A stretch of DNA of 32,000 nt from the NCBI GenBank assembly GCA_000025185.1, contig CP001848.1, positions 1,410,001-1,442,000 of the forward strand, in the 5' to 3' direction. The notes below the pieces were generated by a model, which did no database searches, was not told the DNA's origin, and saw nothing but the letters and a program-made list of their open reading frames with translations. How positions within the stretch are numbered: position 1 is the stretch's first letter; every line of letters starts with the position of its first letter. Source of the stretch: Pirellula staleyi DSM 6068. Lineage in GTDB: Bacteria > Planctomycetota > Planctomycetia > Pirellulales > Pirellulaceae. Shown piece after piece: positions 1 to 32,000 of this stretch. Both the position numbers and the translations under genes were made by a program.

Positions 1-67
1 CAACGATCCTCACGCTTTTTGCCGTTGAACTTGCTTCCCAGCGTCTACCTTCGTTAAGTACAGCCCC

Positions 68-1780
68 ATGTCCCAGCCAGCTTCGCCGGCGACTGAAATT
101 CCGGTGGAGCTGTTTCGCCAGATTCTGATTTGGCCGTTGCTGATTCATGCCCCTCATGGCGAATCAGCAATGGAATTAATGGATCTTGTAACGGACGAGC
201 TAGAGCGTCACTCGTGGCATTGGAATGATCGATCCGCAGGCCAAAGTGCTTCGCCGCTGAAGGGGCTTCCTTGGTATCAGGACGATCATGACTATTCGGA
301 GATCGTTTACTTCCACTCCTACGTGCGCGACTTTCTCTATGGAGGCGATGGAACACCGGCTAGCGAGCGACCACTTCGCGTCCTTCGTCGTACCGACATT
401 GCTTCACTCCTGTTAAAGGTTGATGAAGGTCGCGAATATCGGCTGAAGGTCGAACGTGTCGAAGCCTATCTGTTCGATTCAGGCATTCTGCAAGTCGTGG
501 TAGAAGTTGCCGCCCCGCAATTGGTATCCAAGTCGCCGACCGATAGTGAGCAGTTGCGGCCATTCATGCTCAGCGATGCACTCGATCTACAGAATGTGCT
601 GCGCATGGCTTTTCCGCGCCGCTGGAAGCCGAAAACTGGCATACCTTCGGAAACTCCACACCGAGCTTGTTGGCTCAACTCCGAGGGAAGTGAAATCGCC
701 GGGAGTGTTCAGGACTTTCTTAACCAGGAAGACTTTACTCGGATCGTGCGCGAGCAGGCCGAACTGCCGGCCGCCAAACACTGGCAGTATCTCGTCCAAC
801 CCCTGCCACTCTTTGAGCGACGGGTTTGCACTGGATTGTCGGTCAAGCAAATTGAAGACCAGCGTTTACCTTCGATGTCGTACATCGCTGTCCCTGATCC
901 GCGTTTGATTTCCGACGGCGACTTTGAGCGAATCGCCTTCTTCGACAGCGCCGGTCAGTCTTCGGTAGGTTCCTATTCCGATGAATTTCTAGTCGGTTGG
1001 GAAAAGGATCATGCTTACGACCGCTTTTGGCAACGACTCCCCAGCGAAGGCGGTCCTGAAGTTGCCCTGCATAACCAAATGATGCGAACTCGTTGGCTCT
1101 GCAGCGGCTATGGTTTTGCGGTGGTGGGTGCCAGCGGCGACAAGTTCTTCACTACTCAGATTGCAGCCAACTTTCGCCATCACTATTTTCGCATGGGGCT
1201 GATCGCCCATTTTCATCGTGCCAAGCTAATCTCACTTCGTGACCAACTTGCTGAAGCGACAAAACAGGTAGGTGAGAACTTCCGCAATCGCGTGATGGAG
1301 ATCCAGCGAAGCGCTACCATCTTTCGCGCCCGATTCTGGTTTCATGAGGTATCCACACAGCTTCAAGGTCGTGAGATTTTCACGTGGTGGTCCAATCGAC
1401 TCGGCAATCCATCGCTATTTGAGCATGTGATTTCCGACATCGAAGCTGCTGAGTCGCAAGTTCGAACCGAATTTGAAGCAGAAGAATCTCAAGACATTAA
1501 CCTCATCACACGCGTGGGTGGTGCGATTGGTATTCTGAGTATTGTACTCTCAATTGTAGCGCTAATCATTTCGCTGCTTGCACTGGAAGCCATTTCGCCA
1601 CTTAAGCAGTTTGCGATCATGCCAGCCAATCCATGGGACTGGACAGTTGCCAACCTCTGGCTTGGCCGTATCGCCTCGATCGCGTGCCCCCTATCAATTG
1701 TGAGCCTTTGGATTCTATTGGTCGTCTATGGTGGGCTTCGATATTACAAGAGCCATCGTCGTACTCGACGCTTGAGGTAG
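68..1780 (+). CDS. Membrane protein with CorA-like topology (large soluble N-terminal region, two C-terminal TM helices); candidate effector of the adjacent Cas10-like/RAMP module
   Basis: 570-aa ORF from ATG 68. It lies on the same strand as the next gene with a 29-nt gap. C-terminal hydrophobic helices GGAIGILSIVLSIVALIISLLAL and IASIACPLSIVSLWILLVVYGGL are followed by the basic tail KSHRRTRRLR. No GMN motif was seen. The functional label is inferred from topology and gene context only. Confidence 0.7.
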   Translation: MSQPASPATEIPVELFRQILIWPLLIHAPHGESAMELMDLVTDELERHSWHWNDRSAGQSASPLKGLPWYQDDHDYSEIVYFHSYVRDFLYGGDGTPASERPLRVLRRTDIASLLLKVDEGREYRLKVERVEAYLFDSGILQVVVEVAAPQLVSKSPTDSEQLRPFMLSDALDLQNVLRMAFPRRWKPKTGIPSETPHRACWLNSEGSEIAGSVQDFLNQEDFTRIVREQAELPAAKHWQYLVQPLPLFERRVCTGLSVKQIEDQRLPSMSYIAVPDPRLISDGDFERIAFFDSAGQSSVGSYSDEFLVGWEKDHAYDRFWQRLPSEGGPEVALHNQMMRTRWLCSGYGFAVVGASGDKFFTTQIAANFRHHYFRMGLIAHFHRAKLISLRDQLAEATKQVGENFRNRVMEIQRSATIFRARFWFHEVSTQLQGREIFTWWSNRLGNPSLFEHVISDIEAAESQVRTEFEAEESQDINLITRVGGAIGILSIVLSIVALIISLLALEAISPLKQFAIMPANPWDWTVANLWLGRIASIACPLSIVSLWILLVVYGGLRYYKSHRRTRRLR

Positions 1781-1809
1781 TTTCACCCTCCATCAAACAC
1801 ATTTACTGA

Positions 1810-3309
1810 ATGACGGTGTTTGTGATGCCAAGCTTTCTGCTAAGACTAGAAGCCGTCAACTTCAGCGAGTCCTGCTACGACACTTGCGACATTAGCACAA
1901 TTCGCGGCGGCTCGATGATGTTGTCGAATGCTCATGAGCTAGCTCGCGTCGTTCTGCCGCAGGAAATCCAGCACGAGCCGACAAGTTTCGGGGCTTCTCA
2001 TGCGATTTGGCAGTTCGAAGCTGCTGATGCAAATGCTGCAGAGAAAGTGCGCAACGATACTCTCCACGCACTAGCAAAACACAAACAGCTCCGACATGCG
2101 ACATTTGTTTGTGCGGTTGTCGCTAACGACGATGGTAGTGCCGATGCTTTACATCGATTGCGCATGCACAACCATTGGCGTCAGTATCAAGAGCCAACCG
2201 TTGTCCCTCCCGATCTACCCGATGCAAAAAGGCAAGGCAAGCGAATTTGCGAACTTGACCATGTACGTCCCGCCACGATGGAGATTCGAAAGGGAAACGA
2301 TAGCTATTGGGTCAGTACTAGCACGTACGATCGGCGTGTTTATGGCCGGAAGCAAAAGCGGATGTTCTACAAAGAACTCTGTGGGAGCGATCTCGCGGTT
2401 GTCCACGATTTGAGCGACCTCACGTCGCATCTTGAGTCGTCGCAGCATCGCCTCCATGGCAAGATGGCATTGATCTATATCGACGGGAATCAGCAGAGTG
2501 AGATGGCTGCTGATCTCAGCCTTGACCGGTTAAGCAAGTTTCGCCAATACGTTCGTGAGCAACATCGCCGGTTTCTTACTACCTTGCTTGAAGAGATTGT
2601 GCAGTTGATGCCCGCTCAGGGAAGCTCAAATGAATGGTTTCACTGGGACTCTGAGCAAAATGAACTTCAGGTTCGATTGGAAACGCTCCTTTGGGGCGGC
2701 GATGATATCGTCTTGGTAGTTCCCGCTTGGAAGGGATGGTATGTCGCGAGGAAATTCTACGAAGCAGCGCAAGGTTGGGAGTTTGGCGGCCAGAAGTTCA
2801 CTCATGCAACGGGATTAATCTACTGCAGCCACAAAGCACCCATCCAAGATATGCGGCGATATGCAGAAGACCTTGTTGTGCAGTGCAAGAAGACCAAGAA
2901 CAGCGAAGGCAACTATCAAGACTTAATGGGTTATGAGGTGCTGGAATCCATCGACGTAATTTCCAGTGACCTCGACCGTTGGCGGTCGGCCAGACTGGGA
3001 GAGTCAGAGAAGTCCGGGGCCGAAGCAATCGCCAGTGCATTGTTATTGAGCCCCGCTCAGATGGACGGCATAGAATCGATGATCCGGTCGATTCGAGTTG
3101 GCGTTGACGATCCTGACTCAATTCTGTCGCGTCGGCAAATCGAGAGGCGGGCGAGGAGAATGCAACACTCCATGATTGGCGATGAGCAATTTGATAGTGA
3201 CGTTACCAACTATTTTGCCGGTTCAGAGTTTGAGAAGATTGGTTTAGGCCCGCATTCACTGCGTGCCAAACTGTTCCACCTCACCGCAATGTGGGACTAC
3301 CTTACATGA
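1810..3309 (+). CDS. Minimal Cas10-like palm-domain nucleotide cyclase/polymerase (mCpol-like), GGDD intact, no HD domain
   Basis: 499-aa ORF. Motifs appear in Cas10 order. ISTIRGGSMMLSNA resembles the LRGRSxxL / LWAGSYLLS motif. KMALIYIDGNQQSEM is a candidate first metal-binding Asp strand. LLWGGDDIVLVVPAWKG carries GGDD at nt 2695-2706. THATGLIYCSHKAPIQDMRRYAEDLVVQCK resembles the Cas10 SaGi..h.k.P.......A...l..aK segment. The stop overlaps the next gene's start (ATGA at 3306-3309). Confidence 0.75.
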   Translation: MTVFVMPSFLLRLEAVNFSESCYDTCDISTIRGGSMMLSNAHELARVVLPQEIQHEPTSFGASHAIWQFEAADANAAEKVRNDTLHALAKHKQLRHATFVCAVVANDDGSADALHRLRMHNHWRQYQEPTVVPPDLPDAKRQGKRICELDHVRPATMEIRKGNDSYWVSTSTYDRRVYGRKQKRMFYKELCGSDLAVVHDLSDLTSHLESSQHRLHGKMALIYIDGNQQSEMAADLSLDRLSKFRQYVREQHRRFLTTLLEEIVQLMPAQGSSNEWFHWDSEQNELQVRLETLLWGGDDIVLVVPAWKGWYVARKFYEAAQGWEFGGQKFTHATGLIYCSHKAPIQDMRRYAEDLVVQCKKTKNSEGNYQDLMGYEVLESIDVISSDLDRWRSARLGESEKSGAEAIASALLLSPAQMDGIESMIRSIRVGVDDPDSILSRRQIERRARRMQHSMIGDEQFDSDVTNYFAGSEFEKIGLGPHSLRAKLFHLTAMWDYLT

Positions 3310-5291
3310 TTCATGTCGAATTGGAGATCAAGCTCACCCTGGTTGGCCCAGTGTTGACACAGGCAACCTCGGCAGGTCGACTTGGCCTCGATGCTGTGAT
3401 GGCACGCACTTCAGCAGGACATCCGTTCTTGCCCTACTCCCTAGTTCGTGGAAAGTTGCGTCAAGCTCTCGAAGAGGTTTCAAGCCCTCTTCAGAGCGAA
3501 GACCAAAGGAACGTTGAGCAGCTGTTGCCGATCTGGTTTGGTCCGAGATCTTCCTCAAAAGAAGCGGAGCAGGAGAGAGGTGCCTTATGCTTCTCTGATT
3601 TTATCTGCCCTGAGCCCAAAGATGATCTCGCTACACAGACGCGAATTCGTATCGATCGCGATACAGGTGCAGCAGAAGACAAGATGATGATGGTGTTCGA
3701 CTCACCATTTAAAGTTGGCGAAGAGGCTCCGTTTATAGGGAGAATTTGGTGCATTTGCGGGTCAGTGGGGCAGGCAGAATCCACGATCAAGTATGTGCTA
3801 GCTGGTCTCCGCTGGGTTCGTCAATTCGGAGCTGAAAAGACCATTGGTTTTGGATGCGTTTCGAATGTAGATCTACTTAAGGCAACCGTTACGGACCTTG
3901 CTCCACACTCGCAAGCAACCAGAAACACCATCACCCAAAAACTAAGCAACTTGCTAGCTAAGACGGGTTCGAAAGTAATCCACAGAAGCCGCAAACCGAA
4001 CGCTCCAGAAGATGGAGGTCACGGGACTCGCTTTCTGCTTCGAATTCAGCCGCAAGGCCCCATTTGTATTGGAGGACGACGTCGCAACGCCAATGTGTTT
4101 GAGTCAGAGGAGGTGATTCCAGGAGGTGTTCTGGTAGGAACGCTCGCCACGATGTGGCGGCAGGCAAACAACAAGCCTCCATCAGATTTTGTTGTCCAGC
4201 CTAGCGGTGGAAAATGGGATACTCTTGCAGAGCACTTTGAGAGGCTGGTGTTTTCTCATGCATTTCCGAGCAAGAGAGGATCGGGAATCAGGCCCTGTGC
4301 AATTCCTATGTCGCTAGTGTCAGCTGAACCACGCCATGGTGACATACCAGATTCACTTTTCGACGTTGCGCTCTGTAGTCGCCCGCGTCTGATTCCTGCT
4401 ATCGGCAGCAACCTGTTACGCCCACCCGTCTTTCAGTCCGATTGGAAGTCGCATGTTGTTGGTTCGAAAGCGAAAGCGATCTTTGGCTGGTCAAGTGTGC
4501 CAAGAGAGCTTCGTGTCAGAACGGCAATCGATATCGAAACTTTGCGTGCTTCCGATGAACAGCTTTTCGCCTATGAGATGGTGGTGCCTGACCAACATGA
4601 ATGGCTGGGCTATTTAGATCTGGAAAATGTCCCGCCTCAGGACCGAGCTATGTTGCTTGAGGAACTTGAATCGTTATTATCGGCCGGTCTTTGCCCAATT
4701 GGCAAGACAAAGATCGATGCCAGCATAAGCATCGAGCCCTATACTGCCGCCACGCCGATGTTGCCGTCGAGTTCCACACCGCTTCCCGGGAATGTTTGGG
4801 TGATTACGCTCCAGACACCAGCAATTCTGTGTGCGTCGACGGATTTAGAAGATCCGACAGGCGAGCAGTTGTTCGATGGCTACAGGAAAGCTTGGAAGAC
4901 ACTTTCGGATGAAAGTCTCGAACTTCAACGATTCTTTGCACGCCAATCTCTATCAGCACCTAGATTCGCCGGTCGATTGCCAACAAATTCCAGCGGACAG
5001 TTCTATCCCTTCGTCGTTACCGATGCTGGAAGCACCTTTGTATTGCGTGCAACAGGCGACGTTAGAGATGCACAACTCAAAGTCAAAGAATGGCTTAATC
5101 TGGGGATGCCTCTTTGCGACTATCTGTTGGGTGGCAGCCAAGCTGACAAAGCTGACAGAGATTGGCAGCGATCCCCCTATCTAAATCGCCATGGATATGG
5201 CGAAGTTGCCGTTAATCAACCCTGGTTGTTAGGTCACGATTCCAGCGTGGTGATGCCACAGCGTCTAGACGATGAGGAAGGTACGATATGA
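3306..5291 (+). CDS. RAMP-superfamily fusion protein (N-terminal Cas7-like unit plus a second RAMP unit, possibly Cas5/Csm4-Cmr3-like)
   Basis: The ORF track gives 3291-5291 with a GTG start. ATG 3306 forms an ATGA overlap with the upstream stop, so it is preferred. Unit 1 motifs are PFLPYSLVRGKLRQALEE, LPIWFGP, RIRIDRDTGAAEDKMM and the glycine loop FGAEKTIGFGCV. Unit 2 motifs are FLLRIQPQGPICIGG, VIPGGVLVGTLATMW and GLCPIGKTKIDA. The stop overlaps the next start (ATGA at 5288-5291). Confidence 0.7.
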   Translation: MIHVELEIKLTLVGPVLTQATSAGRLGLDAVMARTSAGHPFLPYSLVRGKLRQALEEVSSPLQSEDQRNVEQLLPIWFGPRSSSKEAEQERGALCFSDFICPEPKDDLATQTRIRIDRDTGAAEDKMMMVFDSPFKVGEEAPFIGRIWCICGSVGQAESTIKYVLAGLRWVRQFGAEKTIGFGCVSNVDLLKATVTDLAPHSQATRNTITQKLSNLLAKTGSKVIHRSRKPNAPEDGGHGTRFLLRIQPQGPICIGGRRRNANVFESEEVIPGGVLVGTLATMWRQANNKPPSDFVVQPSGGKWDTLAEHFERLVFSHAFPSKRGSGIRPCAIPMSLVSAEPRHGDIPDSLFDVALCSRPRLIPAIGSNLLRPPVFQSDWKSHVVGSKAKAIFGWSSVPRELRVRTAIDIETLRASDEQLFAYEMVVPDQHEWLGYLDLENVPPQDRAMLLEELESLLSAGLCPIGKTKIDASISIEPYTAATPMLPSSSTPLPGNVWVITLQTPAILCASTDLEDPTGEQLFDGYRKAWKTLSDESLELQRFFARQSLSAPRFAGRLPTNSSGQFYPFVVTDAGSTFVLRATGDVRDAQLKVKEWLNLGMPLCDYLLGGSQADKADRDWQRSPYLNRHGYGEVAVNQPWLLGHDSSVVMPQRLDDEEGTI

Positions 5292-8200
5292 CCACTCAAA
5301 TAGCGACTCGGTATCAGCTGAAGTCACGCTGGAAGATCACCGGAACCCTAACCACAACTAGTCCGATGCATATCGGGAGTGGTGATTCGACCACCCATCC
5401 GCAGCTTGTAAACGAAGCTTCTGAAACCGATAGCACTATCGCCCACAAATCAATAGAAGTGGCTGCAATTGTTCGTGACTTCCAAGGTAAGCCCATCATT
5501 CCGGGCTCAGCGCTAAAAGGTGTGCTTCGGAGTTGGGCTGAGAAACGGTACACCAACTATCGTCCCCAGATCAGCAAGATCTTTGGAGACCTTGACTGCA
5601 GTACTCCCCAAGCTCGCTCGGGTCGTGCGGTATTCAGAAATGCGATACTGATCCCACCTAAGGACGACTTAATAACTAGATACAAAAACTTTGTCCCCTA
5701 TTGGCGAACTGATAAGTTAGCTGGAATACTCAGTCATGTTTGCATTGATCGCCACAACGGTACTGCGTCCGCCAATAAACTATTCTTCGAGGAGTTCTTG
5801 CCCGAGGGGATTTCCTTTAAGGTTGAGATTTTTGCCGAGCAGCTTGATGAATCGGACGTTCAATTATTGCTAAGCGTTCTAGTTCATGGCGTTTCCGATG
5901 ACAGTGAACCAATACAATTTGGTTCGAACACGGCCAATGGCTGGGGGCAAGTATCGTGGAGCGATGTGTTCGTATCTCGCAATATCGATAACTCACATGT
6001 TGAATTGGATCTAAACACGCTTTCATTTAGACAGCGGTGTAACAATCTAACAATCGATGCGTTGCCGGCGCCACCTCCACCCGATCACATTAAGACTATT
6101 CCACTCTTGTTTCAGTGCCGGGGCCCTTTTCTGGTCAACGACGGGTCGCGAGTGAAGAGGAAGGAAATGAGTGAGGCCGAGAAAGAGCGGCACCGGAACT
6201 TTACCCCTCTGAGACGCGCCGACGGCAGCGTATGGTTGCCAGCGTCGTCGTTTCGAGGAGTTCTGCGTAGCCGAGCAGAATTCATTCTTCGCTCGCTCGA
6301 TCCTAGCGCAACAGGCGATCCCAACAAGCCACTCAGCAAAGACAACCCCATTGAAAAGATCTTCGGCATGACCGGCCACGCCAGCCGTCTGCAAATCGAC
6401 GAGTTTAGTAGTTCAACCACTGACCCTAAGCTGCGGCATCAAGACTTTGTTGCGATTGACCGATTCACCGGAGGTGCTGCAGACACCGCAAAGTTCGACG
6501 CCGAGTATGCTGACCACCCCACCTTTTCGAGCCGACTCCGCCTCAACACCCATGGGCTTTCCGAATCAGATATTGCGATTCTTGCTGCTACGTTGCGGGA
6601 CTTGACGAGAGGAGACCTGCAGTTTGGCTTTGGAGTCGCGAAGGGTTATGGCGAATTAGTGGGCAATTGGACAACTGACGCAGAGGCCTGGGCACGAAAA
6701 CAACTGCAGCATCTTCCAGTCGCAAAACGCTCGGAGATTCCAAATAGCTCAGGCCCTAGCCCCTCGCCTACTAAGGCAAATGTCATCGAGGGCAAACTTA
6801 TATTTCAAAAGATCAGGGGTGAGGACAAGCCCGTACGTCGCCTAGTGTATCGAAACAAAAAAAACGAATGGACAACCCAGGCTCCCACACCGATCGTGTT
6901 CGCCTCACTGCCGCAGTCACTGCAAACCAACACGAGTCCAGAAATAGAAGTCGATTTCGAATGGGCGAGTCCAAACAAGCCCACAAGAGTTCGAGAGCGC
7001 GGCACGCACCTACGAATCGCGGCAAGGCATAATTTTGCTGCAAACCAAGCAAATGACTATTTTGCTCACGCTTACTACTTCCTGCGACACGAAGAAAGAA
7101 GAAACCTAGGTGGGAATGGCAAGCCATCGGCCTGGCCAAATGATTTGGCAGACCGAAATCCCTATGGACATGAGCGTTATCAAGAGGGGTGTTATTCAGG
7201 AACAATAAGTGTTCGATTGACGACGAAGACGCCTCTCCTACTGTGCGACGATCTCACTCGCCGTGAAACGCAACCTGGGCACTATGAGTACGATATGAGG
7301 GGCGATGATGAAGGGAACCCGATTCTTCACTCATCGTCAGTTCGAGGAATGCTACGCAGTGCCTATGAGGCAATCACGAACTCCCGAATGGGGGTGTTTA
7401 CAGGACACGATGACCGACTTGGGTTGCGAATGCAGACCCAAGAGGGGCTCGCACTAGTACCCTGTCGGATCGAGAGCGGAAAAGTTGTCCTCCTTCCAGG
7501 TACGTCCCAGATTACTGTTTCTAGGCCGAGTGGTCCAATGTATGCCGCGTGGCTACCGGCATATCCTGAAACGGGAGCATTAAGGCTCAGCAATACAGGG
7601 AATCTACCCCAACACCGTCAACACGTGAGCTGTTGGATTGAGCTTTGGGAGCGAACTCCATGGGTGGAAGTTCGCAACGATATAAACCATGGTCGGTTTG
7701 CTGAAGATAAAAAGTTTAGCTATTGGAAGGTTGTGGCGATCGCACCGCACGGACAACATCTCAGCAAACCCTCTAGCTCAAGCGAATGCCCTCGAATTGA
7801 TGGCACAAATCATCACACTCCTAAAGGCGAACCGATTCGTTTTATTGAGAATGGCTATGTCTGCTCTACCAACTACAACTTTGATAAGAAACATGACGAA
7901 AGAGTCTTCTTTGTTGACAATAGTAGTGAGTTAACACCGATTCCCCTATCAGAATCGCTTGTTCAGCAGTGGGGGAACCTAATTCGTAATTATCGACTGA
8001 ACGAAGATCTAGCTAAGGATAAAAAACGGCCTGGGGCCCTCACGAAGGCTGGTTGGTCTCGGCATATGAAAGATGATCGAGAGCTTACCTTAGCCGATGG
8101 CAGCTTGGCCTACGCGCGACTCGATGCGAAAGGTAGTGTCATCGAGCTCTTCCCGGTGATGATTGCGCGAAAACTGTATCCACGCAGCCCTTGGTGTTCG

Positions 8201-9106
8201 ACTCCGCGTTCACTTCTGCCGGCTACGAGTCGTTCTATGCTTTCGCCTGCAGATCGGCTGTTTGGTTGGGTCAATCAGGAATGCGTGGATAAAGACAGCC
8301 CTGCTTACCGTTCGCAATTGAGAGTGGGAGTTGTTGAATGCAAAACAAATGAGGCAATTAGATCATTCAATGTGCCGATGGTGGTTCCAATACTATCTCA
8401 ACCCAAACCTTCCCAGGGAAGGTTCTACCTAGGCGACAAGACAGGGCGCACACAGCCCCCCGGAGGATCGAAAGAAGATCGTGGATATTCAGGGACCAAT
8501 CGAATTCGTGGTCCTAAGGTTTACCCTCACCATGCGGCGTTTTCGCTAGATAGAGTTGGAAAGTCAGCTGGGCAAGCTGGAAATCAGAATCGTTCCATTA
8601 CTGGCTGTGTTAGAGAGGGTGTCGAGTTCAAATTTAATCTACATGTTCTTAATCTGTCTCGACTGGAAGTCTCTGCCCTTTTTTGGTTGCTAACCTTGCC
8701 GCCGAGTCACTATCTGCGACTCGGCCTGGGAAAGCCGCTTGGCTTCGGAAGTGTGAGCTGTGAGATCGTTAACACTGAAACTCGCATCTCCGATGGAAGC
8801 GACTGGATTGCTTCGCTTAAGGAGTGGGATGCATTACCGCCTGGAATTGATGCTACCGCAATTCAGTCGATGGCTGCAGAGTATGAATCCCAGATTGGAG
8901 AAGTCAATCCCACTCTCATGCAATCGTTTTTGCAAATAGCAAAAGGTTTTGGATGTGTTGAAACTGGATATCCACCAAGTCCCGACTCAAGAACGCTAGG
9001 TGGCGAGCATTTTAAGTGGTTTGCAGCGAATGAACGCAATAGAGCCGGAGCGAGGTCACTTCCTGACCCATCGGATAATGATCCGTTATTGCCAAAGATG
9101 CTATAG
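5288..9106 (+). CDS. Giant RAMP fusion with three Cas7 (Csm3/Cmr4)-like domains, the third carrying large insertions
   Basis: 1272-aa ORF. Unit 1: SPMHIGSGD, IPGSALKGVLRSWAEK (nt 5498-5533), ISKIFGD, ICIDRHNGTASANKLF, FGSNTANGWGQV. Unit 2: LPASSFRGVLRSRAEF (nt 6236-6274), IEKIFGMTG, AIDRFTGGAADTAKF, LQFGFGVAKGYGEL. Unit 3: YFAHAYYFLRHE (resembles the PYNFVPL-type start of type III-D RAMPs), YSGTISVRLTTKTPLLL, ILHSSSVRGMLRSAYEAI (nt 7322-7363), ADRLFGWVNQ, LRLGLGKPLGFGSV. Confidence 0.85.
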   Translation: MTTQIATRYQLKSRWKITGTLTTTSPMHIGSGDSTTHPQLVNEASETDSTIAHKSIEVAAIVRDFQGKPIIPGSALKGVLRSWAEKRYTNYRPQISKIFGDLDCSTPQARSGRAVFRNAILIPPKDDLITRYKNFVPYWRTDKLAGILSHVCIDRHNGTASANKLFFEEFLPEGISFKVEIFAEQLDESDVQLLLSVLVHGVSDDSEPIQFGSNTANGWGQVSWSDVFVSRNIDNSHVELDLNTLSFRQRCNNLTIDALPAPPPPDHIKTIPLLFQCRGPFLVNDGSRVKRKEMSEAEKERHRNFTPLRRADGSVWLPASSFRGVLRSRAEFILRSLDPSATGDPNKPLSKDNPIEKIFGMTGHASRLQIDEFSSSTTDPKLRHQDFVAIDRFTGGAADTAKFDAEYADHPTFSSRLRLNTHGLSESDIAILAATLRDLTRGDLQFGFGVAKGYGELVGNWTTDAEAWARKQLQHLPVAKRSEIPNSSGPSPSPTKANVIEGKLIFQKIRGEDKPVRRLVYRNKKNEWTTQAPTPIVFASLPQSLQTNTSPEIEVDFEWASPNKPTRVRERGTHLRIAARHNFAANQANDYFAHAYYFLRHEERRNLGGNGKPSAWPNDLADRNPYGHERYQEGCYSGTISVRLTTKTPLLLCDDLTRRETQPGHYEYDMRGDDEGNPILHSSSVRGMLRSAYEAITNSRMGVFTGHDDRLGLRMQTQEGLALVPCRIESGKVVLLPGTSQITVSRPSGPMYAAWLPAYPETGALRLSNTGNLPQHRQHVSCWIELWERTPWVEVRNDINHGRFAEDKKFSYWKVVAIAPHGQHLSKPSSSSECPRIDGTNHHTPKGEPIRFIENGYVCSTNYNFDKKHDERVFFVDNSSELTPIPLSESLVQQWGNLIRNYRLNEDLAKDKKRPGALTKAGWSRHMKDDRELTLADGSLAYARLDAKGSVIELFPVMIARKLYPRSPWCSTPRSLLPATSRSMLSPADRLFGWVNQECVDKDSPAYRSQLRVGVVECKTNEAIRSFNVPMVVPILSQPKPSQGRFYLGDKTGRTQPPGGSKEDRGYSGTNRIRGPKVYPHHAAFSLDRVGKSAGQAGNQNRSITGCVREGVEFKFNLHVLNLSRLEVSALFWLLTLPPSHYLRLGLGKPLGFGSVSCEIVNTETRISDGSDWIASLKEWDALPPGIDATAIQSMAAEYESQIGEVNPTLMQSFLQIAKGFGCVETGYPPSPDSRTLGGEHFKWFAANERNRAGARSLPDPSDNDPLLPKML

Positions 9107-9210
9107 CGTACCGCTATTTGGATATTAGCGATCGAATAGGCCACTATAGTCCCGGTAATGATGTTTTGCTATTGAAGCTGTCTCGATGACTTGTTTCCGT
9201 CGTTATGTCA

Positions 9211-9238
9211 TGAATGAATGAATGAATGAATGAATGAA
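9211..9238. repeat. Tetranucleotide microsatellite (TGAA)x7
   Basis: Direct reading: tgaatgaatgaatgaatgaatgaatgaa, about 100 nt after the RAMP operon stop. It places TGA stops in all three + frames. Confidence 0.95.
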
Positions 9239-10036
9239 AAGGTCAAACTGAACTCACTGACTGGCAGATGAGAGTGTCAGGCACTACGTATCTAATTGAT
9301 TCAACTTTGCTCTGGATCTCGAGCATAGTCTTGAGTATCTCGCCAGTTCATGCTGGTTCTCCCTGAATAGGGTGTCACGTACCATTACGTAACGGAAGTG
9401 TTACGAAGGTATCTTCAGTCCTACAATCGTGCTTTACTGGTAGCAAGTTCCAGATTCGCAGCAGAATTAGATAGTAACTCCCACATTCCGAAGGTGTATC
9501 GATGTCAAAGGCGCTTCACCTGTACCAAAAGGAGTGAGAGCCAATATCCGGTAGTGTAGGCCATCGGTTAGTTACAGTTACGGTGTTTTGGTTGCGGCAA
9601 ACCGTACAGTGTAATTTCTGCTCGGGACTTATCACCAGAGTACCGCTCGAAAAATGGGGTGGGGGGATGGTTCAATCCTGGAAGGCTTGGGTCCCTCGGG
9701 TCCTTTGTGCATTCAAAATTGAGAGTACAAGTGCCATATCGGACGGTGTTTGCTATCGCTCAATCCACATCACTGCATCGCTGATGCCCTCGACGTGCAG
9801 TGAATCGCTACTCGGTTGGCACAAAATGAGTAGAGTTTCGGGCCAACTACCGCCAAAATCTTGCGTCGCAATGCTTGGGCTGGTCACTTCCCATTGATTT
9901 GGAGCGTCGTCCTGCACAACCGTTCGGCAATTGCATCGGACTCTTGTCTTGTCGTCGCAAAATCAAGCCATTGCCCTTTGGGATGGCGAGTTGTTGTTCT
10001 GCTTTGAAGGGAGCGCATTCGACTTTCTGCCTGCTC

Positions 10037-10116
10037 GCGACCAACGAGTTGTTGACTTTTCTAGATTTTTCGTGAAACCCGTAGATGGTGGAAGTAAGAG
10101 CGGTTTGGGATAATGT
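10037..10116 (+). repeat. Diverged direct repeat, copy 1 (core GAAACCCGTAGATG at 10074-10087)
   Basis: GCGACCAAC...TTCTAGATTTTTCGTGAAACCCGTAGATGGTGGA...GCGGTTTGGG aligns with copy 2 over about 80-95 nt with indels. The two copies share an exact 14-mer. Confidence 0.6.
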
Positions 10117-10396
10117 GCCCCCAACCAACTCCAGCAATCTGCAGACGCAGGGCAGGTTCGACGACTGTTCAACTTGGCTTGAGGGGCTCTTTCAGTACAG
10201 TTGCCGTAAGTTATGACCTACATGTGACCGAGGTTGCGGCGATTCAACGGGCGAGTTCCCTTTGCGTAGAGTGCTGCTCACTCGAATTTTCGTGCTCTTG
10301 GACTGATCACTAGTAGTTATCTCTGCGCATGACGAGACTTACCTGCGGGTCGTTAGGTGAAGTGAATGCCGAAACCGATGTCGCTCGAAGTCCATA

Positions 10397-10490
10397 GCGC
10401 CAACAATCTACGACTAAGCAGGGTTTCTCGAAGATTTTGGAAACCCGTAGATGATGAGTATTCGGTGTGGTGTAGCCGATTTGGTTGTCA
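10397..10490 (+). repeat. Diverged direct repeat, copy 2 (core GAAACCCGTAGATG at 10440-10453; local stem GGGTTTC 10421-10427 / GAAACCC 10440-10446)
   Basis: GCGCCAAC...GGGTTTCTCGAAGATTTTGGAAACCCGTAGATGATGAG...GCCGATTTGG lies 366 nt downstream of copy 1. Weaker partial matches to the TCGAA(G)ATTTT(C)G part occur near 10281-10296 and 10681-10698. Confidence 0.6.
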
Positions 10491-10517
10491 CCGTGATCAG
10501 CTGTCACCTGGAAATCT

Positions 10518-10937
10518 CTATCGGCCCAAGCGAGAAGCTAGGACCAGTGCCAGGACAGCATTTCGGCAGTCTTCGGAGAGCTTGTCCCAGGATTCAATGA
10601 TCTGGAGGAGTCTCGGCTCGAAGGAAGGTACGTCGACCCTTGGGGAGGGGAGTGAAATTGTTGGTTGAAGGAGGCGACTATCTTTTGAAGATTTACTGTT
10701 ACTGTCTAATAACGGATTACTTTCGGTTCCAATTCCCTTGTTTTGATGATTTCTAGTGCGCGCGTCGGATTCTGCGTCGGTTGATTCGCAAAATGCCTTA
10801 GTTCCCTTGGAATATGGAGGGTGTTTGTCTCCTACCGGGGGAGCTCCTGTTTTTTCAAGAAAGTGCCGCGTTTCGCGGCATTTTTTGCGCGCCGACCGAA
10901 TTCTCCTCACGGTCCGGCAATGCTCATTCGCGCTCAA
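10518..10937 (-). CDS. Hypothetical protein (weak call)
   Basis: 139-aa ORF. Only the C-terminal part looks protein-like (PRLLQIIESWDKLSEDCRNAVLALVLA). The terminator-like hairpin at 10864-10886 lies inside the ORF, which argues against the full length. Confidence 0.25.
   Translation of the reverse strand: MSANEHCRTVRRIRSARKKCRETRHFLEKTGAPPVGDKHPPYSKGTKAFCESTDAESDARTRNHQNKGIGTESNPLLDSNSKSSKDSRLLQPTISLPSPRVDVPSFEPRLLQIIESWDKLSEDCRNAVLALVLASRLGR
10864..10886 (+). terminator. Intrinsic (rho-independent) terminator, possibly bidirectional
   Basis: TGCCGCG (10864-10870), TTT loop, CGCGGCA (10874-10880), then TTTTTT (10881-10886). An A-rich run (aagaaag) precedes the stem, so the minus strand also sees a weaker T-tract. 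Confidence 0.55.
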
Positions 10938-11398
10938 AAATGCTCAGTTGCGCTCGGTTAGAGCGCACAGAAACGCGCACAGCCTTTTTCCCCCTCTTTC
11001 GGCCCCCTTCCGGATTTCTTCGAGCGGGGACTCACCAATTCGCGGGCCGCCTCGGTCCAAGCCTCTCTGCTTCTCGCTTCTGGTCGACGGTGGGGCCTTC
11101 GAAGCCCTCTGCAGCATTTCGTGACGACAGTTTGCCTCGTTAGAGCTGAAAACTGGTCCATCGCGGTCCAGGACACACAACTCCAGTCGATCCCAGAACG
11201 ACTTGGCGATTCTTTGTCGGAAGTCGTTTGTGTGACCACTTCTACTGCAATTCGGGGGGCGATGAGCATTTATTTTTGAACGGCATTTGACATATTGAGA
11301 TTCATCGCTCTTATAAGTGTTATGTTGTTCATGTGAGAGATCATCTGATTGAAAAAAATTGTTAGTAACCCAGTTGAGTATCAATAGGAGAATAAAAG

Positions 11399-11629
11399 AT
11401 GACTAATAGCTATCAAAATGATGTCAAAAACGAAAGACGCTATGTCACTCTTAGAGAAGCATCGGAGCTGTATCCACTGTCTGAGATGACATTTCGCCGC
11501 TTAGCTTCGGCTGGGAAAATTACGCTGTACCGGCCGACTCCGGGCAAATTGTTCCTGAGTGTCGACGAGATCGAGTCGCACTTTCGCACTTCTGCAGGAG
11601 CGCGAGGGAAAAAATGCCCCGCCAGTTAA
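11399..11629 (+). CDS. Excisionase/AlpA-like helix-turn-helix DNA-binding protein (MerR-type HTH_17-like)
   Basis: 76-aa ORF. RYVTLREASELYPLSEMTFRRLASAGKITLYRPTPGKLFLSVDEIESHF matches the short excisionase-family HTH pattern. AGGAG lies 9 nt upstream of the ATG, in an AT-rich upstream region (TTGACA at 11287, TATAAG at 11312). Confidence 0.7.
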   Translation: MTNSYQNDVKNERRYVTLREASELYPLSEMTFRRLASAGKITLYRPTPGKLFLSVDEIESHFRTSAGARGKKCPAS

Positions 11630-11850
11630 TGCTACTGACTGCGAGGGACCTCAACTCGCACTCTTGGCACGAGCCTAGAAACGGATTTTGCAATGAATGC
11701 GCACGAAAAAAGCCGCCCGAGACTCACAATCTCGAACGGCCAGCAGATGAAGCGCGAAGTTGAGAATGACAAAATCGCTTCAGTCTGTCAACTGTTTCGC
11801 AGCGATAATCTGGCAGTGTTCCATCCCTTCGATCTGCGGAGGGCCTTCTA

Positions 11851-12843
11851 ATGGAATACCCACGACGTCTATCGTTTTTCTCCAATCGATTTGCGGACGT
11901 TTTTCATAGCTCGGGGGCAATCGACGAGCTTGGAAGCACGGCAGCGCTGCTGCTCTGGGTTGTATCCAGTGCCGAGGACAAGACTAGGTATCACGGACCA
12001 GTCAAGTTCTGGGACAGCGACCTTAAACAGAAGGTAGGGTTGTCGAGCCAGCGCCGGTTCGCGGCTGTCCGAAAGCTGTTGGTTGATGCGGGGTGGTTGG
12101 TTTACTACCGATCCACACAACGAGCGATCGGCTCGTATTGGGTGGTGATACCCCAACGCTTCCAAGAGCCGATCGATTTTGAACCCACAGCAGAAACTAT
12201 CGAAGCGAATGGCGCGGAAAACTGCGCCAATGAATTCGAGAATGGCGCACAAAAACGCGCCAATGGTGCGAATGGCGCACTGAATGGCGCACTGAATGGC
12301 GCAGAAAAGTGCGCCCCTTCTATTCCTACTCCTACTCCTAATACCTCTCTCTCTAAAAAAGAGAGTGAGAGAGAGAGGGAAGCGCAACCATCTAAAGCGC
12401 ATCCCCCAGCAGAGGCGATCGACTTAGAGCTTGCCCAGCAATTCTTCAGCGACCTCCGGAAGCTCGATGAGCATCGAGCAGAGCCTGACTTCGAGACTTG
12501 GGCTCATGAGTTTGAGCAACTACGCAAGGCCGGTAAGCCGATCGCGCAGATCCGCGAAGTGATGGACTTCGTTGCAGGCCATGTGAAGCACTGGCGAACT
12601 CGAATCGAGAGCCCGCAATCACTTCGAGAAAACTGGGACAAGCTTGCCCTCGAGTGCGGAGCAGCCAAGAAGGCAAGGGCGGCAACCTGCTCTGAGATTC
12701 CCGATCTCACCGACGACGACGTAATCAAACCACCGCAACATCGCGGCCGCCGACTCTACGGCAATCGCCAGTTGCCCAGCATGGCCGGTGCTAATTACGA
12801 CCCCGACGCACACCTGAAGGATCCCGATCATGGCACCTTCTAG
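11851..12843 (+). CDS. Hypothetical mobile-element protein with internal NGA-type tandem repeat; function unknown (replication/DNA-binding role is speculation)
   Basis: 330-aa ORF with ordinary composition. The central tract ANGAENCANEFENGAQKRANGANGALNGALNGAEKCA is encoded by repeated AATGGCGCA units. The stop TAG (12841-12843) coincides with the IS target site. Confidence 0.65.
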   Translation: MEYPRRLSFFSNRFADVFHSSGAIDELGSTAALLLWVVSSAEDKTRYHGPVKFWDSDLKQKVGLSSQRRFAAVRKLLVDAGWLVYYRSTQRAIGSYWVVIPQRFQEPIDFEPTAETIEANGAENCANEFENGAQKRANGANGALNGALNGAEKCAPSIPTPTPNTSLSKKESEREREAQPSKAHPPAEAIDLELAQQFFSDLRKLDEHRAEPDFETWAHEFEQLRKAGKPIAQIREVMDFVAGHVKHWRTRIESPQSLRENWDKLALECGAAKKARAATCSEIPDLTDDDVIKPPQHRGRRLYGNRQLPSMAGANYDPDAHLKDPDHGTF

Positions 12844-13704
12844 AGCCTGTTATTGACTTATCTGCTTGCAATTGCTGTAGTTAGGGGATGAAACACACGA
12901 CAGGGAAGTCGTATCCCAGCGACGTAACGGATGCGGAGTGGGAATTCCTGCTCCCCTACTTAAGCCTCATGCGCGAGGATGTGTCGCAGCGTGCCTATTC
13001 ACTGCGCGACCAGTTTAACGCCATGCGCTACGTGGTGAAAACAGGAATCCAGTGGGACTTCCTGCCGCATGAAATGCCTCCGTGGCGGGCCGTCTATCAA
13101 CAAATGCGACGCTGGTTCGAAGCGGGAGTCTTTGAGGAAATTGCGCAAGACCTCAGGCTGATGGTGCGTCTTTTGGAAGGACGTGACGAACAGCCAACCG
13201 CTGTGATCATGGATGCTCGAACGCTGCAATCGACTCCTGAAAGTGGAGGCCGCGCGGGATACGACGGCGCGAAGAAAAAGAAGGGTTCGAAGGCCAATAT
13301 TGCCGTCGATACACTGGGAAATCTGCTGGCGGTTTACATCACTGCAGCCAATGAGCAAGACCGCGACCAAGTCGCCATCCTCTCGCAGAGAGTGCAAGAG
13401 GTGACGGGCAGCAACGTGGAGATAGCGTACGTCGATCAAGGCTATACGGGCGCCGCAGCAGCCGAGCAGGCTGAAGCATCCTCGATAAGATTACAAGTTA
13501 TAAAACATACCGAGACCAAGCGAGGCTTTGTCCTATTGCCACGCCGCTGGGTTGTTGAGCGCACCTTTGGTTGGCTGAGTCGCTTCCGCCGTCTCGCGCG
13601 TGATTATGAGAGACTCACCGTCACGCTCACCAACTTCCACTGGCTCGCCTTCCTCACCATACTCCTCGCAAAAATCTACAGACAAAGTCAATAACTGGCT
13701 CTAG
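12841..13704 (+). mobile_element. IS5-family insertion sequence (single-ORF DDE transposase) with terminal inverted repeats at a CTAG target
   Basis: The left end TAGAGCCTGTTATTGACTT (12841-12859) matches the reverse complement of the right end AAGTCAATAACTGGCTCTA (13685-13703) at 18 of 19 positions. The flanks read ..cttCTAG[..]CTAGcga, consistent with either a TA or a CTAG target duplication. The exact IS ends are therefore ambiguous by 2 nt. Confidence 0.85.
12888..13694 (+). CDS. IS5-family DDE transposase
   Basis: 268-aa ORF. The N-terminal region YPSDVTDAEWEFLLPYL...GIQWDFLPHEMPPWRAVYQQMRRWFEAGVFEEI is typical of IS4/IS5 transposase N-domains. DDE-region motifs are AVIMDARTLQS, ANIAVDTLGNLL, AYVDQGYTG and VVERTFGWLSRFRRLARDYERL. 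Confidence 0.9.
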   Translation: MKHTTGKSYPSDVTDAEWEFLLPYLSLMREDVSQRAYSLRDQFNAMRYVVKTGIQWDFLPHEMPPWRAVYQQMRRWFEAGVFEEIAQDLRLMVRLLEGRDEQPTAVIMDARTLQSTPESGGRAGYDGAKKKKGSKANIAVDTLGNLLAVYITAANEQDRDQVAILSQRVQEVTGSNVEIAYVDQGYTGAAAAEQAEASSIRLQVIKHTETKRGFVLLPRRWVVERTFGWLSRFRRLARDYERLTVTLTNFHWLAFLTILLAKIYRQSQ

Positions 13705-14170
13705 CGAGCACAGGACCAGCACCGGACCAGGTGCGGACCAGTCCGGTCCGATAGTCCGGTGGCCCAGGCCAAACCAACCGCCCGAGAAGCACCGGCTCGA
13801 GTTCGTCGCAGTCTTCTCCACCGAGGGTGCAGGCGACCGTGAGATGGCGATGATGCAACTAAAGCGATTCCTAAAGGCCGCACTTCGCCAGTATCGCTTC
13901 CGATGTGTCTCCGTTGAGGAATGGTGACGTCCAGGCCACTACAACGCGTCCTGGCGCAAATAAAGCGATTCTAGAGGCATCTCCCACGCACGGAAGTGAG
14001 CACGAGACATGACCTCCACCCATCGCCAGCCAAGCCGTCGCACAAGCTGGAACGAATCACCAAGCACGCCCATCGCTGAAACGATGCGACGGGTGTGCGT
14101 CCCCTTAAGCTCCCCCGCACTGAGTTGGCTTTGCCAATGAGGTGCTGGGGGGCCGGGGGGCAGGTTGCGC

Positions 14171-14314
14171 ATGCATCGCTGTCGTCCCGGTGATCGCGTC
14201 GTGGTGAGCAAGGTCAAGGTTCGCCCCCTCGTCCGAATCGGAAGCGACAAGCTGTACTACGTGGTGCTGACGGCGGGACGAAGAACGTCCATCAAGACCC
14301 GCGAGACGAACTAG
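14171..14314 (+). CDS. Small hypothetical protein (47 aa), below the ORF-track length cutoff
   Basis: Translated manually as MHRCRPGDRVVVSKVKVRPLVRIGSDKLYYVVLTAGRRTSIKTRETN. The composition is protein-like, with no other support. Confidence 0.3.
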   Translation: MHRCRPGDRVVVSKVKVRPLVRIGSDKLYYVVLTAGRRTSIKTRETN

Positions 14315-14604
14315 TCGGCGGAACAATGTTTTTCTCTTCTCTCCGCAGCGGGGCTCAGCGTTCGAGTGCCTTCCCTAAACAGCCATGAGAAGGCTTGCAA
14401 ATAACCGTCGTTCGATGACCTGGAGTAAGGAAGAATAGGGCCGATTCTGCATATTCCGAATTATGCAGAACTCTAGATAGTCCAGCCCAGTTTGCATCTT
14501 TCTCGTCTTTTGTTGACACCCCCTCCCGAAATAGGCAGAATGCAACCCGAAAGAAATATGCAGACTTCCGTATAGTAACTGTTCGCTGCTGTAAGAGGCA
14601 CTCG

Positions 14605-15294
14605 ATGGGCTACCTCGTCACGGCTCACGTCCTTCGCGAAAAGCCGGACCTCTCGCGGCTCGGCGAATTGCCGAAATCTGTGGGCTTTCGGGTCTACTTG
14701 CACCGCGCCGCGAACCTTTACCTGTTGGACACTTTTCGTCCCGCAAAGGTGCCGCAGTATCCATTTCAGACGTTGCTGCCAGCTGCCGATATTCCGCTGA
14801 AATTGCCTCCTGGCTTGGAAAGTCTCGAACGGATTTACTCGCGGTTCGGCCCGCTGAATCTCGCGAATGGCTTTAAGAAATCGTACATCAACGCGGCTCT
14901 GCTGCTCAATCGGCTCCTTCAATCGCCCGTTTTCTCGTTCGTGTCGAACGACGACGATCTCGATTTCACGTGTTCCGCGGTCGGCGGATCTCTCAACCGA
15001 CTGAAATGTCGGTGCGGCGACCTCGTGATCTCCTTCGACGGAAAAAGAGCCCAAATTGCGCCGCTCGTGCCAGACGAAGAAGACGAGGACCTTCTCACTG
15101 ATACCGCTGCTTTGAAATCCGCGATGCCCGAAGTGGAAGTTCTTGAGCGTCAGACTCCGTGGGACACGCAATTGCATTGCATCGCCATGGAAGAGCTGCA
15201 AGCGTTTGCTGGAATCAAAGAAATGATCTTGGGGTTGGGGAGCTTTGATCCGCCCGAAGACGAGTCCGAGTGGAGACTCGTCGCCTCGCGGTGA
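14605..15294 (+). CDS. Cassette ORF, hypothetical protein
   Basis: 229-aa ORF with ordinary composition. The longer antisense ORF (14473-15357) is R/E-rich shadow. The stop TGA at 15292-15294 lies 5 nt before attC1. Confidence 0.65.
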   Translation: MGYLVTAHVLREKPDLSRLGELPKSVGFRVYLHRAANLYLLDTFRPAKVPQYPFQTLLPAADIPLKLPPGLESLERIYSRFGPLNLANGFKKSYINAALLLNRLLQSPVFSFVSNDDDLDFTCSAVGGSLNRLKCRCGDLVISFDGKRAQIAPLVPDEEDEDLLTDTAALKSAMPEVEVLERQTPWDTQLHCIAMEELQAFAGIKEMILGLGSFDPPEDESEWRLVASR

Positions 15295-15298
15295 GTGC

Positions 15299-15388
15299 AC
15301 CGAACAATAACTTGCACCTGACCGCCGTTCGGCTGTGGTTTCACAATGGCTCATCACCAGCGGCGGCCGGTGATGCAGAACGTTATTT
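15299..15388 (+). repeat. attC-like site 1
   Basis: ACCGAAC...TTGCACCTGACCGCCG...CGGCGGCCGGTGATGCAGAACGTTATTT. The 3' arm is near-identical to attC2 and attC4. Confidence 0.7.
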
Positions 15389-15401
15389 GGCTAACAGCAA
15401 T

Positions 15402-16013
15402 ATGAAGCAGCGCCGTCTCGACAGGATTGCCAACGAATTGCTCGGTCCATGCCTGATTCCTAAACGATTTGTCGATTTCACGGGCGGGTTCTGTCGTGCG
15501 GTTCCCTCTGGTGCCATACACACAATTCTTATTGGCCATGATGTCCGCAGTTCTCACAGCTTCCAGATCCTTTGCGGATTAAATGCTACGGTGCTCTGCG
15601 ACGCACAAGCACCACAGCGTGCCGGTGTTTTCGGAGGACGACAACTGACAAGAGATGGTTGGAGTGCCAATTCAGGGCGGTGGCCCTGTCACGACGAGGA
15701 TACCACACGCGCTAGCTTTGTTGTAATTCAATCGCTCATTGATGACTTGGTGGAACCATGGTTTCAAACTTGCGCCTCTCTCGCATCTGTCGCGGACGCC
15801 ATGTCGGTCAATCAACATGGACTCCTTAAAGCGAGGCTCTATCATACCGCCGGTTGTACAGACGATGCAGTTGCTGCGGCTTATCAGTATCTTGAACGTC
15901 TCAGAAGCCCAGCCTCATGGGATGACCCGAAGTGGTTGATCACGGAGATCGAAACGGCAACAATCTTCGTGCGAGAAATCGAATTTTCAAGTCAAGGTGA
16001 GCGGGCCAAATAA
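15402..16013 (+). CDS. Cassette ORF, hypothetical protein (DUF4304-like pattern is a guess)
   Basis: The ORF track gives 15270-16013, but its first 44 codons translate attC1. The first ATG after the site is 15402 (MKQRRLDRIANELLGP...). The stop TAA at 16011-16013 lies inside the attC2 5' end. Confidence 0.65.
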   Translation: MKQRRLDRIANELLGPCLIPKRFVDFTGGFCRAVPSGAIHTILIGHDVRSSHSFQILCGLNATVLCDAQAPQRAGVFGGRQLTRDGWSANSGRWPCHDEDTTRASFVVIQSLIDDLVEPWFQTCASLASVADAMSVNQHGLLKARLYHTAGCTDDAVAAAYQYLERLRSPASWDDPKWLITEIETATIFVREIEFSSQGERAK

Positions 16014-16097
16014 CAGCCGCATGCACCGGACAGCCGTTCGGGTTTGGTTTCACAATGGCACATCACCAGCGGCGGCCGGTGATGCAGAACGTTAGGC
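16008..16097 (+). repeat. attC-like site 2
   Basis: AAATAAC...GCATGCACCGGACAGCCG...CGGCGGCCGGTGATGCAGAACGTTAGGC. The core is GTTAGGC at 16091-16097. Confidence 0.8.
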
Positions 16098-16098
16098 A

Positions 16099-17116
16099 GT
16101 GGAGGGCTCCCGGCGGATGATCTCCCACTCCCAATTCGGAAAGCTGCGGCTGGCCCAGTTCCGGCCCGATGCCGACATACGTGAGTTGGCCGGGTGGGAG
16201 TTCATGGACGAGCTTTGGGTCGGCGAGGCGGTCGGGTTTTCCGAGTGGCTGCGGCTGGAATCCGACTCTGCGGTTCTGCGGTCGCTCGCCTTGGATTTCT
16301 CCGAGTTCCCAGCGGATGCTGCGGAGGCGATCCTGCGAGCCATCGATCTGCCGGTGCGAGCCGGCATGTCTGCCCCAGAGTTGCGGGCGCTGTTTGGCGA
16401 ACCGGCCAAGGAGCATAGGTTCGTCTCGGATCGGGTCACCTACGATTTCGTGGGTCCCGGCTCACCGATTTATAGCGTGTCGTGTACCGTCCTCAACGAT
16501 GGTGGGCTGTCGTACCTCGTGGTCATGCGGCGGTGGCAAAACCACACCGAACCAAGTGCTGCAGCAGATAGCGGGTCACGTAGACTATTCAGGATTCATA
16601 GCTCACTCGGCCCAGCCGCTGCTGAGCTTCATTGTTCTTTCGCTGAAACTATGGTACTCCGACCAGGCATCACGAGCATTTTCGAATCTCACGAACGTGG
16701 CTCACTGCCTGAGTATTCGATTGCCGACTTCAGATGGCTGGTTTACACGCGTGGCCGCGTCGCAGGATTGGAGAGTTGCATCGATTGCAGCTGCCGGGAT
16801 CACCCCGAACTTTCACTTCGCAAAACTAGAATCGCCGCACAGATCCATTTTCATCCTCGGTCATTCGAACTATCCAATCGTCGCCTTTGCCAAACAAGTA
16901 AATGCTGTCGATCAACGTTTGCAATTCGTAGACGAATCAGAAATCTCAAGCGAAATCTCACGATTATTTCCCGACGTAGCAATCGCCATCGCAGCCGATC
17001 TCAATCGTTCCATCACAGAGGACGATCTTGCCCAACTCGCACCAATAGAGCTGAGACAGGTAAAATACTGGAAGCCCTGCACAATCGGCCAGCTTGCCTT
17101 CAACTGGTGGGACTGA
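16099..17116 (+). pseudogene. Cassette coding region read in two frames (probable frameshifted gene, or two overlapping ORFs)
   Basis: Frame 1 (16099/ATG 16117 to 17172) is protein-like only up to about 16540 (..SVSCTVLNDGGLSYLVVM) and then turns R/S-rich. Frame 2 (16169-17116) is junk at first and becomes protein-like from about 16540 (..QVLQQIAGHVDYSGFIAH...QLAFNWWD). The switch lies near the A-run ggcaaaacc. Confidence 0.5.
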
Positions 17117-17138
17117 TTGAATCGCCACAAAACCAGGC

Positions 17139-17217
17139 CATGAACCGGAGCGGCCGACAACGTGGGTTTTGATATCATGCCTTTTTTGCGGCGGCCCGGT
17201 TACGGCTGTCGTTAGGC
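17139..17217 (+). repeat. attC-like site 3 (79-bp class)
   Basis: CATGAACCGGAGCGGCCGACAACGTGGGTTTTGATATCATGCCTTTTTTGCGGCGGCCCGGTTACGGCTGTCGTTAGGC. It aligns along its whole length with attC8. Confidence 0.75.
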
Positions 17218-17222
17218 GACAC

Positions 17223-17519
17223 ATGGAAACCGTTCCGACAATCGATCGCGACAAACTGATTAACGACCTTCGAAGTCGTCTACCTAGTGCTGCGATTTCA
17301 ATCGAGACGATCAGTCTCGATTACGGATCGTGGGAGATCGCGGTCAAGCAAAACGGCCGTTGGGTGAACATTGCTTGGGGGCCGCTATCAGGTTTCGGCA
17401 CGACCGATTTGGATAACCTGCGTGAAGATAGCAACCCGTTCGGGTCGCACGACTGGCCAATGGAAAACGCAGAAGCCGCGATTGAGTTCGTCGTCCGCGT
17501 CGTCGGCCCCTGCCAGTGA
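17223..17519 (+). CDS. Cassette ORF, hypothetical small protein
   Basis: The ORF track gives 17169-17519, but its first 18 codons translate attC3. ATG 17223 (METVPTIDRDKL...) lies 6 nt after GTTAGGC. Confidence 0.6.
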   Translation: METVPTIDRDKLINDLRSRLPSAAISIETISLDYGSWEIAVKQNGRWVNIAWGPLSGFGTTDLDNLREDSNPFGSHDWPMENAEAAIEFVVRVVGPCQ

Positions 17520-17568
17520 ATGTTGGTCCGTTTGCCAATAAAACCATGATGCTGAGTGAGGCTCGAAC

Positions 17569-17886
17569 TTGAAATGGCTGGTACCGTGGCATCCGGTTGG
17601 TGAAGATTCCGGCCAAGTTGGCGGAATGGAGCAGGAGTTGAAACGCGAACTCTCCGCCGATCATCCCTTGTTCGGTTTGCCGGTTAAAGCGCTCGCTCGT
17701 CGCCAGGATTGCGATGATGTTCTGTTTGCCCTTCAAGATGGAACCGGGCGAGTCGCGGTTGTTCATCTGACATGGACGCGCAACCCACCGGAGCGTCCAC
17801 CATGGCCGCACACTACCTTGTTTCCCAGCCTCGAAAATTGGGCGGCCAAAGGCATGTATGCCGATACCGAGGAATTTTGTGAGTAG
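17569..17886 (+). CDS. Hypothetical small protein (second ORF of the same cassette)
   Basis: 105-aa ORF with a TTG start (alternative ATG at 17626, MEQELKRE). It has ordinary composition (..DDVLFALQDGTGRVAVVHLTWTRNPPE..). No attC separates it from the previous ORF. Confidence 0.55.
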   Translation: MKWLVPWHPVGEDSGQVGGMEQELKRELSADHPLFGLPVKALARRQDCDDVLFALQDGTGRVAVVHLTWTRNPPERPPWPHTTLFPSLENWAAKGMYADTEEFCE

Positions 17887-17906
17887 ACGCTGATCGATAA
17901 GTTTAC

Positions 17907-17997
17907 GGCGAACAACCGCATGCACCGGACCGCCGTTCCGGCTTTGGTTTCACCATGGCTCATCGCCAGCGGCGGCCGGTGATGCAGAACGTTAGGC
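17907..17997 (+). repeat. attC-like site 4
   Basis: GGCGAACAACCGCATGCACCGGACCGCCG...CGGCGGCCGGTGATGCAGAACGTTAGGC. The core is GTTAGGC at 17991-17997. Confidence 0.8.
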
Positions 17998-18008
17998 GGT
18001 TCGAATCC

Positions 18009-18206
18009 ATGCGGGCGAAGATCGCCGACGATCAGCGGACAACCATCGACGATGCGATTGTCGCCAATCTGAAGCTTCCTGCGATCCAGGAGATTCGTCA
18101 GTTGACGGGGGCAAGTTTGGCCGAACGCTTTGCCAAGCTTTGCTTAACCGTTCCAGAGCGTTTTGACTGCACAGAGGACGAATACTGGGCAGGCTTTTAC
18201 TCGTAA
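18009..18206 (+). CDS. Cassette ORF, hypothetical small protein
   Basis: The ORF track gives 17955-18206, but the upstream codons translate attC4. ATG 18009 (MRAKIADDQRTTIDD...) is the first start after the site. Confidence 0.55.
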   Translation: MRAKIADDQRTTIDDAIVANLKLPAIQEIRQLTGASLAERFAKLCLTVPERFDCTEDEYWAGFYS

Positions 18207-18212
18207 CTTTGC

Positions 18213-18297
18213 GTCTAACAAGTCGTTGCACCTGACCGCCGCAACGTCTAGCGTGATGGAGAGTCAATCGGGCGGCCGGTGATGCAGAAAGTTCGGC
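18213..18297 (+). repeat. attC-like site 5
   Basis: It starts with a perfect inverse core GTCTAAC (18213-18219), followed by AAGTCGTTGCACCTGACCGCCGC, and ends GGCGGCCGGTGATGCAGAAAGTTCGGC (18291-18297). Confidence 0.8.
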
Positions 18298-18374
18298 GAA
18301 TGTGCAACGATATCTTGACCAGGGCGTGTGCGGGGACGCGACCGTGAAGCTCAACATCGGATCGAAGAGGTGTC

Positions 18375-19052
18375 GTGGGAGAAATCCTGCTCCAGATAGG
18401 CACGCGCGAGCCACACGATCGGTGGCCTTATACGGTTCCGGTGACCCCGCTTTGTATAATCCGCATAACCAGCGACTGCAGTGGACGAGCCGCGCGTGCC
18501 TGGAAAGTTGCCATCGATTCTTGTGCGTTCTGCCCCGTACGCTGCTCGACACTGAGCGGCAGCGCTCGGCGACAGAGGCGATCCGTGGCTGAAGACCTCA
18601 AGCATTTGTGGACGACAGCAGCCCTTGCGGCAGCACTGCTGCACGGAACCCGCTTGCCAGGCGAGCCGGACGGACCACCACCTTGGCCGGTTTACTTGGA
18701 CCACACCTATCGTCGACAGACGGCTGCTCAGGTTTTGGGCGAACGAGCCGGCCACTCTGTTGATTGTTTGGGACCGCTTCTCTACGTAGCAGCTCACGAC
18801 GAGGACGTTCGGCTGCGGTGCTTGGAGCAAGTGTTCGCTTCTGGCTGGGTTGGCCTGGATGCGTTCTTGGTGGCCATGACGTTCGACGCCATGGATAGTG
18901 TTCGGCAACTCGCTTTGAAAAGGTTGGCCCTCCGCGAGTTCCCATCACTGCACGCTGTTGCTACTCGTCTGCTCAATGACCCGGACTCAGGCATACGGGA
19001 ACAAGCGGCGGGCATGCTCACCGGGGCGTCCGGGCCTCGTTGGCGGCTTTAG
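18375..19052 (+). CDS. HEAT-repeat-like protein (start uncertain; in-frame GTG 18585 is an alternative)
   Basis: The C-terminal 150 aa carry HEAT-like units AHDEDVRLRCLEQVF, AMDSVRQLALKRLA and LNDPDSGIREQAAGML. The N-terminal 70 codons of the ORF are not convincing. Confidence 0.55.
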   Translation: MGEILLQIGTREPHDRWPYTVPVTPLCIIRITSDCSGRAARAWKVAIDSCAFCPVRCSTLSGSARRQRRSVAEDLKHLWTTAALAAALLHGTRLPGEPDGPPPWPVYLDHTYRRQTAAQVLGERAGHSVDCLGPLLYVAAHDEDVRLRCLEQVFASGWVGLDAFLVAMTFDAMDSVRQLALKRLALREFPSLHAVATRLLNDPDSGIREQAAGMLTGASGPRWRL

Positions 19053-19059
19053 CACGCAC

Positions 19060-19156
19060 GCCGAACAAGTCGCTGCACCTGACGCGTCGGCTTATACTAG
19101 GGTTTTTGAATTCAATGTCTCGCCCGCCGCCGCGCAGGTGAGCTCAATCGTTCGTC
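19060..19156 (+). repeat. attC-like site 6
   Basis: The arms GCCGAACAAGTCGCTGCACCTGACGCGTCGGC and GCCGCCGCGCAGGTGAGCTCAATCGTTCGTC are complementary with bulged bases. Confidence 0.7.
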
Positions 19157-19188
19157 GATGATGCCGCCTTTAGCCACAAGGTATTGAG

Positions 19189-21015
19189 ATGCCCTCAAGG
19201 TACAGAACTCACTATACAATGGTATTGGTTTGCCTGTTCGGGGTGCTTGGGGTTGCGGCCGAACGCTACCGTCAATATGTGAGCGGGAACGTAGGCGATG
19301 TAACCATTCAGCGAACCGATGCCGGAATCACTTTGAGTATCGATGGAGAATCGTTTACGGATTTGCATCGTCCCGTGACGTTGCGCGCGGGGTCACATCG
19401 ATTACACGCGACATGGCAGAGGTTTGAGGTCAAAGCAACGATCAATGTGAAGCGTGGCGACAAAGCACCGCTGAACCGGGTTGTATTTTCACTGCAAGAT
19501 GGCCAGTTGCAGGTCAAAGTCAATTCGCGATTGGTTGACGTTGCTCCACGACCAGAGCCCGAAGTTTCCGCCATCCAAACCGCATCAGGAAGGTTTTGGC
19601 GTACTTCCGAAAACGGTGAAATTACGACACGAGACTTTTTTGACGTTTCTGGCGTCCAACTGTTTACCATCCATTGGCTGAGGCCCGATCGAAGTGAAGC
19701 GTTTATTCAATCGAGTGATGGTCGATTCGTGACCAACACGTCCGGCCCGCTTGATGAGTCGCCGGGCGTGTTGGCGCTGTCTGACCACGACGACCGGCCA
19801 TGCCTATTTAAAATCGATCGCATAAATCACGACGGATCATGGATCCACTTTGCCACCGGGCGGCATTTTGTGGATGTTGACGCTGATACAAATCGGGTGC
19901 GAACAACTTGCTACGAGCAGTTTGCGACGCCGCACTTCCTAAAGAAGGTCACTGTTGCATCCGATGATATCAAGCCTGTGGCGTTGCCCGCCGGCATCAC
20001 GGCAGTTCAAGCGGCTTCAAACGCTCCATCCGTTCGTCGGTTCAAAGGACACACGAATGTGATTCGCGCGGTCGTGTTCACGCCGGACGGTAAACACGTT
20101 ATTACGGGAAGTTCGGATGGAACCATTCGATTCTGGAACCTACAGAGCGGAAAGCAGGTCGATATGGTCCGAACGCGTCGCCCAGCTTTATCGCTTGCAA
20201 TTTCGAGTGATGGCGAATCACTGGCCTGCGGTATGACGGACGCTGTGGTCAAATTCTGGAGGTTGGAAAAACACCCAACGATTTCCCATCATAGTGAACG
20301 TATTCTGTCACGTGACTACAAAGGCGATGTGCTGGCGATTGCGTTTTCACCTGACGGCACGAAAGTCGCAGCTGGCGGTAACCGGCAGCAACACTCGCGA
20401 ATTTGGAATCTACTTGAGCCCGGCGAACGTTGTAAGTCCTCCACGATTAATGGACCTGTAACGTCACTGGTATGGTCTCGTTCCGGAGAACGCGTATTGT
20501 TGTGCGAAGAGGATTCACGGTCGCTACGTTGGTTTCCAAATAGCACTAAGAACGCCGTGATGCGACCTTCCGATCAAAGGTCTGGCAAGCTGCTTATTCC
20601 CTCCGATGATGGCCCATTTGTAGTTGCTGGGGGTGAAGTGCTGGACGCAGAAACTTTGGAAGTCATCCACACGTTTCAGCAGCGGCGCGGTGTTCGGGCT
20701 GTGTCAGCGCAGTTGTTGGATAGAAAGAACCTGCTTGTGACTGCAGACGTGATCGTCAATGCAATCCACGAACTAGCGCCCGATGAATTCGTGACTGCAT
20801 GGGATTTGAACACAGGCCTGCCACTTGCGGTTCTGCGGGACCATGCCGGGCAAACAGGGAATGTTGCGATATCGCCAAGCGGTGACTACGTCGCGTATGG
20901 CAACGGCGTCAACGATACCAACGCGACTTACACCCAACAGCCCACCGGCGACTACGACCTGCGTGTATGGAAAATAACTAGCGACGAACCAACGGATGAA
21001 CGCGAGCCGGAATAG
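19189..21015 (+). CDS. Membrane-anchored WD40-repeat protein
   Basis: 608-aa ORF. It has an N-terminal hydrophobic segment (MVLVCLFGVLGVAA) and WD40 units GHTNVIRAVVFTPDGKHVITGSSDGTIRFWNL, ALSLAISSDGESLACGMTDAVVKFWRL and GDVLAIAFSPDGTKVAAGG..SRIWNL. Confidence 0.85.
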   Translation: MPSRYRTHYTMVLVCLFGVLGVAAERYRQYVSGNVGDVTIQRTDAGITLSIDGESFTDLHRPVTLRAGSHRLHATWQRFEVKATINVKRGDKAPLNRVVFSLQDGQLQVKVNSRLVDVAPRPEPEVSAIQTASGRFWRTSENGEITTRDFFDVSGVQLFTIHWLRPDRSEAFIQSSDGRFVTNTSGPLDESPGVLALSDHDDRPCLFKIDRINHDGSWIHFATGRHFVDVDADTNRVRTTCYEQFATPHFLKKVTVASDDIKPVALPAGITAVQAASNAPSVRRFKGHTNVIRAVVFTPDGKHVITGSSDGTIRFWNLQSGKQVDMVRTRRPALSLAISSDGESLACGMTDAVVKFWRLEKHPTISHHSERILSRDYKGDVLAIAFSPDGTKVAAGGNRQQHSRIWNLLEPGERCKSSTINGPVTSLVWSRSGERVLLCEEDSRSLRWFPNSTKNAVMRPSDQRSGKLLIPSDDGPFVVAGGEVLDAETLEVIHTFQQRRGVRAVSAQLLDRKNLLVTADVIVNAIHELAPDEFVTAWDLNTGLPLAVLRDHAGQTGNVAISPSGDYVAYGNGVNDTNATYTQQPTGDYDLRVWKITSDEPTDEREPE

Positions 21016-21037
21016 ACCGGCTGGCTTGCTTCGCTCG

Positions 21038-21077
21038 GCAACGTCAACTCCCGGCCGCGTTATCCGAAACGTTCTGC
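21038..21077 (+). repeat. Possible degenerate or short attC-like hairpin
   Basis: GCAACGTCAACTCCCGGCCGCGTTATCCGAAACGTTCTGC is an imperfect palindrome ending GTTCTGC. The next ORF starts 10 nt later. At 40 bp it is shorter than typical attC sites. Confidence 0.3.
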
Positions 21078-21087
21078 ACCAAGCTGA

Positions 21088-21540
21088 ATGAACACTTCCA
21101 TCCTGAATACGTTTCTCTCTGACCAACGGAGAGCGAAGCGACTGGTATCTGACAAGCTTGGGATACCAGAAAACATCCGAGCATTGGATTGGGCAGTTCA
21201 CTCCTGTGAGCTTCGAAAATCGTATGATGTCTGCCCGTTTGCGAACGTGTTTCGAATACATGGCTACGGACTTGAAATCCAAGTCGACGACTTGCATGTC
21301 GACTTCGATTACTCCGAACAGGGATTGGCTGACGGTTTCGATTCGTGGCGCATTTTTGTCTACATTATGGCTGGCCGATTCGACAACAGAGGCACTGACA
21401 AGCACATTTCCGATCGCGTTGACGGGTGGTTCGATGAACTGATTCAGCTTGGACGAATCGAGAAACGGGACAACTTGTACTACCTCAAGCACCAACCTGC
21501 GACCAGTGCAGAAAAAGCGGTGAACGGGAACTGCCGATGA
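21088..21540 (+). CDS. Cassette ORF, hypothetical protein
   Basis: 150-aa ORF with ordinary composition. Its last 22 nt overlap the attC8 5' arm. Confidence 0.6.
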   Translation: MNTSILNTFLSDQRRAKRLVSDKLGIPENIRALDWAVHSCELRKSYDVCPFANVFRIHGYGLEIQVDDLHVDFDYSEQGLADGFDSWRIFVYIMAGRFDNRGTDKHISDRVDGWFDELIQLGRIEKRDNLYYLKHQPATSAEKAVNGNCR

Positions 21541-21597
21541 CGCGGGTTTTGAAATCATAGTTTTTTTGCGGCGGCTCCGTTACCGCTGTCGTTATGC
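21519..21597 (+). repeat. attC-like site 8 (79-bp class)
   Basis: GGTGAACGGGAACTGCCGATGACGCGGGTTTTGAAATCATAGTTTTTTTGCGGCGGCTCCGTTACCGCTGTCGTTATGC is collinear with attC3, with most positions identical by eye. Confidence 0.75.
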
Positions 21598-21606
21598 ATC
21601 TAAACC

Positions 21607-22146
21607 ATGCCGCATCAAAAACCCGAAGACGAGATTTATCGACTATCCACACTCCGCGGTGTCACAGACCTGGACGAATGGCAACGTCAACTCGAAAACT
21701 CCGAGGAACGAATTCGGGTTCAACTTCACAGTTCGGTCGATGACGCTTGGCGCGCCTGCTTGCCAACGTGGATCGAAGTCGGCCGCGTCAAAGACCTTTC
21801 CCGCTCCGTCCGCGTTCCAAAGTACTGGCCGTCGTATGCCAATCAGCTTGGCCGCGCATTCGCTGAAATCTATTGTGATGATTACCAATTCGTGATTGAC
21901 ATGGTCGGCACATTGCCGCCTGACTCCTATGAGTACCTTTGTGCCTATGATCTCCTCGAACTGATTGTGTCCGAGTTCTATGGCTGTGAACTCCCAGTTC
22001 CGAAACAATTATTCGCAATTGATCTGCCGGCGCCGTCGGTCGTCCGTGTAGAGACAGAAGATGATCATCGCTACAGTGAATTGGTTTCAATAGGCGAGTT
22101 CCTGCACTTGTCGTGCCTAATCGAGTATGGCGACGACGATGCATAA
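21607..22146 (+). CDS. Cassette ORF, hypothetical acidic protein
   Basis: 179-aa ORF. The ATG lies 10 nt after attC8. The stop TAA at 22144-22146 lies inside GCATAAC of attC9. Confidence 0.65.
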   Translation: MPHQKPEDEIYRLSTLRGVTDLDEWQRQLENSEERIRVQLHSSVDDAWRACLPTWIEVGRVKDLSRSVRVPKYWPSYANQLGRAFAEIYCDDYQFVIDMVGTLPPDSYEYLCAYDLLELIVSEFYGCELPVPKQLFAIDLPAPSVVRVETEDDHRYSELVSIGEFLHLSCLIEYGDDDA

Positions 22147-22230
22147 CAATCGGTTCAACCGGAGCGGCGGATCGCGCGGTTTCCGAAAGCAAAGTTCACC
22201 GTCCGCTCTCTTTCATCCTCAATGTTGACT
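22141..22230 (+). repeat. attC-like site 9
   Basis: GCATAACAATCGGTTCAACCGGAGCGGCGG...CACCGTCCGCTCTC...AATGTTGACT. The GGAGCGGCGG and CCGTCCGCTC arms are complementary. Confidence 0.6.
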
Positions 22231-22530
22231 TGCCCATCCTCGGCTAGCTAACATTCACAACTGAACTTGGGCCTCGGCCCCACCAGCCCGTCAATGATCG
22301 CGGGCACCCTTACAGCCTTTGCTGCTGTGAGCGTGCTCGCGTTTTTTATGCGCTCGCAGCTCCGGCAGCTTCACTCTTTGGAGCGTTGCCGTGTTCAATC
22401 GACTCCAGAGGTTGAGTGTTCTCGCGAATCACACTGTTCTTTTGCAGGTCGGATTGACCGCCAACGAGCTGGTGCAGCGAGATTCCTCAAGGAACGCCGC
22501 ACCCCAATAGCCAATAGGAGGCTTTCAATC

Positions 22531-22967
22531 ATGGCAGTTGCCGCACTACTTCCACTCCTCGAAGCGATTGGACCACTTCTCAGCAGTGGCATTGCTGTCG
22601 GATCGACTGCTGCTGCCACAGGAACCGCCGCCGGCTCGTCTGCAGCCGCAGCAGTCTGGTTGCGCAGTTCACCGGACAAGTTCAGGGTTTTGGTTCGGCC
22701 GCCGAGCTCGGGGCTGGGGTGCAGCGCGCGAGCGACATCGCTGGCGCTATTGCGGCCCTCAAAAACTCGATCGGTGAAGTCGAAACCCGTCAGAGTGACG
22801 CAGCGGCGAGCGCTCGCTACACCGATCCGGCGACCGGCATGGAGGTCGACAATTCGCAAAGTGCCGAGCATCTCGAGAAGCTCTCAGCGCTCGAGAAAGA
22901 GCGTGCGGCGATGAAGCAGCAAGAACGCTCGATGCGGGCCCAGTCGGGCAATTTATCTCGAACATGA
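22531..22967 (+). pseudogene. Small protein gene, apparently frameshifted (alternative: an intact 82-aa ORF from GTG 22719)
   Basis: ATG 22531 has AGGAGG 8 nt upstream and opens MAVAALLPLLEAIGPLLSSGIAVGSTAAATGTAAGSSAAAA. That frame then turns R-rich. A different frame continues protein-like (..VAQFTGQVQGFGSAAELGAGVQRASDIAGAIAALKNSIGEV..EKLSALEKERAAMKQQ) to the stop at 22965-22967. Confidence 0.4.
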
Positions 22968-23866
22968 TTGCGGGACCGCGTCGCGAGATCACACAACTAA
23001 TCATTCAGCACCGCGTCTATCTGTTGACGTATGTCAAAGAGATTTTCCAGCAAGGTTGGCCGGCCACTGATTCCGAAGTTGCAACCGAGGCGGCGCTCGC
23101 GAATCATATTGACCGCATGGCCGGCGAACTGGAGGGCGTCTTGAAGCGGCTCAGGCGTCGCTTACTGTGGGCATTCCGCGAAGTCCAACGATTGAACAAG
23201 GTGCGCGAGCAGCAGGCGACGCTCGAACAAGAAGGCGAAGCTCATTTCAGGCGCTGCGATCGGCTGATCAAGAAGCTCAAGGGCGTCCAATCCAAACGGC
23301 GTCGCGAGGCGGAAGGTGTTGATGACATCAATACCTATGGCGTTCTGGCCGCAGAAGGCTACTTGCCCGGCTACGGTCTCGATACGGGTTCCGTGGTTGC
23401 GATGGCTGAGGTTCTCCGCTTGGCGAAGGTGTCGGACCGGGTTTACATGGTGGCCGAGTGGCCGCAGGCCAACGCTGGCCACTATCAATTGGAACTGAAT
23501 TGGCCCGGAGGGAGCGAGCAACGGGTAGTCACCATCGCGCCCAAGAAGATCAGCGCGAGTTGGATGTCGTTTTCTGCAAACGAGTCGGTCACAGATTCTT
23601 TAAGTGCCGGTAGTTCAAGTGTTTGCGAAGCGCAAGCAGGCGAGATTGCGCTCGGAGAGTGTTGGGCACAGGGAGGATGTTCCGCTCCCTCAATCGCCAA
23701 ACACCGAAGAGTCCATTCGTGTGGCCCAGCCTGTGTTGCTCGCTGGGTCCAAGGCAAGGATTCGCGTCATTTGCTGAGCACCAAGACCTGCGACTTCCAC
23801 ACATGGGCCGGGATCTCAATCCGTCGCGCAATCCCATCGAAGGTGCCGGAGCTAAACACCAGTTGA
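22964..23866 (+). CDS. Hypothetical protein; the N-terminal half resembles the region preceding the Zn-binding DUF1998/MrfA-type domain of defence helicases (tentative); probably a gene remnant
   Basis: It has an ATGA overlap with the upstream ORF. The motif INTYGVLAAEGYLPGYGLDTGSV resembles the xLAxxGFLPxYGFP motif recalled from DUF1998-containing helicase partners. The C-terminal 130 aa (S/C/A/R-rich) look like out-of-frame or decayed sequence. Confidence 0.4.
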   Translation: MIAGPRREITQLIIQHRVYLLTYVKEIFQQGWPATDSEVATEAALANHIDRMAGELEGVLKRLRRRLLWAFREVQRLNKVREQQATLEQEGEAHFRRCDRLIKKLKGVQSKRRREAEGVDDINTYGVLAAEGYLPGYGLDTGSVVAMAEVLRLAKVSDRVYMVAEWPQANAGHYQLELNWPGGSEQRVVTIAPKKISASWMSFSANESVTDSLSAGSSSVCEAQAGEIALGECWAQGGCSAPSIAKHRRVHSCGPACVARWVQGKDSRHLLSTKTCDFHTWAGISIRRAIPSKVPELNTS

Positions 23867-24150
23867 GACGCCTTAGCTTCAGGATTGCGACCAGGTGTGC
23901 TTGCCTTGAACGTCAATGTTCTTGGGAGTGTAACACCTTGTCCAGCGAAGACATGAGCCAGTCTTCGGTAAAGAGTTCCTCGCACATCACCGCGTAACGC
24001 ACACGCCAGGTTTTACCCGCCGCGAGTGTCCTGTCACGAACAAGCTGGATTGTGAGACTAATTACGATTCACAATCGCCGGCCCCGTCCGCTGTTTGCGA
24101 CCCCTTGACAGTCCGCGGCCATAAAGAGGTTAGGCATTCGGCTTGGCGCG

Positions 24151-25611
24151 TTAGTGAGCTGTTCCGATCTTCGGCTTCAGGTTGGCGCCGTCCTCGTCCG
24201 AAAGAAGTCCCTCTTGGTTGGGCAAGAGCGGGACGGCAGATTTCATGGCCTCAGACACAATCCAGCCGACCGCCAACGGCTTGGCGGCGTCCTTGCTGGC
24301 AGTTTCGATGCGGGCCTGCATCGTCGCGACTTTGTCCGGATGCGCAGCAGCAATGTTGTTCTTCTCGTAGGGGTCTTCGGCCAGGTTGTAGAGGTCAACG
24401 CTGCTGGGCAACATCGTGCGCCAGATGAGCTTCCAGTCACCCTGCCGTAGGCCGGCGCGAAACGGCTCGATGCTGTAGAAGAATTCCGTGCGTGGCGACG
24501 GTTTTCCTTCGGCGATGGTGTCCCAGACGTTCGTACCATCGAGCGGCTTGCACTTGGCGATGGAGGCGCCGGCCAGCGCAGCGAATGTGGGATAAAGGTC
24601 CACGGCGTGGATCATGCCGTCCACGGTCTGAGCCTTGATCTTGCCCGGCCAGTTGGCCAGCGCACACACGCGACTGCCGCCTTCGAAGAGCGAGCCTTTG
24701 CCGTTGCGATAGGGACCATTATCGCACGGGAGCACGACCTTCGACATGTCCGCCATCTGACCGGCGAACATCTTGTCCTTCGTGCCGCCGTTGTCGCTAT
24801 GGAAAAAGATGAGCGTGTTTTCGCGGAGCCCCTTCTGGTCGAGCGCGGCGACGACTTTGCCGATGTTTTCATCAAGGCAGTCTACCATGGCAGCGTAAGT
24901 GCGGCGTGTCGGCTCGGCGATGTTCAAATACTTGGTGATGTATTCCTTCGGCGCCTGATACGGTGTGTGCGGGGCGTTGAAGGTGAGGTAGAGGTAGAAC
25001 GGCTTCTTGCCATCCTGGCCGTGGATGTATTTCACCGCGTCGTCGCCAATGAGCGTGGTGGTGTAGCCTTGTTCGTGGACGGGCTTGTTATCGCGGAACC
25101 AGTCAAGCACGCCGTGTTCGTCGTGAGTGAAGTAATCCAGCTCACCGATCATCGCGCCGTATTGGTAATCGAAACCGCGTTGCTTGGGCCAGTACTTCTG
25201 GTCCGCGTGGCCGAGATGCCATTTGCCGATGATAGCGGTCTTGTAGCCGGCGTCGCCCAGGCATTGGGGCATTAGATACTCACTCGTGTCGAGTCCGTAA
25301 CCGGCAGCGGTGGGAATGACGATTGTCTGCAGGCCGTAGCGGTAGGGAAAGCGGCCGGTCATCAGACACGCACGTGTGGGTGTGCACATGTTCTGCACGT
25401 AGAACTGCGAGAACTTCGCCCCGCCCTTTGCGAGCGCGTCTATGTTCGGCGTCTTAATTTCAGTGCAGCCGTTGAAGCCGACGTCCTTCCAGCCGAGATC
25501 GTCGGCCACGATGTGGACGATGTTTGGTTGCCTGTCTGCCGCTTGCGAAGCCACCGCGGTGAACGCGACGAGTAGCACGGCGGCCCATAGTTCGAGTTTG
25601 GTTAGGTTCAT
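24151..25611 (-). CDS. Secreted arylsulfatase-family sulfatase
   Basis: 486-aa ORF. It has a signal peptide (MNLTKLELWAAVLLVAFTAVASQA), the metal site IVADDLGWKDVG, the formylglycine signature CTPTRACLMTGR, and HSDNGG. Confidence 0.92.
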   Translation of the reverse strand: MNLTKLELWAAVLLVAFTAVASQAADRQPNIVHIVADDLGWKDVGFNGCTEIKTPNIDALAKGGAKFSQFYVQNMCTPTRACLMTGRFPYRYGLQTIVIPTAAGYGLDTSEYLMPQCLGDAGYKTAIIGKWHLGHADQKYWPKQRGFDYQYGAMIGELDYFTHDEHGVLDWFRDNKPVHEQGYTTTLIGDDAVKYIHGQDGKKPFYLYLTFNAPHTPYQAPKEYITKYLNIAEPTRRTYAAMVDCLDENIGKVVAALDQKGLRENTLIFFHSDNGGTKDKMFAGQMADMSKVVLPCDNGPYRNGKGSLFEGGSRVCALANWPGKIKAQTVDGMIHAVDLYPTFAALAGASIAKCKPLDGTNVWDTIAEGKPSPRTEFFYSIEPFRAGLRQGDWKLIWRTMLPSSVDLYNLAEDPYEKNNIAAAHPDKVATMQARIETASKDAAKPLAVGWIVSEAMKSAVPLLPNQEGLLSDEDGANLKPKIGTAH

Positions 25612-25946
25612 GGAAAATGGTGATCTCAGATTACTTAAAAAAACAAACGCACTCCAAGGTCTAACTTGTTTATAGGAAGTATCCGCCTATCACCTATAGG
25701 CCGCAAACGTGCTGCCTGACGCGAGAGTAGTTGATTCTCGTAAGAGGCCGCCAAAAAACCGACTGGAAATGTTGAAAACGCAGGGAAAACAGGCCTTCGC
25801 TGTTGGTTCTTTGGCAGACTCTAAGTCGAATTGTAGCCGTTGCTTGCTACGCTGTCACGCTTCTCCTGCGTGATAGGCCGCCCCTGCCGAGCGCTCATCG
25901 GACGGACACCCCAGTCGGGCACGGCCATAAGGAGGAGGTGACCTTT

Positions 25947-26375
25947 ATGCGAGGCTATCGCGACTTTGTATCGCTTTCGAGCGCTCGGCTGGAATCTCGC
26001 AAGCTATTCCTTTGCCTCGGCGACAAGAACCAATTGCCCGCTGTCTTCCATTGTACCACCGAGAAGGATCGGACTGGCTGGGCAACTGCCGCCCTGCTGA
26101 CCCTGTTGGGTGTGCCTCGGGACAAGGTGATGGAAGATTTCCTGCGTAGCAAGGAGTACATCATTCCCAAGTACAAGCCGGTCATCGACGGTTTCGCCGA
26201 GGCTGGAGGGGGTAAAGCAATCCCTGCGACCATTCTCGGTGTGAAGAAGGAGTATCTCAAAGCGGCATTCGATGAGATGGAAAAGAAGTACGACACCATT
26301 GAAAACTACTTTTCTGACGGGTTAGGCATTAACACCGCCAGACAACGGGCCTTAAGAGAACTGTATCTTGAGTGA
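25947..26375 (+). CDS. Protein-tyrosine-phosphatase-like (Y_phosphatase3-type) C-terminal fragment; N-terminally short, possibly a pseudogene
   Basis: The ORF track gives 25803-26375. ATG 25947 is preceded by AAGGAGGAGG. The P-loop is PAVFHCTTEKDRTGWATAALLTLLGV (CX5R retained, the usual G replaced by E). The tail is DFLRSKEY...YLKAAFDEMEKKYDTIENYFSDGLGI. The roughly 100-aa N-terminal part expected for this family is missing. Confidence 0.6.
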   Translation: MRGYRDFVSLSSARLESRKLFLCLGDKNQLPAVFHCTTEKDRTGWATAALLTLLGVPRDKVMEDFLRSKEYIIPKYKPVIDGFAEAGGGKAIPATILGVKKEYLKAAFDEMEKKYDTIENYFSDGLGINTARQRALRELYLE

Positions 26376-26420
26376 GCGATGGTCTTTTCCACCGCCTTTT
26401 CCTGTTACAGTCGACGGCGG

Positions 26421-26738
26421 TTAGTACGCCTGGGATCGCCACCCCAACCAGTCGCCCGTCAGCTTTGGTCGTTCCAAAAGCGGCCCACCAAATTGCGGCT
26501 GAATCGGAACTGCGGGCGCTGCTTCGACAGCTGAACCTCCGGTGATACCAATTGGCGATTCAGTGGAGAGGTTTGCCAGGGTTTCTACTTCTTCGTCGAG
26601 CCCAATTGCTTGTCCGGTACTCATGTCACCAGTCGGCGATTGTTGCCGCTGGGCCCAAGCAGTCGACCCGACGACCGCGATAGCCACGAGAGTAAGGACT
26701 ATTCTTCTGTATCGCGCGAAACGTACCGGTAGTCGCAT
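26421..26738 (-). pseudogene. N-terminal fragment of an OprB-type carbohydrate porin
   Basis: It has a signal peptide (RIVLTLVAIAVVGSTAWAQ) and ends ..LERPKLTGDWLGWRSQAY then stop. This matches the LTGDWGGxR motif near the start of OprB-family porins, which usually run to about 400-450 aa. This ORF is 105 aa. Confidence 0.55.
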
Positions 26739-27511
26739 TTATGGCTCCCGTAGGCACATGTGACCCATCGCTCCAAATGCGACCTGAATCGGAGCCGCTG
26801 TTCATTCGCAGCATGGATTGTCGTTTTTATCGACAATTCGGGAGTTTCCTCGTTACACGATCTATCCTGCGAGTTAGCCGATTCTAAGAGGGTTCTTTTC
26901 GGTTTTGAAACCGAAAGGGTATCAAAACCAGTAGCTCTTTCCAGGTCAATGAGTTGCGTCGCGAGAAAAAGAGAGTGCTGTTTCGAAGAGGGTTGGTTTC
27001 GGGGAGTTCCTACTACGCCGTTGGTTACTTCTAAAGTTCCCTGATTTTTGCTGCCGCAGGGTAGATTCTTGCTGAAGCCCCGAGCGAAAGAGGTCGCCAC
27101 ATTCATCTCACGAGAGGAGCAAGCAGCTGCGACACTACTTCAACTTCTATCTAGTTCTGCTTCCTGGACACGTTTGGTCACTGTCGGCCAAAAAAGCTTG
27201 CAAGAACTTTGCGGCATCCGAGATAGAGTTGATGCACCTCTGGGAGGCAATACATCGTGCCCGTTTTGTGCGGCTGATGTGTCGACCGCAATCGCCTCGG
27301 CTGGCTCATGACCAACTGGTGTATCTGCAACACGCAGTGATTTCCGAACAGTTTTCGTTTGCATTGTCAGGGAACGCGAAAAACACTGCTCTCGTTGCTC
27401 TGCAGCAGCCAAGGTATCGGCCGTGATCTCGGCGAGAACAGCAGTATGGCGGAGTGATAGTGGGCGAATGATCGAGTTCCGCGGGAAGTAGGCCAAGCGG
27501 ACTACTCTGAC

Positions 27512-27546
27512 GATTGGCTGATTGGCTGATTGGCTGATTGGCTGAT
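27512..27546. repeat. Octanucleotide tandem repeat (GATTGGCT)x4.4
   Basis: Direct reading: gattggctgattggctgattggctgattggctgat, about 110 nt upstream of the ECF sigma gene. Confidence 0.95.
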
Positions 27547-27654
27547 CAAACTTGCTTCCAAAATGGGTGACTTCTGCCATTCGAGCGCCGCATTGCACTC
27601 GCGGATTAGCCTCGATGTTCGCTCACTGAGTTTCTCAGACTTTTTGTCGTAAAA

Positions 27655-28215
27655 ATGCTTGGGCTACCGGAGTGTATTGGTATGGACCCTGAATCTCCTC
27701 TCCAACACGAGCAATTTCTTACGCTGTTTACGTCCAGCGAACCGGCGATACGTGCCTATGTCCGTAGGTTGGTACCGACGAGAAACGATGCCGCTGACGT
27801 GATGCAGGGCGTCTCGTTGGTGCTCTGGAAAAAGTTCCACGAGCTTGACCAGCCAAGTGACTTTCGCAAATGGTCGTTTGGCGTTGCGCGTTACGAAACG
27901 CTGGCTTGGCTGCGCAACAAGTCGAGAGATCGACTGGTGTTGGCAGAAGACGTATTGCTCACCTTGGCTCACGAATCCGAGCGGGGCGAAGAGAGACTGA
28001 CGGCTCAGCGGGAGGCTTTGGAAGATTGTCTAGAAAAGCTGCCCCAGCCACAGCGGACTGCGATTCTAGCGGCCTACGCACCTGACGCAGCCATGCAGGA
28101 CGTAGCGAAACAAAGTGGACGGACCGTCGCAGCCTTCTACCAATGGTTGCATCGCATGCGATTGCAATTGCTGGAATGTACGCGTCGCACGCTACAGTCG
28201 GAGGGGTTGACATGA
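27655..28215 (+). CDS. ECF-type RNA polymerase sigma factor
   Basis: 186-aa ORF (alternative ATG 27682). Region 2 reads AIRAYVRRLVPTRNDAADVMQGVSLVLWKKF..FRKWSFGVARYETLAWLR. Region 4 reads LPQPQRTAILAAYAPDAAMQDVAKQSGRTVAAFYQWLHRMRLQL. Confidence 0.9.
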   Translation: MLGLPECIGMDPESPLQHEQFLTLFTSSEPAIRAYVRRLVPTRNDAADVMQGVSLVLWKKFHELDQPSDFRKWSFGVARYETLAWLRNKSRDRLVLAEDVLLTLAHESERGEERLTAQREALEDCLEKLPQPQRTAILAAYAPDAAMQDVAKQSGRTVAAFYQWLHRMRLQLLECTRRTLQSEGLT

Positions 28216-29774
28216 GCGATTCGACGGACTTGCGTCCTCTGTTTGCAGATTATTCGCTTGGAAGAATCTCTGCCGATCAGCTTCAGGCACTCGAAGCGGC
28301 GCTTCGTCAGGACTCGGATCTGCGCCGTGACTTTATCGAATACATGAATGTTGATTCGGCCCTGGGAAACATGGCAGCACTGTCGGATGTCGAACTGGCA
28401 GAGCTAGAAACAACCATGCTCGACGACGAATCAGCGACAACCGCTGCCGCTCCTCCCGAGACATTTACAAAATCAAAAACTAACGACAAACTCGCGCCGA
28501 CATTTCGAGTTGCCATCGTCCTGGGAACCCTAGCGGCGACACTGCTTCTTGCTGCATCGCTTTGGCTTGCCAGTCTGGGCAAGAACAAGCTGACACCGGT
28601 GGCAACACTGCTCACCGAAATCGATGCAGTGCTGCTGTGCAACGGCCAGTCTTGTAAAACCACCGAATTAGCGGCGGGCAAATATCGTCTTGAGCAGGGA
28701 TTGGTGCTCTTGCAGTTTGGTGGCGGAGTGATGGTTTATGTTGAAGCTCCGGCGCACTTTGACGCGATCAGCAACAAATGTGTCGAACTGCATTCGGGAC
28801 GCCTCTCTGCCAATGTTCCTCCTGAAGGAGTTGGCTTTACGGTGGAAACACCCGAAGCAGAGGTGATTGACTTTGGTACAGAGTTTTCGGTCGATGTCGA
28901 ATCAGGGGCCAGTGAAGTACATGTCTTTGACGGCCTGGTTCGCGTGCAACCACGATCGGAGGGAAACCTAGAGAAATCGGGCGCCATCGATCTCCGCGCA
29001 TCACAGGCAGTGAAGATCGATGATGTAGTTAAAAAGCCGGTGTCGATAGCACTAGCCACCGATCGATTTATTCGCACGTTTGATGAGTCGCGACGCAAAT
29101 TCTCACGCACCATCAAGCAGCTCTCTCCCGTTGCGTTCTACCCGATGGCGATCCGCGACCAGGGGCTGGCCTGCGTGCCGCCGGAATACTCGGGCATCGT
29201 CTTAACCGGCGACGGAAATCGACCACCTCATGCCAGGGGTGTGTTTGCTGGGGGATCGCTACGGGTGCTGGCAGATTCTTCAGGACGAGGCGGGATTGTG
29301 AAGTCTGCGCCGCCTTTGCAGTCGGGGGAGTTCACACTGGCGGCTTATGTGTTTCTGGAGAATAGAGCCCATAGCGCCGTTGTGGTCACCAATATCCAGC
29401 GAGATACAGGGAGTTTTTCGCTCGAACTCAACGAGCGCGGCTTCCTTCAGGCAACCGTCCGAGATAGTGCTGGCGAGTTGCGATCTACCTCTGCCGATGC
29501 CTTACTACCACTCCGCACCTGGTGTCACATCGTGATGACAGTGGATGGCGAGCAACTGCGTCTCTATGGCGACGGTCGACTCGCTGCTTCCACGATGTCG
29601 GCTCCCCTCTCCAGCAATGTGTCAACATCGCTGTGGTTCGGAACAGACTCGGATGCAGTCCGCTTGTGGGATGGACGTATCGACGAAGTTGCACTGTTCG
29701 ACAAGGCGCTCGACGACGCGCAAATCTCAGAGCTGTATCAGGCAGCTTTGGAACAAATGGGGAAAACTGAATGA
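28212..29774 (+). CDS. Anti-sigma factor with FecR-like and C-terminal LamG (concanavalin-like) domains
   Basis: The ORF track gives 28143-29774. ATG 28212 overlaps the sigma gene stop (ATGA). It has one TM helix (FRVAIVLGTLAATLLLAASLWLA). The FecR-like part reads GKYRLEQG..VETPEAEVIDFGTEFSV..EVHVFDGLVRV. The LamG-like part reads FTLAAYVFLE..CHIVMTVDGEQLRLYGDGRL..LWFGTD..WDGRIDEVALFDKAL. Confidence 0.85.
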   Translation: MSDSTDLRPLFADYSLGRISADQLQALEAALRQDSDLRRDFIEYMNVDSALGNMAALSDVELAELETTMLDDESATTAAAPPETFTKSKTNDKLAPTFRVAIVLGTLAATLLLAASLWLASLGKNKLTPVATLLTEIDAVLLCNGQSCKTTELAAGKYRLEQGLVLLQFGGGVMVYVEAPAHFDAISNKCVELHSGRLSANVPPEGVGFTVETPEAEVIDFGTEFSVDVESGASEVHVFDGLVRVQPRSEGNLEKSGAIDLRASQAVKIDDVVKKPVSIALATDRFIRTFDESRRKFSRTIKQLSPVAFYPMAIRDQGLACVPPEYSGIVLTGDGNRPPHARGVFAGGSLRVLADSSGRGGIVKSAPPLQSGEFTLAAYVFLENRAHSAVVVTNIQRDTGSFSLELNERGFLQATVRDSAGELRSTSADALLPLRTWCHIVMTVDGEQLRLYGDGRLAASTMSAPLSSNVSTSLWFGTDSDAVRLWDGRIDEVALFDKALDDAQISELYQAALEQMGKTE

Positions 29775-31801
29775 GACATCTCGCCCCTGCACTCTCTAAG
29801 AACTCTGTCACACAACTGGATCCGTCCATGATCACTCGACACCAACGGCAACTGCTGATTCCCCTTTTTGTGTTGTCGACTCTGCTCTCCGCGAAGGGAA
29901 CTGTCTGGGCAACTGAGCCAGCGAAGCCCAACGTCGTTTATATCCTCGCCGACGATGTTGGCTGGGGCGATTTGAGTGTGCATGGCGGCGGAGTTCCCAC
30001 GCCGAACATTGATAAGCTCTTCGCTCAAGGCATCGAGGTATCGCACTTCATGGGCTGGTGCGTTTGCTCGCCAACACGCGCTATGTTCCTGACGGGTCGC
30101 CATCCGATTCGCGTCGGCACAGGGCCAGAAGTTGGTGGCGAACTATCGCTCGACGAGACAACCATCGCCGAAGGTTTCAAGGCCAACGGCTATCGAACCG
30201 GCGTCTTTGGAAAATGGCACAGCGGCAGTGATCCCGACACCCCTGCTTTCCGCGCTGCCTTTGCCGAGGCTTTCAAGGCCATACCCAACAAACAGTTCGC
30301 TGGTGGGCATGGCGCGAATGCCCATGGCTTCGACGAAGCCTGGGTCTACTACGGCGGCGGTGCTGACTTCTTCAATCGCCGAACTGTCCAGGGGCGCGGG
30401 CCGGTCTCGTGGTGGCACAACCGTGAGTTCCGCCCGGACGACGAAGGTTACACCGACGACCTCGTCACACAGCGTGCCATCGAGTTCATTCGTGAGAACA
30501 AAGACCAGCCTTTCTTCTGCTATGTCCCGTTCCACATCGCTCACGCGCCTCTGCAGGCCAAAGAAAACGACTTAGCCGCCATCGATTCGAAGACCGCCGC
30601 AAAACTTCCGACGGCAAGTGGGAAAACAAGCGACGAAGGGAAACACATCCACGCAGCGATGTTGCATTCGATGGACAACAACATCGCCGCAATCCGCGAT
30701 GAACTCGAGAAACTTGGTCTCAGCGACAACACGATTTTCGTCTTCACCAGCGACAACGGTGCCATGGAAGCAGGGAGCAGCCTGCCGCTTCGAGGTCATA
30801 AGCATACGATCTACGAAGGTGGCGTACGGCTGCCGACTGCAATTTACTGGCCCAAGGGTGGCTTAACTGGCGGTCGCAAATGGAATGGTCTGTGCGGGGC
30901 GCTCGACATGTTCCCAACTCTCATGGCCATGACCGACTCCACGATGCCCAAGACGCAGCCTCTCGATGGCAAGAATGTCTGGCCCGCACTGCGTGACAAT
31001 CAGCCTAGCCCCGTCGAGAGCTACTATTTCATCTGGCACGACGAAGATGCGATTCGCACCGATCGCTGGAAACTCCACCGCTTTCACGGTCGCTATGAAC
31101 TCTACGACATCACGATCGATGAAACCGAATCCAACAACATTGCCGACTCGCACCCCGATGTAGTGAAATCTCTTTCCGCGAAGATGGATGCGTGGGCCGA
31201 ATCGCTCGGCGCGGCAATCAGTCATCAACCTGCGCCGAAGAAGTATCACGTGCCAGCCGCTCCCGATGGCGAAGTGCTGGCGGTCACCGTGACCATCACC
31301 GACAAGGCGAAGCCGAAAGACCGTCTTGTCATCAACATCGCCAACTGGATTGGCACGCAGTACGCCACGGATTGGATCGATTTCGACATTGCCTTCTCAC
31401 CGACCTCGCCAAAGAAGCATCCTTACTTTTCCACGCTGGAAGGGAATAACTCGAAACCCTTTGGTCCACTCTTTAAACCTGGAACCAGCGTGGACCAATT
31501 CGGCCGCGACCAGAGCACAGGCCCCGGGATCGCCGACGTCAACAGCGTCTGGGAACACCGCATTATCGGCCTTTCGAGCACCGCGCCCGGACCGCTCAGC
31601 AAGCATGGCATCGTCTTCACCGGCGGCACACCGGGAACCTTTACGGTCTACCTCGACAACCTTCGCATCCGCCATGCCGACGGCAGCACCACGCCACTTT
31701 GGAGCAGCGGAAAAGACACCCGCGCTGGCAAGTTCACGCCAAGCGATCTGTTTACCGACCTAAAGATTCGCACGATCAACGTGAGCGAGGTTCGCCCATG
31801 A
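29771..31801 (+). CDS. Secreted sulfatase with an extra C-terminal domain of about 200 aa
   Basis: It has an ATGA overlap with the anti-sigma gene stop (alternative ATG 29828). It has a signal peptide (LLIPLFVLSTLLSAKGTVWA), ILADDVGWGDLS, the signature CSPTRAMFLTGR, and TSDNGA. The C-terminal region (from about HQPAPKKYH) has no sulfatase motifs. Confidence 0.9.
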   Translation: MRHLAPALSKNSVTQLDPSMITRHQRQLLIPLFVLSTLLSAKGTVWATEPAKPNVVYILADDVGWGDLSVHGGGVPTPNIDKLFAQGIEVSHFMGWCVCSPTRAMFLTGRHPIRVGTGPEVGGELSLDETTIAEGFKANGYRTGVFGKWHSGSDPDTPAFRAAFAEAFKAIPNKQFAGGHGANAHGFDEAWVYYGGGADFFNRRTVQGRGPVSWWHNREFRPDDEGYTDDLVTQRAIEFIRENKDQPFFCYVPFHIAHAPLQAKENDLAAIDSKTAAKLPTASGKTSDEGKHIHAAMLHSMDNNIAAIRDELEKLGLSDNTIFVFTSDNGAMEAGSSLPLRGHKHTIYEGGVRLPTAIYWPKGGLTGGRKWNGLCGALDMFPTLMAMTDSTMPKTQPLDGKNVWPALRDNQPSPVESYYFIWHDEDAIRTDRWKLHRFHGRYELYDITIDETESNNIADSHPDVVKSLSAKMDAWAESLGAAISHQPAPKKYHVPAAPDGEVLAVTVTITDKAKPKDRLVINIANWIGTQYATDWIDFDIAFSPTSPKKHPYFSTLEGNNSKPFGPLFKPGTSVDQFGRDQSTGPGIADVNSVWEHRIIGLSSTAPGPLSKHGIVFTGGTPGTFTVYLDNLRIRHADGSTTPLWSSGKDTRAGKFTPSDLFTDLKIRTINVSEVRP

Positions 31802-31888
31802 CACGAGCTAGTGCCTCCATGAAAAATGAACTGAGAACACCAATCTTGCTCCCGATTTTCGCCGGGGCCACGTCCTTGGGATGCTGAC

Positions 31889-32000
31889 ATGAGACAACTA
31901 ACCACTCTGCTCGTCGTGATCGCTGGACTGCTCTTGGTAAGCAGTTCGTCGGCGCCGGCCAGTGACACTCGCGGCGTTCATCTGATCCTTCTGTCAGGCC
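31889..32000 (+). CDS. Partial CDS (5' end only), secreted protein
   Basis: ATG 31889 gives MRQLTTLLVVIAGLLLVSSSSAPASDTRGVHLILLSG, a signal-peptide-like start, and the ORF runs off the window end. Confidence 0.45.
   Translation, partial: MRQLTTLLVVIAGLLLVSSSSAPASDTRGVHLILLSG

Follow-up and report, generated by a model that had tools for sequence, protein, structure and literature searches.

The DNA analysed here is a 32-kb window of the Pirellula staleyi DSM 6068 genome. Four tightly packed, co-directional genes (Psta_1139 to Psta_1142) occupy its beginning, all on the + strand between positions 68 and 9106, in the order corA, cas10, cas7-5 and cas7x3 (Table 1). A gap of 29 nt separates corA from cas10, while cas10 and cas7-5 as well as cas7-5 and cas7x3 overlap by ATGA, at 3306-3309 and 5288-5291, respectively. 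The four open reading frames of this 9-kb cassette are intact and translationally coupled, and their catalytic residues are kept. The original prediction for this locus, made from the sequence, had described the same coordinates, gap, overlaps and common direction, all of which were found again in the window, and its assignments of all four proteins were confirmed by profile searches (Pfam, NCBIfam and PADLOC) and by matches to structurally solved chains. A minor error concerned the third gene, which was given as 666 aa: this length starts at the upstream GTG at 3291, a start that conflicts with the ATGA overlap cited in the same prediction. Read from the ATG at 3306, the protein corresponds to the deposited Psta_1141.

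Table 1. Features of the cassette and of the DNA that follows it (positions in the window).
Feature	Position	Strand	Description and evidence
corA (Psta_1139)	68..1780	+	570 aa; CRISPR-associated CorA-like membrane effector; PADLOC CorA PDLC01043, E=8e-132, full length
CorA transmembrane helices (predicted)	1502..1741	+	two helices joined by a short loop, aa ~479-515 and ~532-558; Kyte-Doolittle
cas10 (Psta_1140)	1810..3309	+	499 aa; small HD-less Cas10 with Palm1, Palm2 and helical C-terminal domain; phmmer 9wxh_B, E=2.4e-41
Remodelled donor-nucleotide pocket of Cas10	2494..2544	+	Q229 (HyVt F290), S230 (G291), R245 (D307); family alignment, in which these clade-specific exchanges occur in all 16 closest homologues
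GGDD catalytic motif of Cas10 Palm2	2695..2706	+	aa 296-299; equivalent to GGDE 345-348 of HyVt-522
cas7-5 (Psta_1141)	3306..5291	+	661 aa; Cas7.1-Cas5 fusion; phmmer 9wxh_C, E=1e-96, both domains
Asp29 of Cas7.1	3390..3392	+	predicted target-RNA cleavage residue; aligns with D29 of 9wxh_C
cas7x3 (Psta_1142)	5288..9106	+	1272 aa; triple Cas7 fusion; Pfam RAMPs, E=7.5e-52, three stretches
Stretch without credible ORF	9107..11398	.	2.3 kb, directly after cas7x3; no repeats seen; related locus L001 has a 37-repeat array there

In Psta_1139, a soluble sensor domain at the N-terminus is followed by a long stalk helix and, at the C-terminus, by two transmembrane helices. The latter had been predicted and were found again as hydrophobic segments in a Kyte-Doolittle analysis (19-residue windows, values >1.6). 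An AF2 model of the protein (pLDDT 89.8) contains helices at 447-516 and 525-569, and the top 11 PDB matches of this model in Foldseek are all CorA magnesium channels, with weak scores (E ~8e-3). The GMN motif of the CorA magnesium-transporter superfamily is absent from Psta_1139, and the protein gives no match to Pfam CorA, which is matched only by some of the distant CorA homologues.

Psta_1140 matches the PADLOC Cas10 profile (E=1.5e-25) and Pfam Cas10-Cmr2_palm2. Its AF2 model (pLDDT 92.7) retrieves exclusively Cas10 proteins in Foldseek, with the Cas10 of a III-Dv complex at the top (8s9t_C, E=1e-16). No H-x-D motif of an HD domain is present in the first 120 aa. The Cas10-like palm protein with GGDD proposed in the original prediction is thus confirmed, including the motif; its description as a minimal Cas10 does not hold, since members of this family normally measure 460-550 aa (120 homologues). 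Comparison with the Cas10 of Gammaproteobacteria bacterium HyVt-522 showed that the contacts to S-adenosylmethionine (SAM) are kept (E8, N11, S29, S123 and Q186 of HyVt-522 correspond to E14, N17, S35, S63 and Q125), as are the metal ligands (D286 and G287, here D225 and G226) and two further residues (K420 and E436, here K360 and E379). The SAM-binding and metal residues are retained in the P. staleyi protein and in its 15 closest homologues.

The two remaining genes encode fused RAMP proteins. Cas7-5 matches the PADLOC III-D Csm4/Cas5 profile PDLC01408 over its full length (E=2.3e-64) and consists of Cas7.1 (aa ~5-206) and a Cas5 domain with lid (aa ~245-638). Position 29 of Cas7.1 is an aspartate in 37 of 39 homologues. 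The residue W351, which is required for synthesis of SAM-AMP2, is absent from the P. staleyi protein together with the lid insertion that bears it; a second product of the SAM-AMP2 type is therefore not expected. Cas7x3 matches TIGR03986 (E=1.2e-89; 302 bits against a cutoff of 161) and contains Cas7.2 (aa ~13-230), Cas7.3 (~280-470) and Cas7.4 with an insertion and a C-terminal extension (~618-1269). It was matched to solved chains as well, with 9wxh_D at E=1.2e-57 and the region aa 618-1269 to the III-Dv Cas7-insertion protein 8s9t_E at E=8.6e-113. The five RAMP units that had been counted in these two genes were detected by Pfam RAMPs as two stretches in cas7-5 and three in cas7x3; they amount to four Cas7 domains and one Cas5 domain.

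Subtype III-D2 with a CorA protein has been classified, reconstituted and structurally solved for HyVt-522 (PDB 9WXH/9WXI/9WXJ; Mitsuda et al., 2026, PMC13294483). According to the original prediction, the layout of the P. staleyi locus does not obviously equal a described subtype. It equals III-D2 gene for gene, in the same order as in HyVt-522, and the window proteins match the solved 9WXH chains, so that it can be assigned with confidence to a known subtype, an outcome that the prediction itself had listed among its refuting conditions. The four-gene cassette was found again in three related loci (L001, L005 and L009). We conclude, with a probability of roughly 85%, that the four genes form the effector and signalling module of a III-D2 CRISPR-Cas system.

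The function proposed in the original prediction, in which a RAMP complex senses RNA, a small cyclase is activated and its product acts on a membrane effector, agrees with the mechanism shown experimentally for III-D2: the fused RAMP complex senses RNA, the small Cas10 makes a nucleotide signal and the CorA-like protein arrests growth (PMC13294483). By homology, a single crRNA would be bound by Cas7-5, Cas7x3 and Cas10 of P. staleyi in a compact assembly that comprises one Cas10, one Cas5 and four Cas7 domains. The conserved residues suggest that the Cas10 Palm domains with their GGDD motif would be activated once a complementary foreign transcript is bound whose 3' anti-tag does not match, and that Cas10 would then join an NTP-derived nucleotide to the 3'-OH of SAM, yielding SAM-AMP or a close analogue. 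Signalling would be switched off by cleavage of the target RNA next to Asp29 of Cas7.1. In HyVt-522, the Cas10 double mutation D347A/E348A abolishes defence, and Cas7.1 D29A abolishes target-RNA cleavage (PMC13294483). If the effector works as in HyVt-522 and Bacteroides fragilis, the messenger would bind the cytoplasmic domain of the co-encoded CorA, which would compromise the membrane and lead to growth arrest of the infected cell.

The new point of the locus, which is otherwise a largely ordinary III-D2 module with CorA, is the remodelled substrate pocket of its Cas10. To compare Cas10 proteins, 120 homologues were aligned, 16 of which belong to the Pirellula-type clade. Seven of the 499 columns cleanly separate this clade from the 104 other homologues, and four of them (L12F, F290Q, D307R and E348D) correspond to positions that contact a ligand or metal in 9WXH (hypergeometric p ~1.6e-4); a fifth, L30M, adjoins S29. 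In the pocket for the adenine of the donor ATP, all 16 clade members carry glutamine in place of F290 (Q229 in P. staleyi) and arginine in place of D307 (R245), while F306 is kept as F244. [quoted passage not shown] Given these two replacements and the effect of D307A, the P. staleyi product may not be SAM-AMP.

One reading of these data is that the Pirellula-type clade follows III-D2 logic with a different messenger: the acceptor would still be SAM, since the equivalents of E8 and Q186 are kept, and the rebuilt donor pocket would attach GMP, for instance, or another nucleotide instead of AMP, giving a product to be read by a co-evolved CorA. The CorA homologues are split likewise, with ~17 close sequences at E<=1e-134 and none further until 1e-89. 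Different ligands are already suspected for CorA families in the literature, which also points out that known SAM-AMP-degrading enzymes are missing from III-D CorA loci. However, the argument is drawn purely from sequence; the arginine could still stack on or bond to the adenine, the clade could bind ATP in another geometry, and in the alignment an indel of one residue separates the DGN loop from F244/R245. We thus regard a changed messenger as possible but rather unlikely. The more specific proposal, that the active site of the 16 Cas10 proteins with their ~17 matching CorA proteins has been re-tuned to a messenger other than SAM-AMP, likeliest SAM joined to another nucleotide (SAM-GMP), with a CorA sensor of its own, is slightly more doubtful and is put forward as a tentative suggestion.

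Searches for arrays and domains confirmed that the 32-kb window contains no CRISPR array and that its scanned ORFs encode no Cas6, Cas1, Cas2, CARF, SAVED or PIN domain; a VapBC-like toxin-antitoxin (TA) module with a PIN or VapC domain was likewise not found among the window ORFs, and neither Rfam families nor tRNAs were found in the window. The array-less layout of the original prediction is hence true inside the window, but it probably reflects the window edge: the window starts 67 nt upstream of corA, so the absence of array, cas6 and adaptation genes does not show that the system is array-less, and relatives carry arrays beside the cassette. Arrays flank the cassette in L001, L008, L009 and L010, and ATTGAAAC, a typical 8-nt tag, forms the end of nearly all these repeats. 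The distance to the cassette is ~170-190 bp in L001 and L009; the L001 array lies downstream of cas7x3 and the L009 array upstream of corA. For P. staleyi, the genome paper lists two CRISPR arrays, and a study on RT-associated CRISPR-Cas systems includes the organism in its RT and Cas1 phylogenies. The crRNAs, Cas6 and adaptation functions of the P. staleyi module must come from outside the window; the crRNAs most likely derive from an array close to the upstream edge of the window or from either of the two recorded for the genome. It is common for type III effector modules to be served by arrays in trans. A TA module is called typical of the III-D2 locus and is needed for phage defence in HyVt-522 (PMC13294483). 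Among the relatives it is present in L008 (HTH_17 and PIN_3) and absent from L001, L005 and L009; in P. staleyi it could lie upstream of the window.

Alternatively, the cassette could be an orphaned, decaying remnant that lost a downstream array upon insertion of a mobile element and no longer provides crRNA-guided immunity. The featureless 2.3-kb stretch lies exactly where L001 carries its array, it is followed by an excisionase-like HTH gene, a homologue of a phage-type replication initiator (phrog_391, E=1.8e-15) and an IS5 transposase, and neither cas6 nor a TA module is present in the window. Against decay speak the intact, coupled genes with their kept catalytic residues; moreover, a search of the window with the repeats of the relatives left no trace of a repeat (best match only 22/37), the side on which the L009 array is located lies beyond the window, and arrays elsewhere in the genome could serve in trans. 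We therefore consider a remnant improbable. Less probable still is a role as cargo of an integrated mobile element, in which the cassette would serve inter-element conflict with borrowed host crRNAs: mobile-element genes lie immediately downstream, in L005, too, cas7x3 is followed by an HTH_17 gene, with restriction-modification-type genes in the vicinity, and positions 1-11 kb have a somewhat lower GC content (0.48-0.54) than most of the later window (mostly 0.53-0.60), but no integrase, att repeats or tRNA were found in the window, its downstream genes are not homologous to those of L005, and the L001 and L009 cassettes sit among ordinary chromosomal genes with their own arrays.

As a III-D2 module with CorA, the locus alone adds little, since such a system has already been classified, reconstituted and solved. 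If the donor nucleotide has changed, the repertoire of CRISPR second messengers would be widened by a further member of the SAM-nucleotide class, and the signature Q229/R245 versus F/D would provide a simple sequence rule to predict the messenger of each locus. P. staleyi DSM 6068 is a cultivable, genetically characterised type-strain host, whereas work on III-D2 has so far relied solely on a metagenome-assembled genome, with expression in E. coli. In addition, most clade loci lack the TA module that is essential in HyVt-522, which bears on the way in which III-D systems terminate SAM-nucleotide signalling.

The closest known system is that of HyVt-522, with which the P. staleyi module shares, besides the gene order, an HD-less Cas10 with SAM contacts, metal ligands and GGDx kept, the conserved D29 of Cas7.1 and a non-acidic residue at the catalytic position of Cas7.3. 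Identity between the proteins is only ~30-35%, and Cas6, the TA module and the array are not visible in the P. staleyi window. The P. staleyi Cas10 is ~70 aa shorter and lacks the insert between the Palm1 strands; its donor pocket differs by F290Q, G291S, D307R and W124H, and its motif is GGDD instead of GGDE. The differences extend to the RAMP proteins, with a Cas7-5 lid without the W351-bearing insertion, a Cas7.3 without the four-Cys zinc finger, and Glu57 in Cas7.2 compared to Gln52 in HyVt-522.

The III-Dv system of Synechocystis sp. PCC 6803 (PDB 8S9T-8S9X) resembles the P. staleyi module in its Cas7-insertion protein, which is nearer to aa 618-1269 of Cas7x3 than the HyVt-522 Cas7x3 is, in Cas7-2x, which is matched by the two N-terminal Cas7 domains, and in its Cas10, the best fold match of the P. 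staleyi model. In contrast, III-Dv encodes Cas7-2x and Cas7-insertion as separate genes with Csx19 between them, whereas P. staleyi has one polypeptide and no Csx19. The III-Dv Cas7-Cas5 is further fused to Cas11, and the P. staleyi Cas7-5 gave no match to that chain at E<=1e-3. A CorA effector is not known for III-Dv. The III-B Cmr system of B. fragilis with CorA and NrN (Chi et al., 2023, PMC10600005) likewise has a Cas10 that joins SAM and a nucleotide and a membrane effector of the CorA family. Its complex is built from separate Cmr subunits, whereas that of P. staleyi consists of fusions, and the CorA proteins of III-B and III-D2 systems share only ~15% identity; moreover, III-B loci encode an NrN, DEDD or lyase enzyme that degrades SAM-AMP, none of which was found in the P. 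staleyi window. Fused Cas7 domains with an insertion in the last of them are also found in Cas7-11 (gRAMP) of III-E, which acts with Csx29. Cas7x3 matches Cas7-11 in part (E ~5e-42 in NCBIfam, 1e-17 to 5e-23 with PDB chains); the NCBIfam gRAMP score of 143.6 is far under the cutoff of 700. Unlike the P. staleyi module, III-E works without Cas10, Cas5 and CorA and signals through a protease.

The four proteins encoded at the start of the window are identical to Psta_1139 to Psta_1142 of Pirellula staleyi DSM 6068. A 29-nt gap separates corA from cas10, and ATGA stop/start overlaps connect cas10 with cas7-5 (3306-3309) and cas7-5 with cas7x3 (5288-5291). ORF calls, the 29-nt gap, both overlaps and the matches to protein profiles confirmed the four-gene unit described in the original prediction. 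Its gene coordinates and lengths were likewise correct, apart from gene 3, which encodes 661 and not 666 amino acids, since the ATG forming the ATGA overlap is the start codon and a protein of 666 aa would need an upstream GTG.

Features of the cassette and its downstream neighbourhood (window positions)
Feature	Position	Strand	Basis or annotation
corA (gene 1, Psta_1139)	68-1780	+	ORF call, CorA profile
cas10 (gene 2, Psta_1140)	1810-3309	+	ORF call, Cas10 profiles
cas7-5 (gene 3, Psta_1141)	3306-5291	+	ORF call, Cas7-Cas5 fusion
cas7x3 (gene 4, Psta_1142)	5288-9106	+	ORF call, triple Cas7
Psta_1143	11399-11629		HTH_17, excisionase-like
Psta_1145	repeats at 12207-12314		replication-initiator O/DnaD-like, phage-type; phrog_391 E=1.8e-15; GAxNGA-type repeats
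IS5-family transposase	within 11399-13694		at least 6 near-identical genomic copies
ORFs in 13700-18400 (example)	14473-15357	-	
ORFs in 13700-18400 (examples)	14605-15294, 15270-16013, 16099-17172	+	

The CorA protein matches the CRISPR-associated CorA profile PDLC01043 over its full length (E=8e-132) and has two C-terminal hydrophobic helices; a GMN motif is absent from its sequence. A confident AF2 model (pLDDT 89.8) was obtained, and every one of its best fold matches in the PDB is a CorA Mg channel, with weak scores (E ~8e-3). Gene 2 matches Pfam palm2 and PADLOC Cas10 (E=1.5e-25) and carries the GGDD motif at aa 296-299, and no HD domain was found in it. The best fold match of its AF2 model (pLDDT 92.7) is 8s9t_C, the Cas10 subunit of the III-Dv complex of Synechocystis sp. 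PCC 6803 (E=1e-16). Profile searches identified gene 3 as a fusion of Cas7 with Cas5 and gene 4 as a triple Cas7, the last domain of which falls into TIGR03986 (302 bits vs a cutoff of 161). A minimal Cas10 had been proposed as a distinguishing trait; we rejected this, since the 120 homologues listed are 459-553 aa long and 499 aa is thus a normal size for the family.

Subtype III-D2 was defined, and its structure solved, in 2026 with the system of Gammaproteobacteria bacterium HyVt-522 (PDB 9WXH), in which the locus order is Cas6, TA, CorA, Cas10, Cas7-5, Cas7x3 (PMC13294483). Cas10 and Cas7-5 from the window match the corresponding chains 9wxh_B and 9wxh_C with E=2.4e-41 and E=1e-96 (phmmer), Cas7x3 matches 9wxh_D with E=1.2e-57, and the order corA-cas10-cas7-5-cas7x3 is identical in both loci. 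Because of these matches and the shared gene order, the P. staleyi system is a III-D2 module and not the undescribed layout originally suspected. Assignment to III-E (gRAMP) was rejected, as NCBIfam scores are far under the cutoff and the locus encodes Cas10 and Cas5.

Once cognate target RNA has activated HyVt-522 Cas10, the enzyme joins ATP to SAM, yielding SAM-AMP and SAM-AMP2; growth arrest depends on CorA and on the Cas10 GGDE motif, and the target RNA receives a single cut, at Cas7.1 D29 (PMC13294483). To compare residues, those segments of the 9WXH chains that phmmer had aligned were reconstructed from its output and then aligned with 120 Cas10 and 39 Cas7-5 homologues. P. staleyi Cas10 retains the SAM contacts E14, N17, S35, S63 and Q125, the metal ligands D225 and G226, and GGDD, K360 and E379, and its Cas7-5 retains Cas7.1 D29. 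Because these residues are kept, the HyVt-522 scheme is expected to apply to the P. staleyi module, with homology as the basis for every step: the complex would sense RNA, Cas10 would make a SAM-nucleotide, CorA would mediate arrest, and single-site RNA cleavage would act as the off-switch. The route from RNA sensing through a nucleotide signal to a membrane effector, as envisaged in the original prediction, is essentially this published scheme.

The 16 best Cas10 matches (E<=1e-97) are followed by a gap to 5e-71 and form one clade among the 120 homologues listed. CorA homologues split likewise, with about 17 close ones before a gap, paralleling the Cas10 clade. All four retrieved cassettes with a complete corA (the window and the related loci L001, L005 and L009) belong to this 16-member clade. 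In L008, a fifth cassette of the clade, the corA position is taken by two shorter ORFs (305 and 219 aa, within 5446-8498), which may represent a split or frameshifted corA. Seven of 499 aligned Cas10 columns are fixed in the clade and fixed differently in the other 104 homologues, and four of them contact a ligand or metal in 9WXH (hypergeometric p 1.6e-4). In HyVt-522 numbering, F replaces L12 in the SAM adenine pocket, Q replaces F290 in the donor adenine pocket, R replaces D307, the residue that touches the N6 amino group of adenine, and D replaces the metal ligand E348; a fifth clade-defining column, L30 to M, lies beside a contact residue. The exchange D307A abolished SAM-AMP synthesis by HyVt-522 Cas10 (PMC13294483). 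Judged from the alignment, the substitutions are consistent with an altered donor-nucleotide preference, or at least an altered binding mode. The 2025 classification describes the ligand sensed by III-D CorA as unresolved and III-D loci as being without known SAM-AMP-cleaving enzymes. In this locus, only the clade-specific remodelling of the Cas10 substrate pocket offers a lead worth experimental work; apart from it, the locus is a further case of III-D2, the mechanism of which is already published.

No CRISPR array was found across the 32-kb window, and Cas6, Cas1/2, CARF, SAVED and PIN domains were not found in the window ORFs scanned; array and domain searches thus bear out the reported lack of an array, cas6, cas1/2, CARF and SAVED. 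This in-window absence does not make the system array-less, since the window opens 67 nt before corA, the cassettes of several relatives adjoin arrays and 2 CRISPR arrays are recorded in the P. staleyi genome paper. The L009 cassette is preceded by a 20-repeat array whose end is ~100-190 bp from corA; L001 has one array ~4 kb upstream of the cassette and another, of 37 repeats, that begins 169 bp after cas7x3. Arrays also adjoin the cassettes of L008 and of another related locus, L010. The repeats end with ATTGAAAC in L009, L008, L010 and the upstream L001 array, and the repeat of the downstream L001 array reads ATGGAAAC in reverse complement. The two L001 arrays (673-2887 and 15916-18592) flank the cassette in opposite orientations, and their 37-nt repeats are related yet distinct, with the ends ...GGATTGAAAC and ...GGATGGAAAC.

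Accessory genes vary among the relatives: L008 has a TA module and L010 a Cas6, and neither was found within 10 kb of the cassette in L001 and L005. The TA-like module of L008 is an HTH_17 and PIN_3/VapC50_C pair just upstream (within 5446-8498). L010 (6038-15790), from the Acidobacteriota MAG GCA_038040455.1, encodes Cas7-2x and Cas7-insertion as separate genes, and its Cas6 carries an AF_1859_N domain. Directly upstream of cas10, CorA is replaced by a membrane protein of the S_4TM type and a SMODS nucleotidyltransferase, apparently through an exchange of effectors within the III-Dv/III-D2 family.

Contig look-ups with the CorA and Cas7-5 of the window yielded no record. Searches of genome contigs with an 11-sequence alignment gave 64 pattern matches, none confirmed, and the P. 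staleyi region appears to be missing from these contigs or masked in them. The two-repeat pattern CGAAG...GATTGAAAC, taken from the relatives' repeats, retrieved at least 120 unrelated arrays, none from P. staleyi among the matches listed. A study of RT-associated CRISPR-Cas systems includes P. staleyi in its RT and Cas1 phylogenies; P. staleyi is not listed in the supplement of the RT-Cas1 paper. Literature searches with the locus tags Psta_113x/114x and accessions ADB1581x/1582x found nothing.

Directly 3' of cas7x3, 2.3 kb (9107-11398) contain no credible ORF; L001 has a CRISPR array at the equivalent position. A decayed array was rejected here, as there are no periodic repeats and the best match to the relatives' repeats is 22/37. 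Rfam and, for its ORFs, Pfam searches gave no match, and the stretch shows no similarity to the related loci or the rest of the window. An (ATGA)x7 microsatellite lies within it at 9210-9238. Three genes follow (11399-13694), and since they encode an excisionase-like HTH protein, a phage-type initiator or DnaD-like protein and an IS5 transposase, the cassette abuts a mobile-element remnant. The HTH_17 protein looks excisionase-like; a role as III-D2 TA antitoxin was rejected, because it has no PIN partner and is unlike the HTH genes of L008 and L005. That a mobile element displaced a former array after cas7x3 is speculation.

Further downstream, ~4.7 kb (13700-18400) consist of candidate ORFs overlapping on both strands, which gave no match in Pfam, PHROG and PADLOC searches. 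The remaining window encodes planctomycete-typical WD40 and HEAT proteins, sulfatases and an ECF sigma factor paired with a FecR-like protein. A tandem repeat, (GATTGGCT)x4.4, is located at 27512-27546 upstream of the sigma factor, and 27655-31801 encodes this ECF factor together with an anti-sigma-like protein of FecR/LamG type and a sulfatase operon. The content of 27512-31801 is planctomycete-typical and unrelated to the CRISPR module.

Several details set the P. staleyi module apart from HyVt-522. Gln52 of HyVt-522 Cas7.2 corresponds to Glu57 in the window, and the position is E, Q or D across the clade. Cas7.3 lacks the zinc-finger cysteines of HyVt-522 and has no acidic residue at the catalytic position. 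The W351-bearing lid insertion of Cas7-5, which is needed for SAM-AMP2 (PMC13294483), occurs solely in HyVt-522 and a single close relative in the alignment with 39 Cas7-5 homologues. Residues 618-1269 of the window Cas7x3 match 8s9t_E, a separate Cas7-insertion subunit in Synechocystis III-Dv (E=8.6e-113), and this C-terminal Cas7 with its insertion is nearer to the III-Dv subunit than to HyVt-522. The likeness fits the series proposed for these subtypes, which starts with III-D1 and leads via III-Dv and III-D2 to III-E (PMC13294483).

Follow-up and report, generated by a model that had tools for sequence, protein, structure and literature searches.

The window analysed here, 32,000 nucleotides of the Pirellula staleyi DSM 6068 genome, opens with four genes that encode, in this order, a CorA-like membrane protein (nt 68-1780), a Cas10 (1810-3309), a Cas7-5 fusion (3306-5291) and a Cas7x3 fusion (5288-9106), all on the forward strand, which is the layout of the type III-D2 systems. 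The Cas10 ORF has an ATG start and encodes 499 amino acids (ADB15822.1; WP_012910087.1); in RefSeq both this protein and a homologue from Tistrella are labelled 'hypothetical protein'. The original prediction, made from the sequence alone, had quoted several motifs of this ORF, and its coordinates and every position proved correct: IRGGSMML occupies residues 31-38 (nt 1900-1923), ALIYIDGNQQ residues 220-229 (nt 2467-2496), GGDD residues 296-299 (nt 2695-2706, by direct translation) and the THATGLIY...VVQCK segment residues 331-360 (nt 2800-2889). It had also considered 499 residues to be much below the usual size of a Cas10, but with a family median of 488 residues this length is ordinary for its family. 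Since every full-length homologue begins at the position of the query's M6 ('MP...'), the true start is probably the ATG at nt 1825, which would give a protein of 494 residues.

Sequence and structure comparisons identified the protein as a genuine Cas10. With phmmer it matched GbCas10, the characterised type III-D2 homologue of solved structure (PDB 9wxh_B; E = 2.4e-41, query residues 8-43 and 56-428), to which its identity is about 30%, and the PADLOC Cas10 profile covered residues 8-406 (E = 1.5e-25). The Pfam profile Cas10-Cmr2_palm2 (PF22335) matched residues 226-363 with an E value of 8e-6 and 26.4 bits, narrowly missing its cutoff of 27 bits, and the NCBIfam Csm1 model TIGR02578 reached just 19.9 bits (cutoff 170). 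III-D2 Cas10s escape the cutoffs of both Pfam and NCBIfam, and standard annotation leaves them as 'hypothetical'. A word-indexed search recovered 369 homologues at E<=1e-3, and an exhaustive search 551 clusters at 50% identity (E<=1e-30). The AlphaFold (AF2) model was of high quality (pLDDT 93.9, pTM 0.92), and all 50 Foldseek matches listed from the PDB were Cas10, Csm1 or Cmr2 proteins. The best was the Synechocystis III-Dv Cas10 (E = 1e-16, query-normalised TM 0.65-0.71), in a fold library without 9WXH, and the other listed matches were classical Csm1/Cmr2 proteins with E values of about 1e-11 to 1e-9. In Pfam, no match to the GGDEF profile PF00990 was found at E<=1. The Cas10-like character proposed originally is thus borne out by homology and fold.

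The model consists of two palms, a linker of about 90 residues and a C-terminal helical bundle, its secondary-structure elements following the order of the III-D2 architecture, so the claim that most accessory domains were absent had to be abandoned. Palm1 spans nt 1831-2190 (about residues 8-127) and the Linker nt 2191-2454 (about residues 128-215), with borders inferred, for Palm1 from the secondary structure of the model. The Linker replaces the D2/zinc-finger domain of classical Cas10 proteins; alignment and inspection of the sequence revealed no four-Cys zinc site in it, and its C147 is invariant. Two conserved linker residues, R180 and L201, align to R240 and L264 of GbCas10, which contact the anti-tag (PMC13294483). 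The catalytic Palm2 (nt 2455-2949, about residues 216-380) was placed by the PF22335 match and by mapping to the Gb residues. The C-terminal domain (CTD; nt 2950-3306, about residues 381-499) has model helices at 388-394, 404-411, 415-433, 441-451, 459-468 and 483-494 and is the equivalent of a Cas11-like CTD or D4; in the homologue this domain is a Cas11-like bundle of five helices (PMC13294483), and the Foldseek alignment to Cas10 chains extends over most of the model. There is no HD domain, as the original prediction had stated: the first Palm1 strand begins at residue 8, which aligns to residue 2 of GbCas10, leaving no space ahead of Palm1, and the sole 'HD' dipeptide (residues 199-200) occupies an unconserved alignment column. 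An HD domain has been found in 3% of III-D Cas10s (PMC11229360).

The upstream gene product, Psta_1139 (570 aa), matched the PADLOC CorA-like profile PDLC01043 over its full length (E = 8e-132), and the idea of a split Cas10, with this ORF as the missing HD or N-terminal half, was rejected because the ORF is a full-length CorA-like protein. Its N-terminal part is a soluble sensor region, followed by long helices; a pair of TM helices lies at the C terminus, but the GMN signature is absent. Homologues of Psta_1139 at E values of 1e-52 to 1e-30 carry the Pfam CorA domain (PF01544), and distant members of the CRISPR-associated CorA family (loci L014, L023, L071, L069 and L061) match PF01544 and have a GMN motif (GYFGMNF). 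The AF2 model of Psta_1139, built from database homologues, reached a pLDDT of 89.6, and its top three Foldseek matches in the PDB were CorA proteins, with a weak E value of 4.6e-3. A CorA-like gene precedes cas10 in all the P. staleyi-clade loci read, apparently as two ORFs in locus L086, and 29 of 80 loci from the genome scan contain a homologue.

Downstream, Cas10 is followed directly by RAMP genes, in line with the RAMP operon noted originally. The Cas7-5 protein, a fusion of Cas7.1 with Cas5/Csx10, matched 9wxh_C (phmmer, E = 1.1e-96) and the PADLOC profile CAS-III-D effector_G5 (E = 1.7e-64), and its conserved catalytic Asp aligns to D29 of the homologue. The Cas7x3 protein (ADB15824.1), three fused Cas7 units plus an insertion domain, scored 302 bits with TIGR03986 (cutoff 161 bits), showed three RAMP stretches in a profile scan and matched 8s9t_E (phmmer, E = 8.6e-113) and 9wxh_D (E = 1.2e-57). 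Types III-E and III-I were rejected, the gRAMP models giving 143.6 bits versus 700 and 50.9 bits versus 800. ATGA overlaps join the Cas10 stop to the Cas7-5 start and the Cas7-5 stop to the Cas7x3 start and, judged by these junctions, the three effector genes are translationally coupled. The cassette has no separate cas11 or csx19. Among related loci, Cas7-5 comes next after Cas10 in essentially every one of sufficient length, and a Cas7x3-type gene is then present in most (73/84).

The cyclase site is intact, in agreement with the original claim. The metal ligands of Palm2, D225-G226 (nt 2482-2487) and the GGDD at residues 296-299, map to D286/G287 and GGDE345-348 of GbCas10; across 120 homologues D225, G226, G296, G297 and D298 are invariant and position 299 is always D or E. 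The acceptor residues of Palm1, namely E14 (nt 1849-1851), N17, S35 (in RGGS), G61-A62-S63 and Q125 (nt 2182-2184), correspond to E8, N11, S29, G121-S123 and Q186 of GbCas10. E14 is kept in 116 of the 120 homologues and N17, S63 and Q125 in all of them, while position 35 is Ser in 62 and Gly in 56, with Ser in all 16 members of the P. staleyi clade. A pairwise HMMER alignment that placed Gb Q186 on E128 was rejected, since the family-guided MAFFT alignment puts it on the invariant Q125. [quoted passage not shown] Because both the metal ligands and the SAM-acceptor residues are conserved, the product of the P. staleyi Cas10 is, by analogy, likely a SAM-nucleotide messenger. A signalling role, which is indeed the most likely one, had been predicted, with 'another nucleotide conjugate (and SAM)' among the options, and this hint fits the product of the characterised homologue (PMC13294483). 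The second adenylation is another matter. Formation of SAM-AMP2 needs W351 of the homologue's Cas7-5 (PMC13294483), which lies in a 7-aa insert ('ypwpfir') that falls in an alignment gap in the P. staleyi protein. Since this tryptophan is absent, we expect the messenger to be a single adduct, not SAM-AMP2. The insert occurs in 4 of 76 related Cas7-5 proteins, from a few gammaproteobacterial loci only, which makes it improbable that III-D2 systems in general signal with two messengers.

The pocket for the donor base has changed in the P. staleyi clade, whose 16 sequences, out of 236 collected for the family (about 6 of the 551 clusters at 50% identity), form a monophyletic group on a long stem in the tree. 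All 16 members have Gln in place of Gb F290 (Q229, nt 2494-2496) and Arg in place of Gb D307 (R245, nt 2542-2544), against 0 of 217 other sequences, 198 of which have Asp at the latter position. At Gb Q292 the whole clade has Glu (E231), versus Lys in 91 of the 217 others, and further changes relative to GbCas10 are W124 to H64 (H or Q in the clade) and G291 to S230. The clade pocket, with H/Q64, Q229, S230, E231 and R245, is polar, and two adenine-pocket residues are kept, F244 (Gb F306) and G297 (Gb G346). Eight of the 499 positions discriminate the clade, and five of these are listed ligand contacts of GbCas10 (L12, F290, Q294, D307 and E348; post-hoc hypergeometric P ~1e-5). In GbCas10, D307 lies 3.6 Å from the adenine N6 and is essential, D307A being inactive (PMC13294483). 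Because the F290 and D307 contacts are replaced clade-wide, ATP is not assured as the donor, and the remodelling may either be a compensatory swap of charges or reflect a different donor nucleotide.

TRF, a direct-repeat search, a search with the 37-nt repeat of a relative and Rfam found no CRISPR array in the 32-kb window, and no cas6, cas1/2 or TA module was found between nt 1 and 32000; the region 5' of nt 68, where the Gb locus has cas6 and a VapBC-like TA pair upstream of CorA (PMC13294483), lies outside it. No CARF or SAVED match was obtained among the window ORFs scanned. Clade relatives with the same four-gene cassette have CRISPR arrays (L081), RT-Cas1/Cas2 (L087), Cas6-RT-Cas1 (L088) or an HTH+PIN TA pair (L086); another relative (L083) has no array within 21 kb. 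GC content is 49-52.5% at nt 1-12000 and 53-58% in the rest of the window, and an IS5 transposase is encoded at nt 12888-13694. For the ORFs downstream of the cassette (9-19 kb), a comparison with 88 related loci yielded no homologue, and Pfam no informative match apart from a weak HTH_17 (nt 11399-11629).

We propose, with a probability of about 0.75, that the protein is the Cas10 of an RNA-guided III-D2 complex that makes SAM-AMP or a close analogue for the upstream CorA-like protein. Cas10, Cas7-5, Cas7x3 and crRNA would assemble into the complex; upon binding of non-self target RNA the 3' anti-tag would enter the linker channel of Cas10 and Palm2 would move relative to Palm1, as the homologue suggests. 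In the resulting composite site, SAM would sit in Palm1 as the acceptor (E14, N17, S35, S63, Q125) and the donor in Palm2 (D225, GGDD and two Mg2+), and the 3'-OH of SAM would be joined to the alpha-phosphate of an NTP, most likely ATP. The CorA-like membrane protein would sense SAM-AMP or its analogue and arrest the growth of the infected cell, and synthesis would be switched off once the Cas7-5 aspartate cleaves the target RNA. The homology of Cas10, Cas7-5 and Cas7x3 to their Gb counterparts and of Psta_1139 to CorA-like proteins, the CorA-Cas10-Cas7-5-Cas7x3 order identical to that of the Gb locus (PMC13294483), the ATGA coupling, the exclusively Cas10 folds among the matches listed, the conserved SAM-AMP residues, the lack of a CARF/SAVED match among the window ORFs scanned and the CRISPR or TA modules beside the cassette in clade relatives argue for this proposal. 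On the other side stand the two replaced donor contacts, a Psta_1139 without GMN, the modest identity to GbCas10 and a 32-kb window with no array, cas6, cas1/2 or TA module.

A conventional cOA synthase of the Csm1/Cmr2 kind, binding ATP as both acceptor and donor, might be suspected from the GGDD, which is the classical Cas10 motif, and from the closest library fold, the Synechocystis III-Dv Cas10, which has been discussed as a cOA producer (10.1101/2022.06.13.496011). We consider this very improbable, since the homologue yields no product from ATP alone (PMC13294483), throughout the family the E14/Q125 pair takes the place of the acceptor-site residues that hold the ATP triphosphate in III-A (D253/K379 in Csm1 of L. 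lactis), and the adjoining effector is CorA-like, with neither CARF nor SAVED found in the window. The original prediction had placed the protein nearer to mCpol than to classical Cas10, and a protein that is small for a Cas10, HD-less and encoded beside a membrane protein could suggest a stand-alone, Panoptes-like polymerase making a decoy nucleotide constitutively and independently of RAMP proteins. That reading is already contradicted by the architecture and retains almost no credibility. mCpol is a single dimerising palm domain, constitutively active and paired with a 2TM-beta effector (PMC12657230), whereas here two palms lie in one chain with a linker, its anti-tag contacts conserved, and a Cas11-like CTD; the mCpol Pfam profile gave no match at E<=1, and the gene is coupled to that for Cas7-5, with Cas7-5 and Cas7x3-type neighbours across loci.

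A closer competitor keeps the same complex and the SAM acceptor and assumes a donor other than ATP in the P. staleyi clade, most plausibly GTP; the product, for instance SAM-GMP, would be read by a CorA sensor that diverged in parallel. The concentration of clade-discriminating positions at ligand contacts, the fixed replacement of F290 and D307, the polar pocket and the long stem of the clade point this way. An equivalent helix position sets base specificity in GGDEF cyclases (D344 in PleD, Ser in Hypr GGDEFs). Still, E231 and R245, in place of Lys and Asp elsewhere, resemble a compensatory charge swap, the acidic residue reading adenine N6 may simply have shifted position, Gln can read adenine N6/N7, F244 and G297 of the adenine pocket are kept, and no Cas10 with a non-adenine donor is known. 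A non-ATP donor therefore seems unlikely. If true, SAM joined to a non-AMP nucleotide would add a third class to the products of Cas10, sensed by a CorA that matches it, and this small clade with planctomycete members, in which the remodelling is coherent and fixed, is a test case for such donors in Cas10. Somewhat less likely still, the cassette would be an orphan that was acquired horizontally as part of an island, may be decaying and has ceased to provide immunity. Such a scenario is about the condition of the locus and leaves the chemistry of the protein aside; it is compatible with the proposed III-D2 complex making SAM-AMP or a close analogue. The missing array, cas6 and adaptation genes, the lower GC, the IS5 transposase and the downstream ORFs without counterparts in related loci favour it; the four ORFs are however all intact with conserved catalytic residues, and the relative L083 likewise has no array nearby. 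Moreover, crRNA could come in trans, since two CRISPR repeat regions have been reported in the P. staleyi genome (PMC3035237), and a survey of CRISPR-Cas systems associated with RTs includes this genome in its RT tree as well as in its Cas1 tree (PMC5513706).

Among known systems, mCpol of Panoptes (PMC12657230, PMC12657218) shares the Cas10-type palm, a GGDD-like motif, the lack of HD and a membrane effector partner, but makes 2'3'-c-di-AMP constitutively, is not RNA-guided and lies outside RAMP operons. Classical III-A/B Csm1/Cmr2 proteins have the same two-palm cyclase core and a D4-like C-terminal domain; unlike the P. staleyi protein they reach ~750-1000 aa, carry an HD nuclease at the N terminus and a D2 zinc finger, and take ATP in both sites to produce cOA. 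The III-B Cas10 (Cmr2) of Bacteroides fragilis, the first SAM-AMP synthase described (Chi et al. 2023, PMC10600005), resembles the system proposed here in its SAM acceptor, ATP donor and CorA effector, and acidic or polar residues likewise replace the triphosphate binders. It differs in its III-B lineage, its separate Cmr subunits and its SAM contacts, D70/E151 rather than an E/Q pair, and loci of its type encode NrN, DEDD or SAM-AMP lyase off-switches, not found at the P. staleyi locus. The Synechocystis III-Dv Cas10 is also HD-less with a C-terminal small-subunit-like helical domain, but its identity is 13-14% and its complex has Cas7-Cas5-Cas11, Cas7-2x and Csx19 subunits and no CorA. The nearest relative is GbCas10 (2026, PMC13294483), homologous along most of its length, with the same HD-less Palm1-Linker-Palm2-CTD plan, the same operon partners CorA, Cas7-5 and Cas7x3, and the same metal ligands and SAM-acceptor residues. 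GbCas10 has 572 aa versus 499 here, with a ~67-aa Palm1 insertion missing from this protein and from most family members, GGDE instead of GGDD and a different donor pocket, and its locus has W351 in Cas7-5 together with the cas6, TA pair and array that the P. staleyi window lacks. The family has been known as III-D2 Cas10 since 2021, and its structure and biochemistry were described in 2026, which explains a small HD-less Cas10 beside RAMP fusions, and apart from its clade-specific nucleotide-pocket change the P. staleyi protein is an ordinary member of it.

The original prediction placed an open reading frame at 1810-3309 (+), and this frame is present and codes for 499 aa, with the four landmarks quoted for it where they were said to lie: IRGGSMML at residues 31-38, ALIYIDGNQQ at 220-229, GGDD at 296-299 (nt 2695-2706) and THATG...QCK at 331-360. 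The protein, from Pirellula staleyi DSM 6068, is ADB15822.1/WP_012910087.1, labelled 'hypothetical protein' in the database, a RefSeq name it shares with the one homologue (Tistrella) that turned up in a plasmid record with annotation. Since all homologues begin at its M6 in the alignment, the gene may really start at ATG 1825. The Pfam Cas10-Cmr2_palm2 and NCBIfam Csm1 models scored below their cutoffs (26.4 bits for a cutoff of 27, and 19.9 for 170), and the PADLOC Cas10 model covers residues 8-406 (E 1.5e-25). Searching the PDB sequences with phmmer retrieved chain B ('Cas10') of 9WXH, 9WXI and 9WXJ (E 2.4e-41), the first of these being the characterised type III-D2 protein GbCas10. An AlphaFold2 model built from 120 homologues (pLDDT 93.9, pTM 0.92) best matched the Synechocystis III-Dv Cas10 (E 1e-16, TM 0.65-0.71) in a PDB fold library older than 9WXH, and every one of the 50 fold matches listed from that library was a Cas10, Csm1 or Cmr2 chain. 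An unrelated GGDEF or reverse transcriptase fold, proposed as the outcome that would speak against Cas10, was looked for, and the best matches were Cas10. By its homology, domain architecture, catalytic and SAM-binding residues, operon neighbours and link to CorA, the protein belongs to the type III-D2 Cas10 family; two donor-base contacts differ, and the cas6, TA and array context was not seen in the window. The 2025 classification had flagged III-D systems that lack HD and are linked to CorA as an open question, answered in 2026 for one representative (PMC13294483).

Consistent with the predicted lack of an HD nuclease, the first Palm1 strand of the model already starts at residue 8, leaving no room for such a domain, and the sole HD dipeptide (residues 199-200) lies in a column that is not conserved. 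The proposal that most accessory domains are absent did not hold, as this is not a bare palm: the model runs from Palm1 (about residues 8-127) through a linker (about 128-215) to Palm2 (about 216-380), and ends in a C-terminal helical bundle (about 381-499). GbCas10 has the same order, Palm1-Linker-Palm2-CTD (Cas11-like), and is longer (572 aa; family median, 488 aa) because its Palm1 holds an insertion. Nor can the protein be considered closer to mCpol, which has a single palm domain, dimerises and is constitutive, without RNA guidance (PMC12657230); neither the mCpol nor the GGDEF profile matched it in the Pfam scan.

[quoted passage not shown] The published residues were put on our protein by HMMER alignment and family-guided MAFFT placement, the 9WXH chain numbering being that of the paper plus 20 (verified on at least 20 residues). 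In the alignment, D225/G226 and GGDD take the places of the Gb metal ligands D286/G287 and GGDE, and E14, N17, S35, S63 and Q125 those of the SAM contacts E8, N11, S29, S123 and Q186. Across the family E14, N17, S63 and Q125 vary little or not at all; S35 alternates with Gly (62 Ser and 56 Gly among 120 sequences) and is Ser in all 16 members of the P. staleyi clade. This acceptor-site signature stands in place of the triphosphate-binding residues of cOA synthases. Upstream of Cas10 lies a 570-aa protein (68-1780) with two C-terminal TM helices that matches the PADLOC 'CorA-like' model over its full length (E 8e-132). The GMN motif is absent from this protein; within its CRISPR-linked family, members further away carry GYFGMNF and match Pfam CorA. 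Its AlphaFold2 model (pLDDT 89.6) has CorA, weakly, as the top three PDB fold matches. Because of the acceptor-site signature and the CorA neighbour, a SAM-nucleotide messenger is, by analogy with Gb, the best-supported candidate product.

Synthesis of SAM-AMP2 in the characterised complex requires W351 of Cas7-5 (PMC13294483). This residue sits in a 7-aa insert, YPWPFIR, which is missing from the Cas7-5 of the window (about 4330-4400) and from 72 of 76 related proteins, including all P. staleyi-clade loci; the four that have it belong to loci L007, L041, L051 and L073 of other genomes. With the insert absent, a single adduct would be expected here, and signalling by two messengers may be confined to a small subgroup in the Gammaproteobacteria. 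The useful generalisation would be that W351, and hence SAM-AMP2 synthesis, is rare.

The clade is monophyletic in the tree, with a long stem, its 16 sequences being 40-57% identical to our protein and making up about 6 of the 551 family clusters at 50% identity. Eight alignment positions discriminate it from 217 other members, and five of them are GbCas10 ligand contacts (L12, F290, Q294, D307 and E348; post-hoc P about 1e-5). All 16 clade members, and none of the 217 others, have Q229 in place of F290 and R245 in place of D307; in Gb, D307 reads the adenine N6 and is essential (PMC13294483). Judged from these residues, a more polar pocket (H/Q64, Q229, S230, E231, R245) could select another base and so a changed donor, which we consider unlikely. 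E231 is fixed in the clade, where other members mostly have Lys, and the K...D pair may have become E...R by a charge swap, or the N6-reading acid may have been relocated; ATP would then still be the donor. The donor pocket of the clade is a testable lead.

The GC content is 49-52.5% in 1-12000, which includes the cassette, versus 53-58% in 12001-32000, and the low-GC stretch ends near an IS5-family transposase (12888-13694; NF033580, E 2.7e-57), which together suggest that the cassette region is a horizontally acquired island. A perfect (ATGA)x7 microsatellite lies at 9210-9238, about 100 nt 3' of the Cas7x3 stop, in a 2.7 kb stretch (9107-11850) with no ORF of at least 150 aa and no confident Pfam match in the ORFs scanned there; in L081, a relative, the position after Cas7x3 is taken by a CRISPR array. 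A 76-aa ORF (11399-11629) weakly matches HTH_17 (E 8e-4). HTH_17 proteins occur near the cassette in L083 and L086, paired in the latter with a PIN_3/VapC50_C toxin; since no PIN partner was seen in the window, the 76-aa ORF may be a remnant of a TA module. An unannotated 330-aa ORF (11851-12843) without family match contains, at 12207-12319, short GAATGGCGC(N) repeats in tandem, their periods being 12 and about 30-33 nt. The genes in the rest of the window, at 19189-21015, 24151-25611 and 28143-31801 (a WD40 protein, two sulfatases and a FecR/Laminin_G protein), are typical of planctomycetes and have no relation to the cassette.

A search of the window, in which the CorA-like gene begins as early as nt 68, found no CRISPR array, no cas6, no genes for adaptation and no TA module. 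Two CRISPR repeat regions have been reported in the P. staleyi genome (PMC3035237), and a survey of CRISPR systems associated with RTs includes the species in its RT tree and also in its Cas1 tree (PMC5513706); crRNA could therefore come from elsewhere in the genome, in trans. Some relatives have flanking CRISPR arrays (L081), RT-Cas1/Cas2 (L087), Cas6-RT-Cas1 (L088) or an HTH+PIN pair (L086). In L081 (GCA_003427375.1), long arrays (2196-4470 and 17439-20000) of about 30-37 units, with the 37-nt repeat GTTTCCATCCTTGTTTTGTTGGATGAGGCTCTTCGAC in opposite orientations, lie on both sides of the same four-gene cassette; the clade is therefore genuinely CRISPR-linked. The family member on the 692-kb Tistrella mobilis plasmid pTM1 (L089; NC_017957.2 403619-412182), a 584-aa 'hypothetical protein', is followed by three RAMP genes and has an integrase and a type I R-M system as neighbours.

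Downstream of Cas10 lie Cas7-5 (3306-5291), which matches 9wxh_C at E 1.1e-96 and keeps the catalytic Asp, and then Cas7x3 (5288-9106; TIGR03986, 302 bits). To judge from the sequence, Cas10 is coupled to Cas7-5 and Cas7-5 to Cas7x3 by ATGA stop/start overlaps (3306-3309 and 5288-5291). Given the overlap, Cas7-5 most likely starts at ATG 3306, the mechanical ORF start, GTG 3291, being probably wrong; numbering from ATG 3306 makes the catalytic Asp D29, the position it has in the solved homologue. Cas7x3 matches its 9WXH counterpart (E 1.2e-57) mainly over residues 13-469; for its C-terminal half (618-1269; Cas7.4 plus an insertion domain), a far better match is the TIGR03986 protein of the Synechocystis III-Dv system (8s9t_E, E 8.6e-113). 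This difference hints at a mosaic ancestry of the RAMP fusion. The order CorA-Cas10-Cas7-5-Cas7x3 is kept in related loci and is identical in the characterised Gb locus (PMC13294483).

Follow-up and report, generated by a model that had tools for sequence, protein, structure and literature searches.

Does the last gene of a cas operon in Pirellula staleyi DSM 6068, in which the Cas7 hallmark occurs three times within one polypeptide, follow a new logic for building a CRISPR effector backbone, or does it belong to a kind already known? The sequence-only reading had seen the logic of a single-protein backbone as in gRAMP/Cas7-11, here paired with a Cas10-like gene, but type III-D2 'Cas7x3' is already in the literature (PMC8730458; PMC13294483), under a name that dates from 2021, and a III-D2 cryo-EM structure (9WXH, 2026) has been reported together with SAM-AMP signalling to CorA (PMC13294483). 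From a 32-kb stretch of the genome (the window), we conclude that the product of the ORF at 5288..9106 is very probably Cas7x3, the large subunit of the crRNA backbone in a type III-D2 CRISPR-Cas effector associated with CorA. The 1272-aa protein is an ordinary member of this described and structurally solved kind; it brings no new logic.

The Cas7x3 protein and its operon

The genes of interest are the following:

68..1780, forward strand: CRISPR-associated CorA-like membrane effector, 570 aa, matching the PADLOC CorA model PDLC01043 over its full length (E 8.3e-132)
1810..3309, forward strand: small Cas10, 499 aa, with Palm1, a linker, Palm2 carrying GGDD and a C-terminal domain (PADLOC Cas10, 1.5e-25)
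3306..5291, forward strand: Cas7-5, a fusion of Cas7.1 and Cas5, 661 aa from the ATG at 3306, aligning with 9wxh_C over aa 5-638 (E 1e-96)
5288..9106, forward strand: Cas7x3, 1272 aa, a single ORF whose ATG and the cas7-5 stop share the letters ATGA; GAGGAAGG lies upstream

These genes, corA, cas10, cas7-cas5 and cas7x3, form a translationally coupled operon with cas7x3 last, the ATGA overlap being repeated between the cas10 stop and the cas7-5 ATG. The CorA-like ORF gave no Pfam or NCBIfam match. Cas10, whose GGDD lies at aa 296-299 (nt 2695-2706), contains no HD domain and is similar to the solved Cas10 chain 9wxh_B (2.4e-41); its presence bears out the earlier remark that the large protein stands near a Cas10 gene, which type III-E lacks. 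D29 of Cas7-5 (nt 3390-3392) aligns with D29 of the 635-aa solved chain 9wxh_C, and no Cas11 domain appears in Cas7-5 in this alignment.

The protein deposited for P. staleyi DSM 6068 is identical to the Cas7x3 ORF (100% match). All motifs quoted from the sequence alone were recovered in the translation of this single ORF: the Cas7 hallmark three times (IPGSALKGVLRS, aa 71-82; LPASSFRGVLRS, aa 317-328; HSSSVRGMLRS, aa 681-691), the xFG motif three times (KIFGD, aa 97-101; KIFGM, aa 357-361; RLFGW, aa 990-994), three glycine-rich loops (GSNTANGWG, aa 212-220; FGFGVAKGYG, aa 446-455; LGLGKPLGFG, aa 1145-1154), IDRHNGTA (aa 153-160), IDRFTGGA (aa 390-397), the segment beginning KANVIEGKL (aa 496-528) and YFAHAYYF (aa 591-598). 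The Pfam RAMPs family (PF03787) matches three separate stretches (E 7.5e-52), units 1 and 2 are recognisably related to each other (BLASTP, 25% identity, E 6e-07), and TIGR03986 matches aa 621-1163 with 302.2 bits, above its curated cut-off of 161.35 bits. The three-Cas7 signal is far beyond chance.

AlphaFold2 models of aa 1-620 (pLDDT 86.5) and aa 454-1272 (pLDDT 85.8) matched solved Cas7-2x, Cas7-insertion and Cas7-11 chains in Foldseek, with E values of 1e-24 to 1e-58. By alignment, aa 13-469 resemble 9wxh_D (5e-47) and aa 618-1269 resemble 8s9t_E (4e-110); the predicted folds match 8s9t_D for the first two units (TM 0.63) and 8s9t_E for the third (TM 0.77), and Cas7-11 as well. The models thus place RAMP/Cas7 folds at all three motif positions, as the sequence-only reading had expected, and the third predicted fold, like TIGR03986 and the 8s9t_E alignment, agrees with its claim of a large insertion in that unit, about 240 aa long and accompanied by a C-terminal extension.

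The resemblance to Cas7-11 raises the alternative of a gRAMP-like (III-E-like) effector that works alone and merely adjoins a Cas10 gene. The III-E gRAMP model and Cas7-11 chains match weakly and in part, which points that way, as does the insertion-bearing Cas7.4 common to both proteins, but model NF041225 reaches only 143.6 bits, in partial stretches, against a cut-off of 700. Furthermore, Cas7x3 has just three Cas7 units, lacking Cas11 and Cas7.1, the nearest solved relatives are the multi-subunit III-D2 and III-Dv complexes, and no TPR-CHAT gene turned up in the scanned ORFs. It is the translationally coupled Cas7-5 gene upstream that contributes Cas7.1 and Cas5, which also removes the idea of a single-protein backbone. 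We therefore regard a stand-alone effector as extremely improbable. Assignment to type III-D2 agrees with the features present, i.e. three Cas7 domains in one polypeptide, Cas7-5 without Cas11, a GGDD Cas10, CorA and no Csx19, and it allows a deposit annotated 'DUF324 / RAMP' to be renamed Cas7x3 and the operon to be described as CorA-linked type III-D2, probably signalling through SAM-AMP.

Domain map, linker and origin of the fusion

Alignments and models divide Cas7x3 as follows:

5315..5983, forward strand: Cas7.2 domain, aa 10-232, aligned with 9wxh_D 16-~230 and 8s9t_D 5-181; E57 at nt 5456-5458
6083..6673, forward strand: Cas7.3 domain, aa 266-462, aligned like Cas7.2; N304 at nt 6197-6199; no zinc finger
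6674..6778, forward strand: Ser/Pro-rich connector, aa 463-497, with a helix predicted at aa 463-473, then disordered
6779..7003, forward strand: aa 498-572, a small beta-rich domain, homologue of the N-terminal domain (NTD) that stand-alone Cas7-insertion subunits carry
7004..7147, forward strand: Cas7.4 lead-in, aa 573-620, with FAHAYYFLR as the counterpart of FHNPYNFVP
7148..7435, forward strand: N-terminal part of Cas7.4, aa 621-716, in the 8s9t_E alignment (from residue 131) and in Cas7-11 Cas7.4 alignments
7436..8152, forward strand: insertion (INS) domain, approximately aa 717-955, with F810 as the counterpart of Synechocystis F307
8153..8782, forward strand: C-terminal part of Cas7.4, aa 956-1165, in the TIGR03986 and 8s9t_E alignments
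8783..9103, forward strand: helical C-terminal extension, aa 1166-1272, with F1242 as the counterpart of Synechocystis F767

The INS boundaries are approximate, as they come from the 8s9t_E alignment and the secondary structure of the model. The role of Synechocystis F307 has been described (PMC11026444), and W1244/F1245 of the C-terminal extension are invariant across the family. The lead-in was predicted with confidence only when modelled jointly with Cas7.4; YFAHAYYF was rightly taken for the PYNFVP-like beginning of the third RAMP, as it aligns with FHNPYNFVPAPPR of stand-alone homologues.

The linker between units 2 and 3 consists of a connector, predicted to be largely disordered, and a small beta-rich domain inherited from the N-terminus of Cas7-insertion. 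The connector is poorly conserved among relatives, with indels; its pLDDT drops under 50 for aa 482-496, and the ten-residue blocks spanning aa 481-500 score 60-65. The beta-rich domain is modelled with four strands (500-507, 516-522, 552-561 and 564-570) and a short helix (543-547) at pLDDT 82-94. An HMM built from the fused proteins matches the N-termini of Cas7-insertion ORFs in split loci, and 126 representatives were found among 1.8 billion proteins, essentially all within the Cas7x3/Cas7-insertion family.

It had been proposed that this stretch of about 140 aa could be a Cas11-like or nucleic-acid-binding insert; a replacement for the missing subunit, either a Cas11-like small subunit or a remnant of lost Csx19, would be plausible in a III-D2 operon where Cas7-5 has no Cas11 and the locus no csx19, all the more as, in split loci, the place of the fusion is just where csx19 sits. 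However, the confidently predicted part is beta-rich and not a helical bundle, profile-profile comparison with Csx19 gave a probability below 1%, and the homologous domain in stand-alone Cas7-insertion proteins coexists with both Csx19 and Cas11. In addition, the Cas11-like role in the solved III-D2 complex falls to the Cas10 C-terminal domain (PMC13294483). Both the Cas11-like and the Csx19-remnant readings were rejected, and a replacement subunit is in our view hardly credible. As the domain that is invisible in the III-Dv cryo-EM structure and present in more than 100 sequence clusters, the inherited NTD, which may yet bind nucleic acid, merits a functional test.

In Cas7x3, a double-Cas7 protein (Cas7-2x) has been joined to a Cas7 that bears an insertion (Cas7-insertion, the TIGR03986 family). 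Unfused relatives carry csx19 (the gene for 8s9t_B) between cas7-2x and cas7-insertion, and of the 69 loci that have no fused gene 64 contain it; tblastn with six Csx19 queries detected it in none of the 11 fused loci and not in the window. Fusion thus coincides with the loss of csx19.

Candidate cleavage sites, proposed working and surroundings

The sequence-only reading had suggested mapping candidate catalytic Asp residues in each unit. Positions could be located in Cas7.2 and Cas7.3, but the residues there are E57 and N304, not Asp. Their identification as counterparts of known catalytic Asp residues is suggested by sequence register, through mapping to Synechocystis D33 and HyVt Q52/A299, and by family conservation; phmmer paired D48, not E57, with Synechocystis D33. 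Among 48 relatives, the E57 column holds Asp in 31, Glu in 14 and Gln in one (Asp or Glu in 45/48), and the N304 column Asn in 33, His in eight, Asp in five and Ser in two. Cas7.3 is probably dead, and both Cas7.3 and Cas7.4 should be inactive. Glu at position 57 may fail to support catalysis.

Judged from homology with the solved complexes of III-D2 (9WXH) and III-Dv (8S9T), Cas7-5 would cap the crRNA 5' tag and contribute Cas7.1, and Cas7.2 and Cas7.3 of Cas7x3 would continue the filament, their thumbs flipping every sixth base. Cas7.4 would hold the 3' part of the guide, together with its insertion and its C-terminal extension, in which F810 and F1242 are conserved as stacking residues. Once a complementary transcript binds, Cas10 (GGDD) would become active and most probably make SAM-AMP, so that CorA would open and the infected cell be arrested. 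The target RNA would be cut at Cas7.1 (D29 of Cas7-5), and Cas7.2 (E57) might cut it again six nucleotides beyond. As to the messenger, Cas10 has E14/N17 at the positions of E8/N11, which contact SAM in the solved enzyme (PMC13294483), but the SAM contact Q186 is replaced by E128, so the messenger could differ; furthermore, Cas7-5 lacks the insert with W351 that is linked to SAM-AMP2 in HyVt-522.

Catalytic residues differ among Cas7x3 proteins, and the single cut of the one characterised III-D2 complex may not be general. It is conceivable, though we lean against it, that the planctomycete-type Cas7x3 (about 50 full-length relatives) is a distinct III-D2 lineage, that a deletion of csx19 in a III-Dv-like ancestor gave rise to it directly, possibly as an event separate from the characterised HyVt-522 lineage, that it kept the flexible NTD of Cas7-insertion as an internal module with its own function (RNA capture or partner docking), and that Asp/Glu at position 57 forms a second working cleavage site, so that the target is cut twice and not once as in the published III-D2 complex.

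No CRISPR array, cas6 or cas1/cas2 was found in the window, which begins 67 nt upstream of corA. A VapBC-like toxin-antitoxin module, typical of III-D2 (PMC13294483), was not seen among the window ORFs scanned; some relatives have a CorA-associated DHH hydrolase instead. Downstream of the operon, at a distance of 2-4 kb, there are an IS5 transposase and an HTH gene. Taken with the missing array and adaptation genes and with a clearly decayed fused locus known elsewhere, this mobile DNA could indicate an orphaned or decaying remnant, its genes intact in appearance and immunity lost. Against this, all four ORFs are full length and ATGA-coupled, and the catalytic and ligand motifs (D29, GGDD, E14, F810 and F1242) are intact. 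The loci of fused relatives contain CRISPR arrays, Cas6, RT-Cas1, Cas2 and the DHH hydrolase, with arrays and Cas6 upstream of corA or cas10, i.e. on the side beyond the window, and RT-Cas1 has been reported for P. staleyi (PMC5513706). A remnant is therefore improbable.

Comparison with known systems

The nearest relative of units 1-2 is HyVt-522 Cas7x3. The HyVt-522 III-D2 system shares the operon of CorA, small HD-less Cas10, Cas7-5 and Cas7x3, with no Csx19 in either, and its Cas7x3 has the same domain order (Cas7.2, Cas7.3, linker, Cas7.4 with INS and C-terminal extension). The N-terminal 460 aa align at E 5e-47 and the two Cas7-5 proteins align over their whole length and share D29, whereas the third units are only weakly similar (28.6 bits). 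The HyVt-522 Cas7.3 also has a Cys4 zinc finger; in the family alignment, P. staleyi Cas7.3 is without the Cys cluster that HyVt-like proteins have. Further differences in HyVt-522 are Q52 in place of E57 and, in Cas10, GGDE in place of GGDD; the beta-rich NTD of P. staleyi was not detected in HyVt-like proteins with the HMM from fused proteins.

For unit 3, the nearest relative is the Cas7-insertion subunit of Synechocystis sp. PCC 6803 III-Dv (PDB 8S9T-8S9X; PMC11026444), 35-40% identical over about 650 aa, whose crRNA 3'-end stacking residues F307/F767 are kept as F810/F1242. Its NTD region (112 residues, invisible in cryo-EM) corresponds to aa 498-572, an equivalence shown against split-locus homologues, and Cas7-2x has the fold of units 1-2. 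Unlike the one fused ORF of P. staleyi, the Synechocystis system uses two separate proteins with csx19 between their genes, a Cas7-Cas5-Cas11 partner in place of Cas7-5 without Cas11, and Csm6 and Csx1 as accessories in place of the effector CorA; its catalytic D26, D33 and D246 compare with D29, E57 and N304.

Cas7-11/gRAMP of type III-E (PDB 7WAH, 7Y9X, 8D8N) likewise fuses several Cas7 domains in one chain, with a large insertion and a C-terminal extension in Cas7.4 (Foldseek E 1e-19 to 1e-25), but it has four Cas7 domains and Cas11, carries out crRNA processing itself, does without Cas10 and Cas5 and has Csx29 protease as partner. The loss of csx19 at the fusion that formed Cas7x3 is in favour of the route that has been proposed from multi-subunit type III-D to the single-protein effectors of type III-E.

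Three Cas7 units in a type III-D2 operon

Cas7x3 is a single ATG-initiated ORF in the ORF listing of the window (5288..9106, forward strand; 1272 aa), and its product matches, with 100% identity, a protein of Pirellula staleyi DSM 6068 that bears the annotation 'DUF324'. The sequence-only reading had seen in it three Cas7-like units, and all the motif strings that it quoted are found in the translation: three G-x-L/M-R-S helices (aa 71-82, 317-328 and 681-691), three xFG motifs (aa 97-101, 357-361 and 990-994), three glycine-rich loops (aa 212-220, 446-455 and 1145-1154) and two IDRxxGxA motifs (aa 153-160 and 390-397). Pfam RAMPs matches the protein in three separate stretches (E 7.5e-52), NCBIfam TIGR03986 matches aa 621-1163 with 302 bits (cut-off 161), the N-terminal units are matched by the NCBIfam Csx7, Cmr4 and Csm3 models, and units 1 and 2 are 25% identical (E 6e-07). 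Judged by sequence, this triple pattern is not due to chance. Furthermore, we obtained AlphaFold2 models with family alignments for aa 1-620 (pLDDT 86.5) and aa 454-1272 (pLDDT 85.8, pTM 0.83). The top solved match of the N-terminal model is the Cas7-2x chain of the Synechocystis III-Dv complex (8s9t_D; E 3.5e-24, TM 0.63), with many Cas7-11 chains and Csm3 next in rank, while that of the C-terminal model is the Cas7-insertion chain of the same complex (8s9t_E; E 6e-58, TM 0.77), followed by Cas7-11. With RAMP folds predicted and matching solved Cas7 chains, the presence of three RAMP/Cas7 units in one protein is borne out.

The gene is part of one operon, comprising corA, cas10, cas7-5 and cas7x3, in which ATGA overlaps join cas10 to cas7-5 and cas7-5 to cas7x3, the second preceded by GAGGAAGG:

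68..1780, CRISPR-associated CorA-like protein (PADLOC, 8e-132)
1810..3309, Cas10, 499 aa, without HD domain, with GGDD
3306..5291, Cas7-Cas5 fusion (Cas7-5), end-to-end alignment with 9WXH chain C (E 1e-96)
5288..9106, forward strand, Cas7x3

This layout is the published type III-D2 architecture. [quoted passage not shown] The Cas7x3 of the window is therefore of a known and structurally solved kind and is not a new architecture; the three-Cas7 reading was essentially correct. An identity as a III-E gRAMP was rejected, as Cas7x3 reaches 143.6 with the gRAMP model, whose cut-off is 700, and both Cas10 and Cas5 are present.

Affinities of the two halves, the linker and the fusion

The two halves of Cas7x3 have different nearest relatives among PDB sequences. 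In phmmer searches, aa 13-469 are nearest to HyVt-522 Cas7x3 (5e-47), with a far weaker match to Synechocystis Cas7-2x (whole-sequence E-value 7.6e-12 with the full-length query; 3e-15 with aa 1-470 as sole query), whereas aa 618-1269 are nearest to Synechocystis Cas7-insertion (4e-110) and have just a weak match (28.6 bits) in the third unit of HyVt-522. A large protein search returned about 58 relatives alignable over the entire Cas7x3 (33-55% identity, about 50 of them full length), mostly from Planctomycetota, and a second, HyVt-like group (Methylobacter, Electrothrix and others) whose matches are confined to the N-terminal 35-39%. Corrected distances point the same way: for the N-terminal half, planctomycete-type and HyVt-type proteins lie 1.34 apart and either lies about 1.95-2.0 from stand-alone Cas7-2x, and for the C-terminal half the planctomycete type lies 1.06 from stand-alone Cas7-insertion, with the HyVt type about 2.2 from both. 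We used these distances alone, since the neighbour-joining trees of both halves are unrooted, contain three groups and carry no sister information. The differing affinities might reflect one fusion after which the HyVt-type third unit diverged fast, or else separate fusions or recombination.

The linker between units 2 and 3 (aa ~460-620) had no match up to E 10 in either NCBIfam or the PDB sequences. Models and alignments divide it into three parts:

aa 463-497, Ser/Pro-rich connector, a predicted helix (aa 463-473) followed by poorly conserved, largely predicted disordered sequence
aa 498-572, small domain (NTD) with four strands and a single short helix, pLDDT 82-94
aa 573-620, lead-in to Cas7.4 (the third unit), confident only in models that include Cas7.4

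An HMM of the NTD, built from aa 496-576 of fused proteins only, matches the stand-alone Cas7-insertion ORF at its very N-terminus (i-E to 2.5e-18) in over 50 split loci, where the units are encoded by separate genes, and FAHAYYFLR in the lead-in aligns with the FHNPYNFVPAPPR start of the stand-alone proteins, as had been guessed from the YFAHAYYF motif. The proposal that the linker is Cas11-like has to be given up, because the NTD is predicted to be beta-rich and is homologous to the Cas7-insertion N-terminus. An exhaustive profile search found the NTD in 126 proteins among 1.84 billion representatives, at ~aa 450-620 of fused proteins or at residues 3-75 of proteins of ~800-950 aa; most of the short matches inspected were plainly truncated versions of these proteins, and a few were spurious, in repetitive giants. 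The NTD is therefore specific to the Cas7x3/Cas7-insertion family. The HMM detected no NTD in HyVt-like Cas7x3, and a Pfam search with 36 NTD sequences yielded no more than noise, scattered over single members. The first half of the domain is basic (mean charge +3.7) and the second acidic (mean -1.6); RNA capture and partner docking are guesses at its role. Equating the linker with the N-terminal domain of Cas7-insertion, so far unexplained, is a modest new point.

A genome scan yielded 80 related loci, with none from P. staleyi itself and 11 of them fused (three units in one gene), which likewise encode a small Cas10, Cas7-5 and CorA where the contig permits. In the other 69, cas7-2x and cas7-insertion are separate wherever the contig holds both. 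Split loci carry between these two genes one of 190-220 aa that encodes Csx19 (8s9t_B, E 4e-48); tblastn with six Csx19 proteins found matches in 64 split loci and none in the fused loci or the window. Fusion and loss of csx19 therefore go together, and this explicit csx19-loss route to Cas7x3 is a second modest addition. The linker itself as a Csx19 remnant was rejected (hhalign probability <1%). One split III-Dv-like locus encodes two tandem Cas7-insertion paralogues (L046:10256-12151 and 12883-14880), 32% and 37% identical to the third unit of the window Cas7x3.

Fusion may extend further in a JGI metagenome contig (3300066008, Ga0604939_0000843), where a 1915-aa ORF (L081:7001-12748; protein P0060) joins Cas7-5 (aa 1-582, 35% identical to the window Cas7-5, E 4e-94) to Cas7x3 (from ~aa 630), giving Cas7.1, Cas5, Cas7.2, Cas7.3 and Cas7.4 in a single chain next to separate genes for Cas10, DHH hydrolase, Cas6-RT-Cas1 and Cas2. 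It is seen on a single contig and could be mimicked by a one-base error, because cas7-5 and cas7x3 normally overlap as ATGA. Apparent cas7-5/cas7x3 fusions in two other loci (L009, L001) were dismissed, their long stop-free frames being out-of-frame, GC-rich artefacts. One of the fused cas7x3 loci is a decayed copy of the system (L027:3182-7959), with CorA and Cas7x3 frame-shifted, Cas7.4 internally deleted, Cas7-5 reduced to its tail and cas10 absent.

CRISPR arrays, adaptation genes and flanking DNA

No CRISPR array was found in the window by TRF, a repeat finder, a k-mer spacing test or blastn-short with repeats from related loci; cas6, cas1, cas2 and the CorA-associated DHH hydrolase are likewise absent from it, and Rfam and tRNA scans were empty. 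In related fused loci, the surroundings of corA and cas10 or the DNA upstream of them carry arrays, Cas6, RT-Cas1, Cas2 and this hydrolase, and P. staleyi is listed among RT-Cas1 genomes (PMC5513706). As the window begins 67 nt before corA, the missing array, cas6, cas1 and cas2 may lie just beyond its edge. Two fused loci, L002 (2022-2269, 5776-6562 and 14166-14558) and L009 (1775-2225), have arrays directly upstream of cas10 whose repeats end in ...AATGGAGAC; L002 has a second, unrelated array downstream and encodes Cas6, RT-Cas1 and Cas2 between corA and cas10. In several fused loci a gene annotated by PADLOC as 'DHH family hydrolase, CorA associated' (1e-59) adjoins CorA or effector genes, and its product is probably an off-switch that degrades the messenger:

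L004:5310-6149, reverse strand
L055:11108-11872, reverse strand
L027:2426-3166
L081:12793-13623

On the 3' side of cas7x3, the following order leads to unrelated genes, among them those for a WD40 protein and sulfatases:

9107-11398, ORF-poor stretch of 2.3 kb directly downstream of cas7x3
11399-11629, HTH_17-like small protein
11851-12843, 330-aa ORF with GAATGGCGCNC-type short repeats at 12207-12319
12888-13694, IS5-family transposase

The DNA at 11399-13694, adjoining the cas operon, is mobile-looking. The ORF-poor stretch holds a perfect (ATGA)7 microsatellite (9210-9238) about 100 nt past the cas7x3 stop codon, and two copies of a 33-nt direct repeat, 366 nt apart and 76% identical (10058-10090 and 10424-10456), plus a partial third one at 10281-10294. 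The spacing of this repeat is not CRISPR-like, and Rfam gave no match.

Catalytic positions and comparison with solved complexes

In HyVt-522 a single target cut is made by D29 of Cas7.1, the Cas7 unit of Cas7-5, and this residue is essential (PMC13294483); D29 of the window Cas7-5 aligns with it. At the corresponding positions of Cas7x3, alignment placed E57 in unit 1 (Cas7.2) and N304 in unit 2 (Cas7.3). E57 directly precedes the strand VAAIV, in a column that holds Asp in 31 of 48 family members, Glu in 14, Gln in one and a gap in two; by sequence register it equals Synechocystis D33 (D-LALAV) and HyVt Q52, although phmmer itself set D48 opposite D33. The N304 column reads N 33, H 8, D 5 and S 2, and the position is Asp in many HyVt-like proteins. 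From alignment and conservation we predict a target cut at Cas7.1 with certainty and a possible second one at Cas7.2, with Cas7.3 and Cas7.4 predicted to be inactive. The variable catalytic residues suggest, as a further modest point, that target cleavage by some III-D2 complexes may not be limited to one cut.

Several features set the window system apart from HyVt-522. Unit 2 of its Cas7x3 is without the Cys4 zinc finger, and its Cas10 carries GGDD instead of GGDE; E14 and N17 of this Cas10 match the SAM contacts E8 and N11, with Q186 → E128. Moreover, its Cas7-5 (3306-5291) is without, at ~aa 385-392, an insert of seven residues (YPWPFIR) that includes W351, a residue reported as important for SAM-AMP2 synthesis in HyVt-522 (PMC13294483), which suggests that the messenger of the window system may be SAM-AMP alone. 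In comparison with Synechocystis, F307 and F767, which stack on the crRNA 3' end, are kept as F810 and F1242 in the window Cas7x3.

Follow-up and report, generated by a model that had tools for sequence, protein, structure and literature searches.

Clusters of attC sites lacking an integron-integrase have been defined as CALINs (Cury et al. 2016, PMC4889954), and attC sites are known to have two extrahelical bases, at positions 16 and 23, on either side of a 6-bp stem (PMC5027507). Integrons and CALINs have already been reported in Planctomycetes, and an attC profile is available for this group (Ghaly et al. 2021, PMC8352920). We analysed a 32-kb window, meaning the whole stretch of DNA considered here, of the chromosome of Pirellula staleyi DSM 6068, in which an earlier note had proposed an integron-type cassette array. 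This analysis indicates that the locus is very probably a Planctomycetes-type integron gene-cassette array and, by definition, a CALIN, since a tyrosine recombinase was not detectable anywhere in the 32 kb. It is an element of known kind and an expected feature.

Extent and boundaries of the cassette array

The array spans positions 14581-22230, entirely on the + strand, and contains nine intact attC sites of 85-97 nt, together with a decayed one and a terminal one without a 3' arm. These sites delimit 11 co-oriented cassettes, mostly with one ORF each. A G|TT junction at 14581 marks the beginning of the array and precedes the ATG at 14605 by 24 nt; ORFs start 5-32 nt 3' of each R', in line with the short spacing described previously. 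Most cassette proteins belong to no known family, as is usual for integron cassettes. The features are as follows.

14445-14587, + strand: attI-like head of the array, with a palindrome, a promoter-like element, direct repeats and a core
14582-15382, + strand: cassette 1; ORF 14605-15294, 229 aa, no family
15299-15388, + strand: attC S1; R'' ACCGAAC, R' GTTATTT; 83 bits (training site)
15383-16091, + strand: cassette 2; ORF 15402-16013, 203 aa, stop TAA inside R''
16008-16097, + strand: attC S2; R'' AAATAAC, the exact complement of S1 R'; R' GTTAGGC
16092-16634, + strand: cassette 3; ORF from 16117 without an in-frame stop before its own attC; the conserved protein is residues 7-143 of a 357-aa ORF
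16546-16640, + strand: attC S2b; R'' ACCGAAC, R' GTTCTTT; 5' arm slightly decayed relative to the L030 copy
16635-17211, + strand: cassette 4; gene 16651-17116, with a frameshift due to an additional G at 16749 when compared with a 97.5%-identical metagenomic relative
17127-17217, + strand: attC S3; R'' ACAAAAC, R' GTTAGGC; published profile E 1.3e-5
17212-17991, + strand: cassette 5; ORFs 17223-17519 (98 aa) and 17569-17886 (105 aa), not separated by an attC
17907-17997, + strand: attC S4; R'' GGCGAAC, R' GTTAGGC; z = -2.9; arms pair perfectly save for two bulges
17992-18291, + strand: cassette 6; ORF 18009-18206, 65 aa
18213-18297, + strand: attC S5; R'' GTCTAAC, R' GTTCGGC
18463-18570, + strand: decayed attC S5b; R'' GCATAAC, geometry kept, R' changed to GCTCGGC; 13.8 bits, E 0.14
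18571-19150, + strand: cassette 8; ORF 18585-19052, 155 aa, HEAT repeats
19060-19156, + strand: attC S6; R'' GCCGAAC, R' GTTCGTC; published profile E 8.8e-6; z = -3.3; unpaired central spacers of 5 and 6 nt
19151-21071, + strand: cassette 9; ORF 19189-21015, 608 aa, WD40 beta-propeller, 3' end overlapping the attC
20983-21077, + strand: attC S7; R'' GACGAAC, the exact complement of S6 R'; R' GTTCTGC
21072-21591, + strand: cassette 10; ORF 21088-21540, 150 aa, DUF6896, identical to Psta_1158
21507-21597, + strand: attC S8; R'' degenerate GCAGAAA (expected GCAGAAC), R' GTTATGC
21592-22223, + strand: cassette 11; ORF 21607-22146, 179 aa, stop inside R''
22141-22230, + strand: terminal attC S9; R'' GCATAAC, the exact complement of S8 R'; 5' arm intact, 3' arm lost, R'-like GTTGACT at 22224; 19.6 bits (not a training site), published profile E 4e-4

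The proposed array is real, although its count of 8-9 attC-like sites becomes nine intact sites plus two degenerate ones. The earlier note had missed the intact site S2b at 16546-16640, which splits an apparent 357-aa ORF (16099-17172) into two cassettes, as well as the decayed site at 18463-18570. The first site has its R'' (ACCGAAC) at 15299 rather than in the AATAAC further in, and intact sites measure 85-97 nt where the note had given 79-97 bp for the palindromes. The cores that it quoted are in place (GTCTAAC at 18213; GTTAGGC at 16091, 17211 and 17991), as are the stop codons placed within cores (TAA 16011 in AAATAAC 16008-16014; TAA 22144 in GCATAAC 22141-22147), and the ORF starts at 15270, 17169 and 17955 are indeed artefacts of reading through attC.

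All checks suggested in the note that were carried out here favoured its interpretation. Four independent lines of evidence bear out the array: the chain of R'' and R' sequences, the published attC profile, our own covariance model and homology breakpoints at G|TT. The R'' of each site complements the R' of the preceding site, with matches at 32 of 40 variable positions, versus only 17 of 36 with its own R'; permutations averaged 19.4 +/- 2.9, and 4 of 200,000 reached 32. The same rule holds in another array, L023. Five other contexts share homology with the DUF6896 cassette from exactly 21071/21072 onward (the T after the G of R'), with unrelated DNA upstream. This cassette occurs in L020, L021/22 and L023-27, and also at an attC-less site in L019. 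Cassettes 3, 4 and the second ORF of cassette 5 were likewise found elsewhere: homologues of cassette 3 are cassettes in L029 and L031, and a 44%-identical homologue of the second ORF of cassette 5 is a cassette in L023. The 97.5%-identical relative L030 has a different cassette at position 3.

Geometry and folding of the attC sites

All sites have the canonical attC geometry: xxxxAAC is followed after 8 nt by an unpaired base at position 16 and, beyond a 6-bp stem, by an unpaired A at position 23, and a variable loop and GTTxxxx complete the site. A scan of the window for xxxxAAC-N8-[G/C]-N6-A with a complementary 3' arm and GTT returned 8 sites on the + strand, all within 15299-21077, and none on the - strand or outside that interval; simulated 32-kb sequences yielded 0.35 hits per window, both strands together, so that chance would not produce this pattern. 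The two extrahelical positions with the 6-bp stem between them were found in all nine intact sites, and AAC and GTT occur together in eight of the nine, S8 having AAA, while the RYYY/RRRY core flanks are loosely kept (e.g., ACCGAAC and GTTCTTT). Covariation was evident, with both sides changed in 11 of 23 pairs and paired cells at 75% versus 29-44% after sliding partners. Two sub-types can be distinguished in the window, S1/S2/S4/S5 and S3/S8.

When bottom strands (the - strand of the window) were folded to minimum energy, 7 of 10 sites formed the attC hairpin, and the arm that faces AAC showed two single-base bulges; the bottom strand of S9 formed no hairpin. Hairpin stability was unremarkable (z from +0.01 to -3.3), only S4 and S6 scoring about -2.9 or lower. 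The extrahelical bases noticed previously can be seen directly by pairing GCATGCACCGGACCGCCG with CGGCGGCCGGTGATGC, which leaves exactly two bases unpaired (G and A). The extrahelical base 16 of the bottom strand is C (G in one site), versus the usual G in studied attC.

The published Planctomycetes attC profile (PMC8352920 supplement), rebuilt as the sequence-only filter of the covariance model, matched inside the array only and on the + strand only. Five sites reached E <= 0.002 and eight reached E < 10, while S1 and S2b fell below the reporting threshold of this sequence-only filter; shuffled windows reached at most 9.2 bits. Our own covariance model (R1) finds attC beside cassette homologues in unrelated metagenomic arrays (L020, L023-27 and L029-31), and these R1-positive arrays hold homologues of four cassettes of the window.

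The array head, the integrase and the origin of the array

Immediately upstream of the first cassette is an attI-like head. It includes a palindrome, TTCTGCAT-N10-ATGCAGAA, at 14445-14470, a promoter-like TTGACA-17-CAGAAT at 14513-14541, two direct repeats, GGCAGAATG (14534) and ATATGCAGAC (14556), and a core, TTCCGTATAGTAACTG|TTCGCT, that places the first cassette junction at G14581|T14582. TTCGCT agrees with the S1 R'' ACCGAAC in 3 of the 4 variable positions. The 78 nt preceding the junction can be aligned to the sequence in front of a DUF6896 cassette that occupies the first position in a Pirellula MAG (L021), with a score of 11 versus -13.2 +/- 4.5 in shuffles. From these sequence features, we infer that the head may function as an attI, although a similar element also lies inside the L023 array, where a true attI should not be.

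No integrase was found to accompany this head. Pfam searches detected no Phage_integrase among the large ORFs of the window, in six frames of 9100-14650 (both strands) or in any of the three frames on the + strand of 22150-24160, and a tblastn search of the entire 32 kb with IntI1 gave nothing better than E = 9.9, in agreement with the earlier observation that the window lacks a tyrosine recombinase. Any intI would have to lie at a distance of more than 14.5 kb on the upstream side of the array or more than 9.8 kb on the downstream side, and current mobility would need IntI in trans. The cassettes would be, or would formerly have been, cut out and inserted by an integron integrase that acts on folded bottom strands, with recombination at G|TT within R'. 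Each cassette would thus carry the final six bases of the preceding R' as well as its own complementary R''. The bottom strand of attC folds into a hairpin in which the R box is paired, the central spacer is unpaired and two bases are extrahelical, and transcription of the array would probably start from the promoter-like element in the head.

One alternative, to which we give tentative credence, is that the array forms the distal part of a complete sedentary chromosomal integron, with an intI located beyond the 32-kb window or detached from the array by rearrangement. This reading differs from the best explanation only in the origin of the array and in whether the genome still has a cognate integrase. 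Retention of an attI-like head with a promoter points to a true array start, and to an intI that was lost or separated rather than to an off-target insertion. Directly upstream are an IS at 12840-13704, with 20-nt inverted repeats, and an HTH_17 (excisionase-like) gene; insertion of this IS and of an excisionase-like/330-aa module at 11399-12843 would be an example of such a separation. The origin of CALINs by rearrangement splitting is recognised (PMC4889954), and turnover of the array appears to be recent, given the single cassette that differs in L030. However, six-frame translation of the 5.5 kb upstream revealed no integrase remnant, the window contains no IntI1-like segment, and the homologous head in L021 likewise has no integrase within 5.5 kb upstream.

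It appears unlikely that the array is a fossil, with no functional integron integrase left in the genome and sites decaying neutrally. Three sites are damaged, with AAC changed to AAA in the R'' of S8, GTT changed to GCT in the R' of S5b and the 3' arm missing from S9; together with the frameshifted gene of cassette 4, they indicate that part of the array is decaying. S5b is probably inactive, so cassettes 7 and 8 would be fused. In addition, S3 shows eight differences from L030 in 91 nt, versus about 1.5% elsewhere. Against this reading, eight sites keep AAC, GTT and the bulge geometry, and the near-identical relative carries a different cassette at one position.

A broader proposal, which we consider doubtful, is that Pirellula arrays are headed by a conserved platform and served by an integrase that is routinely unlinked and acts in trans, with C at position 16 of the attC bottom strand. 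The platform would have no adjacent integrase and would combine two direct repeats with a sigma-70-like promoter and a TTCCGTATA-N5-TG|TT core. Both P. staleyi and an independent Pirellula MAG have it, and it bears inverted copies of the ATGCAGAA motif, which forms the L'/spacer of the local attC.

Finally, the boundary and breakpoint data lead us to reject a reading of these intergenic imperfect palindromes of a GC-rich genome as generic REP/MITE repeats or transcription terminators unrelated to integrons: the two terminator-like matches, within S2 and S4, occur at chance frequency and no T tracts follow the stems, while the strictly uniform orientation, the invariance of AAC/GTT, the fixed bulge positions, the R''-R' chain, the G|TT breakpoints, the published profile match, the lack of further copies elsewhere in the window or on its - strand, and a 19-mer with only single, evidently chance, matches in 185,579 reference genomes all argue against a dispersed repeat.

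Comparison with known integron systems

This locus provides a well-delimited, base-resolved array from a cultured planctomycete for a class of elements studied mostly in Proteobacteria, with naturally occurring site decay, a frameshift in one cassette gene and the exchange of a cassette between near-identical strains. It also offers a usable set of substrates for asking how attC sites with C rather than G as the first extrahelical base are read by a non-proteobacterial integrase, and whether an integrase in trans serves those CALINs that retain an intact attI-like head.

As in the CALINs of Cury et al. (PMC4889954), the cassettes are mostly of unknown function and an IS is nearby, as is often so for integrons; the P. 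staleyi array differs in keeping an apparent head, with an attI-like junction and promoter, that lies outside the CALIN definition. The consensus of the Planctomycetes attC model of Ghaly et al. (PMC8352920), GCCTAAC-AAnGC-GTT-G-CAsC-GG-A...CTGAAC-N6-GTTAGGC, matches the sites of the window, including the unpaired top-strand G 16 and A 23 and a length of about 90-100 nt, whereas the presence of two sub-types and the sub-threshold scores of S1 and S2b with the sequence-only filter set the window apart. Similarly, the sites resemble attCaadA7 and VCR (Nivina et al. 2016, PMC5027507) in their inverse AAC/GTT cores, unpaired central spacers of 4-6 nt, extrahelical positions flanking the 6-bp stem, bulges opposite the bottom-strand AAC and G|TT crossover, but differ in their bottom-strand base 16 and in the looseness of RYYY/RRRY. 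The head does not resemble attI1 of class 1 integrons in sequence and has no adjacent intI, and its attI role is putative; nevertheless, like attI1, which combines a simple site with DR1/DR2 and has Pc nearby, it carries a promoter-like element as well as two direct repeats in the roughly 70 nt that precede the AAC-N-G|TT crossover point heading the array.

Architecture of the attC sites

Between 14.6 and 22.2 kb, the window contains imperfect palindromes interleaved with small ORFs, all on the + strand, as described in an earlier note that counted 8–9 attC-like sites. The alternation and the attC nature of the sites held up, and the count was revised to nine intact and two damaged sites. All nine intact sites share a single layout, which was parsed by hand first and by script second. 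It opens with a 7-nt box ending in AAC (R''), followed by 8 nt that make up a 4-nt spacer and a 4-bp stem. Next come an unpaired G, a stem of 6 bp and an unpaired A, ahead of another stem with a variable loop. The complementary arm lacks the two extra bases and leads through a 5–6 nt spacer into a 7-nt box starting with GTT (R').

attC sites of the window array
S1, 15299-15388, + strand, intact
S2, 16008-16097, + strand, intact
S2b, 16546-16640, + strand, intact
S3, 17127-17217, + strand, intact
S4, 17907-17997, + strand, intact
S5, 18213-18297, + strand, intact
S5b, 18463-18570, + strand, damaged: geometry kept, R' is GCTCGGC instead of GTT...
S6, 19060-19156, + strand, intact
S7, 20983-21077, + strand, intact
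S8, 21507-21597, + strand, intact
S9, 22141-22230, + strand, damaged: 5' arm good, matching 3' arm absent

The inverse core of S8 is also changed (AAC>AAA), and S5b (GTT>GCT), S8 and S9 should be poor or dead substrates. An inverted orientation of the sites relative to the ORFs was rejected: the 3' arm of S1 seemed longer only with a wrong R'' (AATAAC), and taking ACCGAAC at 15299 as R'' makes the S1 geometry canonical. Weak attC-model matches at 14251-14334 and 13710-13760 (10–12 bits) lack a pairing arm and were not counted, and a match at 24475-24513 is a 39-nt fragment within a sulfatase gene.

A scan of the window for this geometry returned 8 matches, all of them on the + strand and inside the array; simulating the window with a first-order Markov model put the chance level at 0.35 matches per 32 kb for both strands (maximum 2). 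In the nine-site alignment, standard pairs occupied 75% of the pair cells, versus 29–44% when partners were slid by 1–3 columns. Changes on both sides were found in 11 of 23 pairs, and none of 500 shuffles reached the observed covariation score. Folding of the bottom strands, which the earlier note had proposed, produced, for S2, S2b, S3, S4, S6, S7 and S8, a hairpin whose 3' arm carries two bulges of one base each. Folding z-scores ranged from +0.01 to −3.3, so that thermodynamic stability alone is weak, unimpressive evidence and the case for attC sites rests on conserved architecture, not energy. Rfam searched at gathering thresholds gave no match; to our knowledge, the attC family is absent from Rfam. 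The 19-mer GGCGGCCGGTGATGCAGAA had 18 single matches across reference-genome contigs, in unrelated taxa, and the one match inspected (locus L013) lies within a coding region.

The last attC of the array has a counterpart in comparison locus L023 (3456-3520), where the final site is likewise truncated or degenerate in its 3' arm. Both last sites have R'' GCATAAC and still obey the cassette boundary rule, and the 5' arm of the L023 site is partly duplicated (GCGTTGCACCC twice). About 100 nt past the last attC of the window, the + strand carries a terminator-like hairpin and then TTTTTT (22326-22347); no other terminator-like site close to the end of the array has a clean run of T, but such matches overall occur at chance frequency.

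Cassette boundaries and cassettes shared with other arrays

Integron crossover falls between the G and the TT of R'. Each cassette therefore opens with six bases from the end of the preceding R' and closes with a complementary R'' of its own. Comparing each R'' with the R' of the preceding site, at four variable bases per core, we found agreement at 32 of 40 positions, exact for S2, S6, S7, S8 and S9; agreement between R'' and the R' of its own site was 17 of 36. Permuting the partners gave 19.4 ± 2.9, and 32 was reached in 4 of 200,000 permutations. The array thus shows the integron-type cassette boundary signature. The same rule puts the array start at G14581|TTCGCT; compared with the S1 R'', 3 of 4 positions agree.

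The DUF6896 cassette protein (21088-21540) and Psta_1158 of Pirellula staleyi DSM 6068 are identical, which places the window in that strain; homologues of 65–85% identity lie on metagenomic contigs. A covariance model (R1) built from the window sites alone found attC sites of 21–57 bits in L020 and L023–27, on the gene strand and between genes. DNA homology of the DUF6896 cassette to L023, L020, L021/22 and L019 starts at 21071/21072, the T after the G of the S7 R', and the upstream DNA is unrelated in each context; in L023, homology stops at the final base of S8. Three more cassettes have homologues that serve as cassettes in other arrays: cassette 3 in L029 and L031, cassette 4 in L030, and the second ORF of cassette 5 in L023. 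A metagenome scan with the DUF6896 alignment gave one short locus.

On the 104-kb contig L019, the 65%-identical DUF6896 gene (9984-10400) has no detectable attC. Its homology to the window begins at the same TTCTGC, after AAG|TT, and the gene is possibly an old cassette insertion with a decayed attC. L029 (ENA ERZ22147080 ctg74857c) carries a cassette block of ~2,971–2,984 bp in at least 4 tandem copies, with 7–8 high-scoring attC sites, a PEP-CTERM protein gene and the cassette 3 homologue; this repetition might reflect a real tandem amplification of cassettes or, alternatively, misassembly of a circular or repeated molecule.

A near-identical relative, L030, matches the window at 97.5% identity from 16544 to the end of L030. 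Upstream of the S2b-type attC its gene differs from that of the window, so that near-identical strains differ by one cassette. The transition between diverged and identical sequence lies within the attC, suggesting homologous exchange between similar attC sites and not a clean G|TT event. S3 (17127-17217, L030 1392-1482) holds 8 of the 27 differences between window and L030, a divergence of ~9% versus ~1.5% elsewhere; given this concentration, attC sites either evolve faster than the flanking genes or are exchanged separately from them. One S3 difference (CCAT>CCGT, opposite ACGG) restores a pair in L030.

Relative to L030, the window has an extra G at 16749 that frameshifts the cassette 4 gene. 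The gene may be a genuine pseudogene, or one of the two records may contain a sequencing error. This frameshift, together with the lack of a stop codon in cassette 3, produces the overlapping long ORFs 16099-17172 and 16169-17116; homologues of the former span residues 7–143 only. GC3 frame plots were too flat for frame calling.

Absence of an integrase and the array head

The earlier note saw no integrase in the 32 kb, and each of our searches agreed. Pfam found no tyrosine recombinase among the large ORFs of the window, nor did six-frame Pfam searches of 9100-14650 on both strands and 22150-24160 on the + strand (E up to 1), nor tblastn with the integron integrase IntI1 over all 32 kb (E up to 50). 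A further search with IntI1 returned class 1-like integrases only and is not informative on intI in P. staleyi. With no detectable integrase, the locus is a CALIN, a cluster of attC sites lacking an integron-integrase, as defined previously (PMC4889954; PMC8618304).

Features flanking the array in the window
68-1780, CorA-like membrane protein (PADLOC CorA, E 8e-132)
1810-3309, Cas10
3291-5291, Csm4/Cas5-IIID plus Cas7 fusion
5288-9106, multi-Cas7 fusion, 1272 aa; also matches the type III-E gRAMP model
12840-13704, IS5/IS427-like element, 865 bp, with 20-nt inverted repeats (95% complementary) and an intact 268-aa DDE transposase
24151-25611, − strand, sulfatase
25803-26375, tyrosine-phosphatase-like ORF
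27655-28215, ECF sigma factor
28143-29774, FecR/Laminin_G anti-sigma-like protein
29771-31801, + strand, sulfatase

The genes at 68-9106 form a CRISPR-Cas effector operon resembling type III-D. Neither a CRISPR array nor, among the ORFs and frames searched, a match to Cas6, Cas1 or Cas2 was found. Directly after the cas genes lie 2.3 kb without a convincing ORF (9106-11400), T-rich on the + strand (AT skew to −0.14), with two copies of a 33-nt repeat (10058 and 10424, spacing 366) sharing GAAACCCGTAGATG; this region gave no recognisable CRISPR array and no six-frame Pfam match. Downstream of the array, the backbone at 24151-31801 is typical of planctomycetes.

Between the CRISPR-Cas genes and the array, 11399-12843 encodes a 76-aa HTH_17 (excisionase-like) ORF followed by a 330-aa ORF without a family and with a ANGALNGALNGA repeat, and may be an integrative-element remnant. 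The stop codon of the 330-aa ORF sits in the left end (CTAG) of the IS. In view of the IS and these two ORFs upstream, it is plausible but unproven that a rearrangement parted the array from its intI.

The 78 nt before the first cassette junction contain a promoter-like TTGACA-17-CAGAAT, two direct repeats and a core TTCCGTATAGTAACTG|TT. When compared with the region before the first-position DUF6896 cassette of a Pirellula MAG (L021), this head aligned significantly, scoring 11 versus −13.2 ± 4.5 in shuffles; no integrase was found within 5.5 kb upstream of the aligned region on that contig. Three copies of the heptamer ATGCAGA, which belongs to the 3' arm in sites of the S1/S2/S4/S5 type, occur in the head region, two of them as an inverted pair at 14445-14470. 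We infer that the head region may be an attI-like platform carrying a cassette promoter. A related promoter element, TTGACA-17-TACTAT, also lies within the L023 array, which is not expected of a true attI.

The near-palindrome at 14445-14470, TTCTGCAT-N10-ATGCAGAA, comprises two inverted copies of the L'-plus-spacer motif of the S1/S2/S4/S5 type. It resembles a site bound by a recombinase in double-stranded form, yet 110 nt separate it from the cassette junction downstream. In L023, two copies of a promoter-like element (1425-1480 and 2630-2686; TTGACG/TTGACA, 17 nt, TACTAT, then ACGGACG...TAAACA) run exactly up to a cassette start, one at the array head and one inside, where the junction is A|TTCTGC in place of G|TT. 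The alternative that the attI-like region serves as attC for a cassette without an ORF (R'' GCAGAAC at 14465, R' GTTCGCT at 14581) was rejected, as it has no complementary arm and no model match.

Comparison with known integrons

The earlier note had equated the unpaired bases with the extrahelical bases of attC, and the layout agrees with that published for attC sites (PMC5027507): the bases at positions 16 and 23/24 are extrahelical and separated by a 6-bp stem, and they bulge from the AAC-bearing arm in the top strand and from the opposite arm in the bottom strand, here with central spacers of 5–6 nt. This placement makes the + strand the top strand, in agreement with ORF orientation. Extrahelical position 16 of the bottom strand is usually G in attC, whereas here it is C (top-strand G). 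An unpaired top-strand G at position 16 is also present in the attC model that Ghaly et al. 2021 built for Planctomycetes (PMC8352920), so this departure is not peculiar to the locus. The consensus of that model is GCCUAAC-AAuGC-GUU-G-CAgC-GG-A...CUGAaC-UucGuC-GUUAGGC (PMC8352920, supplementary file 3).

The sequence-only filter of this model was reconstructed as a profile and run against the window with nhmmer at maximum sensitivity. Every match at E <10 lay on the + strand within the array: S6 (8.8e-6), S3 (1.3e-5), S5 and S9 (4e-4 each), S4 (2e-3), S8 (0.03), S2 (0.1) and S7 (4.8). The best score in 50 shuffled windows was 9.2 bits.

The analysis shows the structure of the sites, their strand asymmetry, the boundary signature and the sharing of cassettes at G|TT breakpoints, and the array is well supported. 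By analogy with established integron biology, IntI would bind the folded bottom strands, cleave in the AAC of the bottom-strand R' and exchange one strand; replication would then resolve the product, excised circles would re-insert at attI, and cassettes would be read from an upstream promoter. Any present activity in P. staleyi would require an integrase. The sole part that might reward follow-up is the attI-like head, which lacks one. Our literature search found no paper linking Pirellula staleyi with integrons. Planctomycetes are known to carry integrons and CALINs (PMC4889954, PMC2426708, PMC8618304) and have an attC model of their own (PMC8352920); the array therefore adds to a recognised type of element.
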